Positions 1 to 64,000 of a stretch of DNA of 64,000 nucleotides are shown one piece after another. This stretch comes from an uncultured Gammaproteobacteria bacterium. Its GTDB lineage: Bacteria; Patescibacteriota; Patescibacteriia; Magasanikbacterales; UBA922. The notes under the pieces are model-generated. The model searched no databases and was not told the origin of the DNA. It was given only the letters and a program-made list of their open reading frames with translations. The DNA is taken from assembly GCA_964345045.1 (NCBI GenBank), contig CAYFPM010000001.1, forward strand, positions 44,215-108,214, read 5' to 3'. The position numbers and the translations under genes are program-made. How positions within the stretch are numbered: the first letter of the stretch is position 1; each line of letters begins with the position of its first letter.

Positions 1-1
1 A

Positions 2-226
2 ATGAAGGAAGCTTCGGAAACTTATCTAAAAGATATTTTGGCCGTAACCGACGAGCCATTGGTATCTAGCGACTTTATTGGCAATCCTTATTCTTCTATC
101 GTTGATTTGGGACTTACCAAAGTAGTTGGTGGCAATTTGGCCAAAATAATTTCTTGGTACGACAACGAGTGGGGCTATGCCAATAGATTGGTAGAAATGG
201 CAGGGATTGTAGGTAAAAGTTTGTAG
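2..226 (+). CDS. gap: glyceraldehyde-3-phosphate dehydrogenase, C-terminal fragment (gene begins upstream of window)
   Basis: C-terminal motif ISWYDNEWGYANRLVEMA typical of GAPDH; followed by pgk. Confidence 0.8.
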   Translation: MKEASETYLKDILAVTDEPLVSSDFIGNPYSSIVDLGLTKVVGGNLAKIISWYDNEWGYANRLVEMAGIVGKSL

Positions 227-235
227 TTTACTTTT

Positions 236-853
236 ATGGATAATTTTGCCAAAACTATCCAAACTTTTGACGAAACTGCCGAAGATTATCAAAAGAATAC
301 TGACAATTTGGCTCCAACAAAACTTTTAGATAAATTTGTAAACTGCTTACCAAAACAAGCCAAAGTTTTGGATGTTGGTTGCGGGCCTGGTCGCGATGCA
401 GATTATTTACAAAAACAAGGTTTGGAAATTTTTGGTGTAGATGCCTCACAAAAAATGATTGAATTGGCCAGACAAAGAAATAAAGAAGTTTCTTTCGAAG
501 TTATGGATATGCGTGAGCTTAATTTTGCACCAAAAAATTTTGATGGAGTCTGGGCTAGTGCTAGTGTATTTTTTGTAGACAAAGAAACTGTAAAAAAAGT
601 CTTTGCCAAGATAAAAGAAATAATGAAAAAAGATGGAATTCTTTTTGTATCGGTAAAAGAAGGTGAAGGAGAAATTTTTTCTCCAGATGACAGGTATGGG
701 GGTAGGGACAAATTTTATGCCTATTACCAAGAAGCAGAGATTAAAGGTCTGTTAGAAGCAGCTGGTTTTGAAATAATAGATTCTAGCAAAAAAGAAGCAA
801 GTAATAAGTACCAAAGAAAAACAGTTTGGATTAATATTTTTTGTAAATTTTAA
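236..853 (+). CDS. class I SAM-dependent methyltransferase
   Basis: LDVGCGPGRDADYL glycine-rich SAM-binding motif I. Confidence 0.65.
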   Translation: MDNFAKTIQTFDETAEDYQKNTDNLAPTKLLDKFVNCLPKQAKVLDVGCGPGRDADYLQKQGLEIFGVDASQKMIELARQRNKEVSFEVMDMRELNFAPKNFDGVWASASVFFVDKETVKKVFAKIKEIMKKDGILFVSVKEGEGEIFSPDDRYGGRDKFYAYYQEAEIKGLLEAAGFEIIDSSKKEASNKYQRKTVWINIFCKF

Positions 854-912
854 AGATGTAAATTAAAAAATATACTGAATCACTATTATATTTAGTAATT
901 CAAATTTTAAAA

Positions 913-1683
913 ATGAGTTATACAGAAAAATACAAAATAGAAAAAAAGTATTTACCAGCACCTAGCAAGCGTCGATCTGGTGATTTGATTGCAGCAGCTG
1001 TAAAATTTGTAGTAGCTCACGATACTGGCAATCCAGGTTCAACTGCTATGGGCAATGTAGATTATTATATAAGATCTGCCGGAAGCATTTATGCTTCGGC
1101 GCATATATTTGTAGATGATAAGAAAATTGTAGAGTGTATACCAGCTCTTACTACAGAAAGACCAGAAAAAGCTTGGCATGTGCGCTACAGCAGACCAGAA
1201 GACAATGCTAGATTTGGAGTCGAAGCCAATGATACGGCCATAGCCGTAGAGTATTGCTATGGCGGGAATATAAACGCAACCGAAGCCTATAAACGCTATA
1301 TTTGGGTCTTGGCCTACATTTGCTATCAGTACAGTTTGCCCCCAGAAGTATCTGTAGTAGGGCATTATTTGCTAGACCCTGGCCGAAGAACAGATCCGGT
1401 TTCTGGTTTGGCTGCTAGCGGAAGAACTTATGATACTTTGCTACGAGATGTGGTTTTGGAATATAATAAGTTTGTAAACGAAAGTAATACTATGAAACTA
1501 ATAAAAAGTAATCGCTCCAACAAAGTTTTTGCTATTGGCAAAGATAATAAAAAATATTGGATTTTTAATGAAGAAACTTTTTTGGTGGGTAACCAAATGG
1601 GTATGTGGGGGAGTTGGGCAGATATAGAAACTGCCGACGATAGTATTTATCCAACTGGACACACTATTATATTTGTAAAGTAA
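913..1683 (+). CDS. N-acetylmuramoyl-L-alanine amidase (Amidase_2/PGRP-like) domain protein with unknown C-terminal domain
   Basis: AHDTGNPGSTAMG...KAWHVRYS...AIAVEYCY resembles Amidase_2 family. Confidence 0.5.
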   Translation: MSYTEKYKIEKKYLPAPSKRRSGDLIAAAVKFVVAHDTGNPGSTAMGNVDYYIRSAGSIYASAHIFVDDKKIVECIPALTTERPEKAWHVRYSRPEDNARFGVEANDTAIAVEYCYGGNINATEAYKRYIWVLAYICYQYSLPPEVSVVGHYLLDPGRRTDPVSGLAASGRTYDTLLRDVVLEYNKFVNESNTMKLIKSNRSNKVFAIGKDNKKYWIFNEETFLVGNQMGMWGSWADIETADDSIYPTGHTIIFVK

Positions 1684-1704
1684 TTTTTTTGTAAAAAAGT
1701 AATT

Positions 1705-2907
1705 ATGCCTCTAAAATCAATTTCAAAAGTTAAAGAGTTAAAAAATAAAAAAGTTCTGGTAAGAGTAGATATGAATGTTCCGGTAGAAAGGGGAAAAGTA
1801 AAAGATGATACCAAAATAAGAGAAAGTTTGGATACAATAAAATACCTTTCAAAAGAAAAAGCCAAAGTAGTGCTAATGACCCATCTGGGGAGACCCGGTG
1901 GCAAAAAAGATCGCAAGTATAAGCTGGGTCCGGTTGTAAAAAAGTTGGAAGAATTGCTTGGCAAAAAAGTGCAAAAACTACCTAGACTAACTGGCGAAGC
2001 GGTGGCCAAGCATATAAATGGTTTGCGTGGTGGGCACGTAGCCTTTTTGGAAAATACTAGATTTCATCCAGGAGAAAAAGGAAACAAAGGAGAGCTTGGC
2101 AAAGAATTGGCAGGACTAGCAGATATGTTTGTGCTAGATGGATTTGGAGTTTCTCATCGCACAGATGCTTCGGTAGTAGGAGCAGCCCAGTTTATTCCTA
2201 GTTACGCTGGTTTACTTTTGGAAAAAGAAATCAAAGGTCTAGAAAAAGTAACCAAAAAGCCAAAAGCTCCGTTTGTGGCTGTAATTGGTGGTGCCAAAAC
2301 AGAAACCAAAATTCCAGTAATAGAAAATTTGCTTCCAAAAGCTGATACAATTTTGATTGGCGGAGGAATTCTAAATACTTATCTTGCTGCTCTTAAATAT
2401 AAAATTGGTGATTCTCTGGTAGACAAAGATTTCAAAAAAGAAGCCTTGGCTTATTGCAAAAAAAGAAAAGTAATTTTGCCCGTTGATATAGTAGTAGGTA
2501 CATTAGATGGCAAAAATGTAAGAGTTGTAGATATAAAAAAGAAGCCACATCAAATTTGTAAAAAAGGAGAAGGGATTTTTGATATAGGACCGGAGTCAGT
2601 CCGGCTTTTTGCCAAACATATCAAAAAAGCCAAGACTTTGGTGTGGAATGGAGCTATGGGTTATTTTGAACAAAAACCATACGACATGGCTACTTTGGCT
2701 GTGTCCAGGCTAATAGCTTCTCGATCTAAAGGTCAGGCCTATGGAGTAATCGGTGGAGGAGAAACTATCCAAGCTATGGAACTGGTAAATATGCTCGACG
2801 ATATTGATTTGGTTTCTACTGGTGGGGGAGCCATGCTAGAATTTTTGTCTGGCAAAGAATTGCCTGGTATAGAAGCTTTGAAAAAAAACAAGAAAACAAA
2901 AAAATAA
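1705..2907 (+). CDS. pgk: phosphoglycerate kinase
   Basis: VLVRVDMNVPV...LMTHLGRPGG and full-length PGK architecture. Confidence 0.9.
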   Translation: MPLKSISKVKELKNKKVLVRVDMNVPVERGKVKDDTKIRESLDTIKYLSKEKAKVVLMTHLGRPGGKKDRKYKLGPVVKKLEELLGKKVQKLPRLTGEAVAKHINGLRGGHVAFLENTRFHPGEKGNKGELGKELAGLADMFVLDGFGVSHRTDASVVGAAQFIPSYAGLLLEKEIKGLEKVTKKPKAPFVAVIGGAKTETKIPVIENLLPKADTILIGGGILNTYLAALKYKIGDSLVDKDFKKEALAYCKKRKVILPVDIVVGTLDGKNVRVVDIKKKPHQICKKGEGIFDIGPESVRLFAKHIKKAKTLVWNGAMGYFEQKPYDMATLAVSRLIASRSKGQAYGVIGGGETIQAMELVNMLDDIDLVSTGGGAMLEFLSGKELPGIEALKKNKKTKK

Positions 2908-2999
2908 AAAAACAATAAAGCAAGAAAACATAACACAAGAAACAAATTTTGTGTTATACTATTTGTATCTTGAAATTTGTTTCTTTAATTTTCAACTTT

Positions 3000-3827
3000 A
3001 TGCCTGTCAAAAAAAATATGGATAACAAAAAAAATATCTTCAAATCTTCCATGGGTTGTTGTGGAGAAGGTTATGCAAGTAAAATCTTTGCTACTTTGTG
3101 GGGCATACTTATTGTGTACGCCATAGTTTTGCTTGGCACCATGATAAGAAACAACATGCAAGCGTACAATTATATTGGCCAAGCCGATAGACCCGAACGT
3201 ACCATAACTTTGAACGCCGAAGGCAAGGTAACAGCTACTCCGGATATTGCTGTGACTACTATGGGAATGATAGTCAAGGGGGACACTGTAGTCGAAGCTC
3301 AGGCCGAAAATACCAAAGTAATGAACAATCTTATAAGTAAATTAAAAAATTTGGGTATAGCCGAAGATGACATCCAAACTACCAACTATAATATCTATCC
3401 ACAATACAATTACACTCAAGACGAAGGAAGAATACTCACAGGATACGAAGTCAGTCAAAGTGTAACCGTAAAAATCAGAAATTTGGACAAAGCCAATAGT
3501 GTGTTGGCTCTAGCTGGAGAAGTTGGTGCCAATAGTGTCAGTGGTTTGAGATTTACTATAGACGATAGAGAAGTTTACAAACAAGAAGCCAGAGAAAAGG
3601 CCTTGAAAAAATTAGCAGAAAAGGCACAATCTTTGTCTCAATCTTTGGGAGTTGAATTTGTTAGTATTTCTTCTTACAACGAATACGAAGGTGGTAATGG
3701 TCTACCGGTTCCAGCACCTTACGAACTAAGAGCTCTAGATGGTTTTGGTGGGAGTGCCGCTCCTAGCATAGAGTCTGGTAGTTTGGATATTTTTATGAAT
3801 GTTAATGTAACTTTTGAGATTAGATAG
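3000..3827 (+). CDS. SIMPL/DUF541 family secreted protein (ORF opens at 2949; internal ATG at 3000 is the likelier start)
   Basis: N-terminal TM/signal segment plus ITLNAEGKVTATPDIA...VTVKIRNLDKA pattern of SIMPL domain. Confidence 0.55.
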   Translation: MPVKKNMDNKKNIFKSSMGCCGEGYASKIFATLWGILIVYAIVLLGTMIRNNMQAYNYIGQADRPERTITLNAEGKVTATPDIAVTTMGMIVKGDTVVEAQAENTKVMNNLISKLKNLGIAEDDIQTTNYNIYPQYNYTQDEGRILTGYEVSQSVTVKIRNLDKANSVLALAGEVGANSVSGLRFTIDDREVYKQEAREKALKKLAEKAQSLSQSLGVEFVSISSYNEYEGGNGLPVPAPYELRALDGFGGSAAPSIESGSLDIFMNVNVTFEIR

Positions 3828-3918
3828 GCAGTAGGGTATAGGCAGGAGGCAGTAGAAAATAGAACAAGGGAGAATCCCCGAAAGGGACTCTTTTTTCATA
3901 TTTAAACTACTGCTATAA

Positions 3919-5223
<1,305 letters not shown>

Positions 5224-5299
5224 TTGTCTGAATTGTTAAAATTGTTGTAAATGACTTAAATAGGTTTCCTCCGACTTTTGTCGGAGGATTTTTGTTTTA

Positions 5300-5328
5300 T
5301 TGAAATATCCAGCCCAATCTAATATAAT
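5300..5328 (+). promoter_or_regulatory. sigma70-like promoter TTGAAA-17-TATAAT ending 8 nt before gpmI ATG (near-leaderless transcript)
   Basis: sequence ttgaaa tatccagcccaatctaa tataat directly upstream of 5337. Confidence 0.55.
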
Positions 5329-5336
5329 GCCACCAT

Positions 5337-6923
5337 ATGAAACAGAAAAAAGAGGATAAAAATAAAAAAAGAGGGGGTAGATTGACCCTTCTTGTTATAT
5401 TGGATGGATTTGGTTTGGCTAATTTTGCCAAAAAAGGGAATGCCATTACTCCCAAGACAGCCCCCAATATTTTGGGTTACATGGATAAGTACCCGAGTAC
5501 CAAACTAAAGGCACATGGCAAAGCAGTAGGGCTTGCCAATAACCAACAAGGCAATTCCGAAGCCGGGCATTTTAACATAGGAGCAGGAAGAGTGGTAGAG
5601 CAAGATTTGGTGCGAGTATCGAACGCTATCAAAGATGGAACATTTTTTAAAAATGAAGCTTTTAAACAAGGCGTTCATCATGCCAAAAAATACAAAAGTG
5701 CAGTACATGTTTTTGCTCTTTTGACGCACAAAAATAGTGTACATACTTCTCCAGATCATTTGTACGCTGTTTTGGATATGTTGCACAAACACCAACAAAA
5801 AAAAGTTTACTTACATTTGTTTACAGATGGCCGAGATTCTTCGCCTCATAGCGCAGTTAGCTTTTTGCGAGCGCTTAACAAAAAGATAAATGGCAATGAA
5901 AAAATTGCCACAGTTATGGGAAGATTTTATGCCATGGATAGAAACAAAATTTGGGATAGAACCAAAGAAGCTTATGAAGCAATTGTTTGTGGTCATGGTT
6001 GCGAAGCCCCATCTGCCGAAGAAGCTATAGAAAGAGGTTACAATAGAGGAGAAAGTGATGAGTATATGTGTCCAACGGTGATAAAAAAAGATGGCAAACC
6101 TGTAGCCACTATAGACGATAACGATGTTATAGTTTTTGTAAATGCCAGGAGCGATAGAGCCAGACAAATCACCAAAGCTTTTGTGCAAAAAGATTTTCAA
6201 AAAAGAAATGAAGATGCTTTTGCCAGAAAAAAATTTCCTAAGAATTTGCGTTTTATTGCCATGACAGATTTTGGGCCAGACTTACCGGGGATTCTTACAG
6301 CTTTTCCTAGCCCCGATGTAGAAGAGAGTTTGGCGCAAGTTATAGATGGTAATTATAAACAATTGTATATATCAGAATCAGAAAAATACGCTCATGTAAC
6401 TTATTTTATAAATGGAGGATATGCTGAGCCGATAAATGGGGAAGAAAGGATTCTTTTGAAATCACCAAAAATAAAATCTTACAAAGACAAACCGGAAATG
6501 AATGCCAAGGGATTGACTGATATGGTTTTGGGATTTATAGAGAAAGGTAATTATGATTTTGTAGCTGTGAACTACCCCAATGCCGACATGGTCGGGCATA
6601 CCGGAGATTTGTCGGCTGCCAAAGTGGCTGTAAATGTTTTAGATAAAGAAGTCAAAAGATTAGTCGATTTGGCATTGAGCAAAAACGGTCAAGTTGTGAT
6701 TACTTCAGATCATGGTAATGCTGAAGAAATGATAAATGAAGAAACTGGAGAAGTTATGACTCAACATTCTATTAACCCAGTTCCGTTTATCTATATTGCC
6801 AAAGATAGCAAAGAAATTAAATTAAAAAGTGGTGGAAAATTGGCAGATGTAGCACCAACCCTATTAAAGGTGATGAATGTAAAAAAATCAAAATTAATGA
6901 CAGGGAAGAGTTTGATTGGATAG
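5337..6923 (+). CDS. gpmI: 2,3-bisphosphoglycerate-independent phosphoglycerate mutase (iPGM) paralog 1
   Basis: ILDGFGLA...GNSEAGHFNIGAGRVV...DHGNAEEM metal-binding motifs. Confidence 0.88.
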   Translation: MKQKKEDKNKKRGGRLTLLVILDGFGLANFAKKGNAITPKTAPNILGYMDKYPSTKLKAHGKAVGLANNQQGNSEAGHFNIGAGRVVEQDLVRVSNAIKDGTFFKNEAFKQGVHHAKKYKSAVHVFALLTHKNSVHTSPDHLYAVLDMLHKHQQKKVYLHLFTDGRDSSPHSAVSFLRALNKKINGNEKIATVMGRFYAMDRNKIWDRTKEAYEAIVCGHGCEAPSAEEAIERGYNRGESDEYMCPTVIKKDGKPVATIDDNDVIVFVNARSDRARQITKAFVQKDFQKRNEDAFARKKFPKNLRFIAMTDFGPDLPGILTAFPSPDVEESLAQVIDGNYKQLYISESEKYAHVTYFINGGYAEPINGEERILLKSPKIKSYKDKPEMNAKGLTDMVLGFIEKGNYDFVAVNYPNADMVGHTGDLSAAKVAVNVLDKEVKRLVDLALSKNGQVVITSDHGNAEEMINEETGEVMTQHSINPVPFIYIAKDSKEIKLKSGGKLADVAPTLLKVMNVKKSKLMTGKSLIG

Positions 6924-6976
6924 TAAGCAGATTAGGCAGAGTAAGCAGAATAAATAGTCCTCACTTAATTCTTATT

Positions 6977-8590
6977 TTGCTTACTCTGCTTACTAACTTA
7001 GTTTATAATTTTATTATGAGACCAAAACCATTAGTACTAGCTATTTGTGATGGTTGGGGGGTAGCACCGGACGCAGATGGCAATGCTATCACTAGGGGTA
7101 AAACTCCTAATTTTGATAAATTCTTAAAAGAGTTTCCAGCTATGACTTTGCTTGCTTCTGGCAATGAAGTCGGGCTTATGTTTGGAGAAATGGGAAATTC
7201 CGAAGTTGGGCATTTGAATATTGGAGCTGGTAGAGTTTATTATCAAACTTTTCCTAGAATAAACAAAAGCATTAGTGACGGAAGTTTCTTTTCTAATGAA
7301 GCTTTGCAAAATGCTATTGGACATGCCAAAGAAAATAAATCAGATCTCCATATTATGGGGTTGGTAAGTCCGGGCAATATTCATGCTAGTCAGGATCACT
7401 GTTATGCCTTGCTGGAACTGGCCAAAAAAGAAAAAGTTAAAAATGTTTATATTCATGTTTTTTTGGATGGACGTGATACTGGCAAAGATACTGCAATTGA
7501 TTTTGTAAATAAATTACAAGCAAAAATGAAAGAGTTGAAAATAGGAGAAATCGCTAGTCTATCCGGCAGGATGTATGCTATGGATAGAGATAATAATTGG
7601 GATAGGATAGAACCAGCCTACAAAGCAATTGTAGAAGGAGTCTCCACCGAATATTTTGCCGATCCTATAGAAGCTATCAATGCTTCTTATGAAAAGCAAG
7701 TTTATGACGAAGAGTTTGTCCCAACAGTAATTGGGAAAGAAGGTAAACCGACTGCCATAGTCAAAGATAATGATGCTGTAGTATTTTTTAATTTTCGTCC
7801 AGATAGAGCGCGTCAATTGACAAAAGCTTTTGTTCTGCCGGGTTTTGATAAATTTGCCAAAAAAGAATTGCAGAATTTGTTTTTTGTGACCATGATAGAA
7901 TACGAAAAAGAATTGCCAGTAGAAGTAGCCTTCCCTCCAATTGTAGTACACAACTGTTTGGCCGAGGTTTTGAGTAAGAATAATTTGAAACAATTACACA
8001 TTGCCGAAACACAAAAATATGCTCATGTTACTTTCTTTTTGAATGGAACATTGGAAGATCCTTTTCCTCTAGAAGATAGAAAATTGATCCCTTCTCTAAA
8101 AGTTAATTCTTTCAAAGAAGCTCCGGAGATGTCTGCAGCTGAGATTACCAAAGAAGTTGTAAAAGCAATAGAATCTGATGTGTATGATGTGATTATTCTA
8201 AATTTTGCTAATTCCGATATGGTAGGACACACTGGAGATTTTGAAGCGGCCAAACAAGGTATAGAGATAATAGACAAAGGTCTTGGAGCTATTGCAGATC
8301 ATGTTCTTGCCAAAGGTGGAATATTTATGATTACAGCGGATCATGGCAATGCCGAAGAAGAGATTAATTTGCAAACTGGGAATATAAACAAAGAACATAC
8401 TACCAATCCGGTACCATTTGTAATTATTGGCGAACAGTATCGTGGTCAAGCTGGGCCAGGTGGAGATGCGCCAAATGGGGATCTAAGCTTGCTGCAACCT
8501 GTGGGCATGCTAGCCGATGTAGCGCCGACTGTATTGTCTGTACTTGGTTTAGAACAGTCACCGGAGATGACAGGGAGAGCACTTATCTAA
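6977..8590 (+). CDS. gpmI: 2,3-bisphosphoglycerate-independent phosphoglycerate mutase (iPGM) paralog 2
   Basis: ICDGWGVA...GNSEVGHLNIGAGRVYYQ...DHGNAEEE; same family as upstream gene but clearly diverged. Confidence 0.85.
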   Translation: MLTLLTNLVYNFIMRPKPLVLAICDGWGVAPDADGNAITRGKTPNFDKFLKEFPAMTLLASGNEVGLMFGEMGNSEVGHLNIGAGRVYYQTFPRINKSISDGSFFSNEALQNAIGHAKENKSDLHIMGLVSPGNIHASQDHCYALLELAKKEKVKNVYIHVFLDGRDTGKDTAIDFVNKLQAKMKELKIGEIASLSGRMYAMDRDNNWDRIEPAYKAIVEGVSTEYFADPIEAINASYEKQVYDEEFVPTVIGKEGKPTAIVKDNDAVVFFNFRPDRARQLTKAFVLPGFDKFAKKELQNLFFVTMIEYEKELPVEVAFPPIVVHNCLAEVLSKNNLKQLHIAETQKYAHVTFFLNGTLEDPFPLEDRKLIPSLKVNSFKEAPEMSAAEITKEVVKAIESDVYDVIILNFANSDMVGHTGDFEAAKQGIEIIDKGLGAIADHVLAKGGIFMITADHGNAEEEINLQTGNINKEHTTNPVPFVIIGEQYRGQAGPGGDAPNGDLSLLQPVGMLADVAPTVLSVLGLEQSPEMTGRALI

Positions 8591-8625
8591 AAAACAAAAA
8601 AGCAAAAAAACATTAAAACAATTTT

Positions 8626-8656
8626 AAAACCGCCAGAGTTGGCGGTTTTTGTTTTT
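8626..8656 (+). terminator. rho-independent terminator
   Basis: aaaaccgcc agagtt ggcggtttttgtttttg hairpin plus T-run after gpmI. Confidence 0.7.
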
Positions 8657-8685
8657 GAAGGAGTGGGGTGTCTGGTTTCGTCTGT

Positions 8686-8802
8686 TTAGAAGAACTTGTC
8701 GATCGCAAGCGCGATGGCGCCGATTAGTGTGCCGAGAGTTCCTCCGATTAGTCGCATGGTAGCTACTTGTTGATACATGGGCATTCTCAAGAATTTTTCC
8801 AT
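8686..8802 (-). CDS. small (38 aa) single-TM membrane peptide, GC-rich
   Basis: MEKFLRMPMYQQVATMRLIGGTLGTLIGAIALAIDKFF; own upstream GC-box/hairpin element; not in ORF track (<60 aa). Confidence 0.4.
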   Translation of the reverse strand: MEKFLRMPMYQQVATMRLIGGTLGTLIGAIALAIDKFF

Positions 8803-8911
8803 GAGGGACTTCCTTTTTCGAGATTTGTGTCAGCCACCCCTTTTTATTTTTCTAACAAAAACAAAAAGGGAAGATTGATCTGGGGTGGTGGAGAGTTCGC
8901 ACGTCTTCTTG

Positions 8912-9268
8912 CTAGAGAGATTGGATCATCTCGAGCAGAAAGCTGAAGCATTGGTAGGTGAAGACTGCGGCTAGCGCGAGTATGAGAACCATTGTTGGTT
9001 TGCCATCGTACCAGCTGACTCTATCCAGGTTTGGCTTCTTGAAGACTAGCAGATAGGTTATGTACAGTAACGCGTAGAACGACAGAATGGTGGAAGCCCC
9101 CGCTGCAAAAGTCACGAAGACTTTCTCCCCCGCGAGCATTGCAACCGAGACCGCCCACAAGAATTCAACGAGCTTCGGCCAGATTCTACCTTTGCGTATC
9201 ATCCGCAAAAAGTAAACCGCGGTCGCGGTGAGGAGGGCAAACTTTACACAAATCAAAAACGTATCCAT
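8912..9268 (-). CDS. 4-TM small membrane protein (start at MDTFL; ORF extends to 9298)
   Basis: four hydrophobic helices; start context AGAAGGAAGACG-ATGGAT inside a repeated 5-prime element. Confidence 0.5.
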   Translation of the reverse strand: MDTFLICVKFALLTATAVYFLRMIRKGRIWPKLVEFLWAVSVAMLAGEKVFVTFAAGASTILSFYALLYITYLLVFKKPNLDRVSWYDGKPTMVLILALAAVFTYQCFSFLLEMIQSL

Positions 9269-9311
9269 CGTCTTCCTTCTCTCTAGGGCATTATCCACCG
9301 CCCCTTTTTGT
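9265..9311 (-). repeat. repeated 5-prime element (copy 1) spanning RBS and first codons of 8912-9268 gene
   Basis: tccatcgtcttccttctctctagggcattatccaccgcccctttttg nearly identical to 9566-9614. Confidence 0.7.
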
Positions 9312-9395
9312 CGACATTACAAAAAGTGGAAGTGGATTTAAATATTAATTTTAAAGAATGTGAATTGGGTTGGGGCGGAGGGTCTTCGATAGTCA

Positions 9396-9569
9396 TTAGA
9401 AGCCTTTGTTGAGGATTAGAAAGGTCAGCAAGGCAAGGCCTCCAAGAGTCATAGCAACTTTGGCTACGAGAGCCACCCCCCCGAAACTTTCGGGGAGTTC
9501 TATGGCTTCCAGCCAGCTTGGACCATTGCCCATGTGCAAGTTCGGAGTGTCGAGTTCGTTAGTATCCAT
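9396..9569 (-). CDS. small (57 aa) protein with C-terminal TM helix, GC-rich
   Basis: MDTNELDTPNLHMGNGPSWLEAIELPESFGGVALVAKVAMTLGGLALLTFLILNKGF; shares 5-prime UTR and first codons with neighbouring gene. Confidence 0.45.
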   Translation of the reverse strand: MDTNELDTPNLHMGNGPSWLEAIELPESFGGVALVAKVAMTLGGLALLTFLILNKGF

Positions 9570-9614
9570 CGTCTTACTTCTCTATAGGGCATTATCCACC
9601 GCCCCTTTTTATCT
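9566..9614 (-). repeat. repeated 5-prime element (copy 2)
   Basis: tccatcgtcttacttctctatagggcattatccaccgcccctttttatc; about 48/50 identical to copy 1. Confidence 0.7.
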
Positions 9615-9702
9615 TTTTACAAAAAACAAAAAGCGAGGGTGGATTGGTTGGTATAAATTGTAAAGAATGATGGGGAAGGGAGATGTGAGATAGTTTTGAC
9701 TA

Positions 9703-10053
9703 TCATTTTTTGACTCTCGGGCAGTTGGCTTTGATCGATATTTGTAGCCAAGGATTCGGTCTGCATCGACGAGGTTTTTTGCAAATACCTTGTCGCTTTC
9801 CCTGTAGTGAAAAGAGTTTCTTCTCTAGCCGACGTAAACTAGTTTTTACATCTTGGCATTTTTCACTTTCGGGGCAGAGTTCTTCCTGGCAGTTTGTCTC
9901 GGCTTCTATTTCTATCAAAACAGCAGCGATTTTTCTATCCAACTTTTGTAAGTTGTTCACCTTTTTTTTGTTGGTGGTTAGCGAGATCAGTTGCCCTACC
10001 AAAAGAGCAATAAACCCCACTGTCGCCAGAGAAAACAATGTTTGTCGTATCAT
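9703..10053 (-). CDS. hypothetical N-terminal TM, coiled-coil, Cys-rich protein
   Basis: TM helix FSLATVGFIALLVGQLISL then heptad-like and CxxxC-rich C-terminus. Confidence 0.35.
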   Translation of the reverse strand: MIRQTLFSLATVGFIALLVGQLISLTTNKKKVNNLQKLDRKIAAVLIEIEAETNCQEELCPESEKCQDVKTSLRRLEKKLFSLQGKRQGICKKPRRCRPNPWLQISIKANCPRVKK

Positions 10054-10123
10054 TTGTCTCCCTCTTTGTATACATGAATTTTTCACGTTTACAAAGTGAA
10101 AGACAAACCTTTTATTTGGTAAA

Positions 10124-11269
10124 TTATTGTTTTACTCTTTCCAACAGCATCTTTAGTATTTCTTCTTCAACTTGTTTCAAATTTTTGTTTTTAATTTCAA
10201 AAGAAACCTGATTTTTGTTACCAACAACATTATAACCGGATAATAGTTTTTTTGCATCTAGATTGTTACTATGAACTCTTAGTATACCATGAATAATATT
10301 TTCTACTTTGGAATGTTCGTGAAGTAGTAGAGTTAGTTTGGCTTCTGGAGAATTGCTAATTAATTCGTCGACAATTTCTACCAGATCCCCTTCTTCTGCT
10401 CCACTGCGTACAAAATTATCTCTAGTGATAGTACTATAAACCAAACCAATTTCCGGTTTGGTTTGCATATGGGTTAGCACTTGCCCCCAAAGCTTAAGGG
10501 TAGACACAGAACGAGTACGATAAAGATTGGTAACAATTTTTTCTCTATCTGCCCCTAGGCTCATTAGTTTGCCAGCGGTGGCTAGTGTATGCGGTTTGAT
10601 ATTGTCGGCCTTGAAACTTCTGGTTTTGGCAATCATACCGGTGAGTAGAGCTGTGGCAATATTTTCGTCCAAAAATTCTTCACCTAGTTTTTTCATTAGA
10701 GAAAACAAAATTTCAGCTACAGAAGTTACAGTCAAATCGGTTAAATTTATTTGGCCAAAATGTTCATTGCCAGATTGATGGTCAATATTTACAATTGGGG
10801 TTTTGTAAAATAATTCTGTATTGTTTCCGTAAATCCCAGCAAGAGAGTTTAGATCTTCTGCTCCAAGTACAAAAATTAGATCGTATTTGAAATCACTTTG
10901 GGCAGTGCGAATGTGATCGCGAGTTAGAAAACCAAGTTTTGGAGTTACAAAGATATTAAGCTTTTCATTTTTTACATCGTAGCTTAACTCTTTTACTCCA
11001 GAGTCTTTTATATCAATTGAGATAATCAATTTTTGCAAATTAGTAGCGTTGTTTTTGATTTTATCTGAATTTTTTAAAAATTTGTATGAAGCAGGCAAAC
11101 TAAAATTGTCGCAAACTACATCTACTACTTTGCCTTGCTTTTGCAAAAACAAAGAAAGCGCAATCGAGCTAGCGATTGCGTCTCCGTCTGCAGCTTTGGG
11201 AAAAGTTATTAAAATGTTTTTCTTTTCTTTGGTTAGCTGATTAATTTTTTCAACTTGATTTAAAGCCAT
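10124..11269 (-). CDS. DHH/DHHA1 family phosphoesterase (NrnA-like nanoRNase/pAp phosphatase)
   Basis: DGDAIAS...IDHQSGNEHFG (DHH-type motif) and C-terminal DHHA1-like region; start at internal Met MALNQ. Confidence 0.6.
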   Translation of the reverse strand: MALNQVEKINQLTKEKKNILITFPKAADGDAIASSIALSLFLQKQGKVVDVVCDNFSLPASYKFLKNSDKIKNNATNLQKLIISIDIKDSGVKELSYDVKNEKLNIFVTPKLGFLTRDHIRTAQSDFKYDLIFVLGAEDLNSLAGIYGNNTELFYKTPIVNIDHQSGNEHFGQINLTDLTVTSVAEILFSLMKKLGEEFLDENIATALLTGMIAKTRSFKADNIKPHTLATAGKLMSLGADREKIVTNLYRTRSVSTLKLWGQVLTHMQTKPEIGLVYSTITRDNFVRSGAEEGDLVEIVDELISNSPEAKLTLLLHEHSKVENIIHGILRVHSNNLDAKKLLSGYNVVGNKNQVSFEIKNKNLKQVEEEILKMLLERVKQ

Positions 11270-11474
11270 GATTATAATTTTCAAATTACAAGAAACAAGA
11301 TACAAATTTTGCAAGATTAAGCTAAATATCTTACTTAACACTGTTTTTACAGTAATAGCTGATATTATCAGAGGAAGTGATTTTTGTCAACTAAGTACTG
11401 GGCAGTTTGGGGGTAGCCTCCAAAAAAGAGATCTTATTGATTATTTCGCTAAAATAAGGTATTGTGGGCATATT

Positions 11475-11729
11475 ATGGATATAGAAAAGGAAATAAATAA
11501 AATCCAAGCTAGGAACATTAAAGTTGAGGCAAACAAGGCTTGGGAGACTAGCCAAACCAGAAGATGGTCTATTTTCCTAATAACCTATGTAATTGCTGTA
11601 ATCTGGCTTTATTCCATTGGGGAGTCAGGTTATTTATTAAAAGCTTTTGTGCCTGCATTGGGTTGGTTACTTTCCACTATGACTTTGCCTTTTATTAAGA
11701 ATATTTGGTTAAAAAAGAGAAATAAATAA
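11475..11729 (+). CDS. small 2-TM membrane protein (hypothetical)
   Basis: MDIEKE...WSIFLITYVIAVIWLYSIG...LGWLLSTMTLPFI. Confidence 0.3.
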   Translation: MDIEKEINKIQARNIKVEANKAWETSQTRRWSIFLITYVIAVIWLYSIGESGYLLKAFVPALGWLLSTMTLPFIKNIWLKKRNK

Positions 11730-11731
11730 AT

Positions 11732-14407
11732 ATGAAAGAACTTCCAAAAGCCTACGAACCACAAAAATACGAGGATGGGATTTATAAAAAATGGGAAGAA
11801 TCCGGCTATTTTAATCCGGACGTTTGTATTGAAAAAGGAGTTACAGATAAAGACGCCGAGCCCTTTAGTATTGTGTTACCCCCACCAAACGTAACTGGAA
11901 CTCTACATATTGGCCACGCGGTCATGCTTGCGATCGAAGATGTCATGGTGCGCTATCACCGCATGAAAGGTGATAAGACTCTGTGGGTACCAGGGACTGA
12001 CCATGCCGCTATTGCTACCCAAGAAAAAGTAGAGAGATTACTATGGGATACCGAGAAAAAGACTAGGCATGATCTAGGTCGCGAAGAATTTCTAAAGCGC
12101 GTAGATCAATTTGCCAAAGACAGTCACGACACCATTGTAAACCAAGCCAAGAAAATGGGAACAAGTCTCGACTGGTCACGTGAATACTATTCGCTAGATG
12201 AAAATTTGAACATTGCTGTTCGTACTGCTTTTACCACCATGTACGAAGAAGGTCTTATTTATCGTGGTGACAGAATTGTAAACTGGGATCCAAAGATGCA
12301 GTCGAATGTGTCGGATATAGAGGTAGATAGAAAAGAACAAAAAACCAGATTTTATTATTTCAAATATGGTCCGTTTGAGATTGGCACTGCCAGACCAGAA
12401 ACCAAGTTTGGGGACAAATATGTAGTCATGCATCCAGATGATAAACGTTACAAGGATTATAAACACGGGGACACATTTGAGTGCGAATGGATCAACGGCA
12501 AAATTACCGCCACCATTATAAAAGACGAAGCCGTTGACCCAGAATTTGGAACAGGGGTAATGACCATTACTCCGTGGCACGACGCCACTGACTTTGCGAT
12601 TGCCGAGCGTCACAATCTCGACAAAGAACAGATTATCGACAAAGACGGCAAGCTCATGCCGGTGGCTGGTGAATTTGCTGGCATGGATATTTTTGAAGCC
12701 AGACCAAAGATTGTCGAGAAGCTAAAAGAAAAAGGTCTGCTGACCAAAGTAGACGAAGATTATGTACACCAGATTGCAACTAACAGTCGTGGTGGTGGGG
12801 TGATCGAGCCGCAGATTATGAAGCAGTGGTGGATGGATGTGAATAAAAAGTTCAAAGCGAAAAGCGGGAAGCTAACAGGGATAAAAGAAGGGCAAGAGAT
12901 AACACTTCAGGAAGTGATGCAACAAGTAGTGAAGTCTGGTCAGATCGAAATTCTACCAGAAAACTTTAAGAAAATTTATTTTCATTGGATAGATAATCTG
13001 CAAGATTGGTGCTTATCGCGCCAGCTTTGGTTTGGGCATAGGGTGCCAGCTTGGTATCGTGATGACGAAGTGTATGTAGGAGTGGACGCTCCAGAGGGTG
13101 AGGGTTGGGAGCAAGATCCAGACACACTTGATACTTGGTTTTCTGCTGGGTTATTTACTTTCTCTCCACTAGGGTGGCCAAACGAGACTGATGATTCCAA
13201 AATTTACCATCCTACAAGTGTCCTCGAAACTGGTTACGACACTCTTTTCTTCTGGGTGGCCAGAATGATTCTTATGAGTACCTATCATTTGGGTGACATT
13301 CCATTTAAGACCGTTTACTTGCATGGTTTGGTACGAGATGAAAAGGGTAGGAAGATGAGTAAGTCGCTTGATAATATTATCAATCCGCTTGATGTGTGTG
13401 AGAAGTATGGGACAGATGCTGTGCGACTTTCACTTATGATTGGTTCGACCCCAGGGAATGACACCAAACTTTCGGAAGAGAAGATCGCCAGTTTTCGTAA
13501 TTTTGCCAATAAGCTTTGGAATATATCTCGTTTCATGTTGATGCAAATTGACAATGAACAAATAACAATGAACAATGAGCAAACTCTAGAAGCGAGAACG
13601 TTGTCAGATTTGTGGATTTTGAAAAAAATGGAAAGTGTGGTTGCTATTATTTCTGGAGATCTCGAAAATTATCAATTCTCTCAAGCCGGTGAAACGCTTC
13701 GTGATTTTACATGGAACGAATTGGCTGACTGGTATTTGGAAATTGTTAAAATCGAGGGTGGTAAGTCTGAGATTTTGAATTATGTTTTGAACACTATTTT
13801 GAAACTTTGGCATCCATACATGCCGTTTGTAACAGAAGCTATCTGGAAAGAAGTTTATGGTGAGGATCAAATGTTGATGGTCGAATCTTGGCCAAAAAAT
13901 ACAGATGGTGTAGAGCAAGGTTACAAAAAAGGTGTGTCTACATTTGTAGAATTTGGGATTATTCAGGAGATTATTGTCGGAATTCGTTCCCTGCGAGCAG
14001 ATTTAAATATTGAACCTGGTAAAAAGATCAATATTAGAGTGAGTGCAGGGGATAAAGTTGATTTATTAAATGAGAATGTTGAGGTTATAAAGGGGTTGGC
14101 ACGACTTGAAAAGATTGAGATTGAAACTAAGATTGAGAAAAAAGATGGAGAGGTGGGTTTTGTATCTGGTGGTATAGAAGTATTTGTAAATTTGTCTGGA
14201 GCAGTGGACATAGAAAAAGAAAAATCTAGAATCGAAAAAGAAATTGCCAAGGTAGAGCCATATGTAAGTAGCCTTGAGAAAAAACTTTCGAACAAAGGCT
14301 TTACAGATAATGCTCCAGAAGAGATACTAGCAGGTGAGAAGAAAAAATTGGAAGAGGCGAAAGAGAAGTTGGAGAAATTGCAAGAGCAGTTAACCAATCT
14401 AAATTAG
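11732..14407 (+). CDS. valS: valyl-tRNA synthetase
   Basis: PPPNVTGTLHIGHA (HIGH), KMSKS, C-terminal coiled coil. Confidence 0.92.
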   Translation: MKELPKAYEPQKYEDGIYKKWEESGYFNPDVCIEKGVTDKDAEPFSIVLPPPNVTGTLHIGHAVMLAIEDVMVRYHRMKGDKTLWVPGTDHAAIATQEKVERLLWDTEKKTRHDLGREEFLKRVDQFAKDSHDTIVNQAKKMGTSLDWSREYYSLDENLNIAVRTAFTTMYEEGLIYRGDRIVNWDPKMQSNVSDIEVDRKEQKTRFYYFKYGPFEIGTARPETKFGDKYVVMHPDDKRYKDYKHGDTFECEWINGKITATIIKDEAVDPEFGTGVMTITPWHDATDFAIAERHNLDKEQIIDKDGKLMPVAGEFAGMDIFEARPKIVEKLKEKGLLTKVDEDYVHQIATNSRGGGVIEPQIMKQWWMDVNKKFKAKSGKLTGIKEGQEITLQEVMQQVVKSGQIEILPENFKKIYFHWIDNLQDWCLSRQLWFGHRVPAWYRDDEVYVGVDAPEGEGWEQDPDTLDTWFSAGLFTFSPLGWPNETDDSKIYHPTSVLETGYDTLFFWVARMILMSTYHLGDIPFKTVYLHGLVRDEKGRKMSKSLDNIINPLDVCEKYGTDAVRLSLMIGSTPGNDTKLSEEKIASFRNFANKLWNISRFMLMQIDNEQITMNNEQTLEARTLSDLWILKKMESVVAIISGDLENYQFSQAGETLRDFTWNELADWYLEIVKIEGGKSEILNYVLNTILKLWHPYMPFVTEAIWKEVYGEDQMLMVESWPKNTDGVEQGYKKGVSTFVEFGIIQEIIVGIRSLRADLNIEPGKKINIRVSAGDKVDLLNENVEVIKGLARLEKIEIETKIEKKDGEVGFVSGGIEVFVNLSGAVDIEKEKSRIEKEIAKVEPYVSSLEKKLSNKGFTDNAPEEILAGEKKKLEEAKEKLEKLQEQLTNLN

Positions 14408-14456
14408 GTCCTCCTCTTTCAGGAGAGGAAACTTTATAAGGGGAAAATAATAAGAT

Positions 14457-15638
14457 ATGTCAATTAATACAAACAACCAAAAAATCCAAGAACTTCTTAG
14501 TCGTGGGGTAGAAGAAATAATTGGCAAAGAAAGTCTGGAGAAAAAATTAAAATCTGGCAAGCAGCTCCGCATCAAGCTTGGCATTGACCCTACTAGTCCA
14601 AACATCCATGTTGGTCGCTCGATTCCACTACTCAAACTTCGTGACTTTCAAGAACTTGGTCACAAAATTGTTTTTATACTTGGAGATTTTACCGGGGTAG
14701 TGGGCGACACTAGCGACAAAGATAGTGAACGTCCAATGCTAGACAACAAAAAAATAAAACAAAATCTGAAAACATATGCCAAACAAGCTGGCAAGATCCT
14801 CGACATTAAAAAGTGTGAAGTAGTTAAAAATAGTAAATGGCTTGGTAAACTTGGTTATCACGAAATTGCCGAGCAGGCCAATGTATTTTCTGTCCACGAA
14901 TTTATTGCTCGCGAAAATATAAAAAAGAGACTAGACGCTGGCAAAAGAGTTTCTTTGCGCGAAGTGCTTTACCCACTTATGCAAGGTTACGACTCTGTGG
15001 CTATTAAGTCTGACGTAGAACTTGGAGGTACAGACCAACGCTTCAACTTGCTCGCAGGGAGATCACTCCAAGAAAATTTTGGTCAAAATCCGCAAGACAT
15101 TATTATGGGGCCAATACTAGAGGGGACAGATGGCCGCAAGATGAGTAGTAGCTGGGGCAACACTATCAACCTAACAGACGAACCAAACGAAATGTTTGGA
15201 AAAGCCATGTCTATACCGGATGATCTTATTATCAAGTATTTCCGCTTGGCTACCAGAGTGCCATTGGACGAAGTAGAAAAGATTGAGACTGAGATAAAAA
15301 ATGGGGGGAACCCTCGTGATGCCAAAGTGAAGTTGGCTAGTGCCTTGGTGCAGATGTACCATGGAGAGAAAGAGGCCAAAGCGGCAGAAGAAAATTTTGT
15401 AAACACCTTTGCCAAAAAGCAGGTGCCGGATGATATTAAAGAATTAAAACCTTCTGCCTATGATATCATTACAGTTCTAATCGAGGCTGGATTTGTGAAT
15501 AGTAAATCCGAAGCCAGAAGAGCTGTGGAGCAGGGTGGGGTGAAGGTGAATGAAGAAAAAATAACTAAGATTGAGACGGAGATTAAGATTGGCGACATTG
15601 TGCAAAAGGGGAAAAGATTTTTTGTGAAGATTAAGTAA
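14457..15638 (+). CDS. tyrS: tyrosyl-tRNA synthetase (class I, with C-terminal S4-like domain)
   Basis: GIDPTSPNIHVGRS, KMSSS, C-terminal RRAVEQGGVKVN S4-like. Confidence 0.7.
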   Translation: MSINTNNQKIQELLSRGVEEIIGKESLEKKLKSGKQLRIKLGIDPTSPNIHVGRSIPLLKLRDFQELGHKIVFILGDFTGVVGDTSDKDSERPMLDNKKIKQNLKTYAKQAGKILDIKKCEVVKNSKWLGKLGYHEIAEQANVFSVHEFIARENIKKRLDAGKRVSLREVLYPLMQGYDSVAIKSDVELGGTDQRFNLLAGRSLQENFGQNPQDIIMGPILEGTDGRKMSSSWGNTINLTDEPNEMFGKAMSIPDDLIIKYFRLATRVPLDEVEKIETEIKNGGNPRDAKVKLASALVQMYHGEKEAKAAEENFVNTFAKKQVPDDIKELKPSAYDIITVLIEAGFVNSKSEARRAVEQGGVKVNEEKITKIETEIKIGDIVQKGKRFFVKIK

Positions 15639-15680
15639 TTTTGTAAATAATAATTAGTGAACAGTAAATAGAATCTAATT

Positions 15681-17390
15681 ATGATAGATAAGATTAAAAA
15701 AGATATAATTTCTATTTTGGAAAAAGTCGGGGTGACTGGTGAGATAGAGCTAACTAGTCCTCCAAAGAGAGAGATGGGGGACTTGGCTTTTGGGTGTTTT
15801 GCTTTGGCCAAGGTAGAGGGAAATAATCCAGTAGAAATTGCAAAGGAACTAAAAGCGAAAAGCGAAAAACTAACAGGGGGCTTGATTGAGAAGGTAGAAG
15901 CTTTTGGGCCTTATGTTAATTTTTTCTTGAATTCCAATGAATTAGCCAAACAAGTGTTGGAAAATGTAACTAAGGAATATGGAAAAAACGAAATGGGAAA
16001 AGATGAGAAAGTAATGGTAGAATTTGCTCATCCCAATACTCACAAGGCCTTTCACATTGGGCATTTGCGAAATATTATCACTGGTGAGAGTGTCGTGAGG
16101 ATTCTTGAGAATGCTGGTTACGAAGTAATCCGAGCCAATTATCAAGGCGATGTTGGTATGCATATTGCCAAGTGTCTTTACGGATTTCAGATTTCAGATT
16201 TAGGATTTCAGAATTTATTAAAATTGAGTGATAAGTCTCTTGAAGAAAGAATAAAGATGATTGGGGAGGTGTATGCCAAAGGGTCTAAGGCGTTTGAAGA
16301 AAGTGAAGAAGTAAAAGAAATTGTTCGCGATCTTAATACAGACATTTACGAGCAAAATGAAAATATAAAAGAAATCTACCAATTAACTCGTGGTTGGAGT
16401 TTGGAATATTTTGATTCTATTTACAAAAGAGTTGGCTCTCATTTTGGCAGACTTTATTTTGAGTCCGAGGTTTTTGCCCGGGGGATAGAGATTGTAAAAG
16501 AGTTTGTAGGCAAAGGAGTTTTCAAAGAAAGTGAAGGAGCGATCATATTCCCTGGCAGTGAGTACGGCTTACACGATCGCGTATTCATCACTGGCAAAGG
16601 CTACCCAACTTACGAAGCCAAAGATTTGGGGCTAGCAGAATTACAATTCAAAGAAAAAAATCCAGACAAAATTATTCACGTAGTCGGCAAAGAACAGACA
16701 GATTATTTTAGAGTTGTTTTTAAAGCTTTGGAATTTACTTTGCCAGAAAGCAAGGGAAAAGAAGAACATCTCAACTATGGTTGGGTAGATTTGAAGCATG
16801 GCAAAATGAGTTCTAGAACCGGAAACGTGGTGCTGGGCGAATGGCTGCTCGATGAGGTAGAAAAAAAAGTTGCTAGTATAATGGGAGCAAGAGAAATAGA
16901 GGAAAAACAGGAAGTAGTAGAAAAAGTAGGAATGGCTGCTACCAAATATGCCTTTTTGAAAACTGGAGTGAAAAATGATATTAAATTCGATTTGGATGAA
17001 TCTGTTAGACTAGACGGGGATAGCGGCCCATATTTGCTTTATATTGTCGCTAGGATTAAAAGTATTTTGAAAAAGGCTAACAGCGGAAAGCTAACAGCGA
17101 AAAGCGATTACAATATTGAAATATCAGAGTCGGAGAAACAAGTTATACTTAAATTGAGTAATTTCCCAGAAGTGACAAAACTAGCAGCACAAGAATATGA
17201 TCCTTCGAAGATAGCTAAGTATTTGTTTGAACTGGCACAAAGTTTTAATACTTTTTATGCAAATTGTTCTGTGCTAGATGCAGAGAGTGAAAATATTAAA
17301 ATTTTTAGAATTAAATTAATAGAAAAAGTAGAAATCGTAATGGCAGAAGGATTAAAATTACTTGGAATTGAAGCGGTAGAAAAAATGTAG
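15681..17390 (+). CDS. argS: arginyl-tRNA synthetase
   Basis: FAHPNTHKAFHIGHLRN and KMSSRTGNVV motifs; DALR-type C-terminus. Confidence 0.88.
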   Translation: MIDKIKKDIISILEKVGVTGEIELTSPPKREMGDLAFGCFALAKVEGNNPVEIAKELKAKSEKLTGGLIEKVEAFGPYVNFFLNSNELAKQVLENVTKEYGKNEMGKDEKVMVEFAHPNTHKAFHIGHLRNIITGESVVRILENAGYEVIRANYQGDVGMHIAKCLYGFQISDLGFQNLLKLSDKSLEERIKMIGEVYAKGSKAFEESEEVKEIVRDLNTDIYEQNENIKEIYQLTRGWSLEYFDSIYKRVGSHFGRLYFESEVFARGIEIVKEFVGKGVFKESEGAIIFPGSEYGLHDRVFITGKGYPTYEAKDLGLAELQFKEKNPDKIIHVVGKEQTDYFRVVFKALEFTLPESKGKEEHLNYGWVDLKHGKMSSRTGNVVLGEWLLDEVEKKVASIMGAREIEEKQEVVEKVGMAATKYAFLKTGVKNDIKFDLDESVRLDGDSGPYLLYIVARIKSILKKANSGKLTAKSDYNIEISESEKQVILKLSNFPEVTKLAAQEYDPSKIAKYLFELAQSFNTFYANCSVLDAESENIKIFRIKLIEKVEIVMAEGLKLLGIEAVEKM

Positions 17391-17439
17391 AAGTATTTTT
17401 TATTAGAGGTGTTTAAATAATTTACTACTAGTATAAGGA

Positions 17440-17643
17440 TTGCTTATGCCAAAAGTTAATAAAGAACCAATAGAAAGAGTAACATTAAAGTTACCAAAAA
17501 GTGTTGCTACTTATTTTCGCAAAGCTTTTCCACATGGGAGACGTAGTGAGTTTGTAGCCAAATGTATTTTGGATTACAAACACAAGCAAGAAGTAGAAGA
17601 CATTGAAAAAGAATTAAGAAAAGTTAGCCAAAATAGACAATAA
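17440..17643 (+). CDS. ribbon-helix-helix (CopG/Arc-like) antitoxin candidate
   Basis: 67 aa, N-terminal beta-strand ERVTLKLPKSVATYFRKA; immediately upstream of MazF-like gene. Confidence 0.5.
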   Translation: MLMPKVNKEPIERVTLKLPKSVATYFRKAFPHGRRSEFVAKCILDYKHKQEVEDIEKELRKVSQNRQ

Positions 17644-17687
17644 TTATTTAGATTGTTGGATTATTATTTTTTAAATTAAGAGATAAT

Positions 17688-18062
17688 ATGGAATTTGATT
17701 TGGACAATATGTATTGTGGGGCCATTCGTAGAGGCGATATTTTTTTGCACGAAGAGCCAGACAATACCGAAAAACCTGTGGTGGTACTACAAGATAATCT
17801 TCTTAATGATGGTTTGCCTACTATTGTGTGCGCGCTTTTGGTGCCACACAAAAAAGAACACGAAGTATTTGCCAATGAAGTTTTTTTGGACAAAAGTGAA
17901 ACTGGTTTGGGCAAAGATGCTATTTGCCAATTGCACAAAGTTATTACTATGGATAGAAGAGGAATGGTAGCCAAAAAAGGAGAACTCCACCCAGAAAAAT
18001 TGCAAAAAGTATACAAGGCTTTGGATATAAATTTTGGAAGATTTCGTGATAAAAAGATGTAA
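17688..18062 (+). CDS. MazF/PemK family endoribonuclease toxin
   Basis: RGDIFLHEEPDN...KPVVVLQDN...IVCALLVPH...MVAKKGELHPEKLQKVYKAL matches PemK/MazF fold landmarks. Confidence 0.6.
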   Translation: MEFDLDNMYCGAIRRGDIFLHEEPDNTEKPVVVLQDNLLNDGLPTIVCALLVPHKKEHEVFANEVFLDKSETGLGKDAICQLHKVITMDRRGMVAKKGELHPEKLQKVYKALDINFGRFRDKKM

Positions 18063-18100
18063 ACAATATTTTTTATTAAACTTTTTACAAGAATAAAAGT

Positions 18101-18125
18101 AGACTAAACGTCTATTTTTTATTTT
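18101..18125 (+). terminator. intrinsic terminator after TA pair
   Basis: gtagactaaacgtctatttttt. Confidence 0.5.
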
Positions 18126-18132
18126 ATTAAAA

Positions 18133-18161
18133 TTGACAGAAAGGGTTTTTAAAGGTATGTT
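18133..18161 (+). promoter_or_regulatory. sigma70-like promoter TTGACA-17-TATGTT driving GC-rich gene 18222
   Basis: ttgaca gaaagggtttttaaagg tatgtt; RBS aaaggaaaaacc before ATG. Confidence 0.5.
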
Positions 18162-18221
18162 GGATGTACCAAAATTTCGTTCTTTTTACTTTTTTAGAAA
18201 AAAAAGAGAAAGGAAAAACCG

Positions 18222-19361
18222 ATGCAACAGAGAGCATCACCGGCAACTACTGCCGTCAACGCGGTGAACGCGACGTCTCGAAGAAAGCCTCGTCGTCCTA
18301 CGTGGCGGCGGATCATGCTTCAGCTAACGAAGCCACTTCGTCAGCTTTTCACTCTCGTGTTGGTATTCGCCTGGAAACTATACCAAGGAGTTTGGGGGCA
18401 TCGAAAGAGGATCCCCTTCGTCTTCTTCGTGTACGGCACCGAGCGTGACAAGCGGGCCTACTTCCCTGCTTGGGCCGAGGAGATCCTTCCGGATGTCTTC
18501 CCCATTGCACTCATGAAGTTTCGTGGTCGCAGTGGCCGCGTGATGGCCACCTTCAATGACGTCAACAAACTGCGCGAATCTCCCGCTTTGGCGGTTGGCC
18601 TTTTGGGCTATTACCGCAAGCTGTTCCCCAATTCGGGACCGGTGGCCTTGGCTGGGCAGCTGCCTAGCTTGGTACACAAAGCTGGCGGCAAACTAAAGCA
18701 GCCGTTTGTCCAAGGCACCCGTGGCACCCGTTTTGCCCTCATCGAAGGCTCCCGAGCCTTGGCCAGAGAGTATGGGAGCGATCCAAAGAATCTGACCATC
18801 GCTGTTCTTGGGGGCGCTGGCTATACCGGCCGGTTCGTGGTGTTCGACTTGTCGAACATTTTTGGGCGGGTTGTTGCCTACGACCCTCGGTACACCAAAG
18901 GCCCTACCAACAGCGTGCCGGATACCCCGATCAACATTGCTTTCACCGCAGATCCCTCCGAGTTGGGAAGAGCCGATGTGGTGATCGTCCTCACAGCTAG
19001 TGGAGACGACATTGACGGTGTGGTTGATAACTTGCGTCGAGGAGCAATCCTTGGCGACGACACCCATCCCTGCATGGGTGAAATCGTGCGTGGGCATCTG
19101 GAAGATGCTGGGGTCAAGTATCTCAAGCTTACGACTTCGACTGGTGGTAAAGTACGGATCTTACCGCGTCTCCCCAACTTCCGGGGTGATGACGTTCCGG
19201 GTTGCTTGATCGAAGCCTTGGTGGTAGCAGAGGGACACGAAGTATCTGCGTGTCCCAAAGAACCAAATCCTGGTGATTACGATAGGCAGCACGCCTTCAA
19301 CGAAGCGGCGCGCGAACTTGGTTTCCAAGCCAGGCTGGCCGAGCATACCGGTGATTCATGA
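18222..19361 (+). CDS. Rossmann-fold NAD(P)-binding oxidoreductase-like protein on a high-GC island (family not resolved)
   Basis: IAVLGGAGYTGRFVV glycine-rich dinucleotide-binding motif; GC content far above flanks. Confidence 0.35.
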   Translation: MQQRASPATTAVNAVNATSRRKPRRPTWRRIMLQLTKPLRQLFTLVLVFAWKLYQGVWGHRKRIPFVFFVYGTERDKRAYFPAWAEEILPDVFPIALMKFRGRSGRVMATFNDVNKLRESPALAVGLLGYYRKLFPNSGPVALAGQLPSLVHKAGGKLKQPFVQGTRGTRFALIEGSRALAREYGSDPKNLTIAVLGGAGYTGRFVVFDLSNIFGRVVAYDPRYTKGPTNSVPDTPINIAFTADPSELGRADVVIVLTASGDDIDGVVDNLRRGAILGDDTHPCMGEIVRGHLEDAGVKYLKLTTSTGGKVRILPRLPNFRGDDVPGCLIEALVVAEGHEVSACPKEPNPGDYDRQHAFNEAARELGFQARLAEHTGDS

Positions 19362-19514
19362 CTCGTTGTTTTCCTAACTTCTTAATTGATCTTTTTTTGT
19401 CGAGAAGCGTTGATTCTCAAAAATCTTCGCTTCTCCACAAAACTCCATTACAAGATGGTGTTTTTTTATTTTTAGAATTAAAAACAAAAATGTTGTATAA
19501 TATACAACAAAAAT

Positions 19515-21152
19515 ATGTTTGAATTTGATTTTCGTAACATAATTGTTTTCGTTTCATTAGCCATTCATGCTTTGTTGCTTTGGATATTGTTTCGTTATGG
19601 TAGAAAAACTCCTGGAGGCAAAGCCTACTCCATTGCAATTTTAGCAATTGCCGGTTGGGTGCTCCCCATGACTTTTTATCGGGCGCATTTTTTTGGAGAA
19701 GTATTACTTTGGGCAAGATTGTTATATATAATGGCTTCGTTTACTTCGACCAGTTTTTTCTTTTTTACACTGGTTTTCCCGGAGAATAAAAAAATACCAC
19801 TTTGGCTTCAGTTATTTATAGTTTTAGAAAACTTAGCAATCATTTCTATAATTTTACATCCGACCTGGATGATTCGAGGAGTCCAAATAGTAAAAGATGC
19901 CGAAGATGTAATTTTGTGGGGGCCACTGTATTTTGTATATGTAAATCATATATCCCTATACTTTTTGGCTGGTTTTGTTACTCTTTTTCGCAAAATGCGC
20001 AAAGCCAGTGGAGTATTGCACAAACAGATCGCGACTATTTTGACTGGCTATTTTGTGGCAGCCAATTTGGCTATGACCACCAACTTAATTTTACCTTGGT
20101 TTGGGTATTTTGAGCTAAACTGGATAGGTCAATTCTTTTCTACATTGGTAGCTGCTTTTACTACCTACGCTATCTTAAAACACAAACTATTGAATATAAA
20201 AGTATTGGCAACAGAATCTTTTATTCTCCTGTTAAATTTATTTTTATTCTTCCAGTTCATTTTGTCCGGTTCGCCAGTAGAATTTGCAGTTAATGCTTTG
20301 TTGCTTTTTGCTGTTATGGTGATTTCTTACTTGACCATACGAAGTGTAGCCAAAGAAGTGGAACGCCGAAGAGAGGTAACCGAATTGGCCGAATCTTTGG
20401 AAAAAGCCAATTTAAGACTGTTAAAATTAGACAAACAAAAAACAGAATTTTTATCGATTGCTTCTCATCAATTACGCACACCGTTGTCTATTATAAAAGG
20501 ATATATAGAACTTATTTCCGATGGAGCTTATGGTAAACCAACACGAAAAATGAAAAAGATTTTAGGAGATATAGATAGTAGTAATGAAAGGTTGGTAAAA
20601 TTGGTAGATGATTTTCTAAATATTAGTCGTATAGAACAAGGTAGAACCAAATATATTTTTGAATACAATGATTTGGCAGAAACCATAGACGGAGCTGTAA
20701 AAGAATTACAAGAAAAAGCCGAAGAAAAAGATATGCAAATAGAATGGAAAAAAGAAGATGAATGTTCTATATTTATGGACGAAGAAAAAATTAGACATGT
20801 TGTATTTAACTTTGTAGACAATGCGATAAAATATAGTACAGAAGGTGTTGTTAAAGTGTTTTTGGAACATGATGGTGTCGACGTAACTGTAAGAGTGGTA
20901 GACGATGGTATTGGTTTCAAAAAAGCCGATGGAGCTAATTTTTTCCAAAAATTTTACAGAGGAGAAAATGTAAAAAATACCAATGTAAACGGAACCGGTT
21001 TGGGTATATACGTTTGCAAAATGTTTATAGATGCTCATAGCGGAAAAGTCTGGGCCAAAAGCCCGGGGCTTGGCAAAGGTTCGGAATTTGGTTTTACAAT
21101 CCCAATAGAACAAGGGGATAGACCTGCTGAATTACAAATGGAGGCAGAATAG
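19515..21152 (+). CDS. sensor histidine kinase with multi-TM N-terminal sensor domain (no adjacent response regulator)
   Basis: about 7 TM helices, HisKA H-box LSIASHQLRTPLSIIKGY, HATPase_c N/G boxes. Confidence 0.85.
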   Translation: MFEFDFRNIIVFVSLAIHALLLWILFRYGRKTPGGKAYSIAILAIAGWVLPMTFYRAHFFGEVLLWARLLYIMASFTSTSFFFFTLVFPENKKIPLWLQLFIVLENLAIISIILHPTWMIRGVQIVKDAEDVILWGPLYFVYVNHISLYFLAGFVTLFRKMRKASGVLHKQIATILTGYFVAANLAMTTNLILPWFGYFELNWIGQFFSTLVAAFTTYAILKHKLLNIKVLATESFILLLNLFLFFQFILSGSPVEFAVNALLLFAVMVISYLTIRSVAKEVERRREVTELAESLEKANLRLLKLDKQKTEFLSIASHQLRTPLSIIKGYIELISDGAYGKPTRKMKKILGDIDSSNERLVKLVDDFLNISRIEQGRTKYIFEYNDLAETIDGAVKELQEKAEEKDMQIEWKKEDECSIFMDEEKIRHVVFNFVDNAIKYSTEGVVKVFLEHDGVDVTVRVVDDGIGFKKADGANFFQKFYRGENVKNTNVNGTGLGIYVCKMFIDAHSGKVWAKSPGLGKGSEFGFTIPIEQGDRPAELQMEAE

Positions 21153-21209
21153 TCCATATTTGAAAGGATTATACTTTTGTAGTAATATAGCTTAGTTCCT
21201 AATTAAATT

Positions 21210-21668
21210 TTGTATATGTTTCAAAAACCATCACCAGACATTGCGCTTTCTCAAAATAATTATAACGAGGGAACCGATGATGTAGAGACTGTTGTAGGCC
21301 CGTCTGTTCATGTAGAGGGGGATTTTGCCTCCGAGGGGAATATATTGGTAAAAGGGATTGTGTCCGGTAGTGTAAAAACCAGCAAACTTTTGACTGCCGA
21401 AACCGGCTCCAAAATATTGGCCAATGTAAAGGCTGGTAGTGCTATAATTTCTGGTTCTATAAAAGGTAATGTAAAAGTAGCAGACAGATTAGAAGTAACT
21501 GCTTCTGCCCAAATTGCCGGAGATATAGACTGCAAAGTATTGGTAGTAGAAGCCGGGGCAAAAATACATGGCAAAGTAAACATGAAAGGGATTGAAATAG
21601 AAGGTGCTGCCAGTAAAAAAAGTATTATAAGAAAATCAAGTAAAGGAGACGAAGATAAAAAAGAATAA
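21210..21668 (+). CDS. bactofilin (DUF583) family cytoskeletal protein
   Basis: repetitive beta-helix pattern GDFASEGNILVKGIVSGSVKT...KGNVKVADRLEVTASAQIAGDIDCK. Confidence 0.75.
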   Translation: MYMFQKPSPDIALSQNNYNEGTDDVETVVGPSVHVEGDFASEGNILVKGIVSGSVKTSKLLTAETGSKILANVKAGSAIISGSIKGNVKVADRLEVTASAQIAGDIDCKVLVVEAGAKIHGKVNMKGIEIEGAASKKSIIRKSSKGDEDKKE

Positions 21669-21829
21669 AGTGAGGCTTACATAGCTATAGAGGCTTACAC
21701 AGCTTATGGGCAAACTAACCTCTTAAGCTTTGTAAGCTTTTTATGCATTGTAAGCCTTTATTGTTTATGTACGTTTATTTGTACGATAAATTTTTGGAGC
21801 AAAAAAAGTACGATACTTTGATAAAGTCT

Positions 21830-22534
21830 ATGGAAACCCGGTTGACTGATTTTGGGATAGCTGGTAAGATATTGCGACTTCGAAATTTTAGCAACCCTAA
21901 ATCAATAATAGAAGAAGAAATCAAAAAAGGTGCTACAGCCATAATTTTGGTAGGGGACGACAATACTTTTGGAAGAATTCTTTCTAGAGCGGCTACTTGT
22001 CAAACTTTGTTTGGTTTTTTGCCGGTAGGACCAAACAATACTATCTGTGATGTGTTGGGGATCCCGGTTGGGGTAGAAGCTTGCGAAGTTTTGTCTAGAA
22101 GAAGAAAAGTAAAATTGGATATTGGTTGGATAAGCAATCGAAATAGATATTTTATTTCTCAACTTCATATTCCCTCTAGTCCGATTACCATAGAATACGA
22201 CGAAAAATTTAAAGTTTCGGGTAGAAATAAAAAAATGGAATTGGTGGTTTGTAATTTGCAACCGTTTGTTTGGAAGGATACTCGAAAGAGTAAATTTGTT
22301 GTTCACCCGCAAGATGGCAAACTAGAAGCTTTTTTGCGACCAGTAGCTGGCAAAGGAATTATAAAGGAAAAATTCGAAGAACCAAGTGTTTTCCCTTTTC
22401 AAGAAATGATTATAAGTAGTCCAACTCCATTTGTAGTAAAGGCAGACGGGGACACTAGCAAAGAGACAAAGATTGTAATAAAATTGGCTAGAAAAAGAAT
22501 AGAGATGATTGTAGGGAAAGATAGAAGTTTTTAA
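21830..22534 (+). CDS. diacylglycerol kinase catalytic-domain (YegS/BmrU-like) lipid kinase; ORF opens at 21743
   Basis: ILVGDDNTFGR (GGDGT-like) motif. Confidence 0.5.
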   Translation: METRLTDFGIAGKILRLRNFSNPKSIIEEEIKKGATAIILVGDDNTFGRILSRAATCQTLFGFLPVGPNNTICDVLGIPVGVEACEVLSRRRKVKLDIGWISNRNRYFISQLHIPSSPITIEYDEKFKVSGRNKKMELVVCNLQPFVWKDTRKSKFVVHPQDGKLEAFLRPVAGKGIIKEKFEEPSVFPFQEMIISSPTPFVVKADGDTSKETKIVIKLARKRIEMIVGKDRSF

Positions 22535-22540
22535 AATAAT

Positions 22541-22626
22541 GCTCAGGTGGCGGAATTGGTAGACGCGCTAGCTTGAGGGGCTAGTCGAGGCTTTTCTCGG
22601 TGGAGGTTCAAATCCTCTCCTGAGCA
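22541..22626 (+). tRNA. tRNA-Leu (anticodon GAG), long variable arm
   Basis: acceptor GCTCAGG/CCTGAGC, D-loop AATTGGTAGA, anticodon loop TTGAGGG, T-loop GGTTCAAATCC. Confidence 0.85.
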
Positions 22627-22633
22627 CAAAAGG

Positions 22634-22657
22634 AAACGCCGATAGGCGTTTTTTTTG
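22634..22657 (+). terminator. intrinsic terminator after tRNA-Leu
   Basis: aaacgccgataggcgtttttttt. Confidence 0.7.
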
Positions 22658-22766
22658 TGTAAAGGGAGGAAGCAGAACCTGGGGGTGGTAGGGGGAGGAA
22701 CCCCCTACATACTGTGGAGAGATGGAGAACTGGAAAGTTCTCCAGGAGCGCGAAGACGCGACGTGA

Positions 22767-22785
22767 AAATCCTCTCCTGAGCACA
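22767..22785 (+). repeat. 19-bp direct repeat of the tRNA-Leu 3-prime end (att-like)
   Basis: aaatcctctcctgagcaca identical to 22610-22628; lies between tRNA and GC-rich island. Confidence 0.7.
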
Positions 22786-23415
22786 ATTGGTCAAACAAAA
22801 AAATTCGACTTAATTAGTCGAATTTTTTGTTGTCTTGTTTTTTGTGATAAGCCGAATTTTGTACTCAGGCAAGCTGAGTGATGATCATTTCTCTAGCCAG
22901 TACATTGCTGTACTGATCATAACGAGCTAACTTATCACCAATGCGAAGCATTGGCGCTGCTCTTTCTCTAGGTAGGGTTTACCACGCTCTGGTGTCACCA
23001 CCAGAGGAGTATAGTAGCTTTTGCCAATTGAACAAAAACTTCCATACACTTTTCACCTTTCACCGACGCTCCGCATCGGAAGCTCCAATAATCAAGTTTC
23101 AAGAGACAAATTTGTAACTTGAAATTTTTGATTTGGAATTTCCAATGCGAAGCATTGGTTAGTATAGTCTCTGCGGCACTATCCCGCTCTATACCTCGCA
23201 GCATAGAGGGTGGGTGTTACCCACTACCAGGACCGACGCTCCGCGTCGGAAGCATTGGTCAGAGTTCGGACTTTCCTCTCCGACGTGACGTCGGAGCGAT
23301 CACCTACAAAGAACAAGACCAAGAAAATATAGCATAAAAATGGCGGATTGTCAAGGTAAATGAGTTGTTTTTTGGCTAAATTATAAGGGGGAAGTCTTCT
23401 AAAGGATAGGGGGTC

Positions 23416-23444
23416 TTGACAATGCAACTCATTTGCATTAGGGT
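23416..23444 (+). promoter_or_regulatory. sigma70-like promoter TTGACA-17-TAGGGT, leaderless GTG start at 23451
   Basis: cttgaca atgcaactcatttgcat tagggt ggaatc GTG. Confidence 0.45.
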
Positions 23445-23450
23445 GGAATC

Positions 23451-24326
23451 GTGAGACATCATAAATTGTTTGTCCCAATCTGTGTTCTTTTCTTTGGGAT
23501 GTGCCAGGTATCTCCTGTAGAAGCCTGCATGTACCATGGATCTGCAACCGATCACAAAGAAAAAGACGAATTGACTCTTTTGCTATCCGGGATCCTAGAA
23601 TGGCATGGCGATGTGAGTGCCGGAGCTCCTCATGCCGAAGATATCCCCGATGGTGACAAGCTTGTCTTGACGGTTGATCGAGATTTTCGTCTCTACGGGG
23701 GGGCTGTTGTAGGAAGTTGCTACCAGAGATTTTGTGCTTTTGGTCAATTCTCTCTGGGACTGGGTATCCCAAACCAACATGTGGGATTCCATTTTGCCTA
23801 CCAAATAGGCCTAACACTTCGAGCCTCTATCACTCCGGAGCTGGCGTTTTTTGTTTGGGGTCTGCTAGAGTCCCCTCACCCTGCCGAAGAAGAGGAAGAC
23901 CCTCAAACCGAAGTTGAAGTTGACGAGTCTGGAACTACTGTGACAGTCGAAATCTCTAACCCAAGTCAATCAGACAAACAAGGCAATTCTCCTGCGGGGC
24001 TGCTTGTCACTGGCATTATGGGTGAGAACTTTGGCGTGGGGGTTGGTATTTTTGGATCAGATCTTGGAGCAGGACCGGCTATTATGCTTGCTGGACGAAT
24101 AGGCTTTTTTACAGCCCACATCAGCGTAGCCGCAAATGACAAGTTTGCACGAGGAGATTTTGGGGTAGGTTTTACATCTGCATTTCTTGAAGGAGATCAC
24201 GACGAACATAAGCATACGGAACCCGAAAGTAGGTGCGAACTAAGCGAGGGGGATTGCGAGCTTTGTGGTGGACACTGGCACGAAGCTTCCAAAGGGACAG
24301 GATCCTGCCATATAGGAGAGCATTAA
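23451..24326 (+). CDS. secreted hypothetical protein with C-terminal Cys/His-rich metal-binding-like tail (GC-rich island)
   Basis: signal peptide LFVPICVLFFGMCQVSPVEA; C-terminus CELSEGDCELCGGHWHEASKGTGSCHIGEH. Confidence 0.45.
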   Translation: MRHHKLFVPICVLFFGMCQVSPVEACMYHGSATDHKEKDELTLLLSGILEWHGDVSAGAPHAEDIPDGDKLVLTVDRDFRLYGGAVVGSCYQRFCAFGQFSLGLGIPNQHVGFHFAYQIGLTLRASITPELAFFVWGLLESPHPAEEEEDPQTEVEVDESGTTVTVEISNPSQSDKQGNSPAGLLVTGIMGENFGVGVGIFGSDLGAGPAIMLAGRIGFFTAHISVAANDKFARGDFGVGFTSAFLEGDHDEHKHTEPESRCELSEGDCELCGGHWHEASKGTGSCHIGEH

Positions 24327-24551
24327 CAGTAAGATTTTCTTACTTGAGTAGGGTGTTGCGAGTGCAATGCCCTACCAAATAATCAATCTATTTTTTATAT
24401 AATTATAGAGTGTGTAGCTCTGTTTTTTATTATATTTGTTTTTGATAATTTTAGTTTTAGGCGTTGAATTAAGCGTTATTTTGGAATAATAGTCCCACGT
24501 CAAAGGATTGACTAAACGCCTTTTTTTGGCTATATTATAACTAATATTCCT

Positions 24552-25970
24552 ATGAAAAGATCAGAATTAATTATCATGATGTTGCAAGTCCCTTTGGACT
24601 TTTTGCTTTTGATACTCTCTGGAGTTTCGGCTTATTACTTGCGTTATACAAACTGGGCAATTGCGCTAAAACCGGTTCTTTTTGATATTTCAGTAACTAA
24701 TTTTATAGAAATTATCATGCCAGTAGCAGTAGTTTGGTTGGTAGTTTTTGCTTTGGCCGGGCTTTATTCGGTAGATCCAAATCGTAAACTTATGAATACT
24801 ATAGGCCGAGTATTTTTGGCTTGTTCGGCTGGTCTTTCTGTAGTAGCTCTTTATATCATGTTTACACAACAATTATTTGATTCTAGATTTTTGGCTGCAG
24901 GAACTTGGGCTTTTTCTTTACTTTACATTACTTTAGGCAGATTAATTATAAGAGGTATAAAAGCGATTTTGTATCGCAAAGGGATTGGTTCTAGGGGAGT
25001 GGCTATTATTGGCCACCATGGAGCTGCCGAAGAAATTATAAAAACATTAAAGCAAAGAAAAGAATTAGGCTATATAGTAATTGGCCAATATGTACATTTT
25101 GACAAAAATACTAAAAAAGATTTAAAAAAGAAAAAACCCGATGAAATTATTTTTACCAATCCTAGAGCTCACGAGGACGAAACTTTGGAAGCAATTGAAT
25201 TTTGCAATGATAATCATATAACTTTCAAATATTCTGCCGATCTTTTTGATACTTTTTCTACCAATATGACAGTTCACCCACTTGCCGGAATTCCTGTGGT
25301 AGAATTGAAACGGACACCTCTAGAAGGTTGGGGAAGAATAATAAAGAGGATATTCGATATCATAGCGAGCACGTTTATGATAATTATTTTTAGTCCAATT
25401 ATGCTTTTGGTAGGGATTGGAATTTTGGTAGAAACTGGTTCCCCTGTAATTTACAAAAATAAAAGAGTTGGTATTCGAGGTAACAAATTTTTTGCTTGGA
25501 AGTTTCGTTCTATGTACAAAAAAGATTGTACAGGTGAACAATTTGGCGAAAGAGGAGTTCACGCTGAAAAGAGAGAAAAAGAACTTATAAAAAAACAAAG
25601 CGTGCGAGTTGGACCAATTTATAAGATCAAAGACGATCCAAGAGTTACCAAATTTGGTAAATTTTTGCGTCGTAGTAGTTTGGACGAATTGCCGCAATTT
25701 TTTAATGTTCTTTTTGGTTCTATGAGTATAGTAGGGCCTAGACCACACCAACCGAGAGAAGTAGAACAATACGAAAAAGATCACAAACATGTCTTAACAA
25801 TCAAACCGGGTATTACTGGTCTTGCCCAAATTTCCGGTAGGAGTGATTTGTCTTTTGACGAAGAAATAAGATTGGATGTGTTTTATATAGAAAAATGGAG
25901 CTTACTGTTGGATATAATCATTTTCCTAAAAACACCTTTTATATTATTTAGAAAACGTAAAGCCTTATAA
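24552..25970 (+). CDS. undecaprenyl-phosphate sugar phosphotransferase (bacterial sugar transferase, WbaP/CpsE-like)
   Basis: multi-TM N-terminus, KRIFDIIAS...PVIYKNKRVG..KFFAWKFRSM..VGPRP. Confidence 0.85.
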   Translation: MKRSELIIMMLQVPLDFLLLILSGVSAYYLRYTNWAIALKPVLFDISVTNFIEIIMPVAVVWLVVFALAGLYSVDPNRKLMNTIGRVFLACSAGLSVVALYIMFTQQLFDSRFLAAGTWAFSLLYITLGRLIIRGIKAILYRKGIGSRGVAIIGHHGAAEEIIKTLKQRKELGYIVIGQYVHFDKNTKKDLKKKKPDEIIFTNPRAHEDETLEAIEFCNDNHITFKYSADLFDTFSTNMTVHPLAGIPVVELKRTPLEGWGRIIKRIFDIIASTFMIIIFSPIMLLVGIGILVETGSPVIYKNKRVGIRGNKFFAWKFRSMYKKDCTGEQFGERGVHAEKREKELIKKQSVRVGPIYKIKDDPRVTKFGKFLRRSSLDELPQFFNVLFGSMSIVGPRPHQPREVEQYEKDHKHVLTIKPGITGLAQISGRSDLSFDEEIRLDVFYIEKWSLLLDIIIFLKTPFILFRKRKAL

Positions 25971-26013
25971 GCAAATTAAGCAGACTAAGCAGTAAGCTTA
26001 TTACTTAGTCTGT

Positions 26014-27168
26014 TTGGTACTCAAACTTATGAAAATTGCTCTAGTTCATGATTATCTAGCTCAAGATGGGGGAGCAGAAAGAGTTTTGCAAGCGTTTCAC
26101 GAGATGTGGCCAGAAGCGCCTATTTTTGTTTTGTTTCATGATAGAGAAAAGATAAAAGGTTTTGATAAAGCCAAGATCAAAGAATCATTTATTGCCAAAT
26201 TTCCTTTTGCTAAAAAAAGATACCAATGGCTACTCCCACTTATGCCCATGGCTACCGAAAGACACAATTTGCACGAATTTGATGTGGTGTTATCGTCTAC
26301 CAGCGCTTTTGCCAAAGGAGTTTTGACTAGACCCGAGACATTGCATATTTCATACTGCCATACTCCCACCAGATATCTTTGGACAGATACTCACGAATAT
26401 ATTGCTGACTTAAAATATAATTCGGCTGTTAAGGCGCTCTTGCCTAGGATAATTCATCATATGAGATTGTGGGACAAAATGAGCGTGGATAGAGTCGATC
26501 ATTTTATTGCCAATTCCGATACTGTTCGTCATAGAATTAACAAATATTATCGTCGAGATAGCGACATTATCTATCCGCCGGTAGATACTCACAATTTCAA
26601 AGTTGCCGAAGAGGTTGGGAATTATTTTGTAACTGGTGGCAGACTAGTGCCATACAAACGTACAGATTTGGTAATTCATGTTTTCAACCGTCTTGGTTGG
26701 CCACTAAAGATTTTTGGGGATGGACCGGAATTTGCAGAGTTAAAAGCTATGGCCAAAGATAATATCGAATTTTTGGGTAGAATTAGTGATGAAGCAAAAT
26801 CCGATCTTTTGGCCAAAGCCAAAGCTTTTATTCACCCGCAGATAGAAGATTTGGGTATTACACCAATAGAATCTATGGCTAGTGGTAGACCGGTGATCGC
26901 CTATCCGGTCGGGGGAGTCACCGAGACAGTTATCCCAAATGTAACCGGACTTTTTTTCAAAGATCAAACTTGGGAATCATTGCTTGATACTATTTTGGAC
27001 TTTGATAGTCTAAATTGGGATAGCCAAACAATAAAAAAGCATGCTGAAAGATTTGGTTCGGAATTGTTTAAAGACAGAGTAAAAAAATATGTGGAAGACA
27101 GATACGAAGAATTTCAAAGAGGTTTAAACCAATGTAGGATCCCACTTAGAAACAAAATGCTGTGGTAA
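26014..27168 (+). CDS. glycosyltransferase family 4
   Basis: MKIALVHDYL N-terminus; GT-B fold signature region. Confidence 0.75.
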   Translation: MVLKLMKIALVHDYLAQDGGAERVLQAFHEMWPEAPIFVLFHDREKIKGFDKAKIKESFIAKFPFAKKRYQWLLPLMPMATERHNLHEFDVVLSSTSAFAKGVLTRPETLHISYCHTPTRYLWTDTHEYIADLKYNSAVKALLPRIIHHMRLWDKMSVDRVDHFIANSDTVRHRINKYYRRDSDIIYPPVDTHNFKVAEEVGNYFVTGGRLVPYKRTDLVIHVFNRLGWPLKIFGDGPEFAELKAMAKDNIEFLGRISDEAKSDLLAKAKAFIHPQIEDLGITPIESMASGRPVIAYPVGGVTETVIPNVTGLFFKDQTWESLLDTILDFDSLNWDSQTIKKHAERFGSELFKDRVKKYVEDRYEEFQRGLNQCRIPLRNKMLW

Positions 27169-27172
27169 TACT

Positions 27173-28327
27173 ATGAATATTGGAGTAGATATTAGATGCT
27201 TGCTTTCTTCCAAAAAAACTGGGGTAGCCAGATACACAGAAGAACTTTTGACAGCACTTTTTAAAATAGATAAGGCAAATAGCTATTATCTATTTTTTAA
27301 TTCTTATAAAGATTTTGAAGATTATCTGCCTCACTGGGAAGGGGACAATATTCATTTTGTGAAAACAAATTTTCCAAACAAAATTTTTAATTTTTTAACC
27401 AAAGTTTTTGTCTGGCCAAAGTTGGATAAGTTGGTTATAAGAAGAGTATCTAAAAATAAAATTAAAAATATAGATTATTGGTTTAGCCCAAATTTGAGTT
27501 TTACGTCACTATCAAAAAATACAAAACATATTTTATTAATTCATGATTTATCTTTTGAATTTTTGGGGGATTGTTATACCCAAAAGAGAAGACTTTGGCA
27601 CAGAGTGCTAAATCCCAAAAAACAATGTCAAAAAGCAGATTTGGTTTTGGTTCCGTCGCATAGTACAAAAAGTGATCTGTTGGATTTGTATAAACTAGAA
27701 GAAAATAAAGTAAAAATTTTGACACCGGGTTTGTCTAATGTTTTTAACTTTCAATTTTCTACGGATCAATTGAAAGCTGTAAGCGAAAAATATAATTTAC
27801 CAGATAAATTTATCTTTTTTTTGGGGACACTAGAGCCTAGAAAAAATATTATTGCTATTGTAAAAGCCTTTGAAAAATATCAAAATAAACATTCTACAAA
27901 TTACAAGCTAATAATTGCCGGTCCAAAAGGTTGGAAATATAATGAAATAATGAAATTAATTTTCGAAATACCAGGGGCAGAATATGTGGATTATATAGAA
28001 GAAAAAGACAAACCACTAGTTTACAAACTATCTAGCTTGTTTGTTTTTCCAAGTCTTTACGAAGGCTTTGGATTCCCGGTTTTGGAAGCCATGGCTTCTG
28101 GATTGCCGGTGGTTACTTCAAATTTGTCATCCCTGCCACAGCTTGTAGACGACAGTGCTAGCTTGGTTAACCCTCATAATATTACGGAAATCTCACAAGC
28201 AATAGAAACTTTGTTGGAAGATAAAGAATTAAGAGATTTTTATATAAAAAAAGGTTTTGATAGAAGTAAAAATTTTGACTGGGACAAGACATCTGAAGAG
28301 TTTCTTTCTTTTTTAAAGAGTAATTGA
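27173..28327 (+). CDS. glycosyltransferase family 4
   Basis: EGFGFPVLEAMASGLPVV motif. Confidence 0.8.
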   Translation: MNIGVDIRCLLSSKKTGVARYTEELLTALFKIDKANSYYLFFNSYKDFEDYLPHWEGDNIHFVKTNFPNKIFNFLTKVFVWPKLDKLVIRRVSKNKIKNIDYWFSPNLSFTSLSKNTKHILLIHDLSFEFLGDCYTQKRRLWHRVLNPKKQCQKADLVLVPSHSTKSDLLDLYKLEENKVKILTPGLSNVFNFQFSTDQLKAVSEKYNLPDKFIFFLGTLEPRKNIIAIVKAFEKYQNKHSTNYKLIIAGPKGWKYNEIMKLIFEIPGAEYVDYIEEKDKPLVYKLSSLFVFPSLYEGFGFPVLEAMASGLPVVTSNLSSLPQLVDDSASLVNPHNITEISQAIETLLEDKELRDFYIKKGFDRSKNFDWDKTSEEFLSFLKSN

Positions 28328-28372
28328 CCACTATTATATTGATTGATATTATATATAAATAAAAATATTACT

Positions 28373-29161
28373 ATGAACAATGAAAAAAAACCTTCTGAAA
28401 ATCAAAATTATTTAATAGAAATGGTTCAAAATGCTTTTGGAGGAAGCTGTGCTGGTAAATTTTTGGCAGTTGCTATTTTGGTATTTTTGCTTATTTATGC
28501 TGGAGCCAATGGCTGCAATAAAAGTTCACAAGCACCAAACAATACAGCCCCGCATATAACAAATAATTCCAAAAAATCTACAGAAAGTTGTAATTATAAA
28601 TTTTCAGATTTTAAAGTTGGTACCAATTTTTCCTCGCCAACAAAAGATATGGATATGGGGACTTGGCCACTAGCAAGAGTCGAAACTTTCAAAACAGATG
28701 TTAATTTGGCTGAAACATTTTCTTCTGGTGGTAGATTGGCAGATAAGTATGTGATTGTAGAAGGTGATTGCCCTGGTAGATTTTGTAATATTATTAATAT
28801 AATAGATGCAGAAACTGGTGGAGTTGTTGCACTTAATATGCAAGTTTATGGAGGGATAAAATACCAAAAGAATAGTAAACTTGTGATAGTAAATCCACCT
28901 GGTCATGATGGACAAGGATACGATGTGGGAGCAGAATTTTCTACAGATTATTATGTTCTCGAAGATGGAGTGACTAGGCTGCTTTGTAGCAAGCCTTCTC
29001 CAAATTTTAAAAAAGAATTTTGTGATAATAGACCTTTTTTGGGGGTAAGTAACCAAACCAGAGAAAGAAAGAATTTCTCCAGCTCTTGTGAAATGCCAAA
29101 TCAAAATTGGGGGGCAGCTTTGCCTAATCAAGCAACAGATAATAACTTTTGGAGTAAATAA
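28373..29161 (+). CDS. hypothetical secreted/membrane-anchored protein
   Basis: TM helix KFLAVAILVFLLIYAGA then Cys-containing extracellular region. Confidence 0.35.
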   Translation: MNNEKKPSENQNYLIEMVQNAFGGSCAGKFLAVAILVFLLIYAGANGCNKSSQAPNNTAPHITNNSKKSTESCNYKFSDFKVGTNFSSPTKDMDMGTWPLARVETFKTDVNLAETFSSGGRLADKYVIVEGDCPGRFCNIINIIDAETGGVVALNMQVYGGIKYQKNSKLVIVNPPGHDGQGYDVGAEFSTDYYVLEDGVTRLLCSKPSPNFKKEFCDNRPFLGVSNQTRERKNFSSSCEMPNQNWGAALPNQATDNNFWSK

Positions 29162-29163
29162 TA

Positions 29164-30288
29164 TTGGTTATGCGTATTGGTATAGATGCTCGCATGATGG
29201 GGGAGGGGTATGGAATTGGGCGGTATATATCACAACTTGTAAAACATTTGGAACATGCTGGTGGTAATCATCAGTATGTTTTGTTTACAAATAATACAAA
29301 CATAGAAACATACAAACATATAAACAAATCTAGTTTTGAGATAATGGAGATTAATGTTCCTTGGTACTCTTGGCAAGAGCAGTTGAAGATGCCTGGAATT
29401 ATAAAAAAAGCAAAAGTAGACTTGATGCATTTTCCGCATTGGAATGTTCCAATTTTTTATTCAGATCCTTTTGTCCTTACAATTCACGATTTAATAATGT
29501 TTCATTATTCTAGGCCACAAGCAACTACCTTAGGACCAATTAAATTTTTTATAAAAGACCAAGTACATAGATTGGTATTGAAGCTAGCGGCCAAGAGAGC
29601 CAAACATATTTTGGTAACTAGCGAGTTTACCAAGCACGATGTGGCCAAAACTTTGGGAGTCGATAAAAACAAAATGACAACAACTTATCAGGCGCCATTT
29701 GTTGTTAAGGAACAAGAAACAAGAGACAAGGAACAAGTTTTAAAAAAATATAATATCGACAAACCGTATGTTTTGTATGTTGGTTCTGCTTATCCGCACA
29801 AAAATTTACCTAATTTATTAGGAGCTTGGCAAATTTTTTGTGAAAAATATGGAGAAGATTATCAACTGGTTTTGGTTGGCAAAAAAGATGTTTTTTGGAA
29901 GAAGCAAGAATTAAAAATAAAAAATAAAGAATCTATTATTTTTACTGGATTTGTCCCCGACAAAGAACTGTCTGTTTTTTACCAAAATGCTGATTTGTAT
30001 GTATTTCCATCTTTTTACGAAGGTTTTGGTTTGCCACCACTCGAAGCCATGCTACATGGAGTTCCGGTAGTTTCCTCTAGTAATTCTTGTCTGCCAGAAG
30101 TTCTCGGTGAGGCCGTTCTTTATTTTGATCCCAATCACCAGTCTCAAATTGCCGAAGTAATTTACAAAGGGTTGACTGATGAAAATATCCGTCGAACCCT
30201 TAGACTTGCTAGTAAAAAAGAGTTAAAAAGGTACTCATGGCAGAAACTGGCAGAACAAACAAGAGATATCTACGAAAAGAATATTTAA
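29164..30288 (+). CDS. glycosyltransferase family 4
   Basis: EGFGLPPLEAMLHGVPVV motif. Confidence 0.8.
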   Translation: MVMRIGIDARMMGEGYGIGRYISQLVKHLEHAGGNHQYVLFTNNTNIETYKHINKSSFEIMEINVPWYSWQEQLKMPGIIKKAKVDLMHFPHWNVPIFYSDPFVLTIHDLIMFHYSRPQATTLGPIKFFIKDQVHRLVLKLAAKRAKHILVTSEFTKHDVAKTLGVDKNKMTTTYQAPFVVKEQETRDKEQVLKKYNIDKPYVLYVGSAYPHKNLPNLLGAWQIFCEKYGEDYQLVLVGKKDVFWKKQELKIKNKESIIFTGFVPDKELSVFYQNADLYVFPSFYEGFGLPPLEAMLHGVPVVSSSNSCLPEVLGEAVLYFDPNHQSQIAEVIYKGLTDENIRRTLRLASKKELKRYSWQKLAEQTRDIYEKNI

Positions 30289-30331
30289 AAAGTTATTAAG
30301 GTCGCTTTTTACAAGCGATTTTTTTATTTGT

Positions 30332-30358
30332 TTGTGATATAATAAGCCTATCACAAAC
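30332..30358 (+). promoter_or_regulatory. 9-bp inverted repeat (operator-like) immediately upstream of DUF4012 gene
   Basis: tttgtgata taataagcc tatcacaaa. Confidence 0.4.
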
Positions 30359-30365
30359 ACTTTGT

Positions 30366-32861
30366 ATGCCAGAAAAATCTGTGCGAAAATGTTCTTTATG
30401 TCGTAGTCCTGGGCACACCAAAAGAACATGTGACCAAAAACAAAATTCAAAAAAAATACCAGCCACCAAACCACCGGTGGTTGTTCGGGTTGTGCCAGAA
30501 ATAGACAAATCTCCACATGTTGTAAATTTAAAAAAAGAAGTATTGGAAGATCCTTTTATAAAAGTAGAAGTATACGAAGAAAGTTCTGTAAAAAACATAG
30601 CAGTTAACCAAGTAGTAGATTTGGCCAAAGCTGTAAAATCGGCAAACAACAAAAAAATGCAAGAGTGGAAAGAAAAAATGGTGGCTGTAGAAAAAGGACT
30701 TTTTAAACACAAAGAAAAAATCGTCAAAAAACCATTGGCCAAAGCAGGTTCTCCATTGTCTAAATTTTTTTACAAAACAGATTCTGCCGTTGCAATTAAA
30801 CCACTCCCACAGAAAACTAGACCAAAGATAAAAATCTCCAAACCACAGGTTAATATTTTTTCTAGAAAAAGATTGGCTTATGCTACGTTGTCTTTGGCAG
30901 TTATCTTGGCACTCCCATTTCCAGCTATTGGCTATGTACAACATTTGCAAGACGTAAACGGCGTAGTCGTGGCAGAGAGTACCAATGCTTTTTTGGCTTT
31001 GCAATCTTCTACTGTAGCCGCTCTCAAATCCAATTTACCACAAGCAGAAACAGATCTTACCAAAGCTTTACAATCTTTTGCTACGGCCAATTCTTTGGTT
31101 GAAAAAGAATATCATCTTTTGACATCTGTAGCTTCGTTTTTGCCAATTATTGGTAATCAGGTAACCAGTCGGCAAGAACTATTGGTAGCCGGACAACACT
31201 TGGCACTTGGCAACACCTACTTGGTAAAAGGAATAAAAGAAACTAGAGAAGCAGAGGAATCACCAATAACCGAGAGGTTTTCTATTTTACAAAGGCATTT
31301 AAAAAGTTCTATCCCACAATATAACGAAGCTTTGTCTAGCTTGAATCAAGTAGACCCAAAAGCTATCCCAAGCAAATATCAACAAAGTTTTGCAGATTTT
31401 AAAATTCTTTTTGGGGCTTTTATAAACGACATGAAAGATTTAACAGATTTGATGGCGGTGTTCAACACAATTTTTGGTGATGATTCTTTTAAAAGATATC
31501 TGGTGATTTTTCAAAACAATCATGAGTTAAGGCCAACCGGTGGGTTTATGGGGAGTTTTGCAATTTTGGATGTGCAAAAAGGTAAAATTCTAAATATAGA
31601 AGTTCCTGGTGGGGGAACCTACGATATAAAAGGGCAGCTAACAGAATATGTTAAACCACCCTTGCCTTTGCAACTTTTAAATAAACGTTGGGAGTTTCAA
31701 GATTCTAATTGGTTTCCAGATTTTGCAGCTTCGGCTAGCAAAATGGAGTGGTTTTATGAAAATAGTCGTGGCAGCACGGTAGACGGGGTTATCTCTATCA
31801 ATGCTAATTTGCTGGAAGATTTTTTGGCAGTGGTAGGACCACTAGAAACAGGAGAGGGTGCTTTGGATGAAAATAATGCTCTACAAAATTTACAAGAAGA
31901 AGTAGAGTTGAATTATGATAAAGAAAAAAATAAACCAAAAGAGATTATTGGAGAATTACTAGATGAATCAATTAACATTGTAAAAGATTCTGATAAGTTG
32001 GATATAGTTAGATTATTATCTCTTCTTCACAAAGCTGCAGAAAAAAAAGATATACAAATTTTTATAAATGAAACAGAAGTACAAGACGAACTAAGAAGTT
32101 TTGGTTGGACTGGAGAGATTTTTCCAACTCATAAGAATCAAGATTATTTAATGGTAGTTCACTCCAACATTCAAGGACAAAAAAGTGATGCCAAAATAAA
32201 ACAAGAAATTGAACACCAAACCAATGTTTTGGAAGATGGTTCAATTGTAAACAATGTGACTATTAGAAGAACACATACCGGTACCCCTGGGGAACAGTTT
32301 TATGGATCACAAAATATTAGCTATGTTCGGGTTTATACCCCAGAAGGTTCTGAACTTCTTTCTGCCGATGGTTTTGTGTTTCCTCCAGAAGATGCTTTCA
32401 AAGTTCCAGAAGCTTGGTATCAAGAAGATCCACATTTAGAAACACTAGAAGAAGAACTATCTATAGACGAAGAAAGTGGGACTAGAATTACCAAAGAGTT
32501 TGGCAAAACAGCTTTTGGTAATTGGGTAATTACACAACCGGGAGAAACTAGTGAAATCAGTTTTTCTTATAAGTTACCTTTTGTACTAAATTTGCAAGAG
32601 ATTCCACTAGAAAATACCCAAAAATGGAAAAGTCTTATCTTGCCAGACACACAAGACGTAACTTCTCGTTATAGTTTTGTTTTGCAGAAGCAATCTGGTT
32701 TGGATAGTGATATAAAAATAAGTATTAAATATCCAGAAGAATGGTCCCCGGTATGGAAATCAAAAGAAGAAATAGACTTGTCTTTAAATGGAGCCGAATA
32801 CGATACCGTCTTGGATAGGGATTTAATTGTAGGTTTAGTAATGAAAAAACAAAATTATTAA
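30366..32861 (+). CDS. DUF4012-domain membrane protein with N-terminal CX2CX4HX4C zinc-knuckle-like motif
   Basis: CSLCRSPGHTKRTC; TM LAYATLSLAVILALPFPAIG; FQNNHELRPTGGFMGSFAILDV DUF4012 hallmark. Confidence 0.65.
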   Translation: MPEKSVRKCSLCRSPGHTKRTCDQKQNSKKIPATKPPVVVRVVPEIDKSPHVVNLKKEVLEDPFIKVEVYEESSVKNIAVNQVVDLAKAVKSANNKKMQEWKEKMVAVEKGLFKHKEKIVKKPLAKAGSPLSKFFYKTDSAVAIKPLPQKTRPKIKISKPQVNIFSRKRLAYATLSLAVILALPFPAIGYVQHLQDVNGVVVAESTNAFLALQSSTVAALKSNLPQAETDLTKALQSFATANSLVEKEYHLLTSVASFLPIIGNQVTSRQELLVAGQHLALGNTYLVKGIKETREAEESPITERFSILQRHLKSSIPQYNEALSSLNQVDPKAIPSKYQQSFADFKILFGAFINDMKDLTDLMAVFNTIFGDDSFKRYLVIFQNNHELRPTGGFMGSFAILDVQKGKILNIEVPGGGTYDIKGQLTEYVKPPLPLQLLNKRWEFQDSNWFPDFAASASKMEWFYENSRGSTVDGVISINANLLEDFLAVVGPLETGEGALDENNALQNLQEEVELNYDKEKNKPKEIIGELLDESINIVKDSDKLDIVRLLSLLHKAAEKKDIQIFINETEVQDELRSFGWTGEIFPTHKNQDYLMVVHSNIQGQKSDAKIKQEIEHQTNVLEDGSIVNNVTIRRTHTGTPGEQFYGSQNISYVRVYTPEGSELLSADGFVFPPEDAFKVPEAWYQEDPHLETLEEELSIDEESGTRITKEFGKTAFGNWVITQPGETSEISFSYKLPFVLNLQEIPLENTQKWKSLILPDTQDVTSRYSFVLQKQSGLDSDIKISIKYPEEWSPVWKSKEEIDLSLNGAEYDTVLDRDLIVGLVMKKQNY

Positions 32862-32869
32862 TTTTATCT

Positions 32870-35014
32870 ATGCCAAAAAGTAATAAGAACAAAACAAAAA
32901 AGACCAAAGAAAAAAATGAAAAACCAGAAGAGATAGAAAAAGAAATGGTTGTAGATGAAAAAGAAGTCGCTTTAGAAGAGGATCATGTTTTTGTAAAAAA
33001 AGAAATTACCAAAGAAGAAAATTTGGAAGATATAGAAGATAAAGAAGACAAAGTTGCTGCCGTTACTTATAATTCTATAGACGAAGCTGAAACTAAGGTT
33101 AATGAAGATTCTGGCGTGGTGGAATCCGTCTCTGCTAAAGGGTCTGCTGAGGTGAAACCCGCCGTCGCTCGTCCTGAGGCGAGCTATGGCGTGGTAAAAG
33201 AGAAAAAGAAAAAAGGAAAAAGAAAAAATACAGACAAGGAAAAAATAGATAACAAAATTACAGAAATATACGAAAATGCCGATGGCAGTATGCCAGATAT
33301 GCAGCATTTTCAAAAAAGAAAAAGAAATAAGTTCTTATCCGCTTTGTTAACATTGTTTGGTTCGATTGGACTTTTGGCCGTGGTTTTTTGGGTGGTGTTT
33401 TTTGTTTTTCAAACAGAAACTTCTTTTTCCGAAGAAGATGTAATATTGTCTATCTCTGGAGAAGAAACTGTGGTAGTTGGCGAAGAATTAACTTATAGAG
33501 TTAGATACCGCAATGCCCAAAATACCAGCTTAAAAAATGTAGTTTTGCAGGTACATTATCCAGAAGGTTTTGTTTTTGCAAAAAGTAGCTTAGAACCAAC
33601 GGGAGAAAACAATGATAAATGGGATTTGGCTAGCTTGTCTGGGCAAGACAGTGGCTATATAGATATTTCTGGTCGTATGTATGGTAGCTTGGATCAAAAA
33701 CAATCTTTTCGAGCATTTTTAAATTATACTCCGGAAAATTTTAGCTCAGAATTTCAAAAGGCAGATACAGTAGCAGTTGGTTTTGATGAAATACCAATTG
33801 ATTTTGTAATAAAGCATCCAGAAGAAGTGATAATAGGTAGTGAAGTAGAAATAGATATCACAGCTGATTTGCTTTTGGATGAGCCAATAGAAAATTTGGC
33901 TATAGAAATAGAAGATAATAATATTTTTAATAAAAAAAGTAGCAGTTTGGAGAGTGACCAATTTGAAGATTTTGTTTGGTCTATTGCAAAGCTAGAAGAT
34001 GAATTTAATCTAAAAGTAACAGGTTCTTTTGCCAAAGATACTAATGAAAAAACAAATTCGATAAAAGTAAAATTGATTGGCTGGAAAGATGCTGACAAAA
34101 CTATAGAACCATATATATACGCAGAGAAAGATGTAGAATTTAATTTTTTGGAAACTAATCTATCGGCTAATTTGGTGATAAACGGAGCTACCAAAGAATT
34201 AAATGTAGAGCCTGGAGAAACTTTGAACAGTAGTGTTATTTTGAAAAACGCTGGAGACACTCCGCTCAAATCAGTAAGCGTTAGAACTGTCTTTGACGCA
34301 CCTTCGGCAAACAAAAAAAGTATTTTGAATTGGTCGGAAATTTTGGACGAAGCAGATGGAGATATTGTAGGAGAACAACTAAATAATGAAACTAGACGAG
34401 GTATAATAGCTTGGGATAGGGGGGAGATACTGGATTTGCGCCAATTGGATCCTGGCGAAGAATTGATTATAGATTTTTCACTACCAATAAAATCTTTTGA
34501 AAACACTGATTTGAGTAAATTTACTACTACCAATATAGAAGCTACCTTGGAAGTGCAGTATGAATTAGAAGGAGAACCAAAAATATACTCTTCGAACCCA
34601 ATTAAAATGAAGCTTAATTCGGATACAGAGTTTGAAGTGAGGGATGAAATTGGAGAAAAGAAAGGTAAAGAAGTTCATACTGTGACTTGGTTACTTACCA
34701 ACAGATTTCATGAATTATCGGATCTAAGGATAGAGGCGGATATCTACGGTGACGTATCTGTCGACAAAAATAAAATAGATGTTCCGGCCGGGGAGATTGA
34801 GTATGATAACGAAAATAAAAAATTGGTTTGGACAATCGAGTCTATGCCAGTGAGTTTGGATGTACTTGCTTTGCAATTTGATATTGTAATCAATGGCACT
34901 AATCCTAGCCAAACTAATCTAACTTCAAAAGTTTCGGTGCAAGCCACAGATGTTATTTCTGGAGAGAGAGTGGTAGAAGTGGGAGATGAGATTTTGTTGG
35001 GTTCGGGGGAGTAG
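32870..35014 (+). CDS. cell-surface protein with Lys-rich N-terminus, TM anchor and DUF11-like beta repeat domains
   Basis: KKTKEKNEKPEE..., TM LSALLTLFGSIGLLAVVFWVVFFVF, repeated VxGEELTYRVRYRN / ILKNAGDTPLKSVSV units. Confidence 0.45.
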   Translation: MPKSNKNKTKKTKEKNEKPEEIEKEMVVDEKEVALEEDHVFVKKEITKEENLEDIEDKEDKVAAVTYNSIDEAETKVNEDSGVVESVSAKGSAEVKPAVARPEASYGVVKEKKKKGKRKNTDKEKIDNKITEIYENADGSMPDMQHFQKRKRNKFLSALLTLFGSIGLLAVVFWVVFFVFQTETSFSEEDVILSISGEETVVVGEELTYRVRYRNAQNTSLKNVVLQVHYPEGFVFAKSSLEPTGENNDKWDLASLSGQDSGYIDISGRMYGSLDQKQSFRAFLNYTPENFSSEFQKADTVAVGFDEIPIDFVIKHPEEVIIGSEVEIDITADLLLDEPIENLAIEIEDNNIFNKKSSSLESDQFEDFVWSIAKLEDEFNLKVTGSFAKDTNEKTNSIKVKLIGWKDADKTIEPYIYAEKDVEFNFLETNLSANLVINGATKELNVEPGETLNSSVILKNAGDTPLKSVSVRTVFDAPSANKKSILNWSEILDEADGDIVGEQLNNETRRGIIAWDRGEILDLRQLDPGEELIIDFSLPIKSFENTDLSKFTTTNIEATLEVQYELEGEPKIYSSNPIKMKLNSDTEFEVRDEIGEKKGKEVHTVTWLLTNRFHELSDLRIEADIYGDVSVDKNKIDVPAGEIEYDNENKKLVWTIESMPVSLDVLALQFDIVINGTNPSQTNLTSKVSVQATDVISGERVVEVGDEILLGSGE

Positions 35015-35032
35015 AGTTTTAAAAAATAGATC

Positions 35033-35065
35033 AAAAAACCACCACAGTAATGTGGTGGTTTTTTG
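35033..35065 (+). terminator. intrinsic terminator
   Basis: aaaaaaccaccac agtaat gtggtggttttttg. Confidence 0.7.
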
Positions 35066-35175
35066 ATCTTGCCGTTTCGTTTTGTTGTGCGAAACGGCTC
35101 TCCTTGGTTGGGTGATGAATGAGTCTCTGCGGGTAAAAAACTTGATTTTGCTACGACAGTAGAGTCAGACAAAAT

Positions 35176-37761
35176 CTAGATTAGTTTTTTTGATCTGAGT
35201 TTTTGTAGCCGGTCTCTCGCGAGTTTGCCATCCCTGGCCAGTTTACGCTGTCGGGATAGCCAGCTTGTTGAACCGTTGTCTAGTTTCCCACTAGATTCTA
35301 GGCCAGTAAGCAATTCTTGGTATCTTTGATCCCAGCTCTTTTTGGTTTTGCCCCAATCGAACTTTAGGAGATCAAGTTTGCGTACTCGTTCCTTAGAAAG
35401 TTTCCCTTTTCTTCTTCTTACTCTTTGTTGGGCTACCCATGTCGCAAGAGTTTGGTCTTCGTAGAACCTAGTAACCTTGCTGTGACCGTTAGCCTTGAAG
35501 AATGCTGAAAGGATATCGTATGATTCTTCCCAGCTCCTTTTGTCTCGGTACTTCCAACGCAGGCCAATATCGCACAAAGCAACATAGCGTTCGCGAGGTA
35601 GAAGACCTCTAGTGTGACGATCTCTTTGGTAGTTGATCCATCTGCTCAGAGAGTAATTGTCAGGATCCCCAAAGGGGACGTTGCAATCCCCATATTGCTC
35701 CTTGTAGGCGAGCAATTGACCAAACATTTCATCCCAGCTCGAGGTCAACTTGTCTACGCATCGTGTTGTGATCGCGTTACGCAGCAACTCGAGGTCGATC
35801 CCATCAGCTCCAATCACGTCGACTATATCCGCATCGTTGACGTGGTCTTTGCCTTGGTCTCCATTGCTCCCACGTTCACCTCGCTCCTGGCGGAGTCTAG
35901 TGATTTTGTGGGCCATGGCCTCGTCTTGCTCGCGCATGGCGTTGAGCACAGCCCAAACCTCGCGGAAGTCTGCACGCTGCACAGCGTCCTCGATGGATTC
36001 GTCCTCGTGTTGTTCCACATATAGCGGCACAAGAATATAGCCCTTTTTCTTGCCGTTGGCTCGGCGCATGGCTCGGCCAGTAGCTTGGACAATGTCGATG
36101 AGACTACGCTTTTTGGTGAAAAACGCGACCAAATCGACCGTAGGTACGTCCACACCCTCGGTGAGACATCGGGCGTTCGAGATTACTGCTCGCGCAGAAT
36201 GTCGGAAGCCTTGCATCTCTTCTTCGCGCACTGCTGTCGACATATCGCCGTTGACATTGTGGACTGTGAAGTCGCTGGGGATATGGGGAGCCACCGAACG
36301 TGGTCCATCACCAGTGAAAGCCTGGGCATCGACGACGTTGGCATGGAAGGAAAACACTTTGCCTACGCCGTGGCGCTCGATTGCCTTGGCTAGTGAGATC
36401 CAGTTGGCCGCCTCACGCGCCTTGACTCGTACCCCGTCACCCATGTCTACGAAGCCCTTCTCGATATTATCAAGCATCCCGCTTGTCACCACCGACACAA
36501 CGACTTCGTAGTCGCAGATAATGCCTTCGGCAACTGCATCTCGGAAATTCATCTGGTACGCGGTCGGTCCGTAGATTTCTTCATCGTCCATCGAATAGAC
36601 GAGTCTAGCTTCATCATCGTCCTTCTTACTGTCGGGTATATCCCAATGTCTGGGGGTTGCCGTCCAGAAAGTTCGAATGATGATTGGTAGATTCTCGTCT
36701 TCGAGCGCGAATGCGAATTGCCCGCCCTTCTGGGTAGCTGTCTTGTGTGCTTCGTCAAAAACGCCGAGTTCAAAGACGTGCTTCCCACCCATCCCCTCGG
36801 CCACAATCGGTGCCGAGTGGTAGGTGGTGAAAATAATCTTAACCCCATGAGTCTGTGATGCAAGGAATGCAGAAACCGCTGCTGCCTCGTTGGTTACAGG
36901 GAAATCGAGTTCGGTTTGTCCGATCTCGAATTCATGGACACCTTCTGCAACAGTTCGATCCGAACACACGCATAGGAAACTAGGTCGCTGCCAGCTGGTA
37001 TGCTGGAGCCACTCGTGCAGAGTTTGGCGAACTAGTGCAAGTGACGGCACGAGAACTAGGATGCTCTCGACGCCGAGTTGCTCGGCTACAAAAAGCTGAG
37101 TGGAAGTTTTGCCCGTGCCACAGGGCATGATGATTTTCATCCGAGGTTTGTTTTGTGTCACCACCAGGTCACACACATTGTCGCAGGCTTCTTGCTGGCG
37201 TGGCATTGGCTTACGGAGGGTCTTGGCAACTTTGGGTTGCTTTCCGGCAATCCAAGCTCCAATCGCTCGGAGGTTGTCCCGCGTCAGGCGGCTCAGATCT
37301 TTGCCCGAGACTACGTAGATCGATTTAGCTAATCCGTCGATCTCTTCTGGGATCATTTCGACGTTGGTGAAAAGTACATGCGTGCTTCCCCCTCCAACTG
37401 AGAAGAACGGGGTGAGCGCTTCGACGTCTATCTCTTCAGTCTTGTCGCAGAACAACGAATGGTAAACTTGGAGCTCGCCAGTCGCAGTTTCGATGACCCC
37501 ATCGATCAGGTGCGAGTGTAGCCGGAATGTAGCAAAGCCTCGAGGTGCCTGCGTCTCAACCGACCATACCCTCTTGGCTTGTGCCACGGGCATGACAGTG
37601 AGATAGGCTTGCGCGAAGACCATGAAGGCTTCCATGCGCTCTTCTGGATTTTTGAGTCGCGCGATTTTTCGTTCGATCTGCCGGAAGGTGTTGGCGTTTT
37701 CGTAGATACCCATGCGGTTGAAGGTTGCTGCCTTCGGATGTCTGATTGTCTTCAAAGCCAC
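35176..37761 (-). CDS. superfamily-2 DEAD/DEAH-box helicase with C-terminal helicase-associated (HA) domain repeats; GTG start; high-GC island
   Basis: MPCGTGKT Walker A, FDEAHK motif II, QATGRAMR motif VI; repeated W..F..L..Y....G..NVP / L..W...QR C-terminal modules. Confidence 0.7.
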   Translation of the reverse strand: MALKTIRHPKAATFNRMGIYENANTFRQIERKIARLKNPEERMEAFMVFAQAYLTVMPVAQAKRVWSVETQAPRGFATFRLHSHLIDGVIETATGELQVYHSLFCDKTEEIDVEALTPFFSVGGGSTHVLFTNVEMIPEEIDGLAKSIYVVSGKDLSRLTRDNLRAIGAWIAGKQPKVAKTLRKPMPRQQEACDNVCDLVVTQNKPRMKIIMPCGTGKTSTQLFVAEQLGVESILVLVPSLALVRQTLHEWLQHTSWQRPSFLCVCSDRTVAEGVHEFEIGQTELDFPVTNEAAAVSAFLASQTHGVKIIFTTYHSAPIVAEGMGGKHVFELGVFDEAHKTATQKGGQFAFALEDENLPIIIRTFWTATPRHWDIPDSKKDDDEARLVYSMDDEEIYGPTAYQMNFRDAVAEGIICDYEVVVSVVTSGMLDNIEKGFVDMGDGVRVKAREAANWISLAKAIERHGVGKVFSFHANVVDAQAFTGDGPRSVAPHIPSDFTVHNVNGDMSTAVREEEMQGFRHSARAVISNARCLTEGVDVPTVDLVAFFTKKRSLIDIVQATGRAMRRANGKKKGYILVPLYVEQHEDESIEDAVQRADFREVWAVLNAMREQDEAMAHKITRLRQERGERGSNGDQGKDHVNDADIVDVIGADGIDLELLRNAITTRCVDKLTSSWDEMFGQLLAYKEQYGDCNVPFGDPDNYSLSRWINYQRDRHTRGLLPRERYVALCDIGLRWKYRDKRSWEESYDILSAFFKANGHSKVTRFYEDQTLATWVAQQRVRRRKGKLSKERVRKLDLLKFDWGKTKKSWDQRYQELLTGLESSGKLDNGSTSWLSRQRKLARDGKLARDRLQKLRSKKLI

Positions 37762-37782
37762 TGCTCCTTAGAGTCAAAAATG

Positions 37783-37845
37783 TTGTGGTTTCAAATTTCT
37801 CGCCACCTACGCAAATCGCAGGTAGATAAGAAATTTGAAACATTT
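37783..37845. promoter_or_regulatory. 13-bp inverted repeat gtttcaaatttct...agaaatttgaaac in helicase upstream region (operator candidate)
   Basis: perfect 13-bp arms around a 29-nt spacer that itself contains cctacg...cgcaggtag palindrome. Confidence 0.4.
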
Positions 37846-38070
37846 TAAAGAACATCAAATGGCCACAAATTTGAATTTGTGGAACAATCTAAATTAGCTT
37901 ATTTTAGCGAATTTGTCAAGGTTTTTTATTAATTTTGTTTAAGCAAAAAAAAACGCTTAAATAAAGCGTTTTTTTATTTGTGCTTCCGGAGGGAATCCCA
38001 GCCTTCGGCTGATGACCCGTAGGGTCAGAACCCACATGGATGGTTCTCTCGATGAATGATTTTCTGTTTG

Positions 38071-38142
38071 TGCCCCCGGCAGGAATCGAACCCACATCAA
38101 CGGTTCCGAAGACCGTTGTGTTATCCATTACACCACAGGGGC
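38071..38142 (-). tRNA. tRNA-Arg (anticodon TCG)
   Basis: reverse complement GCCCCTGTGGTGTAATGGATAACACAACGGTCTTCGGAACCGTTGATGTGGGTTCGATTCCTGCCGGGGGCA folds as cloverleaf, anticodon loop CTTCGGA. Confidence 0.8.
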
Positions 38143-38155
38143 TTTTAAAAAAATG

Positions 38156-38230
38156 CTCCCCCTATCAGGGGGAGTTAGAGGGGGTCTGGTAGACGATTTG
38201 ACCCCACCTAACCTCCCCTGATAGGGGAGG
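38156..38230. repeat. composite GC-rich palindromic element (CTCCCCCT-N4-AGGGGGAG family), intergenic copy
   Basis: ctccccctatcagggggag ttag agggggtctggtagacgatttgacccc ... cctcccctgataggggagg; same architecture as in-frame copy in queA. Confidence 0.7.
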
Positions 38231-38240
38231 AAAAGAGTAG

Positions 38241-38310
38241 TGAGTTGTGCAGGGTTCGAACCTGCGACCACCTCCGACAAGAGTCGAGGCTGCTCTACCA
38301 TATGACAATA
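38241..38310 (-). pseudogene. tRNA-like fragment (D-loop TGGTAGAGCAG and T-arm GCAGGTTCGAACCCTGC present, acceptor/anticodon stems do not close)
   Basis: could not fold a complete cloverleaf by eye; may be a degenerate or unusual tRNA. Confidence 0.3.
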
Positions 38311-38314
38311 TTTG

Positions 38315-38387
38315 TGCGCCCAGAGGGATTCGAACCCCCGACCGTTTGGTTAAGAGCCAACTGCTCTACCAACTGAGCTATAGGCGC
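38315..38387 (-). tRNA. tRNA-Lys (anticodon CTT)
   Basis: reverse complement GCGCCTATAGCTCAGTTGGTAGAGCAGTTGGCTCTTAACCAAACGGTCGGGGGTTCGAATCCCTCTGGGCGCA; anticodon loop CTCTTAA. Confidence 0.75.
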
Positions 38388-38522
38388 CTAGATTAATTAA
38401 ATATTGTCAACTGAGCTAACAACCCATATATTATGTACAAATTACGAATATTGTGAATTTACGAATTCTGCTATTTGAAAAATTCGCGCATTCGTATAAT
38501 TCGTAATTCGAACATCTATATC

Positions 38523-39284
38523 TTATCCAATTGGATCTTCTGGAGTTCGCTTTAGTATTTCCACTTTTGGACCTTTCCAACCTTTTTTGTTAAGGGCGGC
38601 TTCGGCAGCGGCTACTTGGGCTTCTTGCTTGCTACCACCTTCACCTTCACCAATTTTTTCTTTGTCTAGATAAACTCCAACCACAAATTTTTTGTCATGA
38701 TCAGGGCCACTTTCATTTAGGACTTTGTAGTTTGGAGTAATCCCAATAATTTCCTGAGAAGCTTCTTGAAAACGAGATTTGGGATCCATCCACAAACCTT
38801 TTTCTAAAACTTCTGGCAATTTGGTAATAATCCAGCGAGTAATAAATTGTTTGGATATATCCCAACCTTGGTCTAGATAGATAGCTCCGATCACCGATTC
38901 CATGACATTGGCCAAGATATATTCTCTAGCTTTTGTGCCGGCATCTTTGGATTCGCCGTGGCTTAGAAAAAGATATTCTTCCAAACCAATTTCATTGCTA
39001 ACCGCTGCACACATTTTGGCGTTGACCAAGGCTGCGCGCCAGTTGGTTAGTTCACCTTCTGGATTAAGATAATTTTCAAATAGATATTCTGTTACTACCA
39101 ATTCTAGAACAGCATCGCCAAGAAATTCTAGGCGTTCGTTGTGAGATAGAGGGAAGTCTCTATTTTCGTTTAGATAAGATCTGTGTACCAAAGCTTGAAC
39201 AAGGAAATCTTTATTGTTGAACACAATGCCGATTCTTTCTTCCAACTTGGCAAAGTTTTTTTCTGTATAAGCTGGTATAGTCAT
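38523..39284 (-). CDS. rnc: ribonuclease III
   Basis: ERLEFLGDAVLELVVTEYLF catalytic signature plus C-terminal dsRBD. Confidence 0.9.
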   Translation of the reverse strand: MTIPAYTEKNFAKLEERIGIVFNNKDFLVQALVHRSYLNENRDFPLSHNERLEFLGDAVLELVVTEYLFENYLNPEGELTNWRAALVNAKMCAAVSNEIGLEEYLFLSHGESKDAGTKAREYILANVMESVIGAIYLDQGWDISKQFITRWIITKLPEVLEKGLWMDPKSRFQEASQEIIGITPNYKVLNESGPDHDKKFVVGVYLDKEKIGEGEGGSKQEAQVAAAEAALNKKGWKGPKVEILKRTPEDPIG

Positions 39285-39365
39285 ATTTTTTCAGTCAGCC
39301 ATTTTCAGTATCTCTATATTTATACTATATAGGTACTAAAAGCGGGGGACTGTAATTAATAATAA

Positions 39366-39797
39366 TTATTTTTCTTGTTTAGCAATATCGTTGTACATAG
39401 CTCCCAAAATTCCATTTACAAATTTGCCACTAGATTGGCCACCAAAACTTTTGGCAACTTCAATTGCTTCATTGATAGCTACTTTATCTGGGATTTGATC
39501 ATTGTGATAAAGTTCGTAAACTCCGACTCTTAAGATATTTCTGTCTACCAGAGTCATAGAGTCAATCGGCCACTTGGGAGCGTACTCGGTAATTTTTTTG
39601 TCGATTTCTTCTAATTTGTCCAAGACTTTGTCTATTGTCTCTATAATGAATTTTTTGTTTTCATCGTCTAGACCAATCCCAAATTCAGCAATTGTTTCTT
39701 CTACAATTGCCGGTATTCCAGCGGTTGGTTTTCCTTTGAAATCCCACTGGTAGAGGGTTTGCATTACTATAGAACGGGCTAGGTGTCTGTTGGACAT
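39366..39797 (-). CDS. nusB: transcription antitermination factor NusB
   Basis: RHLARSIVMQTLYQWDF N-terminus, 143 aa. Confidence 0.8.
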   Translation of the reverse strand: MSNRHLARSIVMQTLYQWDFKGKPTAGIPAIVEETIAEFGIGLDDENKKFIIETIDKVLDKLEEIDKKITEYAPKWPIDSMTLVDRNILRVGVYELYHNDQIPDKVAINEAIEVAKSFGGQSSGKFVNGILGAMYNDIAKQEK

Positions 39798-39824
39798 ATA
39801 AATTAGCTCTATAGAGCCAAGAGA

Positions 39825-40031
39825 TTAAGATTTCTTCTTGGCTCTTTTGGTAACTCTTTTTAGAGTGTCGATTACAGTACGACCGCGGTATTTGCCTGTT
39901 TTTGGGGTAGAATGATGAGGCAAATGTGGGTTGCCATCGGCATCAAAAGCAACTTGGATTGGCTTTAGAGCATGATGTGAACGACGAGAACCTTTGCGAT
40001 GACGACTGTGTCTTTGGGTAGGTGTACTCAT
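39825..40031 (-). CDS. rpmF: 50S ribosomal protein L32
   Basis: RHSRHRKGSRRSHHALK L32 N-terminal signature. Confidence 0.7.
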   Translation of the reverse strand: MSTPTQRHSRHRKGSRRSHHALKPIQVAFDADGNPHLPHHSTPKTGKYRGRTVIDTLKRVTKRAKKKS

Positions 40032-40160
40032 AGCTGTTAAGTAAAAAGCTTAAAATCATAAATCAAAAGTTGATTGATTTACGATGGGGCTTAGTATAGC
40101 TTATTTTATAAAAAAAATCAAGACCTATAGCTCTAATTGCTATAGAGAGCAAATTTCGCT

Positions 40161-41180
40161 ATGATAAAGGCTATGAAAGCTATAATTTGTCAAAATAAAA
40201 CTCTTTGGGAGGGGGGACAGACTCCGGGGCAAAACTCTTCTTTTTTGCAGTCTTGGGAGTGGGGAGAATTTCAAAAGTCTGTAGGAATTGCTCCAATTAG
40301 AATTCAGGTTCTGGAGGATAAAGATGTAAAAGTACAAATTCAAGGATTTTCTTACAAAATTTTGCCAGGGATAAATTATTTTTATGCAGCAAGAGTCCCA
40401 GATCTTGAAGAAGAATTTTTTGGGGCAATATTAGATTTTCTAAAAGATGAAGGTTTTACATTTGTCAGAATAGAGCCAAACAAAGAACTACTAACTACTA
40501 ACTACTCACTACTCACTACTAAGAATCGTCAGCCGCAGGATACTTTGGTACTAAACCTAAAAAGCGACAATGAAACTTTGCTTTCTGAAATGCACAGCAA
40601 AACCAGATATAATATTCGCTTGGCCGAAAAAAAAGGAGTGATTGTAAAACAAGAAAAAAATATAGAAAATTTTTGGAAGCTAAACCAAGAAACAACGGGG
40701 AGAGATCAATTCAAAAGTCACGACAAAAATTATTACGAAAAAATGTTGGAACTAGAAAATTGTTTTCAACTAACAGCTTATTTTGAGGATAAACCAATCG
40801 CTTCTAATATTTTTATTAATTTTGATAAAACTTTTACTTATTTGCACGGGACTTCTGGCAACCAATTTAGAAATTTGATGGCGCCGTATTTGTTGCAATG
40901 GCGAGGAATTGAATTGGCCAAAAGTCTTGCTTGTGAAAAATATGATTTTTGGGGGGTAGCCCCGTCAAAGAACAAGAAACAAGAAACAAGAAACAAAATT
41001 ATTGAAACTAGTTTCCACAATTACAGTTGGAATGTGAATCATAAGTGGACTGGGATTACTAGGTTCAAAGCGGGTTTTGGTGGTATACCGGTTTCTTATG
41101 GAGAAGCGCGAGATATTATTTTGAACAGTTGGAAGTATAGTTTATTTAATTTTTTGAAAAAGCTTAAGGAAAGTTTATAG
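40161..41180 (+). CDS. FemAB-family peptidoglycan aminoacyltransferase
   Basis: SFLQSWEWGEFQK start, GNAT-like duplicated fold length; contains two short tandem-repeat insertions. Confidence 0.65.
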   Translation: MIKAMKAIICQNKTLWEGGQTPGQNSSFLQSWEWGEFQKSVGIAPIRIQVLEDKDVKVQIQGFSYKILPGINYFYAARVPDLEEEFFGAILDFLKDEGFTFVRIEPNKELLTTNYSLLTTKNRQPQDTLVLNLKSDNETLLSEMHSKTRYNIRLAEKKGVIVKQEKNIENFWKLNQETTGRDQFKSHDKNYYEKMLELENCFQLTAYFEDKPIASNIFINFDKTFTYLHGTSGNQFRNLMAPYLLQWRGIELAKSLACEKYDFWGVAPSKNKKQETRNKIIETSFHNYSWNVNHKWTGITRFKAGFGGIPVSYGEARDIILNSWKYSLFNFLKKLKESL

Positions 41181-41250
41181 TTAGTAGTTTGTAGTGAGTA
41201 GATTTTTATTTACTACTAACTACAACCTATAAACTACTAACTATAAAAAT

Positions 41251-41796
41251 ATGCAAAAACAAGATTGGAAATTACTAGAAACAAAAGAAGTTTTTGATGG
41301 GCCTCATGGTTCTAGAATTGAAAATTGGAAAATGTCTACGCATCATGGTAAAGAGAAAGATTTTACAATTCGGATTGGTAAAGATTTTATAATTTTGTTT
41401 GCCCTAACAGAAAACAAAGAAGTGGTTGTAGTCCATGAATATTTTCCAGCCAATCAAAAAAGATTAGCTTCTTTGGTTGGGGGGATTGTTGATCCGGGAG
41501 AAACACATAGAAGCACTGCCGAAAAAGAGCTTTTGGAAGAATCCGGTTATACTGCCAAAGAGTTTGTACATTTAGGAGCTTTGTCTCGTGGCAAATATAA
41601 TAGCGGGATTATGCATAGTTACTTGGCAATTGATGCCAAAAAGATACAAGAGCAAAATTTGGAAGAAGAGGAAGATATTGAAATAGAAATTATGACAATA
41701 GAAAAGTTTAGAAAGTTTTTGGCAGAAGGGAATATAGAATGTGTATTTGAAGTGGCGACCTGTTATCAAGCCCTAGATTATTTAGGTTATTTATAA
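41251..41796 (+). CDS. NUDIX hydrolase
   Basis: Nudix box GGIVDPGETHRSTAEKELLEESGY. Confidence 0.8.
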   Translation: MQKQDWKLLETKEVFDGPHGSRIENWKMSTHHGKEKDFTIRIGKDFIILFALTENKEVVVVHEYFPANQKRLASLVGGIVDPGETHRSTAEKELLEESGYTAKEFVHLGALSRGKYNSGIMHSYLAIDAKKIQEQNLEEEEDIEIEIMTIEKFRKFLAEGNIECVFEVATCYQALDYLGYL

Positions 41797-41798
41797 GT

Positions 41799-41878
41799 CA
41801 GTCATTGCGAGGAACGAGGTCCCAGTGACGTAGCAATCTCTAATACAGATTATGAGAGATTGCGACGGTCGCAATGAC
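41799..41878. repeat. nested-inverted-repeat MITE-like element, copy 1
   Basis: outer IR gtcattgcga...tcgcaatgac, inner IR gcaatctct...agagattgc, shared core cgaggaacgaggtcccagtgacg with copy at 55759-55859. Confidence 0.6.
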
Positions 41879-41892
41879 AGAAATAAATAAGT

Positions 41893-42447
41893 ATGAAGTT
41901 AAGTTGGAGTCACAAATTATTTTTACGCATAAATAATCAGGTTGGCAAAAGACGTTGGCTAGATTTGTTTATGATTTTTTGTGCTAGATGGTTGATTTAT
42001 ATACTTTTGGTACCGTTGTTATATTTTGGTTGGGTAACATCAATATTGGCATACAAAAATACAGAAACCACTTTTTCATATACAGTTTTACTAACAATTT
42101 TTGGAGTATTTTTTTTAAGTTATATTATTAGTCTTATACTTGGAATTATTTTAAAAAAGAAAAGGCCGGTTAGAGAATTACCAAATATAAAAACTTTGGT
42201 CCCTACACTGGCTACTTGGAAATCTTTTCCATCGGACCATACTATGTTTTCTTTTTTAATGGCTTATTTCTTTTTTTTCTTTAATGGAGGTTTTTCTATA
42301 TGGTTTGTGTCTTACTTTTTTCTTGCTAGCTTGGTGGCAGTTGGCAGAGTCTATACAGGAGTACATTATCCTAGAGATATCCTAGGAGGATTCTCTTTAG
42401 CTTCTCTAGCTTTTTTGTGCTACTATTTATTGATTACCATTTATTAA
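41893..42447 (+). CDS. PAP2 family membrane phosphatase (undecaprenyl-diphosphatase-like)
   Basis: PSDHT...GRVYTGVHYPRDILGG PAP2 motifs, multi-TM. Confidence 0.75.
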   Translation: MKLSWSHKLFLRINNQVGKRRWLDLFMIFCARWLIYILLVPLLYFGWVTSILAYKNTETTFSYTVLLTIFGVFFLSYIISLILGIILKKKRPVRELPNIKTLVPTLATWKSFPSDHTMFSFLMAYFFFFFNGGFSIWFVSYFFLASLVAVGRVYTGVHYPRDILGGFSLASLAFLCYYLLITIY

Positions 42448-42456
42448 TTATTCGTT

Positions 42457-43149
42457 ATGAACGCTATTATTCTTTGTGGGGGATTATCTACCAGATTGGG
42501 AGACATTACCAAAAGCATCCCTAAGATATTGCTAGATGTGGGTGACAGAAAAATTTTGGATTGGCAATTGGAAAAATTAAAAAGTACAGGTGTTACTACC
42601 GTTGTACTAGCTGCTGGGCATTTGGCCGAAGTTTTACGAGAAGAAGTTGGAGAAGAAAGAAATGGTATAAAAATGATTTATGCTGTAGAAGACAAAAAAT
42701 TGGGGACAGGTGGAGCTATCAAACACGCCATGGAATTTGTAGAAAACAAAAACGAGCCAACTATAATTTTGAATGGAGATATTTTGACAACAGTTGATTT
42801 GAAAGACATGTCCAGTTATCTAAAGCCAGAATCAGATGGAATTATTTTGGCCAGTTATGCTAGTGATGTAGCAAGTTATGGCACTTTGGAATACAATTCA
42901 GATTATCATCTAAAATCTTTTAAAGAAAAAGAAGGTTTGCATAAACCAGGTTACCAAAATGGTGGTATTTATATTTTTAATCAAAGTGTAAAAAAATATT
43001 TTCCACCTAGGGATACTTTTAGTATTGAGTACGATGTTTTTCCACATATGAAAGACTTGTATGTTTACGAGTCGGATAGAGATTGGATAGATGTAGGTGT
43101 GCCAGATAGATTGGAATGGGCTAGAGAAAATTGGGAAGTGTTTAAATAG
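42457..43149 (+). CDS. sugar-1-phosphate nucleotidyltransferase
   Basis: MNAIILCGGLSTRLGDITKSIPKILL N-terminal NTP_transferase signature. Confidence 0.8.
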   Translation: MNAIILCGGLSTRLGDITKSIPKILLDVGDRKILDWQLEKLKSTGVTTVVLAAGHLAEVLREEVGEERNGIKMIYAVEDKKLGTGGAIKHAMEFVENKNEPTIILNGDILTTVDLKDMSSYLKPESDGIILASYASDVASYGTLEYNSDYHLKSFKEKEGLHKPGYQNGGIYIFNQSVKKYFPPRDTFSIEYDVFPHMKDLYVYESDRDWIDVGVPDRLEWARENWEVFK

Positions 43150-43206
43150 TTCATGGCCAATAGCCAATGGCTAATAGTTATTGGTTCTTAGTTTTTATAT
43201 TATTTT

Positions 43207-44253
43207 ATGAATCAAAATTTATACAAATTAATTGGCGCGTTATTTTTGGTACTAATTTTGGCAGTACCGTTTTATTTTTATATTAGTATTTTTTCAAATA
43301 GTACTAGTGAAGAACAAATAAATTTTGAAGTAAAAAAAGGGGAGTCTGTTTCGGAACTATCAATAAGGCTAGAAGAACAAGGAGTAATAAAAAATGCTAA
43401 TTTATTTAGCAAATACGTTGCTTTTAAAAAATTAGATAGACAAGTACAAGCTGGAAATTTTGTAGTAGATCCGCCAGTAACTATTGCCAACGTAGCCAAA
43501 TCCCTAAAACAAAGAGCCGAGCAAGAAGAAAGATCTATAACAATAATTCCAGGTTGGGGTCTGCACGACATTGCAGCTTACTTTGCCAAAGAAAATATTG
43601 CCAAAGAAAAAGAAACTTATTCGCTGCTAGGTGAGCCGGCCAAAAAACCAACTATCCCAAAAATAAAAGCTTTGTCTAATTTGGATTTAAAAGTTTTGAA
43701 AGATAAACCGGTTGGAATTAGCTACGAAGGTTACTTGGCACCAGATACATACCGTATTTTTACCAATGCGACTTACCAAGAAATTTTGGAAAAACTAATA
43801 AAAGAAAGAGACAAACAGTTTACAGAAGAAATGTATGCCGATATAAAGAAATCAGGTAGAAGTGTTCACGAAATATTAACTATGGCAAGCATTGTCGAAA
43901 GAGAAGTAAGAGGCAAAAGAGACAAAGCCAAAGTTGCTGATTTGTTTTGGCGCCGTTATGACAGTGGTTGGGGATTGCAGGCAGACTCTACCGTGCATTA
44001 TATAGCTGGCAACAAAGATGGGGATTTTTTTACAACTAGCAAAGAGAGAGATATAGATAGCGAGTGGAATACATACAAATATGCCGGGCTCCCCCCAGGA
44101 CCTATTTCTAACCCAAGCTTAGAATCAATCATGGCAACTGTTTATCCAGAGCCAAATGAGTTTTGGTATTTTCTTACCACCTTTGATGGAGTGGTTAAAT
44201 ACGGCAGAAATTTAGACGAGCATAATGCCAATGTACAAAGATATCTACGCTAG
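43207..44253 (+). CDS. mltG: endolytic murein transglycosylase MltG (YceG-like)
   Basis: N-terminal TM, LAPDTYRIF and SIVEREV motifs. Confidence 0.75.
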   Translation: MNQNLYKLIGALFLVLILAVPFYFYISIFSNSTSEEQINFEVKKGESVSELSIRLEEQGVIKNANLFSKYVAFKKLDRQVQAGNFVVDPPVTIANVAKSLKQRAEQEERSITIIPGWGLHDIAAYFAKENIAKEKETYSLLGEPAKKPTIPKIKALSNLDLKVLKDKPVGISYEGYLAPDTYRIFTNATYQEILEKLIKERDKQFTEEMYADIKKSGRSVHEILTMASIVEREVRGKRDKAKVADLFWRRYDSGWGLQADSTVHYIAGNKDGDFFTTSKERDIDSEWNTYKYAGLPPGPISNPSLESIMATVYPEPNEFWYFLTTFDGVVKYGRNLDEHNANVQRYLR

Positions 44254-44340
44254 ATTATGTTGACAAAAAAGGTTTTTTAGAGTAAAAAAGTGCTTCGGCA
44301 TTTTTTTTGATAGAAAAGTATTTTGCTGTAAAATAAAATT

Positions 44341-45156
44341 ATGTTTAAGCCCAAAAATTTTAATTTATTCTGCTTAGCTTTTTCGGCTTTTTTTGTCTTG
44401 GGAATTTTTTGGCAGTGGCGGAGTGTGTTTGCGGTTGAGAAGGTTGTAGATGATGTAGTTGTTGAAACTGGTGTATTTGTTGAGAAAGAAGTTAAAAAAA
44501 AGGCAGAAAACGAAAAGCGAAGAGCTGAAAGCTCTAATAATTTAAAAGAAAGCCTGAAAGAAGAATCGCTTTCTGCTAAAGAACTGCCAGAGAAAGTCAA
44601 TCTAGGTGTGCCATTTACTAGCCAGGCACCAGAGAAAAATTGGGAACAGCCTTGGCAAGATGCTTGCGAAGAAGCTGCCCTACTTATGCTAGATGCTTAT
44701 TACAAAGGTTACGGGGTTAGTCCGTTATTTGCTCGTGACGAAATAATAAAAATGGTAGATTGGCAAGATGGTTTGGAATGGGGGGATAGTATTTCGATCG
44801 AAAGAGTTAAAAAAATGGCCGAAGATTTTGTTAATCTAAAAATAAAAAATAAAAAATTAGTTGTTGTAAAAGATCCAACTGTAGAAGAAATAAAAGTATT
44901 TTTGGCAGCTGGCGACCCGGTATATGTAGTGGCCGATGGTCACAAGCTTCCCAACCCTTATTTTAGTGGAGAGGGGCCAGAATACCATGCTTTGATTATA
45001 AAAGGTTATAATAAAGATTCGTTTATTACCAATGATCCAGGTACCTGGCGTGGAGAAAATTTTGAGTATAAATTTGATGATCTTATGAATGCTATTCACG
45101 ATTGGAATGGTGGTGATGTAGAAAATGGTGATAGAGTAATAATGGTAGCTAAATAA
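44341..45156 (+). CDS. secreted peptidase_C39-like (papain-fold) domain protein
   Basis: signal/TM then QDACEEAALLMLDAYYKG..Cys, ..HALIIKGYN.. His region. Confidence 0.5.
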   Translation: MFKPKNFNLFCLAFSAFFVLGIFWQWRSVFAVEKVVDDVVVETGVFVEKEVKKKAENEKRRAESSNNLKESLKEESLSAKELPEKVNLGVPFTSQAPEKNWEQPWQDACEEAALLMLDAYYKGYGVSPLFARDEIIKMVDWQDGLEWGDSISIERVKKMAEDFVNLKIKNKKLVVVKDPTVEEIKVFLAAGDPVYVVADGHKLPNPYFSGEGPEYHALIIKGYNKDSFITNDPGTWRGENFEYKFDDLMNAIHDWNGGDVENGDRVIMVAK

Positions 45157-45160
45157 AATT

Positions 45161-46294
45161 ATGAAAACAATAGATTTTGATTATAATTTACCAACAGAGT
45201 TAATTGCTCAAAAAAGTGTGGAACCAAGAGACCATTCTAGGTTAATGCTGGTCGATAAAAAAAATAAAAAAATTGAACACAAAAAATTTTTTGATATTGT
45301 AGATTATTTTAATAAAGGAGATCTAGTAGTGTGGAATAATTCCAAAGTTTTCAAAGCCAGACTACTTGGTAAGCTGGTTTCGGATAATAATGAAGAATTG
45401 AGAGATCACAAAAAACCAATGGAAATTTTTCTTGTTCGTCCCATGGAAAACTATGGTGTATGGCAAGCACTGGCCAAACCAGGCAAGCATGCCAGACCCG
45501 GCACCAAGATTCATTTTGCCAGTGGTTTTGATGCCGAGGTAGTAGTAAAGAAAAGAGATGGGACTATCTTAATCCAGTTTGATTATGATGCGGATAAAGT
45601 TCGTGAACTAGCAAATAGACATGGACACATTCCAATTCCGCCGTATGTAAAAGACGAACCGCACGAGCTAGAGATGTACCAAACCAGTTATGCCAGTCTA
45701 GACAAAGAAGGTTCGGTAGCCGCCCCTACAGCCGGCTTTCACTTTACTCCGGAATTAATTGAGAAGCTAAAAGCCAAGGGCGTAGAATTTGCCGAGGTGA
45801 CGCTACATGTGGGGTTAGGGACATTCTTACCAGTGAAGTCTGAGCGAATTGAAGACCACACTATGCACAGCGAGTGGGTAGAGCTAAGCAGTGAGACTGC
45901 CGAGAAGATAAATAAGGCCAAGAGTGAGGGTAGGAGAGTAGTGGCCGTGGGGACGACTACGGTGAGGACGCTAGAGGGGATTGCGAAATTTTCTCTCCCC
46001 CTAAGAGGGGGAGCTGGAGGGGGTCCGGATTCAGATAGACCCCCCTTTGTCCCCCCTGATAGGGGGGAGGTTGTCCGGCCCTACGTGGGAGACATCAACC
46101 TCTTCATCACTCCTGGTTTTGAGTTTCGGGTGATTGACGCCATGATTACCAATTTCCACCTGCCAAAATCTACCTTGCTAATGTTGGTAGCTGCTTTTGT
46201 GGGGGACAGGGAGTTTACTTTGGATTTTTATAATAAAGCAGTAGAAGAAAGATATAGATTTTTTAGTTTTGGTGATGGGATGTTTATTTATTAG
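45161..46294 (+). CDS. queA: S-adenosylmethionine:tRNA ribosyltransferase-isomerase, with in-frame GC-rich insertion
   Basis: MKTIDFDYNLPTELIAQ..PRD..RLM and ITNFHLPKSTLLMLVAAF; extra Pro/Gly-rich segment LPLRGGAGGGPDSDRPPFVPPDRGEVVRP. Confidence 0.85.
   Translation: MKTIDFDYNLPTELIAQKSVEPRDHSRLMLVDKKNKKIEHKKFFDIVDYFNKGDLVVWNNSKVFKARLLGKLVSDNNEELRDHKKPMEIFLVRPMENYGVWQALAKPGKHARPGTKIHFASGFDAEVVVKKRDGTILIQFDYDADKVRELANRHGHIPIPPYVKDEPHELEMYQTSYASLDKEGSVAAPTAGFHFTPELIEKLKAKGVEFAEVTLHVGLGTFLPVKSERIEDHTMHSEWVELSSETAEKINKAKSEGRRVVAVGTTTVRTLEGIAKFSLPLRGGAGGGPDSDRPPFVPPDRGEVVRPYVGDINLFITPGFEFRVIDAMITNFHLPKSTLLMLVAAFVGDREFTLDFYNKAVEERYRFFSFGDGMFIY
45995..46070. repeat. composite GC-rich palindromic element inserted in frame in queA
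   Basis: ctccccctaagagggggag ctgg agggggtccggattcagatagacccc ... cccccctgataggggggagg; near-copy of 38156-38230. Confidence 0.75.
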
Positions 46295-46410
46295 AAAACA
46301 TTGATTCCACAGATTAATAAAAGATTGCACTGATTTAAAAGTGGATAATTCCCCTCTAAAATTTGGGTAATAAGGAGTTATAGTTTTTTTCGATTCATCA
46401 TTTTGATTTT

Positions 46411-46450
46411 AAAAACCGCTCCGATTTATGTCGGAGCGGTTTTGTTTTTG
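46411..46450 (+). terminator. intrinsic terminator after queA
   Basis: aaaaaccgctccga tttatg tcggagcggttttgtttttg. Confidence 0.75.
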
Positions 46451-46514
46451 AAGTAGGGACGACCGGAGACGAGGTTTGTTTCGCCTCCGGTCGTGGCGAG
46501 GCCGGCAGAGAAAA

Positions 46515-46688
46515 TCAGCCAGTGGTCTCACCCTCTTCGGGTGATATATGGCCGTCGGTCGAGGCATCTTCGCCTTCGCCAGCGTCCGGCTCGGCGTCAT
46601 CCTTGCGGAACTCGACTTCAGCTACCTGGGAAGCGGGTAGAGTCTTTTTCGGACCCCGTCCCTTTTCGAAGTGTACAGAACTCGCCAT
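46515..46688 (-). CDS. small (57 aa) acidic GC-rich hypothetical protein
   Basis: RBS aaagaagga upstream of ATG; MASSVHFEKGRGPKKTLPASQVAEVEFRKDDAEPDAGEGEDASTDGHISPEEGETTG; hairpin terminator 46455-46495. Confidence 0.3.
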   Translation of the reverse strand: MASSVHFEKGRGPKKTLPASQVAEVEFRKDDAEPDAGEGEDASTDGHISPEEGETTG

Positions 46689-46727
46689 TGGCGGTCCTTC
46701 TTTCACACTTAAAATTATCAAGTGGTG

Positions 46728-47399
46728 TTAATTTTGTAAAGATAGAGGATTAAAATTCGTATCTTTGTCGTAGTAATCTTCGTGTTCTACTTTTTTCATT
46801 TTGTTTACAACAGCGTAAGTCGCTGGAAGAAGTATTACTTCTACTCCAATTTTGAAAATATAGTTAGCTATCCATATAGCCCACAAAACAGAACTTGGCA
46901 AAATACCGGCAAAGGCTACCAACACAAAAATACTAGTATCTACAAATTGACCAACTACCGTAGAACCAATAGCACGTGCCCAAAAATTTTTTCCATTCAT
47001 TTTTACTTTCATTTTGGCCAGCACATAAGAGTTTAGAAATTCACCAGCCAAGTAGGCGAGTAAACTAGCCAAAACAATGCGAGGCACTACGCCCAAGACT
47101 CCCAAGAAAGCACTGTGAGAAACAATAGATTCGGCATGAGTTGGGAGCGCTCCAACGGCAGCAAAAGTAAGTACCATAAGCAAGTTCATAGTAAAACCAA
47201 TCCAGATCACACGACGAGCACGGGCATAGCCATACACTTCTGTTAGGATATCGCCAAAAATGTAGGCAAGTGGGAAGAGAATCATGCCACCATCAAAAGC
47301 CATAAAACCAAGGTCGACGGTTTTGATGCTAGTGATATTGGATAGAATTAGAACGACGGCGAAAGTTACGGTGACGAGATCGAGGTATTTGTATTTCAT
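46728..47399 (-). CDS. queuosine precursor transporter (YhhQ/DUF165 family)
   Basis: MKYKYLDLVTVTFAVVLILSNITSIK..FDGGMILFPLAYIFGDILTEVYGY. Confidence 0.75.
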   Translation of the reverse strand: MKYKYLDLVTVTFAVVLILSNITSIKTVDLGFMAFDGGMILFPLAYIFGDILTEVYGYARARRVIWIGFTMNLLMVLTFAAVGALPTHAESIVSHSAFLGVLGVVPRIVLASLLAYLAGEFLNSYVLAKMKVKMNGKNFWARAIGSTVVGQFVDTSIFVLVAFAGILPSSVLWAIWIANYIFKIGVEVILLPATYAVVNKMKKVEHEDYYDKDTNFNPLSLQN

Positions 47400-47560
47400 A
47401 GGTTGAGAGGCTGAAGAAGCTATAGAGGCTCGAGAGGCTTAAATTTTTAAATCAAGCATCTCAGGCCTTTTCGGCTTTTTTAGCATTTTTATTAAATAAA
47501 AAAAGACAAGACCTAACTTGCCTAATGTCACCTCGGCAGAGGATTGAAAAAAAGTATATA

Positions 47561-48856
47561 TTACATCCACTTTTTTTTCAAGTTTAAAAATTTGTTTTTT
47601 TCTATAGCTTCGCGCATTTCTTCCATAAGTTTGGTTAGGAAATGAAGATTGTGAATAGTGCCTAGTTTGTAAGCCAGCAATTCTTCGGCTTTGAAAAGGT
47701 GGTGCAAATAGCCTGCAGAAAAATTCTGGCAAGTATAGCAATCGCATTTTTTATCAATTGGTTTTTTGTCAGTTTTGAATTTGGCGTTTAGGATGTTGAT
47801 AGTATATTTTTTTCGTCTACCGAGTTGCCCCCCTCTCGCACTCGCTACGCTCGTGTCGTCTCCCCCTACAAGGGGGAGAGAATAAGGGCGTACATACAAG
47901 GTTCCGTTGCGGGCGATGCGAGTAGGCGAGACACAGTCAAACATATCAATCCCACGTTCGACTACCTCGAACAGGTCTAGTGGCGAGTGGCCTAGACCCA
48001 TGGTGTAGTGAGGTTTGTCTTCTGGAATGTGCGGCATAACCCAGTCTAAGATTTTTTTGGTAGCGGCCATGTTGTAGCCTATGCTCTCACCACCAATGGC
48101 AATGCCATCGAAATTTTGTTCGGAGATAAATTTGGCACTCTCGATCCTCATGTCCTTGTGCCCGGCGCCCTGCACAATACCAAATAGGAATTGTTTGTAG
48201 CCATGATATTTTTTATTTTTTTTATGAGCTTCGATAGACTCTATAGCCCAGCGGTGGGTTCTTTCTAGGGCTTCTTTAGTGTATTTCTCATCAGCCTTAT
48301 CTGGAGTACATTCGTCAAAAGCCATAATAATATCTGCTCCAATTTTGTGCTGAATATCTATAGAAGATTTGGGAGTGAATCTATGTTTCGATCCATCGAT
48401 ATGACTACGAAAATCTACTCCGTTTTCATCTATGCTTACGAGTTTGCTGTTGTTTGAAGCTTGTTTTTCCCCTTCGAATGACCCCCTCTGGCCTTCGGCC
48501 ATCTCCCCCTTGTAGGGGGAGAGATTTTTTCTTTCTTTCATCTCCATTTGTTTCCCGAGGGAGAAAACTTGGAATCCACCAGAGTCAGTCAAGATTGGAC
48601 CATCCCAGCCCATAAATTTGTGTAGTCCTCCAAACTTGGCAACGAGGTCTTCGCCTGGTTGCAAATGCAAATGATAAGTATTTCCGAGAATTATCTGCGC
48701 ATCTAGAGCTTGCAATTCATTAGGATCAAGAGATTTTACAGTGGCCTTGGTTCCCACTGGCATAAAACACGGAGTTTGGATTTCACCGTGATCAGTTTTT
48801 ATTACCCCAGTGCGGGCATTGGTTTTTTTATCTTTGTGTTTTATTTCGAAAAACAT
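47561..48856 (-). CDS. tgt: queuine tRNA-ribosyltransferase with two in-frame GC-rich insertions
   Basis: GVIKTDHGEIQTPCFMPVGT, DSGGFQV, CDCYTC zinc site; insertions of about 35 and 27 aa relative to canonical Tgt. Confidence 0.88.
   Translation of the reverse strand: MFFEIKHKDKKTNARTGVIKTDHGEIQTPCFMPVGTKATVKSLDPNELQALDAQIILGNTYHLHLQPGEDLVAKFGGLHKFMGWDGPILTDSGGFQVFSLGKQMEMKERKNLSPYKGEMAEGQRGSFEGEKQASNNSKLVSIDENGVDFRSHIDGSKHRFTPKSSIDIQHKIGADIIMAFDECTPDKADEKYTKEALERTHRWAIESIEAHKKNKKYHGYKQFLFGIVQGAGHKDMRIESAKFISEQNFDGIAIGGESIGYNMAATKKILDWVMPHIPEDKPHYTMGLGHSPLDLFEVVERGIDMFDCVSPTRIARNGTLYVRPYSLPLVGGDDTSVASARGGQLGRRKKYTINILNAKFKTDKKPIDKKCDCYTCQNFSAGYLHHLFKAEELLAYKLGTIHNLHFLTKLMEEMREAIEKNKFLNLKKKWM
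47826..47885. repeat. GC-rich palindromic element (core ctccccctacaagggggagag) in frame within tgt
   Basis: core hairpin CTCCCCCT-ACAA-GGGGGAG; encodes Pro/Gly/Arg-rich insertion. Confidence 0.7.
48478..48530. repeat. GC-rich palindromic element (core ctcccccttgtagggggagag) in frame within tgt, inverted relative to 47860 copy
   Basis: reverse complement of the 47860-47880 core; preceded by ggccttcggcc hairpin. Confidence 0.7.
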
Positions 48857-48984
48857 TTTAATAGGGAATATTGAGTAGGGTGTAGGCAGTAGTTTATTTT
48901 TATGATTTGATATTAACGTTTTTTGCTGCTTTGTTCAAGGTTTGGTAGACTCTATTAGTATCAACAAACTAATTTATATTTTTT

Positions 48985-49446
48985 ATGAATTCACGAGAAA
49001 ATGGAGGATTTAATCCAGAGGATATTGTAAAACCAGATGATTTTAAAGATGGAGAGAAAACAACAGTAAATACAGGTCAAGTAGGAAATATCATGGAAAG
49101 ATTAAGGGAAAGATCTGGTGATCTTAAAGAAACTAGAAATATTGGTAATGGCAACCAGAATGGCAATGAGGAAAAATCTACTTTGGCAGTGGGAGAAGCT
49201 CTTAGACCTCGTACCAGCCAAGAAAAAGCTAGAGAGGAAAATAAAAGTAGATTAGATAGTGTGCTTGCAGCTGCTGGATGTGATTTTAGGTATAGTGTTT
49301 TGACAGGTTCATCGGACGAGGGATATGAGTTTAAAGTTTTTATAGATGTCAAAGCATATAGAGAAAATAATCCTTTACATACTTTTACTGGTGCTAGAAT
49401 TTCCGATATAGAAGCTTCAATTCATGCAAAATTTAGGGACGAATAA
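48985..49446 (+). CDS. hypothetical protein
   Basis: ORF only; Asn/Gly-rich low-complexity N-terminus. Confidence 0.3.
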   Translation: MNSRENGGFNPEDIVKPDDFKDGEKTTVNTGQVGNIMERLRERSGDLKETRNIGNGNQNGNEEKSTLAVGEALRPRTSQEKAREENKSRLDSVLAAAGCDFRYSVLTGSSDEGYEFKVFIDVKAYRENNPLHTFTGARISDIEASIHAKFRDE

Positions 49447-49525
49447 ATGATTAATTTTGAAAAAGAACTTAACAAAGAACCATGTACAACTCACTTCGTT
49501 CGTTTCCGTGGCAAGCAATTTCAAT

Positions 49526-51673
49526 ATGATTAGATTTGAAGAAGAGCTCAATAAAGAACAATTGAATGTGGTTCAGCATGGCGATGGGCCGTGTTTGGTT
49601 TTGGCTGGAGCAGGGAGTGGCAAGACCAGAGCTATTACTTACAGAGTAGCTTATTTGCTAGAAAAGGGTATTGCCCCCAAAAATATTCTTTTGGTTACTT
49701 TTACCAACAAAGCTGCCAAAGAGATGAAAGATAGGATAAGTCAGCTTATTGAGCGTAGACCCCCCCTAGCCCCCCCTTCGCAGGGGGGGAACTTAAGTTG
49801 GTCTGGGACGTTCCATCACATTGGCTATAGAATTTTGCGGCAATATGCACCACTACTTGGTTACAAAAATAATTTTAGTATTCTAGATAGTCAAGATAGT
49901 TTAGATTTAATTAAAATTTGTTTAAAACAAGAAGGAGTAAATAGAACCGAGCGTAGGTTTCCTTCGGCCAAAGTTTTGCTTTCTATTATTAGCTATGCCA
50001 GAAATGCCGAGACTACCATAGTAGATGTGCTAGACATGAAATACCCAAACTGGCTGGATCTCTCCGAAACTATTGGCAGAATTGCTGCCGAATACGACAA
50101 ACGTAAAAAAGAGGCCAATGCTATGGATTTTGATGATCTTTTAGTAAACACTTATTTGTTACTTTTGAAGTCCGAAAGGGTGAGAAAAAAATATAGTGAG
50201 CAATTTCAATATGTGCTGGTAGACGAGTACCAAGATACTAACAAGATTCAGGCTTCGATTGTAAAATTGTTTGCTTCGCATCACCGCAATATTTTGGTAG
50301 TAGGTGACGATGCTCAGAGTATTTATTCTTTTCGAGCCGCCGACATTCAAAACATTCTCGACTTTGAATCGCATTATCAAGATGCCAAAGTTTTTCGTTT
50401 GCAAACAAACTATCGTTCTACTCCAGATATTTTAGATGTAGCCAACCAAGTTATAGAAAATAACGAGAGTCAGTACAAAAAAGAATTAAAAAGTGTTATA
50501 GAAAATTTTACCAAACCAGAAGTTCATGCTTTTGCCGATAACCAAGAAGAAGCTCAATTTGTGGCCGGAAGAATTTTGGAATTACGAGACGAAGGAGTCG
50601 AATTAAACAAAATTGCTGTTTTGTTTCGCGCAGCTTTTCATTCGCAAGCACTCGAAGTAGAACTTACCAAGCGAGACATCCCGTATGAATTTCGGGGTGG
50701 CGTAAGGTTTTTTGAACGGGCGCATATAAAAGATGTATTGGCGTATCTTAAAATTTTTAATAATAGAGAAGATGAGATCGCTTGGAGCCGAGTTTTGAAC
50801 ATGCAAACTGGGATTGGGCCGGCCAGTGTTCAGAGGATTGTCAGTCAAATAAAGAGTTTTGATGTCATTTCGAGCCCAGAGGGCGAGAAATCTTTCCGAG
50901 AACAAAGTAGTCAGACAGAAAGATCTCTCGTCGAGTCTGACGACTCTCCTCGAGATGACAATTTTTTAGATGGTATTTCTGAAGTATTACCTGCCAGAGC
51001 CAAAATTGGTTGGAATGATTTTTTGCAAGTCTACGAAGCAATGCAAAATGAATTAGAAAAAAATCCAGCCCAATTAATTAGAGCAGTGACTAATTCTAAG
51101 TACCAAGATTACTTAGAAGCCGAATACCCAGATTATCGTGAACGTTTGCAAGATTTGGAACAACTAGCAATTTTTGCCGAGCGACAACCTGACCTTAATA
51201 AATTTTTGGCCGAAGCTAGTTTGCAAGAAAGTTATACTGCGGGACAGACCAAAGATGTAGAGACAGATGACGAAGAAAAATTAATTTTGTCTACTATTCA
51301 TCAAGCCAAGGGGTTGGAGTGGGAAGCTGTGTTTGTACTTAGTGTAGCGGCTGGCCAATTTCCTAGCGACAGATCCCTAAAAGAAGAAAAAGGGATAGAG
51401 GAAGAGCGCAGACTCTTTTATGTGGCCATTACTCGCGCCAAAAAGCAGCTCTATTTGTCTTATTCTCTCACTGGAAGTTTCGACAGTGCTTTGCAAGGGC
51501 CGAGCATATTTATAGAAGAGATAGACAAAGATTTACTAGACCACCATTTTATACAGGGCGGAACGGTATTTACTGATCCTTCGGACAGTGTAGACGACGT
51601 AGTTTATGAGCCATTCGAAGATGATCATTTTTCCAAAAAGAAGAGGCCGGGGAGTTTCTTAATCGACGTTTAA
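49526..51673 (+). CDS. uvrD: UvrD/PcrA-family ATP-dependent DNA helicase (ORF opens at 49457)
   Basis: VLAGAGSGKTRAITYRVAYLL Walker A, DEYQDTN motif II; contains small GC-rich in-frame insertion ERRPPLAPPSQGGNLS. Confidence 0.85.
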   Translation: MIRFEEELNKEQLNVVQHGDGPCLVLAGAGSGKTRAITYRVAYLLEKGIAPKNILLVTFTNKAAKEMKDRISQLIERRPPLAPPSQGGNLSWSGTFHHIGYRILRQYAPLLGYKNNFSILDSQDSLDLIKICLKQEGVNRTERRFPSAKVLLSIISYARNAETTIVDVLDMKYPNWLDLSETIGRIAAEYDKRKKEANAMDFDDLLVNTYLLLLKSERVRKKYSEQFQYVLVDEYQDTNKIQASIVKLFASHHRNILVVGDDAQSIYSFRAADIQNILDFESHYQDAKVFRLQTNYRSTPDILDVANQVIENNESQYKKELKSVIENFTKPEVHAFADNQEEAQFVAGRILELRDEGVELNKIAVLFRAAFHSQALEVELTKRDIPYEFRGGVRFFERAHIKDVLAYLKIFNNREDEIAWSRVLNMQTGIGPASVQRIVSQIKSFDVISSPEGEKSFREQSSQTERSLVESDDSPRDDNFLDGISEVLPARAKIGWNDFLQVYEAMQNELEKNPAQLIRAVTNSKYQDYLEAEYPDYRERLQDLEQLAIFAERQPDLNKFLAEASLQESYTAGQTKDVETDDEEKLILSTIHQAKGLEWEAVFVLSVAAGQFPSDRSLKEEKGIEEERRLFYVAITRAKKQLYLSYSLTGSFDSALQGPSIFIEEIDKDLLDHHFIQGGTVFTDPSDSVDDVVYEPFEDDHFSKKKRPGSFLIDV
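49757..49790. repeat. GC-rich palindrome cccccccttcgcaggggggg inserted in frame in uvrD
   Basis: 7-bp C/G stem hairpin inside otherwise AT-rich CDS. Confidence 0.6.
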
Positions 51674-51778
51674 CGTTTTTAGAAAGATTGATTGTTTAGT
51701 GGTATGTTTTCTAATACTGTGATGGGCTACACTTAATATATTGTTAAATTGCTATATTGTTAATTAAATATAAAATAT

Positions 51779-52156
51779 ATGGAGGGGAAGTTTTTAAAAT
51801 TGAATGATCTAAATGTTTACAAGGTTTCTTTTCATCTCTCTAATTATGTTTGGAGGGTTGTTATAAAATGGGACTATTTTTCTAAGAAAACCATTGGAGA
51901 TCAGCTAGTCAGATCAATTGATTCTATATCGGCCAATATTGCAGAAGGTTTTGGTAGATATGGGAAAAAGGATAAGATTAAGTTTTATAGGTACTCGATG
52001 GGTTCTATCAAAGAATCCCAAGATTGGATACAAAAAGCTTGGATTAGAAATATTATTGAAGAAAATGAGTATAATCACATAATATCAAAGCTTAATGATT
52101 TGCCAAGAGAACTGAATCATCTGATTAAATTTACAAATGAGAAATTAACAATTTAG
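51779..52156 (+). CDS. four-helix-bundle protein (23S rRNA IVS-protein-like family)
   Basis: SISANIAEGFGRYGKKDKIKFYRYSMGSIKESQDWI. Confidence 0.65.
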   Translation: MEGKFLKLNDLNVYKVSFHLSNYVWRVVIKWDYFSKKTIGDQLVRSIDSISANIAEGFGRYGKKDKIKFYRYSMGSIKESQDWIQKAWIRNIIEENEYNHIISKLNDLPRELNHLIKFTNEKLTI

Positions 52157-52194
52157 CCATATAGCAATATAGTAATATAACCTTTTAAGAAAGC

Positions 52195-52223
52195 TTGACA
52201 ATCTCCGTCAATTTTCCTATAAT
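52195..52223 (+). promoter_or_regulatory. consensus sigma70 promoter TTGACA-17-TATAAT upstream of ndk
   Basis: cttgaca atctccgtcaattttcc tataat. Confidence 0.6.
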
Positions 52224-52263
52224 CCTCCCAAACTTACCTTAATAGAGATAATTTTTTAAAAAT

Positions 52264-52746
52264 ATGAATTTTGAAGGACTTCACGAAAAAACTTTGGTTA
52301 TTATCAAACCAGATGCTATCCAACGTAGTTTGGTAGGTGAAATTATTAGTCGTTTTGAGAAAAAAGGCCTAAAATTGGTAGGTACCAAAATGACAAAATT
52401 GCAAGAAGATATTTTGCGTGATCATTATTCTCATATTGCCGACAAGCCATTTTACCCAGGGATTGAAGAATTTATGATGAGTTCTCCAGCAATTGTACAA
52501 TGTTGGGAAGGACTAGACGTAGTAGAAACAGTTCGTCTAATTACCGGTATTACCAAAGCCAGAGCTGCCGAAGCAGGTTCTATTCGTGGTGACATGGCTA
52601 TGAGTGTAGGTTGCAATGTAATCCACGCTTCTGACTCTGTAGAAACTGCCAAAAGTGAAGTAGCAAGATTTTTTTCCGAAGAAGAATTGTATGACTACGA
52701 CAAAACAGACTACATGCATGTATATATTGGAGAGGAAAGGGAATAG
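52264..52746 (+). CDS. ndk: nucleoside diphosphate kinase
   Basis: LVIIKPDAIQRSLVGEIISRFEKKGLKLVG, NVIHASDS active site His region. Confidence 0.9.
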   Translation: MNFEGLHEKTLVIIKPDAIQRSLVGEIISRFEKKGLKLVGTKMTKLQEDILRDHYSHIADKPFYPGIEEFMMSSPAIVQCWEGLDVVETVRLITGITKARAAEAGSIRGDMAMSVGCNVIHASDSVETAKSEVARFFSEEELYDYDKTDYMHVYIGEERE

Positions 52747-52829
52747 ACCAAAGCTTGCAAGGCATAAGAAGCAAACAAGGCTCACAAGGCAAATCGTTTT
52801 GTGAGTTTTTATTTAATAACTAGGAGGGT

Positions 52830-53186
52830 ATGCAAGATTATCAAAAATTATTGGTTTGGAAAAAAGCAATGGAATTGGTTTCATTGACTTATAGACTGGC
52901 GAAACTATTTCCAAAAGAGGAAATATTTGGTTTAACTAGCCAAATGAAGCGTTCTGTTGTTTCGGTGGTAGCAAACATAGTTGAAGGTAGGGGCAAAGCT
53001 ACAGATAAAGATTTTTTAAAATTTTTATATATTGCCAATGGATCTTTGAACGAAACTAGGTGCTATTATGAAATTGCCCTAGAACTTGAATTTATAAATG
53101 ATGAACAATTTAAATTTGTAGATGAAAAACGTAAGGAAGTGGGATATCTACTCCAAAAGCTAATAAAATCAATCCAAAAAGCCTAG
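52830..53186 (+). CDS. four-helix-bundle protein (second paralog)
   Basis: SVVANIVEGRGKATDKDFLKFLYIANGSLNETRCYYEIA. Confidence 0.65.
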   Translation: MQDYQKLLVWKKAMELVSLTYRLAKLFPKEEIFGLTSQMKRSVVSVVANIVEGRGKATDKDFLKFLYIANGSLNETRCYYEIALELEFINDEQFKFVDEKRKEVGYLLQKLIKSIQKA

Positions 53187-53780
53187 TAAGCCTCCCAGGC
53201 ATTGTAAGCCTTTCTAGCCTCCCGGGCTTTCCTACTGTGGATAACCAATTTGACTCAAACTTTCGTCTATACTAATCTACTTACTAATATGAAAAATATT
53301 TCTCTAACAATTCGTCGTTGCGTGAAAAGCCTATGGACTACACTGGCTGCCTTTGCATATGTGACAAATGTCTATAAGACACATACATATGTGCCGGCCA
53401 CTGGGGTGATGTACTTACAAAATGACGAAGGAGAAGAAAGCAACTGCGATAACTGCGGATGCAGAGGAAGCGAAGAATAAAAAGTCATTATAAAAAAGTA
53501 AATCACCCTAGAGATAGGGTGGTTTTGTTTAATAGAAGCTTACAAAGCTAGCAATGCCCACAAGGCTTACAAGGTTTAAAAAGCCTGGTAAGCCTCGTAG
53601 GCCTTATAAGCCTTGTAAGCATTTACAGAGTTCTTTTTACAAGGAGAAAATAAATGGTAATGGAAAAAACTGTGTCGGTATTAGCCAATAGATTTGTTGG
53701 TTGCTACCGACACAGTTAGGTCGCTGGGTTGGGTGCAGGCTCTGTCTGCAAAAAACAATGACCAGGAAGGCTTCGTTACA

Positions 53781-53984
53781 ATGACTACTAGAAAAATTAC
53801 AATGACTCAGTTCATCAGCGATTCGGCCGAAGCGGCGGCTACCCAAGGTGGTTCCCACGACGCTATCGCAACCGGGCTCGATATCGAGCTTATGCCCAAG
53901 GGGGATACCAACAGTGAAGAACCTCTTCCTATCGCTGACTGCAGCACGTTCGCTTGGGGCGATAGACCCTGGTATCTGCAGTAG
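53781..53984 (+). CDS. small (67 aa) GC-rich hypothetical protein
   Basis: RBS aggaagg 8 nt upstream; preceded by a 21-codon uORF with strong RBS aaggagaaaataa-ATG and an 11-bp-stem hairpin. Confidence 0.3.
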   Translation: MTTRKITMTQFISDSAEAAATQGGSHDAIATGLDIELMPKGDTNSEEPLPIADCSTFAWGDRPWYLQ

Positions 53985-54274
53985 CAGCAAGTCTCAACCT
54001 AGGATCAATTCCATTACCACCATTCCTATATACATTTTTTTACAAAGTGTATAGAGACAATGGAAAAATTTAAAACAAATTATGAATTTAAATACTTATA
54101 CATATTATTATTTGCTTCCACTAGCCAAGTGAGAGTAGTTTTGTTTTTTTGCAAAAACACTCCTTGGCTAGGGGTGTTTTTGTTTGTGGGTTGCCAAGAG
54201 ATTTTAAATAGTTTAAAGTCTGCTGGGGATTCTGCAAGGAGAATTTCTCCTGCAAAAAAGGAAGGAGGAATCCT

Positions 54275-54451
54275 ATGTCGAATACGTTTCAGGTCGAGGG
54301 GCACAAGCGCTGCGTGGTCAGCATCGTTGGATCTGCGGATCTGGGGGTGCCTACCGAGATCAAGTGCCTGGACTGTGGAAAGAAGGGGAATGAGGCTCAG
54401 CTCGAGGTCGAGCCCTGTCGAGAGGTCTCGAGCGAAGACGAAGCCGCTTGA
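54275..54451 (+). CDS. small (58 aa) Cys-containing acidic protein, GC-rich
   Basis: strong RBS aaggaggaa; C..CLDC..C pattern; followed by hairpin terminator 54488-54520. Confidence 0.4.
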   Translation: MSNTFQVEGHKRCVVSIVGSADLGVPTEIKCLDCGKKGNEAQLEVEPCREVSSEDEAA

Positions 54452-54586
54452 ACCAAGCCTACATTTTTCATCTTTCACCTTCGTCATTTGCCCGACCGCA
54501 ACAGCGAGTCGGGCACCATTCACAATTATATTTGCTACAAAGTATAATGGTGCAGTGGTAAAAGATTTGTGCTATTATCTAAAAAT

Positions 54587-55723
54587 ATGAAACTCAATAG
54601 CAAAATAAAAAATTTAGCAGAGTCTGCTACTTTGGCTATAAATAACTTGGCTTTGGAAAAAAGAAAAATGGGGGAGCGAGTTTTTAACTTGGCTGCCGGT
54701 GAACCTATGGTAGAAACTCCAGAGGTAGTGATAAACGCCGCCACCAAAGCCATGAAAAATGGCAAAACACACTATCCTCCAGTTTTGGGGATTCCAGAAT
54801 TACGGACTGCTGCCGCAGAGTGGATAAACAAAAATTACCAAACCAATTTTACTACAGAAGAAACAATTGTTACCTGCGGCGGCAAACACGCTCTGGCTAT
54901 GACACTAGAAGCCATTTTGGATCCGGGAAACGAAGCTATAATAATTTCTCCATATTGGGTGTCTTATCCAACTATGGTAGAAAAAAATGAAGGAGTAGTT
55001 AGAATTGTAGAAACGCAAGAAAAAAATAATTGGAAAGTTAAAATAGAAGATTTGGAAAAAAGTTGTACAGACAAAACCAAAGTTTTACTTTTTAACAATG
55101 CTGCCAACCCTACCGGAGTGCTTTATGAAAAAAATGAAGTGGAAGCAATTTTAAAATTTGCCAAAGAAAAAAATATAATAGTTATTTCGGACGAGGTTTA
55201 TAGTGGATTAGTTTATGATGATAAAAAATTTACCTCGGCCGGAAGTTTTGCCGAACACAAAAATAATGTTGTAATTATACAAAGTGCTTCCAAAAGTTTT
55301 GCTATGACGGGGTGGCGAGTTGGTTTGGTATTTGGGGAGATAGAATTGATAAAAGCCTTAAAAAAATTACAAAGTCAAACTACCAGTGGAACTAGTAGCA
55401 TAAGTCAGTGGGCCGCTTTAGCCGCTTTGCAAAATTCAGAAGAGATAACTAAAGAGCTTAAAAAAGAAATGCAAAAAAGAAGAGATTTTTTTGTAGATAA
55501 TTTTTTTACGGAAATAAACAAACCTCAAGCTGGTTTGTATAGTTTTATATCTTTGCAAAAATTTGGCATAGAAAATAATAACTCTGTAGAATTTTGCAAA
55601 AAAGTTTTGCAAGAAAAAAATATTGCCATGGTTCCGGGAGCTCCGTTTGGGGCAGAGGGGTTTGTAAGAATTTCTTTTGGGGTGGAGATTGAGGAGTTGA
55701 AGGGAGCTTTGAGTAGTTTGTAG
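54587..55723 (+). CDS. class I/II pyridoxal-phosphate aminotransferase (aspartate aminotransferase-like)
   Basis: NLAAGEP..., SASKSFAMTGWRVG PLP-lysine motif. Confidence 0.85.
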   Translation: MKLNSKIKNLAESATLAINNLALEKRKMGERVFNLAAGEPMVETPEVVINAATKAMKNGKTHYPPVLGIPELRTAAAEWINKNYQTNFTTEETIVTCGGKHALAMTLEAILDPGNEAIIISPYWVSYPTMVEKNEGVVRIVETQEKNNWKVKIEDLEKSCTDKTKVLLFNNAANPTGVLYEKNEVEAILKFAKEKNIIVISDEVYSGLVYDDKKFTSAGSFAEHKNNVVIIQSASKSFAMTGWRVGLVFGEIELIKALKKLQSQTTSGTSSISQWAALAALQNSEEITKELKKEMQKRRDFFVDNFFTEINKPQAGLYSFISLQKFGIENNNSVEFCKKVLQEKNIAMVPGAPFGAEGFVRISFGVEIEELKGALSSL

Positions 55724-55758
55724 TTGGTTGTGGGTAGTTGGTAGTGAGTAGATTTTGA

Positions 55759-55859
55759 GAGTCATCCTGACTCGCCGTGGCGAGGAAGGATCCCAGTGGT
55801 AGTCCAAAGAGATCCTTCGACTGCGTTCGTCCTTTGGACTCACTCCGCTCAGGATGACT
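55759..55859. repeat. nested-inverted-repeat MITE-like element, copy 2
   Basis: outer IR gagtcatcctga...tcaggatgact, inner IR gtccaaag...ctttggac, core cgaggaaggatcccagtgg shared with 41799-41878. Confidence 0.6.
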
Positions 55860-55895
55860 TTGCTTAACTCTTTCATTATTCCTTATTCCAATCAT

Positions 55896-56097
55896 TTGAC
55901 ACTCTTTTTCAAGAGGCATATACTAAAAGTGATCCTGGCAAATTTGGACGAATATTCATATTCTACAAACTAGCTATTATGGAATACCTATATCGTCTCG
56001 ATCCGTGGATTGAGATTGCGGTTATCCACCTATTTTATAGGGATAGCGAATAACGTCCGGCTTGGATCATCAAAAAACAGCTAAAAGGCTGTTTTTT
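55896..56097 (+). promoter_or_regulatory. promoter (TTGACA-17-TATACT) + 24-codon ORF MEYLYRLDPWIEIAVIHLFYRDSE + intrinsic terminator, followed by second promoter TTGATT-16-TAGTAT at 56110-56137
   Basis: same promoter/short-ORF/terminator layout as the three downstream attenuators, but peptide not strongly biased (3 Tyr, 1 Trp). Confidence 0.35.
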
Positions 56098-56167
56098 GTT
56101 TTTTCTATTCTTGATTTTTTATCAATTTATGCTAGTATCAATTTCGCAACAACGGTGTTGCTAAAGA

Positions 56168-57772
56168 GTGAGGTTTGTCGTGAAAGTTTTGAGAGAAGTA
56201 GCAAGTGATATTGGTGGGCTCGTTTCGGTGGTGAACCGTGATACGGTTCGCCAATTCGCGCCGAACGATGGCGGCAATGTGTCGCCTATCGCCATGGAGT
56301 GGAGTTCCTTCTTGAGAGGGACGAGTGCCGACCAGGACTTGATCAAGCTGTGTAAACGTAACCAGGTGTGGCAAGTCATCGTGGTCACGCTCCCCGTGAA
56401 TACCTCCTACCTCGAGTTGGTTCGGGGGAGCGAGTTCGAGGGGGCTGACGTCGAGGAAATCTCCAATATGAATGGTGGGTTTGTCCACTACGTCCTGGTT
56501 CGGGCCAACGAGGGGCCGGCCGGCCCCATGAGCGTGGCAATCGGGGGCGATTGCCTGCGCCCAGAGGCCACCTTGACCGAGGTGTTCGAGAGAGCCTCGC
56601 TCTTGGCCACGGCCATGAGAGCAAAGGCCAGGTCGTTTTTGCCCAGTATGCCCGGCTTCCACGCCGGCAAAAAGGGAGCCCTACTCCTCGTCGACCGAGA
56701 TGGCGAGCGCGTGGTGCTGAGCAATCCCTCGGCCATGGCACTCTCGGCACCGGCCATGGTGCTTGGAGTGGGGTTTGCCAACCGACTACGCGTAGAGAGC
56801 TGTGCTGCTTGGGCTAGCCGCTATCGACTACCGCTCGGGGTTTTGTCTCCGGATTCTCTCTCCCCGGACGTGGTTACGGGAGGAGGGTGGACTCGGCTTG
56901 CCCAGGCATTCCGCTACTACGGGCTTGACTCTCGTATGGCCACCTGCCAGCCGGGCAAGACGCCGAATCCCTCGTCGGTGCCCACTGGCCAAGGTGTAGC
57001 CACGGCTGCTCTAGAAGTGGCCAAGTGGCTGCGGGAGTCGGGTAGAGTCCCGCAGGGCGAGCCGATTCGGGTGCTTGTCGAGGCTGCTGGCGCAGTGACG
57101 CAGGGCATGTTCCCACTGCTGCTAGAAGAAGGATTGGTGAAACCCGAGTACCTCACCTTCTACGACCCTAGCAGAGAGGCGATCGCCGTGATCGAGGCTC
57201 TGGTACCCGGCTGCCAAACGCTCTGTCGTTCGAACGATGTGGCACTCAGCAAGTTGGCCAACAAGACCTTCGATATCTTGATCAACAATGGCCTGGGCAA
57301 CCACTTGGGTACGCCAAAGCATATGGAGCACTTGGGAAGGATGGTTAGGTCTGGAGGACAGTTGGTGGTCTTGGGTGGAGCCAACAACATCATCAAGTGG
57401 GACAACCCGGCACTCAACTTGCCTCTCGTCATGGCTGAACGAGGAATTCAGGTGATCCCCGATACGGCTGTGTCGGGCGGTGGTTGGACCTTGGCCTTGG
57501 CTGGCCAAGCTGCCGAAGTGGCCGGGGTTGACCCGAGCAAATTGGCCAACCCGGTCAGTTCGTTTGTGTGTCGCTCGGTCTCGAGGAGAATTCAATCTGC
57601 CCTTGTCGCCTTCGGCGAGGGTGGTGGCGACCACCTCTGGAAGATCGTCTCGGAGCAGATGGAAGAGGCCGCTCCGTCGCTCGACCTGGTTCTCCCCGAG
57701 GACGAGTGGGCGGCGGCTGTCGATCCGAGAGACTTCCTGCGAGCGATAGGTGTGTCGCTCCAGGGCGAGTAG
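56168..57772 (+). CDS. Glu/Leu/Phe/Val-dehydrogenase-family (amino-acid dehydrogenase-like) protein, highly divergent; alternative GTG start 56180
   Basis: VVLGGANNIIKWDNPALNLPLVMAERGIQVIPDTAVSGGGWTL aligns with family block EGANGPTT..A..IL.ERGI.V.PDILANAGGVTVS; canonical GxGxxG replaced (VEAAGAV). Confidence 0.45.
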   Translation: MRFVVKVLREVASDIGGLVSVVNRDTVRQFAPNDGGNVSPIAMEWSSFLRGTSADQDLIKLCKRNQVWQVIVVTLPVNTSYLELVRGSEFEGADVEEISNMNGGFVHYVLVRANEGPAGPMSVAIGGDCLRPEATLTEVFERASLLATAMRAKARSFLPSMPGFHAGKKGALLLVDRDGERVVLSNPSAMALSAPAMVLGVGFANRLRVESCAAWASRYRLPLGVLSPDSLSPDVVTGGGWTRLAQAFRYYGLDSRMATCQPGKTPNPSSVPTGQGVATAALEVAKWLRESGRVPQGEPIRVLVEAAGAVTQGMFPLLLEEGLVKPEYLTFYDPSREAIAVIEALVPGCQTLCRSNDVALSKLANKTFDILINNGLGNHLGTPKHMEHLGRMVRSGGQLVVLGGANNIIKWDNPALNLPLVMAERGIQVIPDTAVSGGGWTLALAGQAAEVAGVDPSKLANPVSSFVCRSVSRRIQSALVAFGEGGGDHLWKIVSEQMEEAAPSLDLVLPEDEWAAAVDPRDFLRAIGVSLQGE

Positions 57773-57899
57773 AGCGACTGCCTGGCTCCGGCCCCTAGTC
57801 TCTTTTTAGGCCAGGCGCGACACCAATTTTTGTTCTTTTTTGTTGCGGCGAGCCTAGATTTTACCTTTGGTATATCTGGGCTCGTTGCACACACTCATC

Positions 57900-58059
57900 T
57901 TGACAAGAAGCAGAGATTTGTGTATATTAGTTTTAATCTTATGAAAACAAATATCCACAACTTCTTTTTCTTTTCTTTCTTTATCCCGCCAAAGAGTCGT
58001 GGTGTTTTGAGTTAATGCAAATTAAAATCAAGATTACCCCGACTCGTCGGGGTTTTTTG
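57900..58059 (+). promoter_or_regulatory. Phe-rich leader-peptide attenuator: promoter TTGACA-17-TATATT, near-leaderless ORF MKTNIHNFFFFSFFIPPKSRGVLS (57941-58015), intrinsic terminator 58036-58059
   Basis: 6 Phe codons in a 7-codon run (TTC TTT TTC TTT TCT TTC TTT); alternative pairing gagtcg(57998)/cgactc(58042) could act as antiterminator. Confidence 0.6.
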
Positions 58060-58167
58060 TTTATTCGGGTTTGGCGAAAGGTGATTAGACTTTTCGCTAA
58101 CCTCGAAGCCATAGTGGCTGAGGGGTTGAGACAATTTTTTCGCGAAAGCGAGAGAGGACAATAGACA

Positions 58168-59019
58168 ATGAAGAGTGAGCGAGAGTTTCTTGCCCAATAC
58201 ATGGACGGACCGGAGCATCGGCCAGACTGGGCTGGACATTCTGCGTTCGAGCTCGAAGGTCAGTTTGCCTTGCGTGGTGGCAATACCAACACCCAGCTGG
58301 TCTACCCGGTTGGACATTTGGTCTACAATGGCTTGATGAAAAGCTTCCCAAATGATCAGGAGCGCTTTAGCCCAGAGTTCAGCAACACTCAGGTGGAGCT
58401 GAACACCGGTGCTTGTGCAACCCCCGATCTGACGCTGGCAAAATTGCTCGAGCTGGTGGGGAAGATCAACCAGGTCGCTGGTCGTCACAACTTCCAGTTC
58501 GTGGATCACGAGTTCATCCCACTCAACGTGTGGGTTCCCGAGCAGGTATCACCGCTGGTGCCCCGCTACCAGCAGTTTGCCAACGATCCAGCCAACGTCG
58601 AGCGCGTGCCGCTGATGCACCGGGTGGCAGCGGCTCAGGTGCAGTGGGGCTGCGCCGATCCGGAGGAGCGTTTGGCACTCTTGAACGCCCTCACCACCGA
58701 ACTCGGTACCATGGAGAGCTTGGGATGGATCGACCCTGGTCGCAAGGCCGCGTTCGAAAAAATCCATGCCGGTTGGTACCCGCCTCCCTTCGACACTTGG
58801 AGTCGGTTTTACGAGTACATCCGAAGTCACCAAGATGGCGTGGCCATGATCGAGAGCCCGGCTCTGTACTACGCAGCAGTGCGTCCTCACCACGTGTACA
58901 GCACTGTCGAGCTCCGGCTCCCCGGCGCTACGCTCGATCCGGAGCGCTTGTTCCAGATTGTGTCGTTCGTGGCCGAGGTGTACAGCCAAGTCTGTAGGCG
59001 ACGTAGTGTAGCTGTCTAG
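58168..59019 (+). CDS. GCS2-family (glutamate-cysteine ligase family 2 / carboxylate-amine ligase) paralog, short form
   Basis: N-terminal AFELEGQ (E-x-E) and C-terminal STVELRLPGATLDPERL resembling YbdK TVEVRVMDTP block; middle HVHVG/LSAASP blocks not recognised. Confidence 0.4.
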   Translation: MKSEREFLAQYMDGPEHRPDWAGHSAFELEGQFALRGGNTNTQLVYPVGHLVYNGLMKSFPNDQERFSPEFSNTQVELNTGACATPDLTLAKLLELVGKINQVAGRHNFQFVDHEFIPLNVWVPEQVSPLVPRYQQFANDPANVERVPLMHRVAAAQVQWGCADPEERLALLNALTTELGTMESLGWIDPGRKAAFEKIHAGWYPPPFDTWSRFYEYIRSHQDGVAMIESPALYYAAVRPHHVYSTVELRLPGATLDPERLFQIVSFVAEVYSQVCRRRSVAV

Positions 59020-59136
59020 TCCCCCCCGAAGCATTCCTGCCCCACAAGAATGCTTCACCCCTTCCCTTTGTACAAAAATAATTTTGTATAGAGAAAAGAG
59101 GATTCTATTTTAAAAAGGAGATTATGCACATTTTGA

Positions 59137-59300
59137 TTGACAGGAAAGTAGAATTTGGATAATATCTAAATATTATGAAAAATAAGCGCAACATTCTGCT
59201 ACTAAGCCTGCTAGCTCTAGCCCCAGAGAGTGGTGATGTTGTGTTATCTGCCTAAGCAAAAACACATATTAGCAACACCGCTCATCTGCGGTGTTTTTGT
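59137..59300 (+). promoter_or_regulatory. Leu-rich leader-peptide attenuator: promoter TTGACA-17-TAATAT, leaderless ORF MKNKRNILLLSLLALAPESGDVVLSA (59175-59255), intrinsic terminator 59275-59300
   Basis: 6 Leu in 8 codons, four of them rare-looking CTA; terminator caccgc tcatct gcggtg ttttt. Confidence 0.6.
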
Positions 59301-59368
59301 TTACTTTGTCGAATTAAGCTTGGACTGAGTAGAGTAAAACTCATTCAGTTCAGACCGATTCTGACAAT

Positions 59369-60694
59369 TTGATTGGACGCTGCGTTGCAGCAAGGAGAGA
59401 AAGCCCCATGGCAACCCCGTGGACTACAGAAAACCTTCAAACCGCTGGCCGAGATGCACTTGCAAATTTGCTGGCGGAGAGTTCGCGAGCAGTTGCCAAG
59501 GCCTCAAATTCTGGTTGGATGGCTTTCGAGATGGAAGCCTCTCTGACCAAACTTCGCATTCCTGATTTGGCTGGGGTCTGGCCTGAAGTGAAGAGGGCTG
59601 ACGAGGTAGGTGTGGTCGTGGACGAGTTTCAAGACTACATGATCGAAGGCGTCCCTCCGCGTGACGCTGGAATCGTGGACGCGATGGGACTTCGTAGTTC
59701 GATCCTAGATGTAGCAGAGGCTATGGTCGCTGCTTGCGACAAGGCTGGCGTGCGCCTTACTCCCATTGCTCACCCTGATTCTTGGGGGGGGAAGCGGGAT
59801 ACCAAGATGCCTCAAAAGGCCGACCACCAGCGCATGGTTCGAGACACCATGCCGGCGGTTGGCTTGGGGGCTATTGGGGCCTCGCTCCAGCTCCACTGTG
59901 CCCACCCCTGCAACATCACCGAGGACAGATACTGGCGTACCCTCTTGCTCCTCCAGCAGCACGCGCCGCTCCTCTTGGCCTTGTCGGCCAACAGCCCCAA
60001 GAGCGGTAGCATGATTCATGGCAGCGTTCGGTATCTGCTTAGCCGATCGGTTTGGTCATTCCAGCCGTACTTCTGGCAGAGCTACGAAGAGTTCGTGGAT
60101 CATGTGCATGCACTTGTCCAGTACGGCAGCATCACCGGGCCGCACAACCTGCACGGTTGGGTCAAAGCCTGTGTCGGTTCGATCGAGCAACGTATCTGCG
60201 ACATTCCCGGTACTGTCCAAGAGATCTGGACGCTCTGTGCTCTGATGCGCGCTTTGGTGCAGTACTGCTACGAGCAGGCAGCTGACCCCAATGGATTCCT
60301 TCTTCAGGGAGATATTGGTCGTGATCAGCTGCTCTTGGCTCTGGAGCAGGCGGCCACCTTTGGCCTTTCCGACATGCAGGATTGCCGAATCCAAAGCCCG
60401 TGGGAAGGTCAGCGCGTCAAGCTCTACGATCTGTTCATGGAGCTCGGCAATCGCGTCGGAGATATCATGACGGATCAAGGGGCTGACTGGGAGAGGCAGT
60501 ACCTCTTCGAGCATATGCTCGCCGATCAGAAATGCGGCGAGAACGGAGCCACCCGGTTTGCGCGTTGGCACGAGCAGCACGACGGCAACATGACCAGGGT
60601 GGTGGAGGCCGCTAGCCGGCACTTCGGGCAGTCTCTCGGAGAGGCGAAAAAATCTCTGTCTGCGATGCAGCCAGATCAAGTCGTGAATCAATAG
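59369..60694 (+). CDS. GCS2-family carboxylate-amine ligase (glutamate-cysteine ligase family 2)
   Basis: LQLHCAHP (cf. HVHVG), LLALSANSPKSG (cf. LSAASPYMQG), SIEQRICDIPGT (cf. TVEVRVMDTP). Confidence 0.55.
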   Translation: MIGRCVAARRESPMATPWTTENLQTAGRDALANLLAESSRAVAKASNSGWMAFEMEASLTKLRIPDLAGVWPEVKRADEVGVVVDEFQDYMIEGVPPRDAGIVDAMGLRSSILDVAEAMVAACDKAGVRLTPIAHPDSWGGKRDTKMPQKADHQRMVRDTMPAVGLGAIGASLQLHCAHPCNITEDRYWRTLLLLQQHAPLLLALSANSPKSGSMIHGSVRYLLSRSVWSFQPYFWQSYEEFVDHVHALVQYGSITGPHNLHGWVKACVGSIEQRICDIPGTVQEIWTLCALMRALVQYCYEQAADPNGFLLQGDIGRDQLLLALEQAATFGLSDMQDCRIQSPWEGQRVKLYDLFMELGNRVGDIMTDQGADWERQYLFEHMLADQKCGENGATRFARWHEQHDGNMTRVVEAASRHFGQSLGEAKKSLSAMQPDQVVNQ

Positions 60695-60890
60695 TTCCTT
60701 TTGTGTAGTTAGCCATAGTTTTGGAGGCTGGCCCACTACACTCCCTTCCTTTTGCACAAAAGTTATTTTGTATAGAAGAGAGGTATAAATTAGTTTTCAC
60801 GCTGGCTCCATAGTCCCAGAGGTCTATGGAGCCAAATTGCCACAATACGGCTCCACAGGGCTACGCCACTATGGAGCCAGCATAGTAGTT

Positions 60891-60991
60891 CCTCCCCTAT
60901 AAGGGGAGGCTAGGTGGGGTCAAATCGTATACCAGACCCCCTCCCCGATGCTTTGATCGGGGCAGGCCAACTCCCCCTATTAGGGGGAGAG
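60891..60991. repeat. composite GC-rich palindromic element (CTCCCCCT-N4-AGGGGGAG family), long variant, just upstream of Ile-leader promoter
   Basis: cctcccctataaggggagg ... ggggtcaaatcgtataccagacccc ... ccccgatgctttgatcgggg ... ctccccctattagggggagag. Confidence 0.7.
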
Positions 60992-61009
60992 TTTCTGTCC
61001 ACAAAAACA

Positions 61010-61165
61010 TTGACATCCGCCTACAGCTCTGATAGGGTGAAGATAATATGAACAAACTATTCAACATTATTATTTGGATTATCGCCCAGTTTGGTGGTAA
61101 GTTTGTTCGTGAATAAAAATATTTACAACAAAAAATTACCGCCGGAGATGGCGGTATTTTTTTTC
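61010..61165 (+). promoter_or_regulatory. Ile-rich leader-peptide attenuator: promoter TTGACA-17-TAGGGT, leaderless ORF MNKLFNIIIWIIAQFGGKFVRE (61048-61116), intrinsic terminator 61136-61165
   Basis: 5 Ile in 7 codons; terminator taccgcc ggagat ggcggta tttttttt; RBS taggaagg before downstream gene. Confidence 0.6.
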
Positions 61166-61267
61166 TCGATCTTTGCAAACGTACTGGGTAGCACTGTGAT
61201 TACAAAATGTATTCAGAGTGGTGCCTAGTACCAAATTTTGTTTTTTGACAATGCAATATAGGAAGGT

Positions 61268-62617
61268 GTGACAATGAATCGGAAAATGAAAGAAGTTGCT
61301 CGTCGGGTCGCAGACCTGATCGAGGCGATGAACTACGCTGGACAGCGTGGGCTCCAGCTTGGGACAGAGCGAGAATTGGTAGCTGTGAAGGCCTCGAATC
61401 CTCGAGAGGTCGGAGGCTTTGCACTCTCTGTCGCCCAGAATCTCGCGACACAGCCAGGTTGGACAGCTGTCTACGACGGCACCACCGATCTGGTGGTTGG
61501 AGCCAAAAGTCCTGGTGGCGAGTACGAGGTCATGACCGACGCTGGCAAGTGGGTTCTAGAATACTGCCCGCTCGCACCGTGCGACTCTCTCAATAGTCTC
61601 GATAGGTTGTGTGGGGAGGCCGAGCGAACGATTATCTCGGCATCCCAAGGGCTTGGTTTCGAAGTTCTCGGTCTTGGGCGGCATCCGCTCTTTCTGGCAA
61701 ACCGGAGTAGCTGGACCCCAAAGCTGCGCTACAATGGTCTGCAGTCAGTTCTCAAGAACGGGGGCCACGAGACCTGCGAGACTGCTTCGCACCAAGATAC
61801 TGTAGACGTACGAAATTCGGGACACATGATGCAGGTGGTCAACATCGGCAACGCTCTAGCAGGTCCGGTTGCCGCTATCTGCGCCAACTCGCTAGTGTTT
61901 CACGGAGAAGTGCATCAAGATCAACTGGCCAGCCGGTTGCTGACGTGGCAAAGGATTTGCCACCCGGTACAATTCGCTCGAGTGGGTATCCCCATGGTCT
62001 TTCGGGACGTAGGGCACTACGCCGAATACCTGGTGCGTTTGCCGTACCTCTTCCACATTCACGAAACTGGTGTTGCCGACGTGTTCGACAAACCTTTCTA
62101 CGAAGCGGTTGAGTACTTCGAGAGCGTTGACTTCGGACGTTTGCTGCAGATTCACATGGCTTGCGTGTGGTTCGATGCTCGGGTACGCATGAACAAGTGT
62201 GCCAGTGTCGAGCTGCGAGCACCGTGTGCTCAGCCTCAAGGCATGGGTCAAGCGGTGTCTGCTCTACACCTAGGGCTGGTTCACAACTCGGCAGCTGCCA
62301 GCAACTTGGTGCTGACGCATTCTTGGGATGAGTGGCAGGCAGCGCGCTTCGATGCCGCCAATTTGGCACTCAACGCCAGCGTTGGATCTGAGCCTATGGC
62401 AGAGGTGGTCCGGTCTATGTTGCACGTGGCCGAAGATGGCTTACGCTTAGCCGGAGAGGACCCTACCAGGCTTGCCCCGCTGTGGCAACGACTCGAGGAT
62501 CCTTCTCAATTGCCAGCTATGATGGCCGGCAAGCTCTTTGTCGAGGGTGGAATAGATGCCTTGGTAGAGGCCAGGCGCTTCCAACTACAGCAAGAGCCAG
62601 TAGCTCGCGCTTCTTAG
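61268..62617 (+). CDS. GCS2-family carboxylate-amine ligase paralog
   Basis: LGTERELVAV N-terminal E-x-E, ICANSLVFHGE, ASVELRAPCAQP (cf. TVEVRVMDTP). Confidence 0.5.
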   Translation: MTMNRKMKEVARRVADLIEAMNYAGQRGLQLGTERELVAVKASNPREVGGFALSVAQNLATQPGWTAVYDGTTDLVVGAKSPGGEYEVMTDAGKWVLEYCPLAPCDSLNSLDRLCGEAERTIISASQGLGFEVLGLGRHPLFLANRSSWTPKLRYNGLQSVLKNGGHETCETASHQDTVDVRNSGHMMQVVNIGNALAGPVAAICANSLVFHGEVHQDQLASRLLTWQRICHPVQFARVGIPMVFRDVGHYAEYLVRLPYLFHIHETGVADVFDKPFYEAVEYFESVDFGRLLQIHMACVWFDARVRMNKCASVELRAPCAQPQGMGQAVSALHLGLVHNSAAASNLVLTHSWDEWQAARFDAANLALNASVGSEPMAEVVRSMLHVAEDGLRLAGEDPTRLAPLWQRLEDPSQLPAMMAGKLFVEGGIDALVEARRFQLQQEPVARAS

Positions 62618-62744
62618 TTCTTTTGCGGATCTCATCCATCCGCCTACTCCTTTTGTAGACGAAAAATCGTCTGCAAAAGAAGACTCTTAGCCAATTGACT
62701 AAGGGGAAAAATTTTGATATATTTTATTCCATTTATAAAAAATT

Positions 62745-63842
62745 ATGGACAATAATAAATTGGACGACATAGTAGCCTTAACCAAAAAATTGGTTCATTT
62801 TCGTGGTACCGAAAGTAGAGTAGAAAATCTTCGCCGTTGTGCAGATTTTATTGCTGATTATTTTATAGATAGTGGCCTTACAGTAGAGCGCTTTGAAAAA
62901 GATGGATACCCTTCGGTCGTAGTCACCAAACATGGCACCAAAAAACCCAAAATTTTTCTAAACGGACATTTTGATATGGTAGAGGGAGAAGATCACCAAT
63001 TTGATCCCAAAATAGAAGGAGACAGAATGTTTGGTAGGGGAGTGTTTGATATGCAAAGTGGCAATGCTGTTATTATGACATTGATGAAAGAACTAGCTCA
63101 TACCGAACACGATGTAGGATTAATGCTAACCGGAGACGAAGAAGCCGGTGGTTTTCGGGGTGTTGGTTATGTAATGGATTTTAACTATAGTTCGGATGTA
63201 GTAATAATTCCCGATGGTGGCATGGCCGTAGAAAATATTATAAGTAGAGAAAAAGGGATTATAAGATTTGATCTACAAGCTCATGGCAAAAGATCTCATT
63301 CGGCCTATCCTTGGCTTGGTGACAATGCTATTACCAAATTGATGAGTGGAATAGAAAAAACACTAGCTCTTTTCCCAGAATCAGAAAAAGATATAGAAGA
63401 TAATTGGACAACCAATGTAGCTGTAACCAAAATTAATGCTGGTATAGGTGGCAATGTAGTACCGGAAAAAGCCTATGCTCATTTTGATGTTCGTTATATT
63501 ACAGAGGACAACCCCGAAGAAATCTTGGAAAGAATTAGAAAAGTTTTGCCAGACGGAGTAGATTTAAAATTAGATTTTATAGAACCAGCTACCAGCACAG
63601 ATACTAGTAGTCCATATGTAGAAAAATTTGTCGAAACCCTAAAAGAGCACGACAAAGAACCAAAATTCATTTCGGCTATGGCGGCCTCTGATTCTAGATT
63701 TTTTCACGAAAGAGGCATTCCGTTTATCATAAGCCAACCAGAAGGTGGCGGACATCACGGTCCATACGAATGGGTAAGAGTTTCGGCAATTGGCAAATAT
63801 TACGATATACTAAAGTCATACCTAGATAAGGTTGCCAGGTAA
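62745..63842 (+). CDS. M20-family metallopeptidase (ArgE/DapE/dipeptidase-like)
   Basis: LNGHFDMVEGE and TGDEEAGG metal-ligand motifs. Confidence 0.8.
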   Translation: MDNNKLDDIVALTKKLVHFRGTESRVENLRRCADFIADYFIDSGLTVERFEKDGYPSVVVTKHGTKKPKIFLNGHFDMVEGEDHQFDPKIEGDRMFGRGVFDMQSGNAVIMTLMKELAHTEHDVGLMLTGDEEAGGFRGVGYVMDFNYSSDVVIIPDGGMAVENIISREKGIIRFDLQAHGKRSHSAYPWLGDNAITKLMSGIEKTLALFPESEKDIEDNWTTNVAVTKINAGIGGNVVPEKAYAHFDVRYITEDNPEEILERIRKVLPDGVDLKLDFIEPATSTDTSSPYVEKFVETLKEHDKEPKFISAMAASDSRFFHERGIPFIISQPEGGGHHGPYEWVRVSAIGKYYDILKSYLDKVAR

Positions 63843-64000
63843 TTAAAGATTAGAATTTAGATTAAGAATAGGATTAAAAATTTATTTTTTAAAAGCTGTA
63901 GAGCTAGAATTTTCAGGCTAGTAAGCCTTGCAAGCTTTGTAAGCCTCTTATATATATGTACCACGTACTTCTATACTACAAAATAGTCAAAATCAAAAAT

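What the first reader, a model, noticed from the sequence alone, without database searches (positions are those of the whole stretch)
56168..57772. Divergent Glu/Leu/Phe/Val-dehydrogenase-family protein lacking a canonical GxGxxG dinucleotide motif
The C-terminal block GGANN...MAERGIQVIPDTAVSGGG matches the family signature, but the expected NAD(P)-binding glycine loop is replaced by VEAAGAVTQG and the catalytic-Lys region is unclear. It may be a non-redox paralog or have altered cofactor usage. Its position in front of the Phe/Leu/Ile-attenuated genes fits a Phe/Leu-type keto-acid/amino-acid interconversion.
Basis: partly seen in the sequence, partly recalled or inferred. Interest (0 to 1): 0.6.

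Follow-up and report, generated by a model that had tools for sequence, protein, structure and literature searches.

The report
Divergent, uncharacterised amino-acid dehydrogenase clade member
The flagged gene encodes a real but very divergent relative of leucine/phenylalanine/glutamate dehydrogenases that keeps the catalytic residues, belongs to an unnamed clade often found next to the leucyl-tRNA synthetase gene, and reached this tiny-genome bacterium by horizontal transfer.

Summary
The ORF 56168-57772 (+, 534 aa) is real and intact. Pfam and NCBIfam do not recognise it directly. A 25-sequence family profile does match canonical Glu/Leu/Phe/Val (ELFV) dehydrogenases across both domains (hhalign probability 99.85%, E 1.3e-30). 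A high-confidence AlphaFold model (pLDDT 90) retrieves only Leu/Phe/Trp/Glu dehydrogenases from the PDB.

The catalytic Lys (K169), the carboxylate-binding Lys (K153) and the catalytic Asp (D234) are invariant in the family. VEAAGAVTQG aligns with the GxGxxG loop and is a family-wide variant, [A/G]-x-G-x-V-[G/T/S], that keeps the central Gly. D333 is conserved at the end of beta-2. An active NAD-type amino-acid dehydrogenase is therefore more likely than a non-redox paralog. The pocket is hydrophobic, not Glu-type.

The clade has about 25 representatives at 50% identity, all labelled "hypothetical". Its only recurrent neighbour is leuS, in about half of the loci.

In this window the gene is foreign (GC3 0.71 against 0.22-0.43 for host genes) in a Patescibacteria genome. 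It heads an island with three orphan GCS2-type ligases. Each ligase has a convincing Phe-, Leu- or Ile-leader attenuator. The dehydrogenase itself is not attenuated, and its pairing with the ligases is unique to this genome.

The parts
56168..57772 (+). ORF encoding the 534-aa divergent ELFV-type amino-acid dehydrogenase homolog (alternative GTG start at 56180)
   Evidence: ORF; hhalign 99.85% and 99.6%; AF2 pLDDT 90; Foldseek, all top hits ELFV dehydrogenases; intact in a second assembly
56168..56467 (+). N-terminal extension of about 100 aa, clade-specific, not aligned to canonical ELFV enzymes
   Evidence: hhalign alignment begins at residue 99-110; modelled as a small alpha/beta unit, with pLDDT 58-59 for residues 31-50
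56513..56560 (+). GPAGPMSVAIGGDCLR: equivalent of the GPxxGGxR substrate-loop motif with a 6-residue insertion. I125 occupies the position just before GG (Leu in LeuDH, Lys in GDH)
   Evidence: G126 and G127 invariant in 25 sequences
56624..56626 (+). K153, aligned with the substrate alpha-carboxylate-binding Lys (LeuDH K68 equivalent)
   Evidence: invariant
56672..56674 (+). K169 in HAGKKG, aligned with the catalytic Lys of the GGxK motif (LeuDH K80 equivalent)
   Evidence: invariant
56867..56869 (+). D234 in SPDV, aligned with the catalytic Asp (LeuDH D115 equivalent)
   Evidence: invariant
57077..57106 (+). VEAAGAVTQG: degenerate dinucleotide-binding loop (A306-x-G308-x-V-T311), aligned with GxGxxG
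   Evidence: G308 invariant; local pLDDT 93-97
57164..57166 (+). D333 at the end of beta-2, the acidic residue typical of NAD(H)-preferring Rossmann folds
   Evidence: conserved in at least 90% of members
57374..57388 (+). GGANN motif of the ELFV nucleotide domain
57458..57496 (+). PDTAVSGGGWTLA: ELFV 'PD..NAGGV' motif. W440 and A443 sit at the side-chain-pocket positions (LeuDH V291/V294, GDH V377/S380)
57255..57277 (+). Patch of four substitutions relative to one ENA assembly (TTG to TAG stop, F368C, I370M, one synonymous). The window version matches the family consensus
   Evidence: F368 invariant in the 4-sequence alignment A1
56071..56098 (+). Intrinsic terminator upstream of the ORF (12-bp stem plus T-run). 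It forms regardless of ribosome position on the upstream sORF 55979-56053, so it is not an attenuator
56111..56138 (+). Weak sigma-70-like promoter (TTGATT-16-TAGTAT, 8 of 12) between the terminator and the ORF
   Evidence: pattern match only
55724..62744 (+). Foreign four-gene island: the ELFV-like gene plus three GCS2-like ligase genes (58168-59019, 59408-60694, 61274-62617), with GC-rich coding regions separated by host-like AT-rich spacers
   Evidence: GC3 0.60-0.71 against 0.22-0.43 for host genes; GCS2

Best explanation
The gene encodes a catalytically competent, NAD(H)-type amino-acid dehydrogenase. It belongs to a deep, previously unnamed clade of the Glu/Leu/Phe/Val (ELFV) dehydrogenase superfamily.

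Inferred mechanism. The protein has the two-domain ELFV fold. A 2-oxo acid or amino acid binds in the cleft between the domains, with its carboxylate on K153. K169 and D234 carry out the imine and carbinolamine chemistry. Hydride moves to or from a nicotinamide held by a Rossmann domain. In that domain the glycine loop is relaxed to A-x-G-x-V-T, and D333 at the end of beta-2 favours NAD over NADP.

Substrate. The side-chain pocket (I125, S232, W440, A443) is apolar and lacks the Lys/Ser pair that GDH uses for glutamate. The substrate is therefore most likely a neutral, hydrophobic (Leu-like) amino acid or oxo acid.

Distinguishing features. The clade has an N-terminal extension of about 100 aa, a 6-residue insertion in the GP..GG loop and a helical insertion between K169 and D234.

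In this genome. The host is a Patescibacteria bacterium related to Ca. Magasanikbacteria, and the gene was acquired horizontally. It is probably expressed from its own weak promoter. It is not controlled by a leader-peptide attenuator.

Shown here: homology, fold, residue conservation, foreign composition and gene context. Inferred: enzymatic activity, cofactor and substrate class.
For: Homology. hhalign of the 25-sequence family against canonical two-domain ELFV enzymes gives probability 99.85%, E 1.3e-30, over 342 columns covering residues 99-506. Against Leu/Val-DH-like sequences it gives 99.6%, E 4.5e-24. The family profile searched against PDB sequences ranks LeuDH at 3.9e-18, PheDH at 1.9e-14, TrpDH at 8.8e-14 and GDH at 2.8e-11. 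22 of 25 members hit PF00208 individually.

Fold. The AF2 model has pLDDT 90 and pTM 0.90. Foldseek's top 50 PDB hits are all ELFV dehydrogenases, with target-normalised TM up to 0.76 to PheDH 1c1d/1bw9 and LeuDH 7vid.

Residues. G126, G127, K153, G167, K169, D234, G308, G403, A405, N406, G438, G439 and A443 are invariant. D333 and W440 are at least 90% conserved. Several members keep a canonical GxGGVG loop.

Substrate hints. leuS is the immediate neighbour in 16 of 34 loci, plus L015 and L022.

Intactness and origin. The intact ORF is present in two assemblies. GC3 is 0.71 against 0.22-0.43 for host genes. The host was identified from its ArgRS.

Regulation. The upstream terminator forms at every ribosome position, and none of 300 shuffled leaders disrupts it.
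Against: No activity data exist for any member of the clade.

The window protein itself falls below the Pfam and NCBIfam thresholds. PF02812 is not detected in any member. The PROSITE ELFV signature fails in 0 of 25 members.

The first and third glycines of GxGxxG are Ala and Thr here, which could weaken or alter dinucleotide binding.

Trp at the pocket position and the loop insertion mean the substrate cannot be read off by analogy.

Contexts differ between sub-clades: leuS in many loci, a methyltransferase/PLP/OCD operon for P0005, three ligases in this window, and solitary in P0002 and P0003. One function for all members is therefore not assured.

One assembly of the same population carries a premature stop.
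Confidence: 0.6

Rival explanations
1. It is a tailoring enzyme of a small-molecule pathway. It would act on a non-proteinogenic amino acid, amine or imine, not in central Leu/Phe metabolism. In this island it would make or consume the building block that the three ATP-dependent GCS2-type ligases join into an amide or peptide-like product.
For: The next-closest relative, P0005, heads a tight operon: ELFV-like, then SAM methyltransferase, PLP enzyme (PALP), DUF2000 and an ornithine-cyclodeaminase-like gene. P0007 is a natural fusion with a methyltransferase. In the window the four GC-rich genes have matching composition and lie together. The pocket differs from LeuDH: Trp440 and a loop insertion.
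Against: No homolog elsewhere is next to GCS2-like ligases. The ligases are each switched by starvation-type leaders for Phe, Leu or Ile, which is odd for a biosynthetic cluster, while the dehydrogenase is not. The commonest neighbour of the wider clade is the housekeeping gene leuS.
Confidence: 0.2
2. It is a non-redox paralog: a pseudo-enzyme or ligand/RNA-binding regulator that keeps the ELFV fold but no longer turns over NAD(P)H. It might act together with LeuRS.
For: The glycine loop is degenerate (A-x-G-x-x-T). The PROSITE signature is absent in the whole clade. There is an extra N-terminal domain of unknown role. Adjacency to leuS could reflect a non-metabolic partnership.
Against: Invariance of the catalytic K169 and D234 and of the carboxylate-binding K153 across sequences only 16-41% identical to the window protein is hard to explain without catalysis. 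So is conservation of G308, D333 and GGANN. Some members keep a canonical GxGGVG loop. The Rossmann core is modelled at pLDDT above 90.
Confidence: 0.12
3. It is a decaying remnant of horizontal transfer with no function in this host.
For: It is foreign in composition. One assembly of the same population has a stop codon plus two damaging substitutions within a 23-nt patch. The nearest promoter-like site is weak.
Against: The full-length ORF is intact in two assemblies. Every family-invariant residue is retained. The four clustered changes in the third assembly look like a local assembly or read artefact, since there are no other differences in 17.8 kb.
Confidence: 0.05

Closest known systems
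Leucine dehydrogenase (e.g. PDB 8GXD, 1LEH, 6ACF, 7VID)
   Same: It is the best PDB sequence match to the family profile (E 3.9e-18) and among the best structural matches (target-normalised TM 0.66-0.76). It shares the two-domain fold, the Lys/Lys/Asp catalytic set, a hydrophobic residue before the GG motif, an acidic beta-2 residue, and the G(G/S)ANN and PD..GG motifs.
   Different: LeuDH is about 360 aa and this protein is 534 aa. The window protein has an N-terminal extension of about 100 aa, a 6-residue insertion in the GP..GG loop and a long helical insertion after the catalytic Lys. Its loop is A-x-G-x-V-T rather than GVGNVA. Trp and Ala replace the pocket valines. Identity is only about 16%.
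Phenylalanine dehydrogenase (Rhodococcus, PDB 1C1D/1BW9/1BXG) and tryptophan dehydrogenase (Nostoc, 5B37)
   Same: PheDH gives the highest target-normalised TM-scores (0.76, rmsd 4.0 Å over about 400 columns). Profile E-values are 1.9e-14 for PheDH and 8.8e-14 for TrpDH. Both belong to the hydrophobic-substrate branch.
   Different: The differences are the same extra segments and altered motifs as for LeuDH. There is no evidence for an aromatic-sized pocket; Trp440 would narrow it (inference from alignment only).
Glutamate dehydrogenase (hexameric 45-50 kDa class, e.g. 6YEH, 8S38)
   Same: It shares the superfamily, the fold and the catalytic residues.
   Different: It is the more distant branch (E 1e-11 and weaker). 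The two GDH residues that bind the glutamate gamma-carboxylate (Lys before GG, Ser in the GGV..S motif) are Ile125 and Ala443 here. Glutamate is therefore an unlikely substrate.

Membership tests
ELFV (Glu/Leu/Phe/Val) dehydrogenase superfamily | Direct match of this protein to Pfam PF00208 (C-terminal NAD(P)-binding domain) at the gathering threshold | tested here: not met
   No PF00208 hit at E<=1 for the window protein. However, 22 of 25 clade members match individually, best E 4.5e-10.
ELFV (Glu/Leu/Phe/Val) dehydrogenase superfamily | Direct match to Pfam PF02812 (N-terminal substrate/dimerisation domain) | tested here: not met
   0 of 25 members match at E<=0.01.
ELFV (Glu/Leu/Phe/Val) dehydrogenase superfamily | Profile-profile homology across both domains | tested here: met
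   hhalign probability 99.85%, E 1.3e-30, residues 99-506 against 50-410 of a Pfam-verified two-domain enzyme. Against LeuDH-like sequences: 99.6%, E 4.5e-24.
ELFV (Glu/Leu/Phe/Val) dehydrogenase superfamily | Two-domain ELFV fold | tested here: met
   AF2 model with pLDDT 90 and pTM 0.90. All of Foldseek's top 50 PDB hits are ELFV enzymes, E down to 5e-11, target-normalised TM up to 0.76.
ELFV (Glu/Leu/Phe/Val) dehydrogenase superfamily | Catalytic Lys (GGxK), catalytic Asp and carboxylate-binding Lys | tested here: met
   K169, D234 and K153 align with the invariant K107, D147 and K95 of the reference alignment. They are invariant in 25 clade members.
ELFV (Glu/Leu/Phe/Val) dehydrogenase superfamily | PROSITE PS00074 active-site signature [LIV]-x(2)-G-G-[SAG]-K-x-[GV]-x(3)-[DNST]-[PL] (pattern recalled from memory; PS00074 is named as the ELFV pattern in PMC7326016) | tested here: not met
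   0 of 25 clade members match, because the motif here is (H/A)-G-K-K-G. Only 3 of 9 divergent canonical controls match, so the test is strict.
ELFV (Glu/Leu/Phe/Val) dehydrogenase superfamily | GxGxxG/A dinucleotide fingerprint and acidic residue at the end of beta-2 | tested here: inconclusive
   The loop is A306-A-G308-A-V-T311. The central Gly is invariant, the first position is A or G, and the last is G, T or S across the clade. D333 is conserved in at least 90% of members. Whether NAD(H) actually binds was not testable.
ELFV (Glu/Leu/Phe/Val) dehydrogenase superfamily | NAD(P)+-dependent oxidative deamination activity | not testable with these tools
   This needs an enzyme assay.
Leucine dehydrogenase subfamily | Hydrophobic specificity residues (Leu before GG; Ala in xAxD; two Val in the GGV..V motif) and a size of about 360 aa | tested here: inconclusive
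   The position before GG is Ile or Val in all 25 members. The other positions are Ser232, Trp440 and Ala443. The protein is 534 aa with extra segments.
Glutamate dehydrogenase subfamily | Lys before the GG motif and Ser in the pocket motif, which bind the glutamate gamma-carboxylate | tested here: not met
   These positions are Ile125 and Ala443.
Leader-peptide transcription attenuation (applied to the flagged gene itself) | A terminator whose formation depends on ribosome position on an upstream leader ORF with a run of regulatory codons | tested here: not met
   The upstream sORF has no amino-acid run. The terminator 56071-56098 forms at every ribosome position. The same test is met for the three downstream ligase genes.

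The most novel reading that the evidence does not exclude
The clade is a functionally new type of ELFV enzyme coupled to leucyl-tRNA synthetase. It might supply Leu from its oxo acid, or remove near-cognate amino acids that LeuRS must otherwise edit.

In this Patescibacteria genome it would be the constitutive first gene of a horizontally acquired module. The module's three orphan GCS2-type ligases are each switched on separately by Phe, Leu or Ile starvation through paralogous leader-peptide attenuators. Together they would form an amino-acid salvage or conjugation system of a kind not yet described, and would be the first documented leader-peptide attenuators in the candidate phyla radiation.
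Probability: 0.15. Interest if true: 0.8.

Novelty: new variant of a known kind. Interest (0 to 1): 0.5.

Why it matters
ELFV dehydrogenases are textbook enzymes and workhorses of biocatalysis for chiral amino-acid and amine synthesis. This work defines an unnamed, deep clade. It has about 25 representatives at 50% identity, spread across Acidobacteriota, Planctomycetota, Chloroflexota, Armatimonadota and Patescibacteria, and every public source labels it 'hypothetical'. It has a remodelled substrate loop, an altered dinucleotide loop and an extra N-terminal domain, so it is a concrete target for discovering a new substrate specificity.

Its recurrent adjacency to leuS suggests a link between amino-acid redox metabolism and tRNA charging that can be tested directly.

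Its presence as foreign DNA in a metabolically minimal CPR bacterium raises a question. It sits beside three ligases that are individually attenuated by Phe, Leu and Ile. How such symbionts sense and respond to amino-acid scarcity is largely unexplored.

Tried and rejected
Direct family scans. Pfam, NCBIfam, PADLOC and PHROGs scans of the protein gave nothing usable. The only hit was a sub-threshold methyltransferase match to its Rossmann core, which I rejected as generic Rossmann similarity. A single-sequence PDB search gave only that same kind of weak hit, YtkW at E 0.027.

Defence or mobile-element idea. This was prompted by one TIR fusion (P0021) and one methyltransferase fusion (P0007). 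There was no PADLOC match to the ELFV-like part, no viral loci and no PHROG match, so I did not pursue it.

Conserved operon with the GCS2 ligases. I rejected this. tBLASTn and neighbour clustering over about 40 loci found none. The nearest relative of the third ligase sits in an unrelated context.

The 861-aa GC-rich ORF as the conserved partner. I rejected this. It is a ResIII/helicase with HA domains.

Leaders upstream of orthologs P0002 and P0003. There are none.

DGR-type variation as an explanation for the 4-SNP patch. bAvd-like genes lie nearby, but no template-like repeat of the patch exists in the window.

Literature. Searches for the sequencing project, for this clade and for attenuation in Patescibacteria returned nothing relevant.

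Genome scan. The first genome-collection scan with the 25-sequence alignment failed for lack of a conserved stretch. I repeated it with 13 sequences.
Full report
**1. The observation**

The ORF at 56168-57772 (+) is real. It is 534 aa with a GTG start and a TAG stop. A second in-frame GTG at 56180 is preceded by a better Shine-Dalgarno-like GAGTGAGG, so the true N-terminus may be four residues shorter.

The same 534-aa protein is on record from a 621-kb NCBI contig and from an independent ENA assembly. A third assembly of the same population differs from the window at only four positions in 17.8 kb. All four lie within 57255-57277. They produce a stop codon, F368C, I370M and one synonymous change. 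The window version matches the family consensus at these positions; F368 is invariant in the subclade alignment. I therefore treat the intact reading as genuine and the variant as a local artefact or a minor allele.

**2. Family assignment**

Curated libraries do not recognise the protein directly.
- Pfam gives only a sub-threshold methyltransferase hit to the Rossmann core.
- NCBIfam gives nothing.
- A word-indexed search of 5.8 billion proteins found just three relatives at 37-39% identity.

Profile methods do recognise it.
- A profile of those four sequences put Glu and Leu dehydrogenases in all top ten PDB places (best E 1.5e-4).
- An exhaustive HMM search of 1.84 billion cluster representatives found 25 proteins at E<1e-30. 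Below that, hits grade into ordinary two-domain ELFV enzymes.
- Of 25 aligned full-length members, 22 hit PF00208 individually. None hits the N-terminal domain PF02812.
- Profile-profile comparison with nine Pfam-verified canonical enzymes gives probability 99.85%, E 1.3e-30, over 342 columns. It spans residues 99-506, so it covers both domains.
- Against Leu/Val-DH-like sequences the figures are 99.6% and E 4.5e-24.

Structure agrees.
- With the 25-sequence alignment, AlphaFold2 gives pLDDT 90 and pTM 0.90.
- Foldseek's top 50 PDB hits are exclusively Leu, Phe, Trp and Glu dehydrogenases. Target-normalised TM reaches 0.76 (PheDH 1c1d/1bw9, LeuDH 7vid).
- At sequence-profile level, LeuDH (3.9e-18), PheDH (1.9e-14) and TrpDH (8.8e-14) outrank all GDHs (2.8e-11 and weaker).

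**3. Active site and cofactor loop**

The alignments place the residues as follows.
- K153 (M-x-x-K-A) aligns with the carboxylate-binding Lys.
- K169 (G-G-x-K, here A-G-K-K) aligns with the catalytic Lys.
- D234 (S-P-D-V) aligns with the catalytic Asp.

All three are invariant in 25 sequences that share only 16-41% identity with the window protein.

VEAAGAVTQG aligns column for column with the GxGxxG loop. The central G308 is invariant. The first position is Ala in most members and Gly in some. The last position is Gly, Thr or Ser. Several members (P0013, P0018-P0020, P0031) keep a fully canonical GxGGVG. So the loop is a clade-wide relaxed variant, not a loss.

D333 at the end of beta-2 is at least 90% conserved, and the GGANN and PD..GGGW motifs are conserved across the clade (G403, A405, N406, G438 and G439 invariant). 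From general knowledge of Rossmann folds, this pattern points to NAD rather than NADP.

The residue just before the GG motif is Lys in GDH and Leu in LeuDH. It is Ile or Val in every member of this clade. The position of GDH's glutamate-binding Ser is an invariant Ala (A443). A conserved Trp (W440) occupies the LeuDH Val291 position. The pocket is therefore apolar and not glutamate-type, but it is not a copy of LeuDH either.

The PROSITE ELFV signature, recalled from memory and named as PS00074 in PMC7326016, fails in all 25 members.

**4. What sets the clade apart**

Three features distinguish the clade from canonical ELFV enzymes.
- An N-terminal extension of about 100 residues that does not align with canonical enzymes.
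- A six-residue insertion in the GP..GG substrate loop.
- A long helical insertion between the catalytic Lys and the catalytic Asp.

Every public source that names a member calls it 'hypothetical protein'. I found no paper describing it.

**5. Distribution and gene context**

Named genomes carrying the family include Acidobacteriota/Thermoanaerobaculia, Ca. Uabimicrobium (Planctomycetota), Chloroflexota, a Fimbriimonadaceae MAG and a Maricaulaceae isolate.

I clustered the neighbouring ORFs over about 40 genome and metagenome loci. Exactly one widely conserved neighbour emerged: leucyl-tRNA synthetase, confirmed by its PF13603 editing domain.
- It is the immediately adjacent gene in 16 of 34 loci, plus L015 and L022.
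- It is downstream in most loci, upstream in a Chloroflexi MAG and divergent in the Fimbriimonadaceae MAG.
- Many of these loci are Acidobacteriota, so the counts are not phylogenetically independent. The different arrangements in other phyla argue for a functional link all the same.

Other contexts differ.
- The next-closest relative of the window protein (P0005) heads an operon with a SAM methyltransferase, a PLP enzyme, DUF2000 and an ornithine-cyclodeaminase-like gene.
- P0007 is fused to a methyltransferase, and P0021 to a TIR domain.
- The two closest relatives (P0002, P0003) sit alone between rplA and ldh/rpsB in other small, low-GC genomes. There they are again GC-rich outliers: 63-64% against 43-45% for the flanks.
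- No member was found on viral contigs or in defence-system models.

**6. The window itself**

The host's ArgRS is 57-63% identical to Ca. Magasanikbacteria proteins. The window carries housekeeping genes (ValRS, ArgRS, two iPGM copies) and a DUF4012 surface protein, consistent with a reduced genome. The host is therefore a Patescibacteria/CPR bacterium.

The flagged gene and the next three genes have GC3 of 0.60-0.71, against 0.22-0.43 for host genes. The spacers between them are host-like and AT-rich.

The three downstream genes are highly divergent GCS2/YbdK-type carboxylate-amine ligases. They are barely similar to each other and are nearly orphans in the databases.

Each ligase gene is preceded by the same series of elements: a near-consensus promoter, a 22-26-codon ORF and an intrinsic terminator. 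The three ORFs contain the runs FFFFSFF, LLLSLLAL and IIIWII. Several tests support attenuation.
- I slid a 30-nt ribosome footprint along each leader. An antiterminator replaces the terminator while the ribosome is at or before the run. The terminator forms once the ribosome has passed the run.
- Dinucleotide shuffles of the leaders lose the terminator in only 5, 0 and 3 of 300 trials.
- Rfam's Phe_leader model matches two of the cassettes over its full length, below threshold (32 and 27 bits).
- The cassettes align with each other, so they look like diverged copies of one module.

The flagged gene fails the same test. The small ORF upstream of it has no amino-acid run, and its terminator (56071-56098) forms at every ribosome position. 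A weak promoter-like site lies between that terminator and the gene. But the attenuated genes are ligases, not Phe/Leu/Ile biosynthetic genes. The dehydrogenase is not part of that control, and the pairing occurs nowhere else.

**7. Explanation and rivals**

The best-supported reading is an active NAD(H)-type amino-acid dehydrogenase of a distinct ELFV clade with a neutral or hydrophobic substrate, acquired horizontally (confidence about 0.6). Homology, fold, residue conservation and context are shown. Activity, cofactor and substrate class are inferred.

There are three rivals.
- A tailoring enzyme for a non-proteinogenic substrate, working with the neighbouring ligases or methyltransferases (about 0.2).
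- A non-redox pseudo-enzyme (about 0.12). The invariant catalytic set argues against it.
- A decaying transfer remnant (about 0.05). The intact, motif-complete ORF in two assemblies argues against it.

**8. Novelty and score**

This is not a new kind of protein. It is a new, unnamed variant of a very well-known enzyme family, with altered motifs and a suggestive link to leuS. A specialist would find it moderately interesting. The surrounding island, with three amino-acid-specific attenuators in a CPR genome driving orphan ligases, is the more surprising feature, but it lies outside the finding I was given. Interest is 0.5.

Noticed in passing
window 57895-58066, 59132-59308, 61006-61168: There are three leader-peptide attenuator cassettes, each a promoter, a short ORF and a terminator. 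They lie in front of three GCS2-like ligase genes. The leaders are MKTNIHNFFFFSFFIPPKSRGVLS, MKNKRNILLLSLLALAPESGDVVLSA and MNKLFNIIIWIIAQFGGKFVRE. Sliding-ribosome folding shows the terminator is off while the ribosome is at or before the run and on after it. Shuffled leaders lose the terminator in only 5, 0 and 3 of 300 trials. Rfam Phe_leader matches two cassettes below threshold. The cassettes align with each other, so they look paralogous. I found no report of such attenuators in Patescibacteria.
   Followed up: partly
window 58168-59019, 59408-60694, 61274-62617: Three GC-rich GCS2/YbdK-type carboxylate-amine ligase paralogs are almost unrelated to each other by BLAST and nearly orphan in the databases. 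The third has only two distant relatives in 5.8 billion proteins. The first is short (283 aa) and lacks roughly the last 100 positions of the family models.
   Followed up: partly
window 59059-59092 and 60743-60776: A 34-nt direct repeat (88% identical) lies just downstream of the first and second ligase genes. It contains an AT-rich hairpin (TACAAAA...TTTTGTA). It suggests the spacer modules were duplicated.
   Followed up: no
window 57255-57277: The only four differences from an ENA assembly of the same population in 17.8 kb are clustered in 23 nt inside the flagged gene. They are T>A, C>G, T>G and C>G in the ENA version. They create a stop codon and two substitutions at positions conserved in the close relatives. 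This is likely an assembly or read artefact, but a real minor allele is not excluded.
   Followed up: partly
window 55755-55865: A 111-nt multi-branched structured element lies just downstream of the aminotransferase gene. It has nested inverted repeats, MFE -47.9 kcal/mol and z = -3.6 against shuffles. It has no Rfam match.
   Followed up: partly
window 35176-37761 (-), next to tRNA-Arg and tRNA-Lys at 38070-38387: An 861-aa ResIII/helicase with two C-terminal HA (helicase-associated) domains. It is GC-rich (GC3 0.57) and sits on the opposite strand to nearly all other genes. It is a second foreign patch, beside tRNA genes.
   Followed up: partly
window 18222-19361 (+): A 379-aa ORF with foreign composition (GC3 0.61) and no Pfam or PHROG match. 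It is a third foreign patch in the window.
   Followed up: no
window 5337-6923 and 6977-8590 (+): Two tandem full-length copies of cofactor-independent phosphoglycerate mutase (iPGM). That is unusual redundancy for a genome of about 0.6 Mb.
   Followed up: no
window about 51779-52156 and 52830-53186 (+): Two 23S_rRNA_IVP-type four-helix-bundle genes, one also hitting bAvd (the DGR accessory protein family), flank the nucleoside-diphosphate kinase gene. No reverse transcriptase was seen in the part of the window I annotated.
   Followed up: no
loci L011-L025 and L041-L049 (related genomes): In about half of the loci carrying this dehydrogenase clade, the immediately adjacent gene is leuS (leucyl-tRNA synthetase), in three different arrangements across several phyla.
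   Followed up: yes
locus L030 10001-14844: The relative P0005 heads an operon: ELFV-like, then SAM methyltransferase, PLP enzyme (PALP), DUF2000 and ornithine-cyclodeaminase-like. The PALP plus OCD pair resembles (from memory) the SbnA/SbnB diaminopropionate-forming pair. P0007 is a natural ELFV-like plus methyltransferase fusion.
   Followed up: no

Follow-up and report, generated by a model that had tools for sequence, protein, structure and literature searches.

A phenylalanine-codon leader, probably a ribosome-mediated transcription attenuator, precedes a short YbdK-like ligase gene in an uncultivated bacterium

The window, a stretch of 64,000 nucleotides of DNA from an uncultured gammaproteobacterium, carries a compact unit directly upstream of a gene for a short carboxylate-amine ligase related to YbdK. 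The unit consists of a promoter, a mini-ORF with a run of phenylalanine codons and an intrinsic terminator. It is highly probable that the best explanation of this arrangement is a ribosome-mediated leader-peptide transcription attenuator sensing charged tRNA-Phe, and the unit most likely turns on the ligase gene when phenylalanine is short. The elements of the unit, the alternative pairings of its RNA, their geometry in silico, and conservation and covariation across loci make up the evidence, from which we infer the response to phenylalanine, the translation of the mini-ORF and the role of the ligase.

Genomic setting and structure of the leader unit

The window belongs to a metagenome contig of 116.9 kb (ENA ERZ930070), and the same proteins are encoded on an NCBI contig of 621 kb. 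The genome contains about 36% GC, while the region from 56 to 63 kb forms a GC-rich patch (51–56%) whose four large genes have GC3 values of 0.60–0.71 against 0.28–0.44 in neighbouring genes. Between its genes, the patch has AT-rich spacers, three of which are occupied by the Phe, Leu and Ile units, each composed of a consensus promoter, a mini-ORF lacking a Shine-Dalgarno sequence and a terminator; a Tyr unit is situated just upstream of the patch. The coordinates of all these features are collected in Table 1.

Table 1. Features of the Phe leader unit, its controlled gene, the sister units in the window and the leaders of other loci
Feature	Position	Strand	Description
Sigma-70-type promoter	57900..57928	+	TTGACA 57900-57905, 17-nt spacer, TATATT 57923-57928; 11/12 consensus match
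Phe leader ORF	57941..58015	+	MKTNIHNFFFFSFFIPPKSRGVLS; 24 codons, ATG 57941, TAA 58013-58015
Regulatory run FFFFSFF, codons 8-14	57962..57982	+	TTC TTT TTC TTT TCT TTC TTT; Phe 6/7
Region 1	57983..57992	+	AUCCCGCCAA; partners: terminator 3' arm, region 2
Region 2, antiterminator 5' strand	57994..58004	+	GAGUCGUGGUG
Region 3, terminator 5' arm and part of loop	58035..58045	+	UACCCCGACUC
Region 4, terminator 3' arm	58047-58053	+	UCGGGGU
Intrinsic terminator	58036..58058	+	7-bp stem ACCCCGA/UCGGGGU, loop CUCG, U6
Conserved hairpin, terminator-gene interval	58065..58107	+	UCGGG.UUGGC-GAAAGG...CUUUUC-GCUAA.CCUCGA
Shine-Dalgarno-like site of controlled gene	58150..58158	+	GAGAGAGGA, read from sequence
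Controlled gene	58168..59019	+	283-aa short YbdK/GCS2-type carboxylate-amine ligase, PF04107
Leu unit	59137..59298	+	promoter, ORF 59175-59255 MKNKRNILLLSLLALAPESGDVVLSA, terminator 59274-59295
Gene after Leu unit	59408-60694	+	428-aa GCS2-like protein
Ile unit	61010..61164	+	promoter, ORF 61048-61116 MNKLFNIIIWIIAQFGGKFVRE, terminator 61137-61156 and U8
Gene after Ile unit	61274-62617	+	447-aa GCS2-like protein
Tyr unit	54082..54185	+	ORF 54082-54132 MNLNTYTYYYLLPLAK, terminator 54155-54179
ORF after Tyr unit	54275-54451	+	58 aa
Aminotransferase gene, following the 58-aa ORF	54587-55723	+	
Phe leader peptide, L002			MIQNLHNLFFFFFFTPQRVVVI
Phe leader peptide, L004			MKTNRYFFFAFFFASAGGGLSRCA
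Phe leader peptide, L005/L006			MSSSIRQSFFFFTPSGGSVV
Phe leader peptide, L123-L125			MRYLTTQCASFFFFALRRT
Phe leader peptide, L251			MKSILKQFFVLFIIMPASNRVIFCID
Phe leader peptide, L252/L253			MNTAHAQTISFILFPFFILKRW
Ile leader, L252	L252 6646		MKHKATHNIFISIICSINMR; precedes 456-aa protein with weak ATP-grasp matches
Ile/Leu/Val leader, L003	L003 1331		MNRTNYRNLILVIVVILLGQGGSLSYLQA, run LILVIVVILL; precedes 481-aa protein

An earlier sequence-only reading of this DNA had reported a consensus promoter, six Phe codons in a run of seven and a GC hairpin 20 nt after the stop codon, and all three were found again at the positions given in Table 1. The hairpin itself (58036-58053) has an energy of -10.9 kcal/mol. 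The leader ORF described in that reading is likewise present, with its start corrected to 57941, whereas the T7 said to follow the hairpin proved to be T6 (58053-58058), then G and TTT.

The ATG of the Phe mini-ORF is located 12 nt after the -10 hexamer and has no Shine-Dalgarno sequence in front of it. The same is characteristic of all 12 leaders considered here: the ATG lies 9–13 nt after the -10 hexamer, and a Shine-Dalgarno sequence is absent. The controlled genes, unlike their mini-ORFs, carry GGAGG-type sites. As transcription usually starts about 7 nt downstream of the -10 hexamer, the 5' UTRs would be only 2–6 nt long; the start of the Phe transcript is predicted here from the promoter consensus. 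The mini-ORFs probably have hardly any 5' leader or none when they are translated and, lacking a Shine-Dalgarno sequence, would depend on ribosomes that initiate at the 5' end or close to it. Between the terminator and the ligase gene, a conserved hairpin of 16 predicted pairs was found, 10 of which show compensatory changes in the alignment of 8 loci.

Such a unit could in principle be imitated by chance if the upstream gene's terminator happened to lie near a promoter-like site and a T/C-rich stretch, as promoter-like hexamers and T-rich ORFs are frequent in AT-rich intergenic DNA; in fact, the promoter scan found 12 promoter-like sites in the region, with 3.8 expected. For comparison, a scan for ATG-started ORFs of 8–40 codons with at least 5 identical residues in 7 and a terminator nearby was passed by three units of the window, while the mean in first-order Markov sequences was 0.075 and none of 40 simulations reached three. 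Together with the conservation at seven orthologous loci and the significant antiterminator complementarity described below, this enrichment effectively refutes chance as an explanation, and we regard its probability as negligible.

Alternative RNA structures and ribosome geometry

RNA structure prediction, which had been named earlier as a way to check the attenuator, revealed both an unusually stable fold and alternative pairings. The leader RNA of about 130 nt folds with -29.3 kcal/mol against -18.3 +/- 3.0 kcal/mol in dinucleotide shuffles (z = -3.65), and 0 of 200 shuffles fold as well. Region 3 is able to pair either with region 4, giving the terminator, or with region 2, giving the antiterminator. 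The latter pairing, proposed from the sequence as gagtcg/cgactc overlapping the terminator 5' arm, holds: GAGUCG (57994-57999) is complementary to CGACUC (58040-58045), the CGACUC strand overlaps the 5' arm, the helix is extended by GGUG with (U)ACC, and the complementarity is kept across loci in differing sequences. The duplex of region 2 has an energy of -10.9 kcal/mol, compared with -5.2 +/- 2.2 kcal/mol in shuffles. Region 1 has two partners of its own, CGCCA pairing with UGGUG of region 2 and AUCCCG with CGGGGU of region 4.

According to the proposed mechanism, transcription would begin a few bases before the ATG of the 24-codon ORF, to which the ribosome would be recruited without a Shine-Dalgarno sequence. 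When Phe-tRNA is plentiful, the ribosome would reach the stop codon (58013) and cover region 2; the terminator would form, and the polymerase would stop before the gene. When Phe-tRNA is scarce, the ribosome would stall on the late codons of FFFFSFF and cover region 1, leaving region 2 free. The terminator 5' arm would then be taken up by region 2, the 3' arm would remain partnerless, and readthrough into the ligase gene would follow. If the mini-ORF is not translated at all, regions 1/4 and 2/3 would be combined in one long hairpin (or regions 3/4 would pair alone) abutting the U tract. As the hairpins predicted for untranslated RNA still end at the U tract, termination would be the default.

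The geometry of this scheme was examined by a ribosome-masking partition-function scan, in which a footprint of 28 nt was placed at each codon and the pairing probability of the terminator 3' arm was read out; being an equilibrium model with an assumed footprint, the scan speaks to geometry and not to a working switch. In free RNA, the 3' arm was paired with a probability of 0.80, being part of the long hairpin, which at its base still borders the U tract. When the A site was anywhere from codon 15 to the stop, the value was 0.94 and the small terminator was formed. It dropped to 0.64, 0.43 and 0.20 when F11, S12 and F13, respectively, occupied the A site, and in this model only stalling late in the Phe run leaves the 3' arm unpaired. 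The sister units of the window responded in the same manner, with minima of 0.35 at L13 (Leu), 0.36 at I9 (Ile) and 0.00 at Y10 (Tyr). The orthologous leaders dropped little in the equilibrium model (minima of 0.71 in L002, 0.85 in L004 and 0.68 in L005), and a kinetic, co-transcriptional argument is needed for these three loci because their terminators are stronger.

Orthologous loci and conservation

The DNA was examined for 8 loci of the 40-member family to which the controlled ligase belongs. At seven independent loci, the window included, a Phe-run mini-ORF with a promoter and a terminator is situated directly upstream of the short GCS2 gene, the ligase orthologues at these loci being only 25–35% identical. 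The comparison of homologous loci, another check suggested in the earlier reading, therefore speaks for it: the Phe-run mini-ORF and the terminator recur at all seven. The eighth locus, L003, is without a Phe leader, but its sequence ends 184 nt upstream of the gene.

The leader peptides (Table 1) have the Phe run alone in common, and their length and other residues vary. Promoters of matching spacing precede the orthologous leaders, the terminators are equivalent in all orthologues, and the GGAGG-type sites of the orthologous ligase genes are located at a position matching the site in the window. The gene order in L004, L123 and L252 is TGT, C39-like peptidase, leader and gene, then UvrD and NDK, while L251 has different neighbours. 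Since the neighbours differ among loci, the leader travels with the gene.

At each locus, region 2 is placed +4 to +16 nt after the run and is complementary to the terminator 5' arm of its own locus, and the sequences of these helices differ: GAGUCG/CGACUC, GCGGUGG/CCACCGC, GAGGCG/CGCCUC and GUAACCG/CGGUUAC were found, as well as the further locus-specific helices GGCGG-AGUGUU/AACACUCCGCC and GGUGGUAA/UUACUGCC. The antiterminator duplex exceeds shuffled controls at every locus, with a Fisher combined p of 2.3e-6 over the 7 Phe leaders and of 3.6e-12 over the whole set of 12. The window and L002 share the stretch GAGTCGTGGTG without a difference, and the reading frames differ there by a 1-nt indel, the 11-nt region 2 being read as S-R-G-V in the window and as R-V-V-V in L002. 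The same nucleotides of region 2 are thus read in two frames, from which it follows that the constraint is on the RNA and not on the peptide.

This circumstance is essential for the question of whether the peptide itself may be the product, for example, a RiPP-like precursor for an ATP-dependent ligase, with a leaky terminator setting the ratio of the two. Some features agree with this idea: the small ORFs lie directly upstream of amide-forming ligases (GCS2 type in the window, weak ATP-grasp matches in L003 and L252), a C39-like peptidase gene adjoins the unit in L004, L123 and L252, and in RiPP clusters a partial terminator is commonly found behind the precursor gene. However, no conserved core peptide was found in the Phe leader, where the homopolymeric run alone is conserved and the length and the remaining residues change from locus to locus. 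The 3' part of the ORF is kept as nucleotides in different frames, and at every locus its sequence complements the terminator 5' arm, which a precursor does not need. The absence of a Shine-Dalgarno sequence also argues against a precursor gene. Moreover, the Phe, Leu, Ile, Tyr and Ile/Leu/Val runs are hydrophobic, as is typical of attenuators, and their side chains offer the ligase neither a carboxylate nor an amine. In our opinion, a RiPP-like role is improbable.

The linkage between leader and gene similarly bears on an independent small gene that would encode a hydrophobic membrane peptide or a type I toxin unrelated to the downstream gene. A short hydrophobic peptide with a strong promoter and its own terminator would suit such a gene, yet the unit is linked to one downstream family in 7 loci whose neighbours are otherwise different, and the promoter scan found no promoter-like site between the terminator and the ligase gene and no antisense promoter-like site opposite the leader ORF. 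The peptide is unconserved outside the run, whereas the antiterminator is conserved as RNA, and the peptide of the Tyr unit is not membrane-like. We consider the probability of this explanation to be very small indeed.

Pattern searches of contigs were also carried out. The pattern GAGTCGTGGTGN{15,45}CCCGACTC gave 116 matches in genome contigs, and the inspected ones were chance occurrences in GC-rich genomes without a Phe run. In metagenome contigs, the pattern CACAACYTCTTTTTCTTY was found in at least 120 stretches, with no ligase or leader build among the matches listed.

Sister units and other leaders of similar build

In the Leu unit, the run is encoded mostly by CUA and CUG, and in the Ile unit, by AUU and AUC. 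The proteins of 283, 428 and 447 aa encoded after the Phe, Leu and Ile units all match PF04107, and BLASTP revealed no similarity among them. Outside the window, the Ile leader of L252 and the mixed Ile/Leu/Val leader of L003 precede proteins of 456 and 481 aa, respectively; the 481-aa protein of L003 weakly matches the C-terminal domain of PGM1.

A word-indexed homologue search with the 428-aa protein finds only the protein itself. The 447-aa protein has two distant homologues, P0048 and P0049, which are encoded inside operons of unrelated genomes and have no leader. The Leu and Ile units therefore lack the support of orthologues. Two further candidates were rejected. The unit U1 (55896-56098) resembles an attenuator in outline, having a promoter, a small ORF and a terminator, but it contains no codon run, and its 12-bp terminator has no alternative structure. 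The idea that the 58-aa ORF after the Tyr leader encodes a LysW-like carrier was unsupported by Pfam, NCBIfam and PDB.

The sister units help to judge whether the Phe unit, about 120 nt in length, may be a non-coding small RNA that pairs through its C/U-rich tract with purine-rich ribosome-binding sites, the ORF being incidental. A promoter and a terminator at this distance, a polypyrimidine tract able to pair with GGAGG-type sites and the stable fold mentioned above are all compatible with a small RNA, and released attenuator RNAs were reported to act in trans (PMC6614838). On the other hand, the Leu and Ile units are built alike without any polypyrimidine tract, 12 of 12 leaders have an ATG frame that opens next to the promoter, includes the run and closes before the terminator, and region 2 keeps its distance from the run as a ribosome footprint predicts. 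A small RNA as the whole explanation is therefore very improbable, and a trans role of the terminated RNA would complement the attenuator model without replacing it.

Controlled gene

The match of the 283-aa protein to PF04107 has a score of 30.8 bits at a cut-off of 21. A word-indexed search among 5.8 billion proteins gave no homologue of it beyond itself, and when 1.84 billion representatives were searched exhaustively with HMMER, 40 proteins were obtained at E <= 0.001, the query included, most of them with a length of 255–300 aa and no more than 35% identical. To judge from these sequences, the family is a rare clade of its own, apparently comprising the 40 matching representatives with the query among them.

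When the family profile was compared with PDB, the YbdK-type structures 1TT4 (4e-10) and 1R8G (5e-9) were the nearest. The AlphaFold model of the protein (pLDDT 93.9, pTM 0.90) led to the same structures in Foldseek, 1TT4 with E = 5e-10 and 1R8G with 1e-9, followed by plant glutamate-cysteine ligase and glutamine synthetases. In comparison with YbdK, which consists of 372 aa, the protein from the window lacks about 90 residues, and the core that can be aligned extends to about residue 270. The residues E28, E30, E70, E77, R152, R192, R239, E248 and R250 are invariant in the family, and these Glu and Arg residues would fit the site of an active metal- and ATP-dependent carboxylate-amine ligase.

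The controlled gene is no known gene of phenylalanine biosynthesis, transport or charging. Its neighbours include genes of M20 amidohydrolases (in the window and L003), aminotransferases (in the window and L123) and a class-I amidotransferase/peptidase C26 (in L005, L252 and the contig carrying P0011), which gives a hint of amide or gamma-glutamyl chemistry. A cognate bias, i.e., depletion of phenylalanine in the phenylalanine-controlled protein, was considered and rejected, as Phe makes up 5.3% of its residues and is not depleted.

Comparison with known systems

Leader-peptide attenuation is a textbook mechanism, which has been described almost entirely for genes of amino-acid biosynthesis and tRNA synthetases in cultivated bacteria. 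Of the properties that define this class, clustered Phe codons, an intrinsic terminator and a mutually exclusive antiterminator are found in the Phe unit, and the geometry expected of an attenuator is found in the units of the window, being weak in the equilibrium model for L002, L004 and L005. The branched-chain leader peptides of Enterobacteria, leuL, ilvL and ivbL, resemble the sister units, which also have Leu, Ile and mixed Ile/Leu/Val runs followed by terminators; the targets of the sister units are, however, GCS2-like or ATP-grasp-like ligases and not leu or ilv operons.

In the Rfam search, nothing reached the threshold at the Phe locus, and the sister units were likewise below it. The model RF01859 (Phe_leader) gave 27.1 bits against a gathering threshold of 55, with E = 0.022 in a search of 551 nt and 0.36 in 8.9 kb. 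In this sub-threshold match, run, stem and terminator follow one another as expected, and it should be regarded as generic because the same model scores the Ile unit higher, at 32.2 bits. The resemblance to E. coli pheL noted in the sequence-only reading is therefore valid only as a functional one, and the target is not pheA or pheST. The pheL-like attenuator as such has gained support from the seven loci, from complementarity maintained with differing sequences and from the ribosome-masking scan.

The pheL-pheA and pheM-pheST systems of Gammaproteobacteria (RF01859; Gurvich et al. 2011, PMC3082878) have in common with the window unit a short ORF with an internal Phe run followed by an intrinsic terminator, an antiterminator sharing the terminator 5' arm, Pro codons (CCN) just after the run and a stalled ribosome that leads to readthrough. 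No homology with them is detectable, and the differences are considerable. In the window, the ORF lacks a Shine-Dalgarno sequence, its start is 12 nt downstream of the -10 hexamer, and region 1 has a second complementary partner in the terminator 3' arm. The host is an uncultivated low-GC bacterium available from metagenomes only. Chorismate mutase/prephenate dehydratase and Phe-tRNA synthetase are the targets in the known systems, and a YbdK-like ligase is the target in the window.

Another related design is represented by the mycobacterial polycysteine leaderless short ORFs (the "Cys ribulon"), which mask a ribosome-binding site (Canestrari et al., bioRxiv 10.1101/834739). In both cases, a sensory ORF has a run of one amino acid and no Shine-Dalgarno sequence, its location at or very near the 5' end being probable in the window, and several independent units per genome are devoted to one sensed amino acid or follow one design (10.1101/834739). 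The window unit differs in that it would switch a U-tract terminator, which precedes the Shine-Dalgarno site by about 100 nt, and its family spans several amino acids, theirs only one.

A full-text literature search revealed no report of leader-peptide attenuation in bacteria of the candidate phyla radiation, to which the host studied here is not assigned. Summarizing these comparisons, it may be concluded that the mechanism is ordinary and the setting is new: a modular family with swapped codon runs, in which the transcripts probably have a very short 5' leader or none and the targets are orphan ligases, in a host that is represented by metagenomes only.

Biological significance

It is possible, if somewhat doubtful in our opinion, that the Phe unit is part of a ribosome-read regulon, in which attenuators with interchangeable runs each switch a different orphan ligase acting on the sensed amino acid or recovering it, the ligases being short YbdK-like, long GCS2-like and ATP-grasp-like and the host belonging to an uncultivated lineage with small genomes. 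If this is true, the regulon would point to an undescribed route of amino-acid salvage or conjugation, in which M20 amidohydrolases, a C26-type amidotransferase and an aminotransferase may be involved.

In that case, the leaders would also serve as built-in substrate labels for unannotated enzyme families. The codon run names the sensed amino acid and provides a testable functional clue for orphan families, linking the short YbdK-like ligase with Phe and the two long GCS2-like ligases with Leu and Ile. Such leaders may, in addition, be of interest as compact, orthogonal sensors of amino acids.

RNA elements around the ligase genes

Between the terminator of the Phe unit and the ribosome-binding site that serves the gene for the 283-aa YbdK-like ligase lies a second, conserved RNA hairpin with the pattern UCGGG.UUGGC-GAAAGG...CUUUUC-GCUAA.CCUCGA, which is also found at matching positions in L002, L003, L004, L005 and L251, loci with distant orthologues of this ligase. 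Ten of its 16 predicted pairs carry compensatory changes in an RNAalifold analysis of 8 loci. This hairpin may serve in RNA stabilisation or processing, or else act as a second regulatory site.

A 34-nt repeat, CCCTTCC.TTTG.ACAAAA.T.ATTTTGTATAGA, with a small A/U hairpin inside, is present in two copies (88% identical), one just 3' of the stop codon of the gene for the 283-aa ligase and one just 3' of that for the 428-aa ligase, and is possibly a 3' element common to both.

Coordinates of features in the window and in two loci of related genomes (L252, L003)
Feature	Sequence	Positions	Location
Conserved RNA hairpin (RNAalifold)	window	58065-58107	between Phe-unit terminator and ligase gene
Promoter, small ORF and terminator	window	55896-56098	upstream of 534-aa orphan protein gene (56168-57772)
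Tyr-run leader and terminator, then 58-aa ORF	window	54082-54451
34-nt repeat	window	59059-59092, 60743-60776	after ligase genes
RNase P RNA (Rfam)	window, - strand	22832-23315
"23S rRNA intervening sequence" protein genes	window	51779-52156, 52830-53186	either side of NDK gene
Ile-run leader and terminator	L252	6646-6760	before 456-aa protein
Ile/Leu/Val-run leader and terminator	L003	1331-1470	before 481-aa protein

The gene for the 534-aa orphan protein, which matched nothing beyond a methyltransferase, and that weakly, has upstream of it a consensus promoter (TTGACA, 17 nt, TATACT). The predicted RNA of about 170 nt contains the small ORF MEYLYRLDPWIEIAVIHLFYRDSE, is strongly structured (-51 kcal/mol) and is predicted to end in a constitutive 12-bp terminator. 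In this unit, a codon run, an alternative structure and an Rfam match are all absent; a small RNA or a leader of unknown type are possible readings.

The Tyr-run leader peptide, MNLNTYTYYYLLPLAK, is followed by a GC-rich ORF of 58 aa with four Cys and an acidic C-terminus (…SSEDEAA). Its reading as a LysW-like carrier protein was unsupported by Pfam, NCBIfam and PDB searches.

Base composition and other features of the window

Patches of 48-56% GC at 56000-63000, 18000-19000 and 35000-38000 form a mosaic within a genome of ~36% GC. In the four genes at 56-63 kb, separated by AT-rich spacers, GC3 reaches 0.60-0.71 versus 0.28-0.44 in neighbouring genes; these compositional features suggest acquisition from a higher-GC relative. 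L002 and L004 have 54-57% GC, and the same leader-gene unit is present in both.

The + strand carries nearly all genes of the window, which has a strongly positive GC skew. The RNase P RNA is of bacterial type A (142.8 bits) and, at 484 nt against a 367-position model, contains several large insertions that the Rfam consensus lacks. The two "intervening sequence" genes encode four-helix-bundle proteins.

Leaders in related genomes

The proteins encoded after the Ile-run leader of L252 and the Ile/Leu/Val-run leader of L003 gave only weak matches of the ATP-grasp type (CPSase_L_D2, PGM1_C). Since these leaders precede weakly ATP-grasp-like proteins, the link between such leaders and amide-forming ligases is broadened.

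Follow-up and report, generated by a model that had tools for sequence, protein, structure and literature searches.

A putative leucine-tuned leader-peptide attenuator upstream of a YbdK-like ligase gene in a Patescibacteria genome

The spacer 5′ of a gene for a 428-aa YbdK-like ligase in a Patescibacteria genome carries a short Leu leader, which we propose controls transcription by leader-peptide attenuation, with the translating ribosome gauging the supply of charged tRNA-Leu; we put the probability of this reading at a little under 80%. Leader-peptide attenuation is a textbook mechanism, so that what is new here is the phylum, the tandem array of amino-acid-specific units and the orphan ligases that are its targets. 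For the window (the whole stretch of 64,000 nucleotides that was analyzed) and for related loci, we show below the elements of the leader, their alternative pairings, their conservation and the co-variation of the modules.

The leader belongs to a GC-rich island on the + strand between 56.1 and 62.7 kb, a block of four genes with 57 to 60% GC separated by AT-rich spacers, in a Magasanikbacteria-like genome with about 38% GC in the window outside the island. The affiliation is seen in the Tgt protein, which shares 61 to 63% identity with proteins labelled "Candidatus Magasanikbacteria bacterium" or "Patescibacteria group". The first gene of the block encodes a 534-aa protein of no recognised family, and the other three encode carboxylate-amine ligases of the YbdK/GCS2 type (283, 428 and 447 aa), all of them very divergent. 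Searches of Pfam, NCBIfam and PDB gave no useful match for the 534-aa protein or for the product of a 453-aa gene at a related locus (L003). A reading of the island as a defence or mobile element was rejected, as PADLOC returned no matches. Downstream of the array lies a gene for an M20 peptidase, both in the window and at two of the related loci (L003 and L010). The neighbouring spacers before the 283-aa gene (58168-59019) and the 447-aa gene (61274-62617) share the design of the Leu unit, and the island thus carries Phe, Leu and Ile units in tandem (Table 1). A fourth spacer (55896-56100) was rejected as a leader-peptide unit because the ORF in it contains no residue run and lies 48 nt from the predicted transcription start, and the other GC-rich genes of the window (18222-19361 and 35176-37713) are without leader modules.

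Table 1. Features of the Leu leader module, its sister modules in the island and the leaders of related loci
Feature	Position	Strand	Description
Promoter, sigma-70-type	59137-59165	+	TTGACA 59137-59142, 17-nt spacer, TAATAT 59160-59165; 10/12 to consensus
Leu leader ORF	59175-59255	+	ATG to TAA, 26 codons, MKNKRNILLLSLLALAPESGDVVLSA; kept in L003, L005 and L002
Regulatory Leu run, codons 8-15 (putative)	59196-59219	+	CTG CTA CTA AGC CTG CTA GCT CTA
Segment 1	59185-59203	+	5′ side of the anti-antiterminator/pause helix (1:2); overlaps codons 4-10; minimum-free-energy fold
Segment 2	59224-59245	+	Partner of segment 1 or of segment 3 (antiterminator); encodes ...PESGDVV
Segment 3	59261-59283	+	Core 59276-59283 pairs with 59228-59235 of segment 2, or 59274-59281 pairs with segment 4
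Intrinsic terminator	59274-59302	+	Stem AACACCGC/GCGGTGTT, 59274-59281/59288-59295 (segment 4 = 59288-59295)
Putatively regulated gene	59408-60694	+	428-aa YbdK/GCS2-type carboxylate-amine ligase; Shine-Dalgarno AAGGAG
Phe module	57900-58062	+	Promoter 57900-57928 (TTGACA-17-TATATT), ORF 57941-58015 MKTNIHNFFFFSFFIPPKSRGVLS, terminator 58036-58053
Ile module	61010-61166	+	TTGACA 61010-61015, 17 nt, TAGGGT 61033-61038, ORF 61048-61116 MNKLFNIIIWIIAQFGGKFVRE, terminator 61137-61156
L003 Leu leader			MKHIQHSALLLALLLTPTSGGVVCAK; 26 codons/aa
L005 Leu leader			MKAMHTTQRFLTLLLCQQSGVVV
L002 Leu leader			...NLLNLLPNKDYGGSYFCV; 5′-truncated at contig end
L004 Ile-rich leader			MNYIVFTIIILIGLPGRAVYLR
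L006 sister-subclade leader			MNHTYRIISLNIILVTRGGFCM
L010 sister-subclade leader			MKTRHNNIIVNIISRHSRWF
L011 mixed leader			MNALYAIFLIWIGLIPSRAVL
Phe leaders of further YbdK-like genes			L003 MISNQNSFFFFFFFASARGGMISG; L006 MKNQINTFTFFFFGDCSAV
Leu leader of a further YbdK-like gene			L010 MNTAYKNLRALLLLLTSE
Val leader of a further YbdK-like gene			L003 MKSRQNFVVVVGLASLWR
Ile leader of a further YbdK-like gene			L003 MKTVHQTIIIIAIILAQLSGGLLVSQRV

A preliminary description of this DNA had placed in the spacer a Leu-rich short ORF with CTA and CTG codons, a start just past the −10 element at leaderless-type spacing and a terminator ahead of the second GCS2 gene, and we recovered all three as described. 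Based on the promoter spacing, transcription of the Leu leader is predicted to start near 59172. The ATG lies 9 nt past the −10 element and is not preceded by a Shine-Dalgarno sequence, and the predicted 5′ UTR is therefore only about 0 to 3 nt long. Within the putative regulatory run, six of eight codons specify Leu (four CTA and two CTG). In the encoded peptide, a hydrophobic stretch comes after a basic N-terminus, a layout that also recalls small membrane peptides or signal-like peptides. Downstream, the terminator combines an 8-bp stem that includes 5 GC pairs, a 6-nt loop and the T-tract TTTGTTT (59296-59302), and lies about 110 nt upstream of the Shine-Dalgarno sequence of the ligase gene, with which the leader ORF is co-oriented at a distance of 152 nt from the gene start. 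From the terminator to the start codon of the ligase gene, no promoter-like site was found in the spacer, suggesting that expression of the ligase depends on read-through. Alignment of this terminator-to-start-codon stretch across modules revealed no conserved element or structure.

The choice of CTA and CTG in the Leu leader is real but particular to this genome. The host uses TTG for 37% of its Leu codons, CTT for 17%, CTA for 17%, TTA for 16%, CTC for 7% and CTG for 6%. Homologous Leu leaders carry CTT, CTC and TTG, so the choice is not conserved, and selective use of "hungry" codons was rejected as a general feature. A tRNA-Leu(UAG) gene is absent from the window and from the recovered related loci, the sole tRNA-Leu in the window being tRNA-Leu(GAG) (22541-22627).

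Runs of this kind are rare in the window. In all six frames, only 2 of 322 ATG-initiated ORFs of 15 to 45 aa contain at least six identical residues in any eight, namely, the Leu leader and the Phe-rich ORF at 57941-58015. When both strands of the whole window (128 kb of strand) were scanned for a promoter, an ATG within 3 to 22 nt, an ORF of 12 to 45 codons and a terminator, exactly three sites were returned, one before each of the three YbdK/GCS2-like genes. Such rarity and placement speak against an ORF that arose by chance in AT-rich spacer DNA, lying beside the ordinary promoter and terminator of an unrelated small transcript and regulating nothing. AT-rich spacers do yield many promoter-like hexamers, and the island region is rich in both kinds of signal, with 14 promoter-like sites compared to 5.0 expected and 17 terminator-like sites compared to 8.4 expected. 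However, the same architecture is kept in loci whose proteins are just 25 to 40% identical, and the predicted RNA switch described below was reproduced by none of 100 shuffled sequences. We therefore consider a chance arrangement highly improbable.

We then examined the folding of the leader RNA. The free transcript adopts a long 1:2 helix (59185-59203 with 59229-59245) together with the terminator, with a minimum free energy of −36.4 kcal/mol and a z-score of −2.5 (59172-59302); truncation right after the terminator stem (59172-59295) gave −36.1 kcal/mol. The ribosome was modelled as a 28-nt unpaired mask extending from −15 to +12 relative to the A-site, and the probability of finding the terminator stem in the ensemble was computed for each position. 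In this equilibrium calculation, which assumes a footprint and does not represent co-transcriptional kinetics, the probability of the terminator was 0.00 to 0.13 with the A-site on Leu codons 8 to 10, 12 and 13, 0.82 to 0.92 with the A-site anywhere from codon 14 through the stop codon, and 0.69 without a ribosome. In the competing fold, 59224-59245 pairs with 59261-59288, and the core of this pairing (59228-59235 with 59276-59283) sequesters the 5′ arm of the terminator. The constrained folds with the ribosome on the Leu codons had energies of −26 to −32 kcal/mol. Formation of the antiterminator is predicted to require a ribosome on the Leu run. When the nucleotides from the footprint of the stalled ribosome to the terminator were shuffled, the switch was lost in 100 of 100 cases, and the mean terminator probability was 0.90.

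These features are consistent with the following mechanism, in which translation of the leader ORF and the response to stalling are inferred from the sequence. Transcription would begin some 3 nt upstream of the ATG, and the essentially leaderless 5′ AUG would be loaded with a ribosome, a mode of initiation that is not known from Patescibacteria. When Leu-tRNA is plentiful, the ribosome would cross the six Leu codons and cover segment 2, allowing the terminator hairpin (segment 3 with segment 4) and its U-tract to form, and transcription would end before the ligase gene. When Leu-tRNA is scarce, the ribosome would stall at codons 8 to 13 and hold segment 1, leaving segment 2 free to pair with segment 3, including the 5′ arm of the terminator, and transcription would read through into the gene for the 428-aa ligase. 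A transcript that is not translated would form the 1:2 and 3:4 helices and terminate, which would insulate the ligase gene from upstream read-through. The Leu element would be one unit of a conserved array in which the divergent YbdK-like ligase genes are each preceded by a separate attenuator tuned to Phe, Leu, Ile or Val. In the Ile module of the island, segments 1 to 4 follow one another in textbook order (61079-61086, 61093-61100, 61137-61143 and 61150-61156), with a z-score of −5.7.

To place the Leu leader in a comparative context, we searched 1.84 billion cluster representatives (50% clustering) exhaustively with phmmer and obtained eight family members with 24 to 40% identity, none of them a close relative of the 428-aa protein. 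Other searches for further loci gave little: whether the protein or an 8-sequence profile served as the query, word-indexed searches found essentially nothing beyond the protein itself, two metagenome scans were empty, and one genome scan yielded a single locus. The comparative set, drawn from very large databases, comprises seven independent loci with 13 to 14 modules, and because their proteins are 25 to 40% identical, these loci are not assembly duplicates of one organism. The preliminary description had proposed homologous loci as a check on the Leu-rich ORF, and a Leu-rich leader of like geometry was present in all three of the closest (L003, L005 and L002), where the downstream proteins are 31 to 37% identical (BLASTP/alignment). 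Each of these leaders has its own terminator and, wherever the 5′ end is visible, a promoter at like spacing. In a sister subclade (L004, L006, L010 and L011), the leaders are Ile-rich or mixed Ile/Leu. All-against-all BLAST of the ligases revealed that the leader amino acid follows the ligase clade: the short clade has Phe leaders (3/3), clade B1 has Leu leaders (4/4), and clade B2 has Ile or Ile/Leu leaders (4/4), with mixed branched-chain leaders in a third ligase clade. This tracking suggests a link between the ligase and the amino acid that is sensed.

The genes downstream of the attenuators also stand out in base composition. In all seven loci, exactly these genes have a GC content 14 to 22 percentage points above that of their flanks, with GC3 values of up to 0.82. 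The leader-bearing spacers have a host-like base composition, and the ligase orthologues share only 25 to 40% identity. The GC-richness of these genes does not reflect a single recent transfer.

The geometry of the modules is regular. Across 13 related modules, the spacing between the −35 and −10 elements is constant, the ATG lies 6 to 12 nt past the −10 element, the ORF is open for 18 to 28 codons and begins with A-rich codons (MK/MN...), the residue run starts at codon 7 to 11, and the stop codon precedes the terminator by 18 to 32 nt. This regularity is relevant to the possibility that the terminator and antiterminator form a real switch that is controlled by a ligand, a tRNA or a protein (a riboswitch, a T-box-like element or an RNA-binding protein), with the ORF being incidental. 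The alternative hairpins are well supported, and the missing Shine-Dalgarno sequence before the ORF would fit such a switch. A non-translational switch, however, needs neither a fixed ATG, an ORF that is always open and a homo-amino-acid run at a set place within it, nor a stop codon that always falls before the terminator. In addition, Rfam contained no riboswitch or T-box match to the modules, and the leaders, at about 120 nt, are far shorter than T-boxes. Control without a translating ribosome thus appears unlikely, although slightly less so than the peptide-based explanation considered below.

Folding of the related modules under the same ribosome mask was in line with the attenuator reading. 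For 11 of 13 modules, the change from antiterminator to terminator was predicted either inside the run of Phe, Leu, Ile or Val codons or where that run ends, and in 10 of the 13, none of 100 shuffled sequences reproduced the switch. No switch was predicted in L004 (Ile) and L011 (mixed), and only a weak one in L005 (Leu). Past the terminator, L004 and L006 carry another promoter-like site with TTGACA, and control in these two loci may be partial. The terminator sequences themselves vary from module to module, but segment 2 remains matched to the terminator arm of its own module: the mean duplex energy was −12.3 kcal/mol with its own arm versus −10.0 kcal/mol with foreign arms (13 modules; permutation p = 0.0008). 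The peptides are otherwise unconserved. The sole motif common to the Leu leaders is SG.VV, which maps to the AGYGG..GTTGT nucleotides of segment 2, a nucleotide sequence kept in L003 and L005. Since this motif coincides with the nucleotides of segment 2, constraint acts on the RNA and the codon run rather than on the peptide product.

These data also bear on the idea that the product of the short ORF is itself functional, a small hydrophobic peptide such as a membrane peptide, a RiPP-type precursor or a substrate of the ligase, and that the hairpin is a leaky terminator that sets the ratio of peptide to enzyme, as in lantibiotic operons. A strong promoter of its own, a short ORF, a terminator and a ligase-type enzyme are the layout of many RiPP clusters, the basic N-terminus and hydrophobic core of the Leu leader peptide would suit such a product, and the M20 peptidase gene that follows three of the arrays might be counted in its favour. 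Yet the 14 modules share just a run of one residue, the identity of which depends on the clade (Phe, Leu, Ile or Val), and the leader peptides have no conserved core or recognition motif of the kind looked for in a RiPP precursor. The positions that are conserved are those at which the RNA pairs with the terminator of its own module, the codon run or its end is where the structural switch occurs in all but two of the 13 modules, and transporter, protease or immunity genes are missing. We consider a functional peptide improbable and retain attenuation by a translating ribosome as the preferred reading.

The product of the downstream gene matched the Pfam GCS2 family with 29.6 bits (cut-off, 21) and the PDB profile of YbdK (1R8G) with an E value of 5.5e-14. 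Its AlphaFold model (pLDDT 80, pTM 0.88) was aligned by Foldseek to Escherichia coli YbdK (1R8G) and the Salmonella orthologue (1TT4) with TM scores of 0.79 to 0.82 at 14 to 16% identity, and the next-best matches were glutamate-cysteine ligases, Dop/PafA and glutamine synthetases. Based on these structural matches, the 428-aa protein is an ATP-dependent ligase of the gamma-glutamyl type, or possibly an amidase similar to Dop. Among NCBIfam equivalogs, all scores for the YbdK-like proteins were far below the cut-offs. The putatively regulated enzymes are not known to be connected with the metabolism of Leu, Ile, Phe or Val. Regulation that would switch the genes on when charged tRNA is low, together with the clade-specific leaders, suggests, by inference, that each ligase helps to supply or handle its cognate hydrophobic amino acid. 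We also considered sparing of the cognate amino acid, in which the protein would be depleted in the residue of its leader, and this was not consistent with the data, as the Phe-controlled protein is the highest in Phe (5.3%).

Comparison with known systems showed that the likeness to leuL is one of mechanism. Like the Leu_leader family (RF00512), in which leuL uses the rare codon CUA, the Leu leader has a short ORF with clustered Leu codons, four segments that form mutually exclusive 1:2, 2:3 and 3:4 hairpins, an intrinsic terminator before the structural gene and predicted read-through on ribosome stalling. It differs from leuL in having no Shine-Dalgarno sequence, a near-zero 5′ UTR, a YbdK-type ligase gene rather than leuABCD as its target, and a host from the Patescibacteria. 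The Rfam model of Leu_leader did not match the Leu module, either at the gathering threshold or at E ≤ 5. The earlier view of a leuL-like attenuator is therefore supported with regard to mechanism, by the folding of the switch and its conservation, and not with regard to homology. The best Rfam matches in the island were to Phe_leader (RF01859), the family of pheL: the Ile and Phe sister modules align to the full model (positions 1 to 125) with 32.2 bits (E = 0.022) and 27.1 bits, respectively, and because both scores are below the gathering threshold of 55, we do not regard them as members of the family. Their peptides (MKTNIHNFFFFSFFIPP...) resemble the pheL peptide. The Leu module itself gave no match to Phe_leader.

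T-box riboswitches share with the proposed Leu attenuator a tRNA-charging signal, an output that chooses between terminator and antiterminator, and amino-acid-related genes as targets, but they bind uncharged tRNA directly, are 200 to 300 nt long and are untranslated, and no T-box was matched by Rfam in the leader modules. Leaderless leader peptides are found in Corynebacterium, where they precede trp, leu and ilv genes. Mycobacteria have polycysteine leaderless sORF attenuators that are experimentally established and act by translational control, unmasking a downstream ribosome-binding site (bioRxiv 10.1101/834739). The Leu leader resembles these sORFs in its short ORF with a predicted 5′ AUG, its run of a single codon type, its position as the first cistron and its place among several independent units tuned by one principle; it differs in its output, an intrinsic terminator rather than an unmasked ribosome-binding site, and in its phylum and targets. 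In the literature that we searched, we found no report of leader-peptide attenuation in Patescibacteria/CPR and no report of a YbdK/GCS2-family gene under leader-peptide control.

Since an attenuator reports the metabolite that the cell itself ties to a gene, the leaders offer a functional clue. This clue bears on the role of the orphan YbdK-type carboxylate-amine ligases and on how ultra-small, biosynthetically poor Patescibacteria meet a shortage of a single amino acid. Patescibacteria are generally thought to lack amino acid biosynthesis. We tentatively suggest, as a conjecture less likely to be right than wrong, that the identity of the leader codons (Phe, Leu, Ile or Val) labels the substrate or pathway of each ligase clade, and that Patescibacteria possess a starvation-induced, amino-acid-specific set of GCL/GS/Dop-superfamily enzymes that supply or salvage hydrophobic amino acids, with the GC-richness of exactly these genes as a selected feature of the starvation programme. 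If this is true, such ligases might, for example, make gamma-glutamyl or amide conjugates or, if Dop-like, cleave them. The design of one leader per ligase, with specificity following the ligase clade, makes biochemical predictions, for example Leu for clade B1, Ile for clade B2 and, in the short clade, Phe. The modules would further provide evidence for leaderless translation and intrinsic termination in Patescibacteria, and they may offer compact amino-acid-specific sensors.

All of the YbdK-like ligase genes under proposed attenuator control exceed the surrounding genome in GC content by 14 to 22 percentage points, and this holds at every locus, both in the window and in the other loci compared with it (designated by L numbers). 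In the window, for example, these genes have a GC content of 0.57 to 0.60, against 0.38 for their surroundings. Their GC3 lies between 0.5 and 0.82, orthologues of the GC-rich ligases share just 25 to 40% identity, and the spacers between the genes are AT-rich. Compared with host proteins, the encoded proteins are depleted in Lys (0.29-fold), Ile (0.43-fold), and Phe (0.66-fold). The GC-richness of the attenuator-controlled genes is a compositional anomaly that persists across loci.

Three further genes of the window also lie markedly above host GC and were possibly acquired horizontally. None of the three is preceded by a leader-peptide module.

A fourth spacer unit (55896-56108) lies ahead of the 534-aa gene, the first of the island, and has a near-consensus promoter. 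Its RNA, of approximately 180 nt, is strongly structured (MFE, -57 kcal/mol; z = -5.7). The sole ORF contains no residue run and its start is not leaderless, and an Rfam search of the spacer returned no match. This unit may be a small RNA or a cis-regulator of another kind than the leader-peptide modules. At L004 and L006, a second, TTGACA promoter-like site is found 3' of the attenuator terminator, separated from the ligase start by a leader of 170 to 270 nt with long hairpins. This arrangement suggests that these two loci carry an extra regulatory layer at their ligase genes; the window lacks this post-terminator promoter-like/hairpin layer.

The spacers also contain repeats. A direct repeat with an internal AT-rich palindrome occurs in two copies, each situated 3' of the preceding ligase gene. 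The distance to the -35 element that follows is approximately 45 nt for the copy before the Leu module and approximately 235 nt for the copy before the Ile module. This repeat might serve as an operator or form a hairpin at the end of the gene. Ahead of the Ile leader, GC-rich palindromes are clustered within AT-rich spacer (60790-60995) and look like REP or miniature-element insertions. A short tandem repeat and a long imperfect palindrome were also observed immediately after the aminotransferase gene (55724-55880).

Coordinates of features in the window and the compared loci
Feature	Locus	Coordinates	Strand	Details
GC-rich attenuator-controlled region	window	56168-62617
GC-rich attenuator-controlled region	L003	6110-14476
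GC-rich attenuator-controlled region	L004	7140-8384
GC-rich attenuator-controlled region	L006	1306-4212
GC-rich attenuator-controlled region	L010	1991-5165
GC-rich attenuator-controlled region	L011	8001-9332
Other GC-rich gene	window	18222-19361	+	GC 0.56; 379 aa, no Pfam match
Other GC-rich gene	window	35176-37713	-	GC 0.52; 845-aa ResIII/helicase with HA domains
Other GC-rich gene	window	23499-24326	+	GC 0.49; 275 aa, no match
Fourth-spacer promoter	window	within 55896-56108		TTGACA-17-TATACT
Fourth-spacer ORF	window	55979-56053		MEYLYRLDPWIEIAVIHLFYRDSE
Fourth-spacer terminator	window	56071-56098		12 bp
Fourth-spacer second promoter-like site	window	after 56071-56098		TTGATT-16-TAGTAT
Post-terminator promoter-like site and leader	L004	6960-7140
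Post-terminator promoter-like site and leader	L006	2670-2937
Direct repeat	window	59059-59092, 60743-60776		34 nt, 88% identical; CCCTTCCYTTTGYACAAAARTWATTTTGTATAGA
Inverted repeat	window	60801-60881		39 nt; two GGCTCCA...TGGAGCC hairpins
Palindrome	window	about 60893		CCTCCCCTATAAGGGGAGG
Palindrome	window	60971-60989		CTCCCCCTATTAGGGGGAG
Tandem repeat	window	within 55724-55880		x2; AGTTGGTTGTGGGTAG
Imperfect palindrome	window	within 55724-55880		GAGAGTCATCCTGAC...GTCAGGATGACTTTGC; internal hairpin 55785-55818
Amidotransferase/C26-like gene	L006	382-1104
Amidotransferase/C26-like gene	L007	1455-2177
Amidotransferase/C26-like gene	L011	7168-7884
M20 peptidase gene	window	62745-63842
M20 peptidase gene	L003	14669-15763
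M20 peptidase gene	L010	5279-6376

The ligase arrays share recurring neighbor genes across loci. A stand-alone class-I glutamine amidotransferase/peptidase C26-like gene is located upstream of the array in L006 and L007 and is the first gene after the leader in L011 and L012. An M20 peptidase gene directly follows the array at three loci, including the window. The association of ligase, amidotransferase/C26-like, and M20 genes recalls gamma-glutamylation/deglutamylation pathways, and these neighbors are a possible clue to the function of the ligases.
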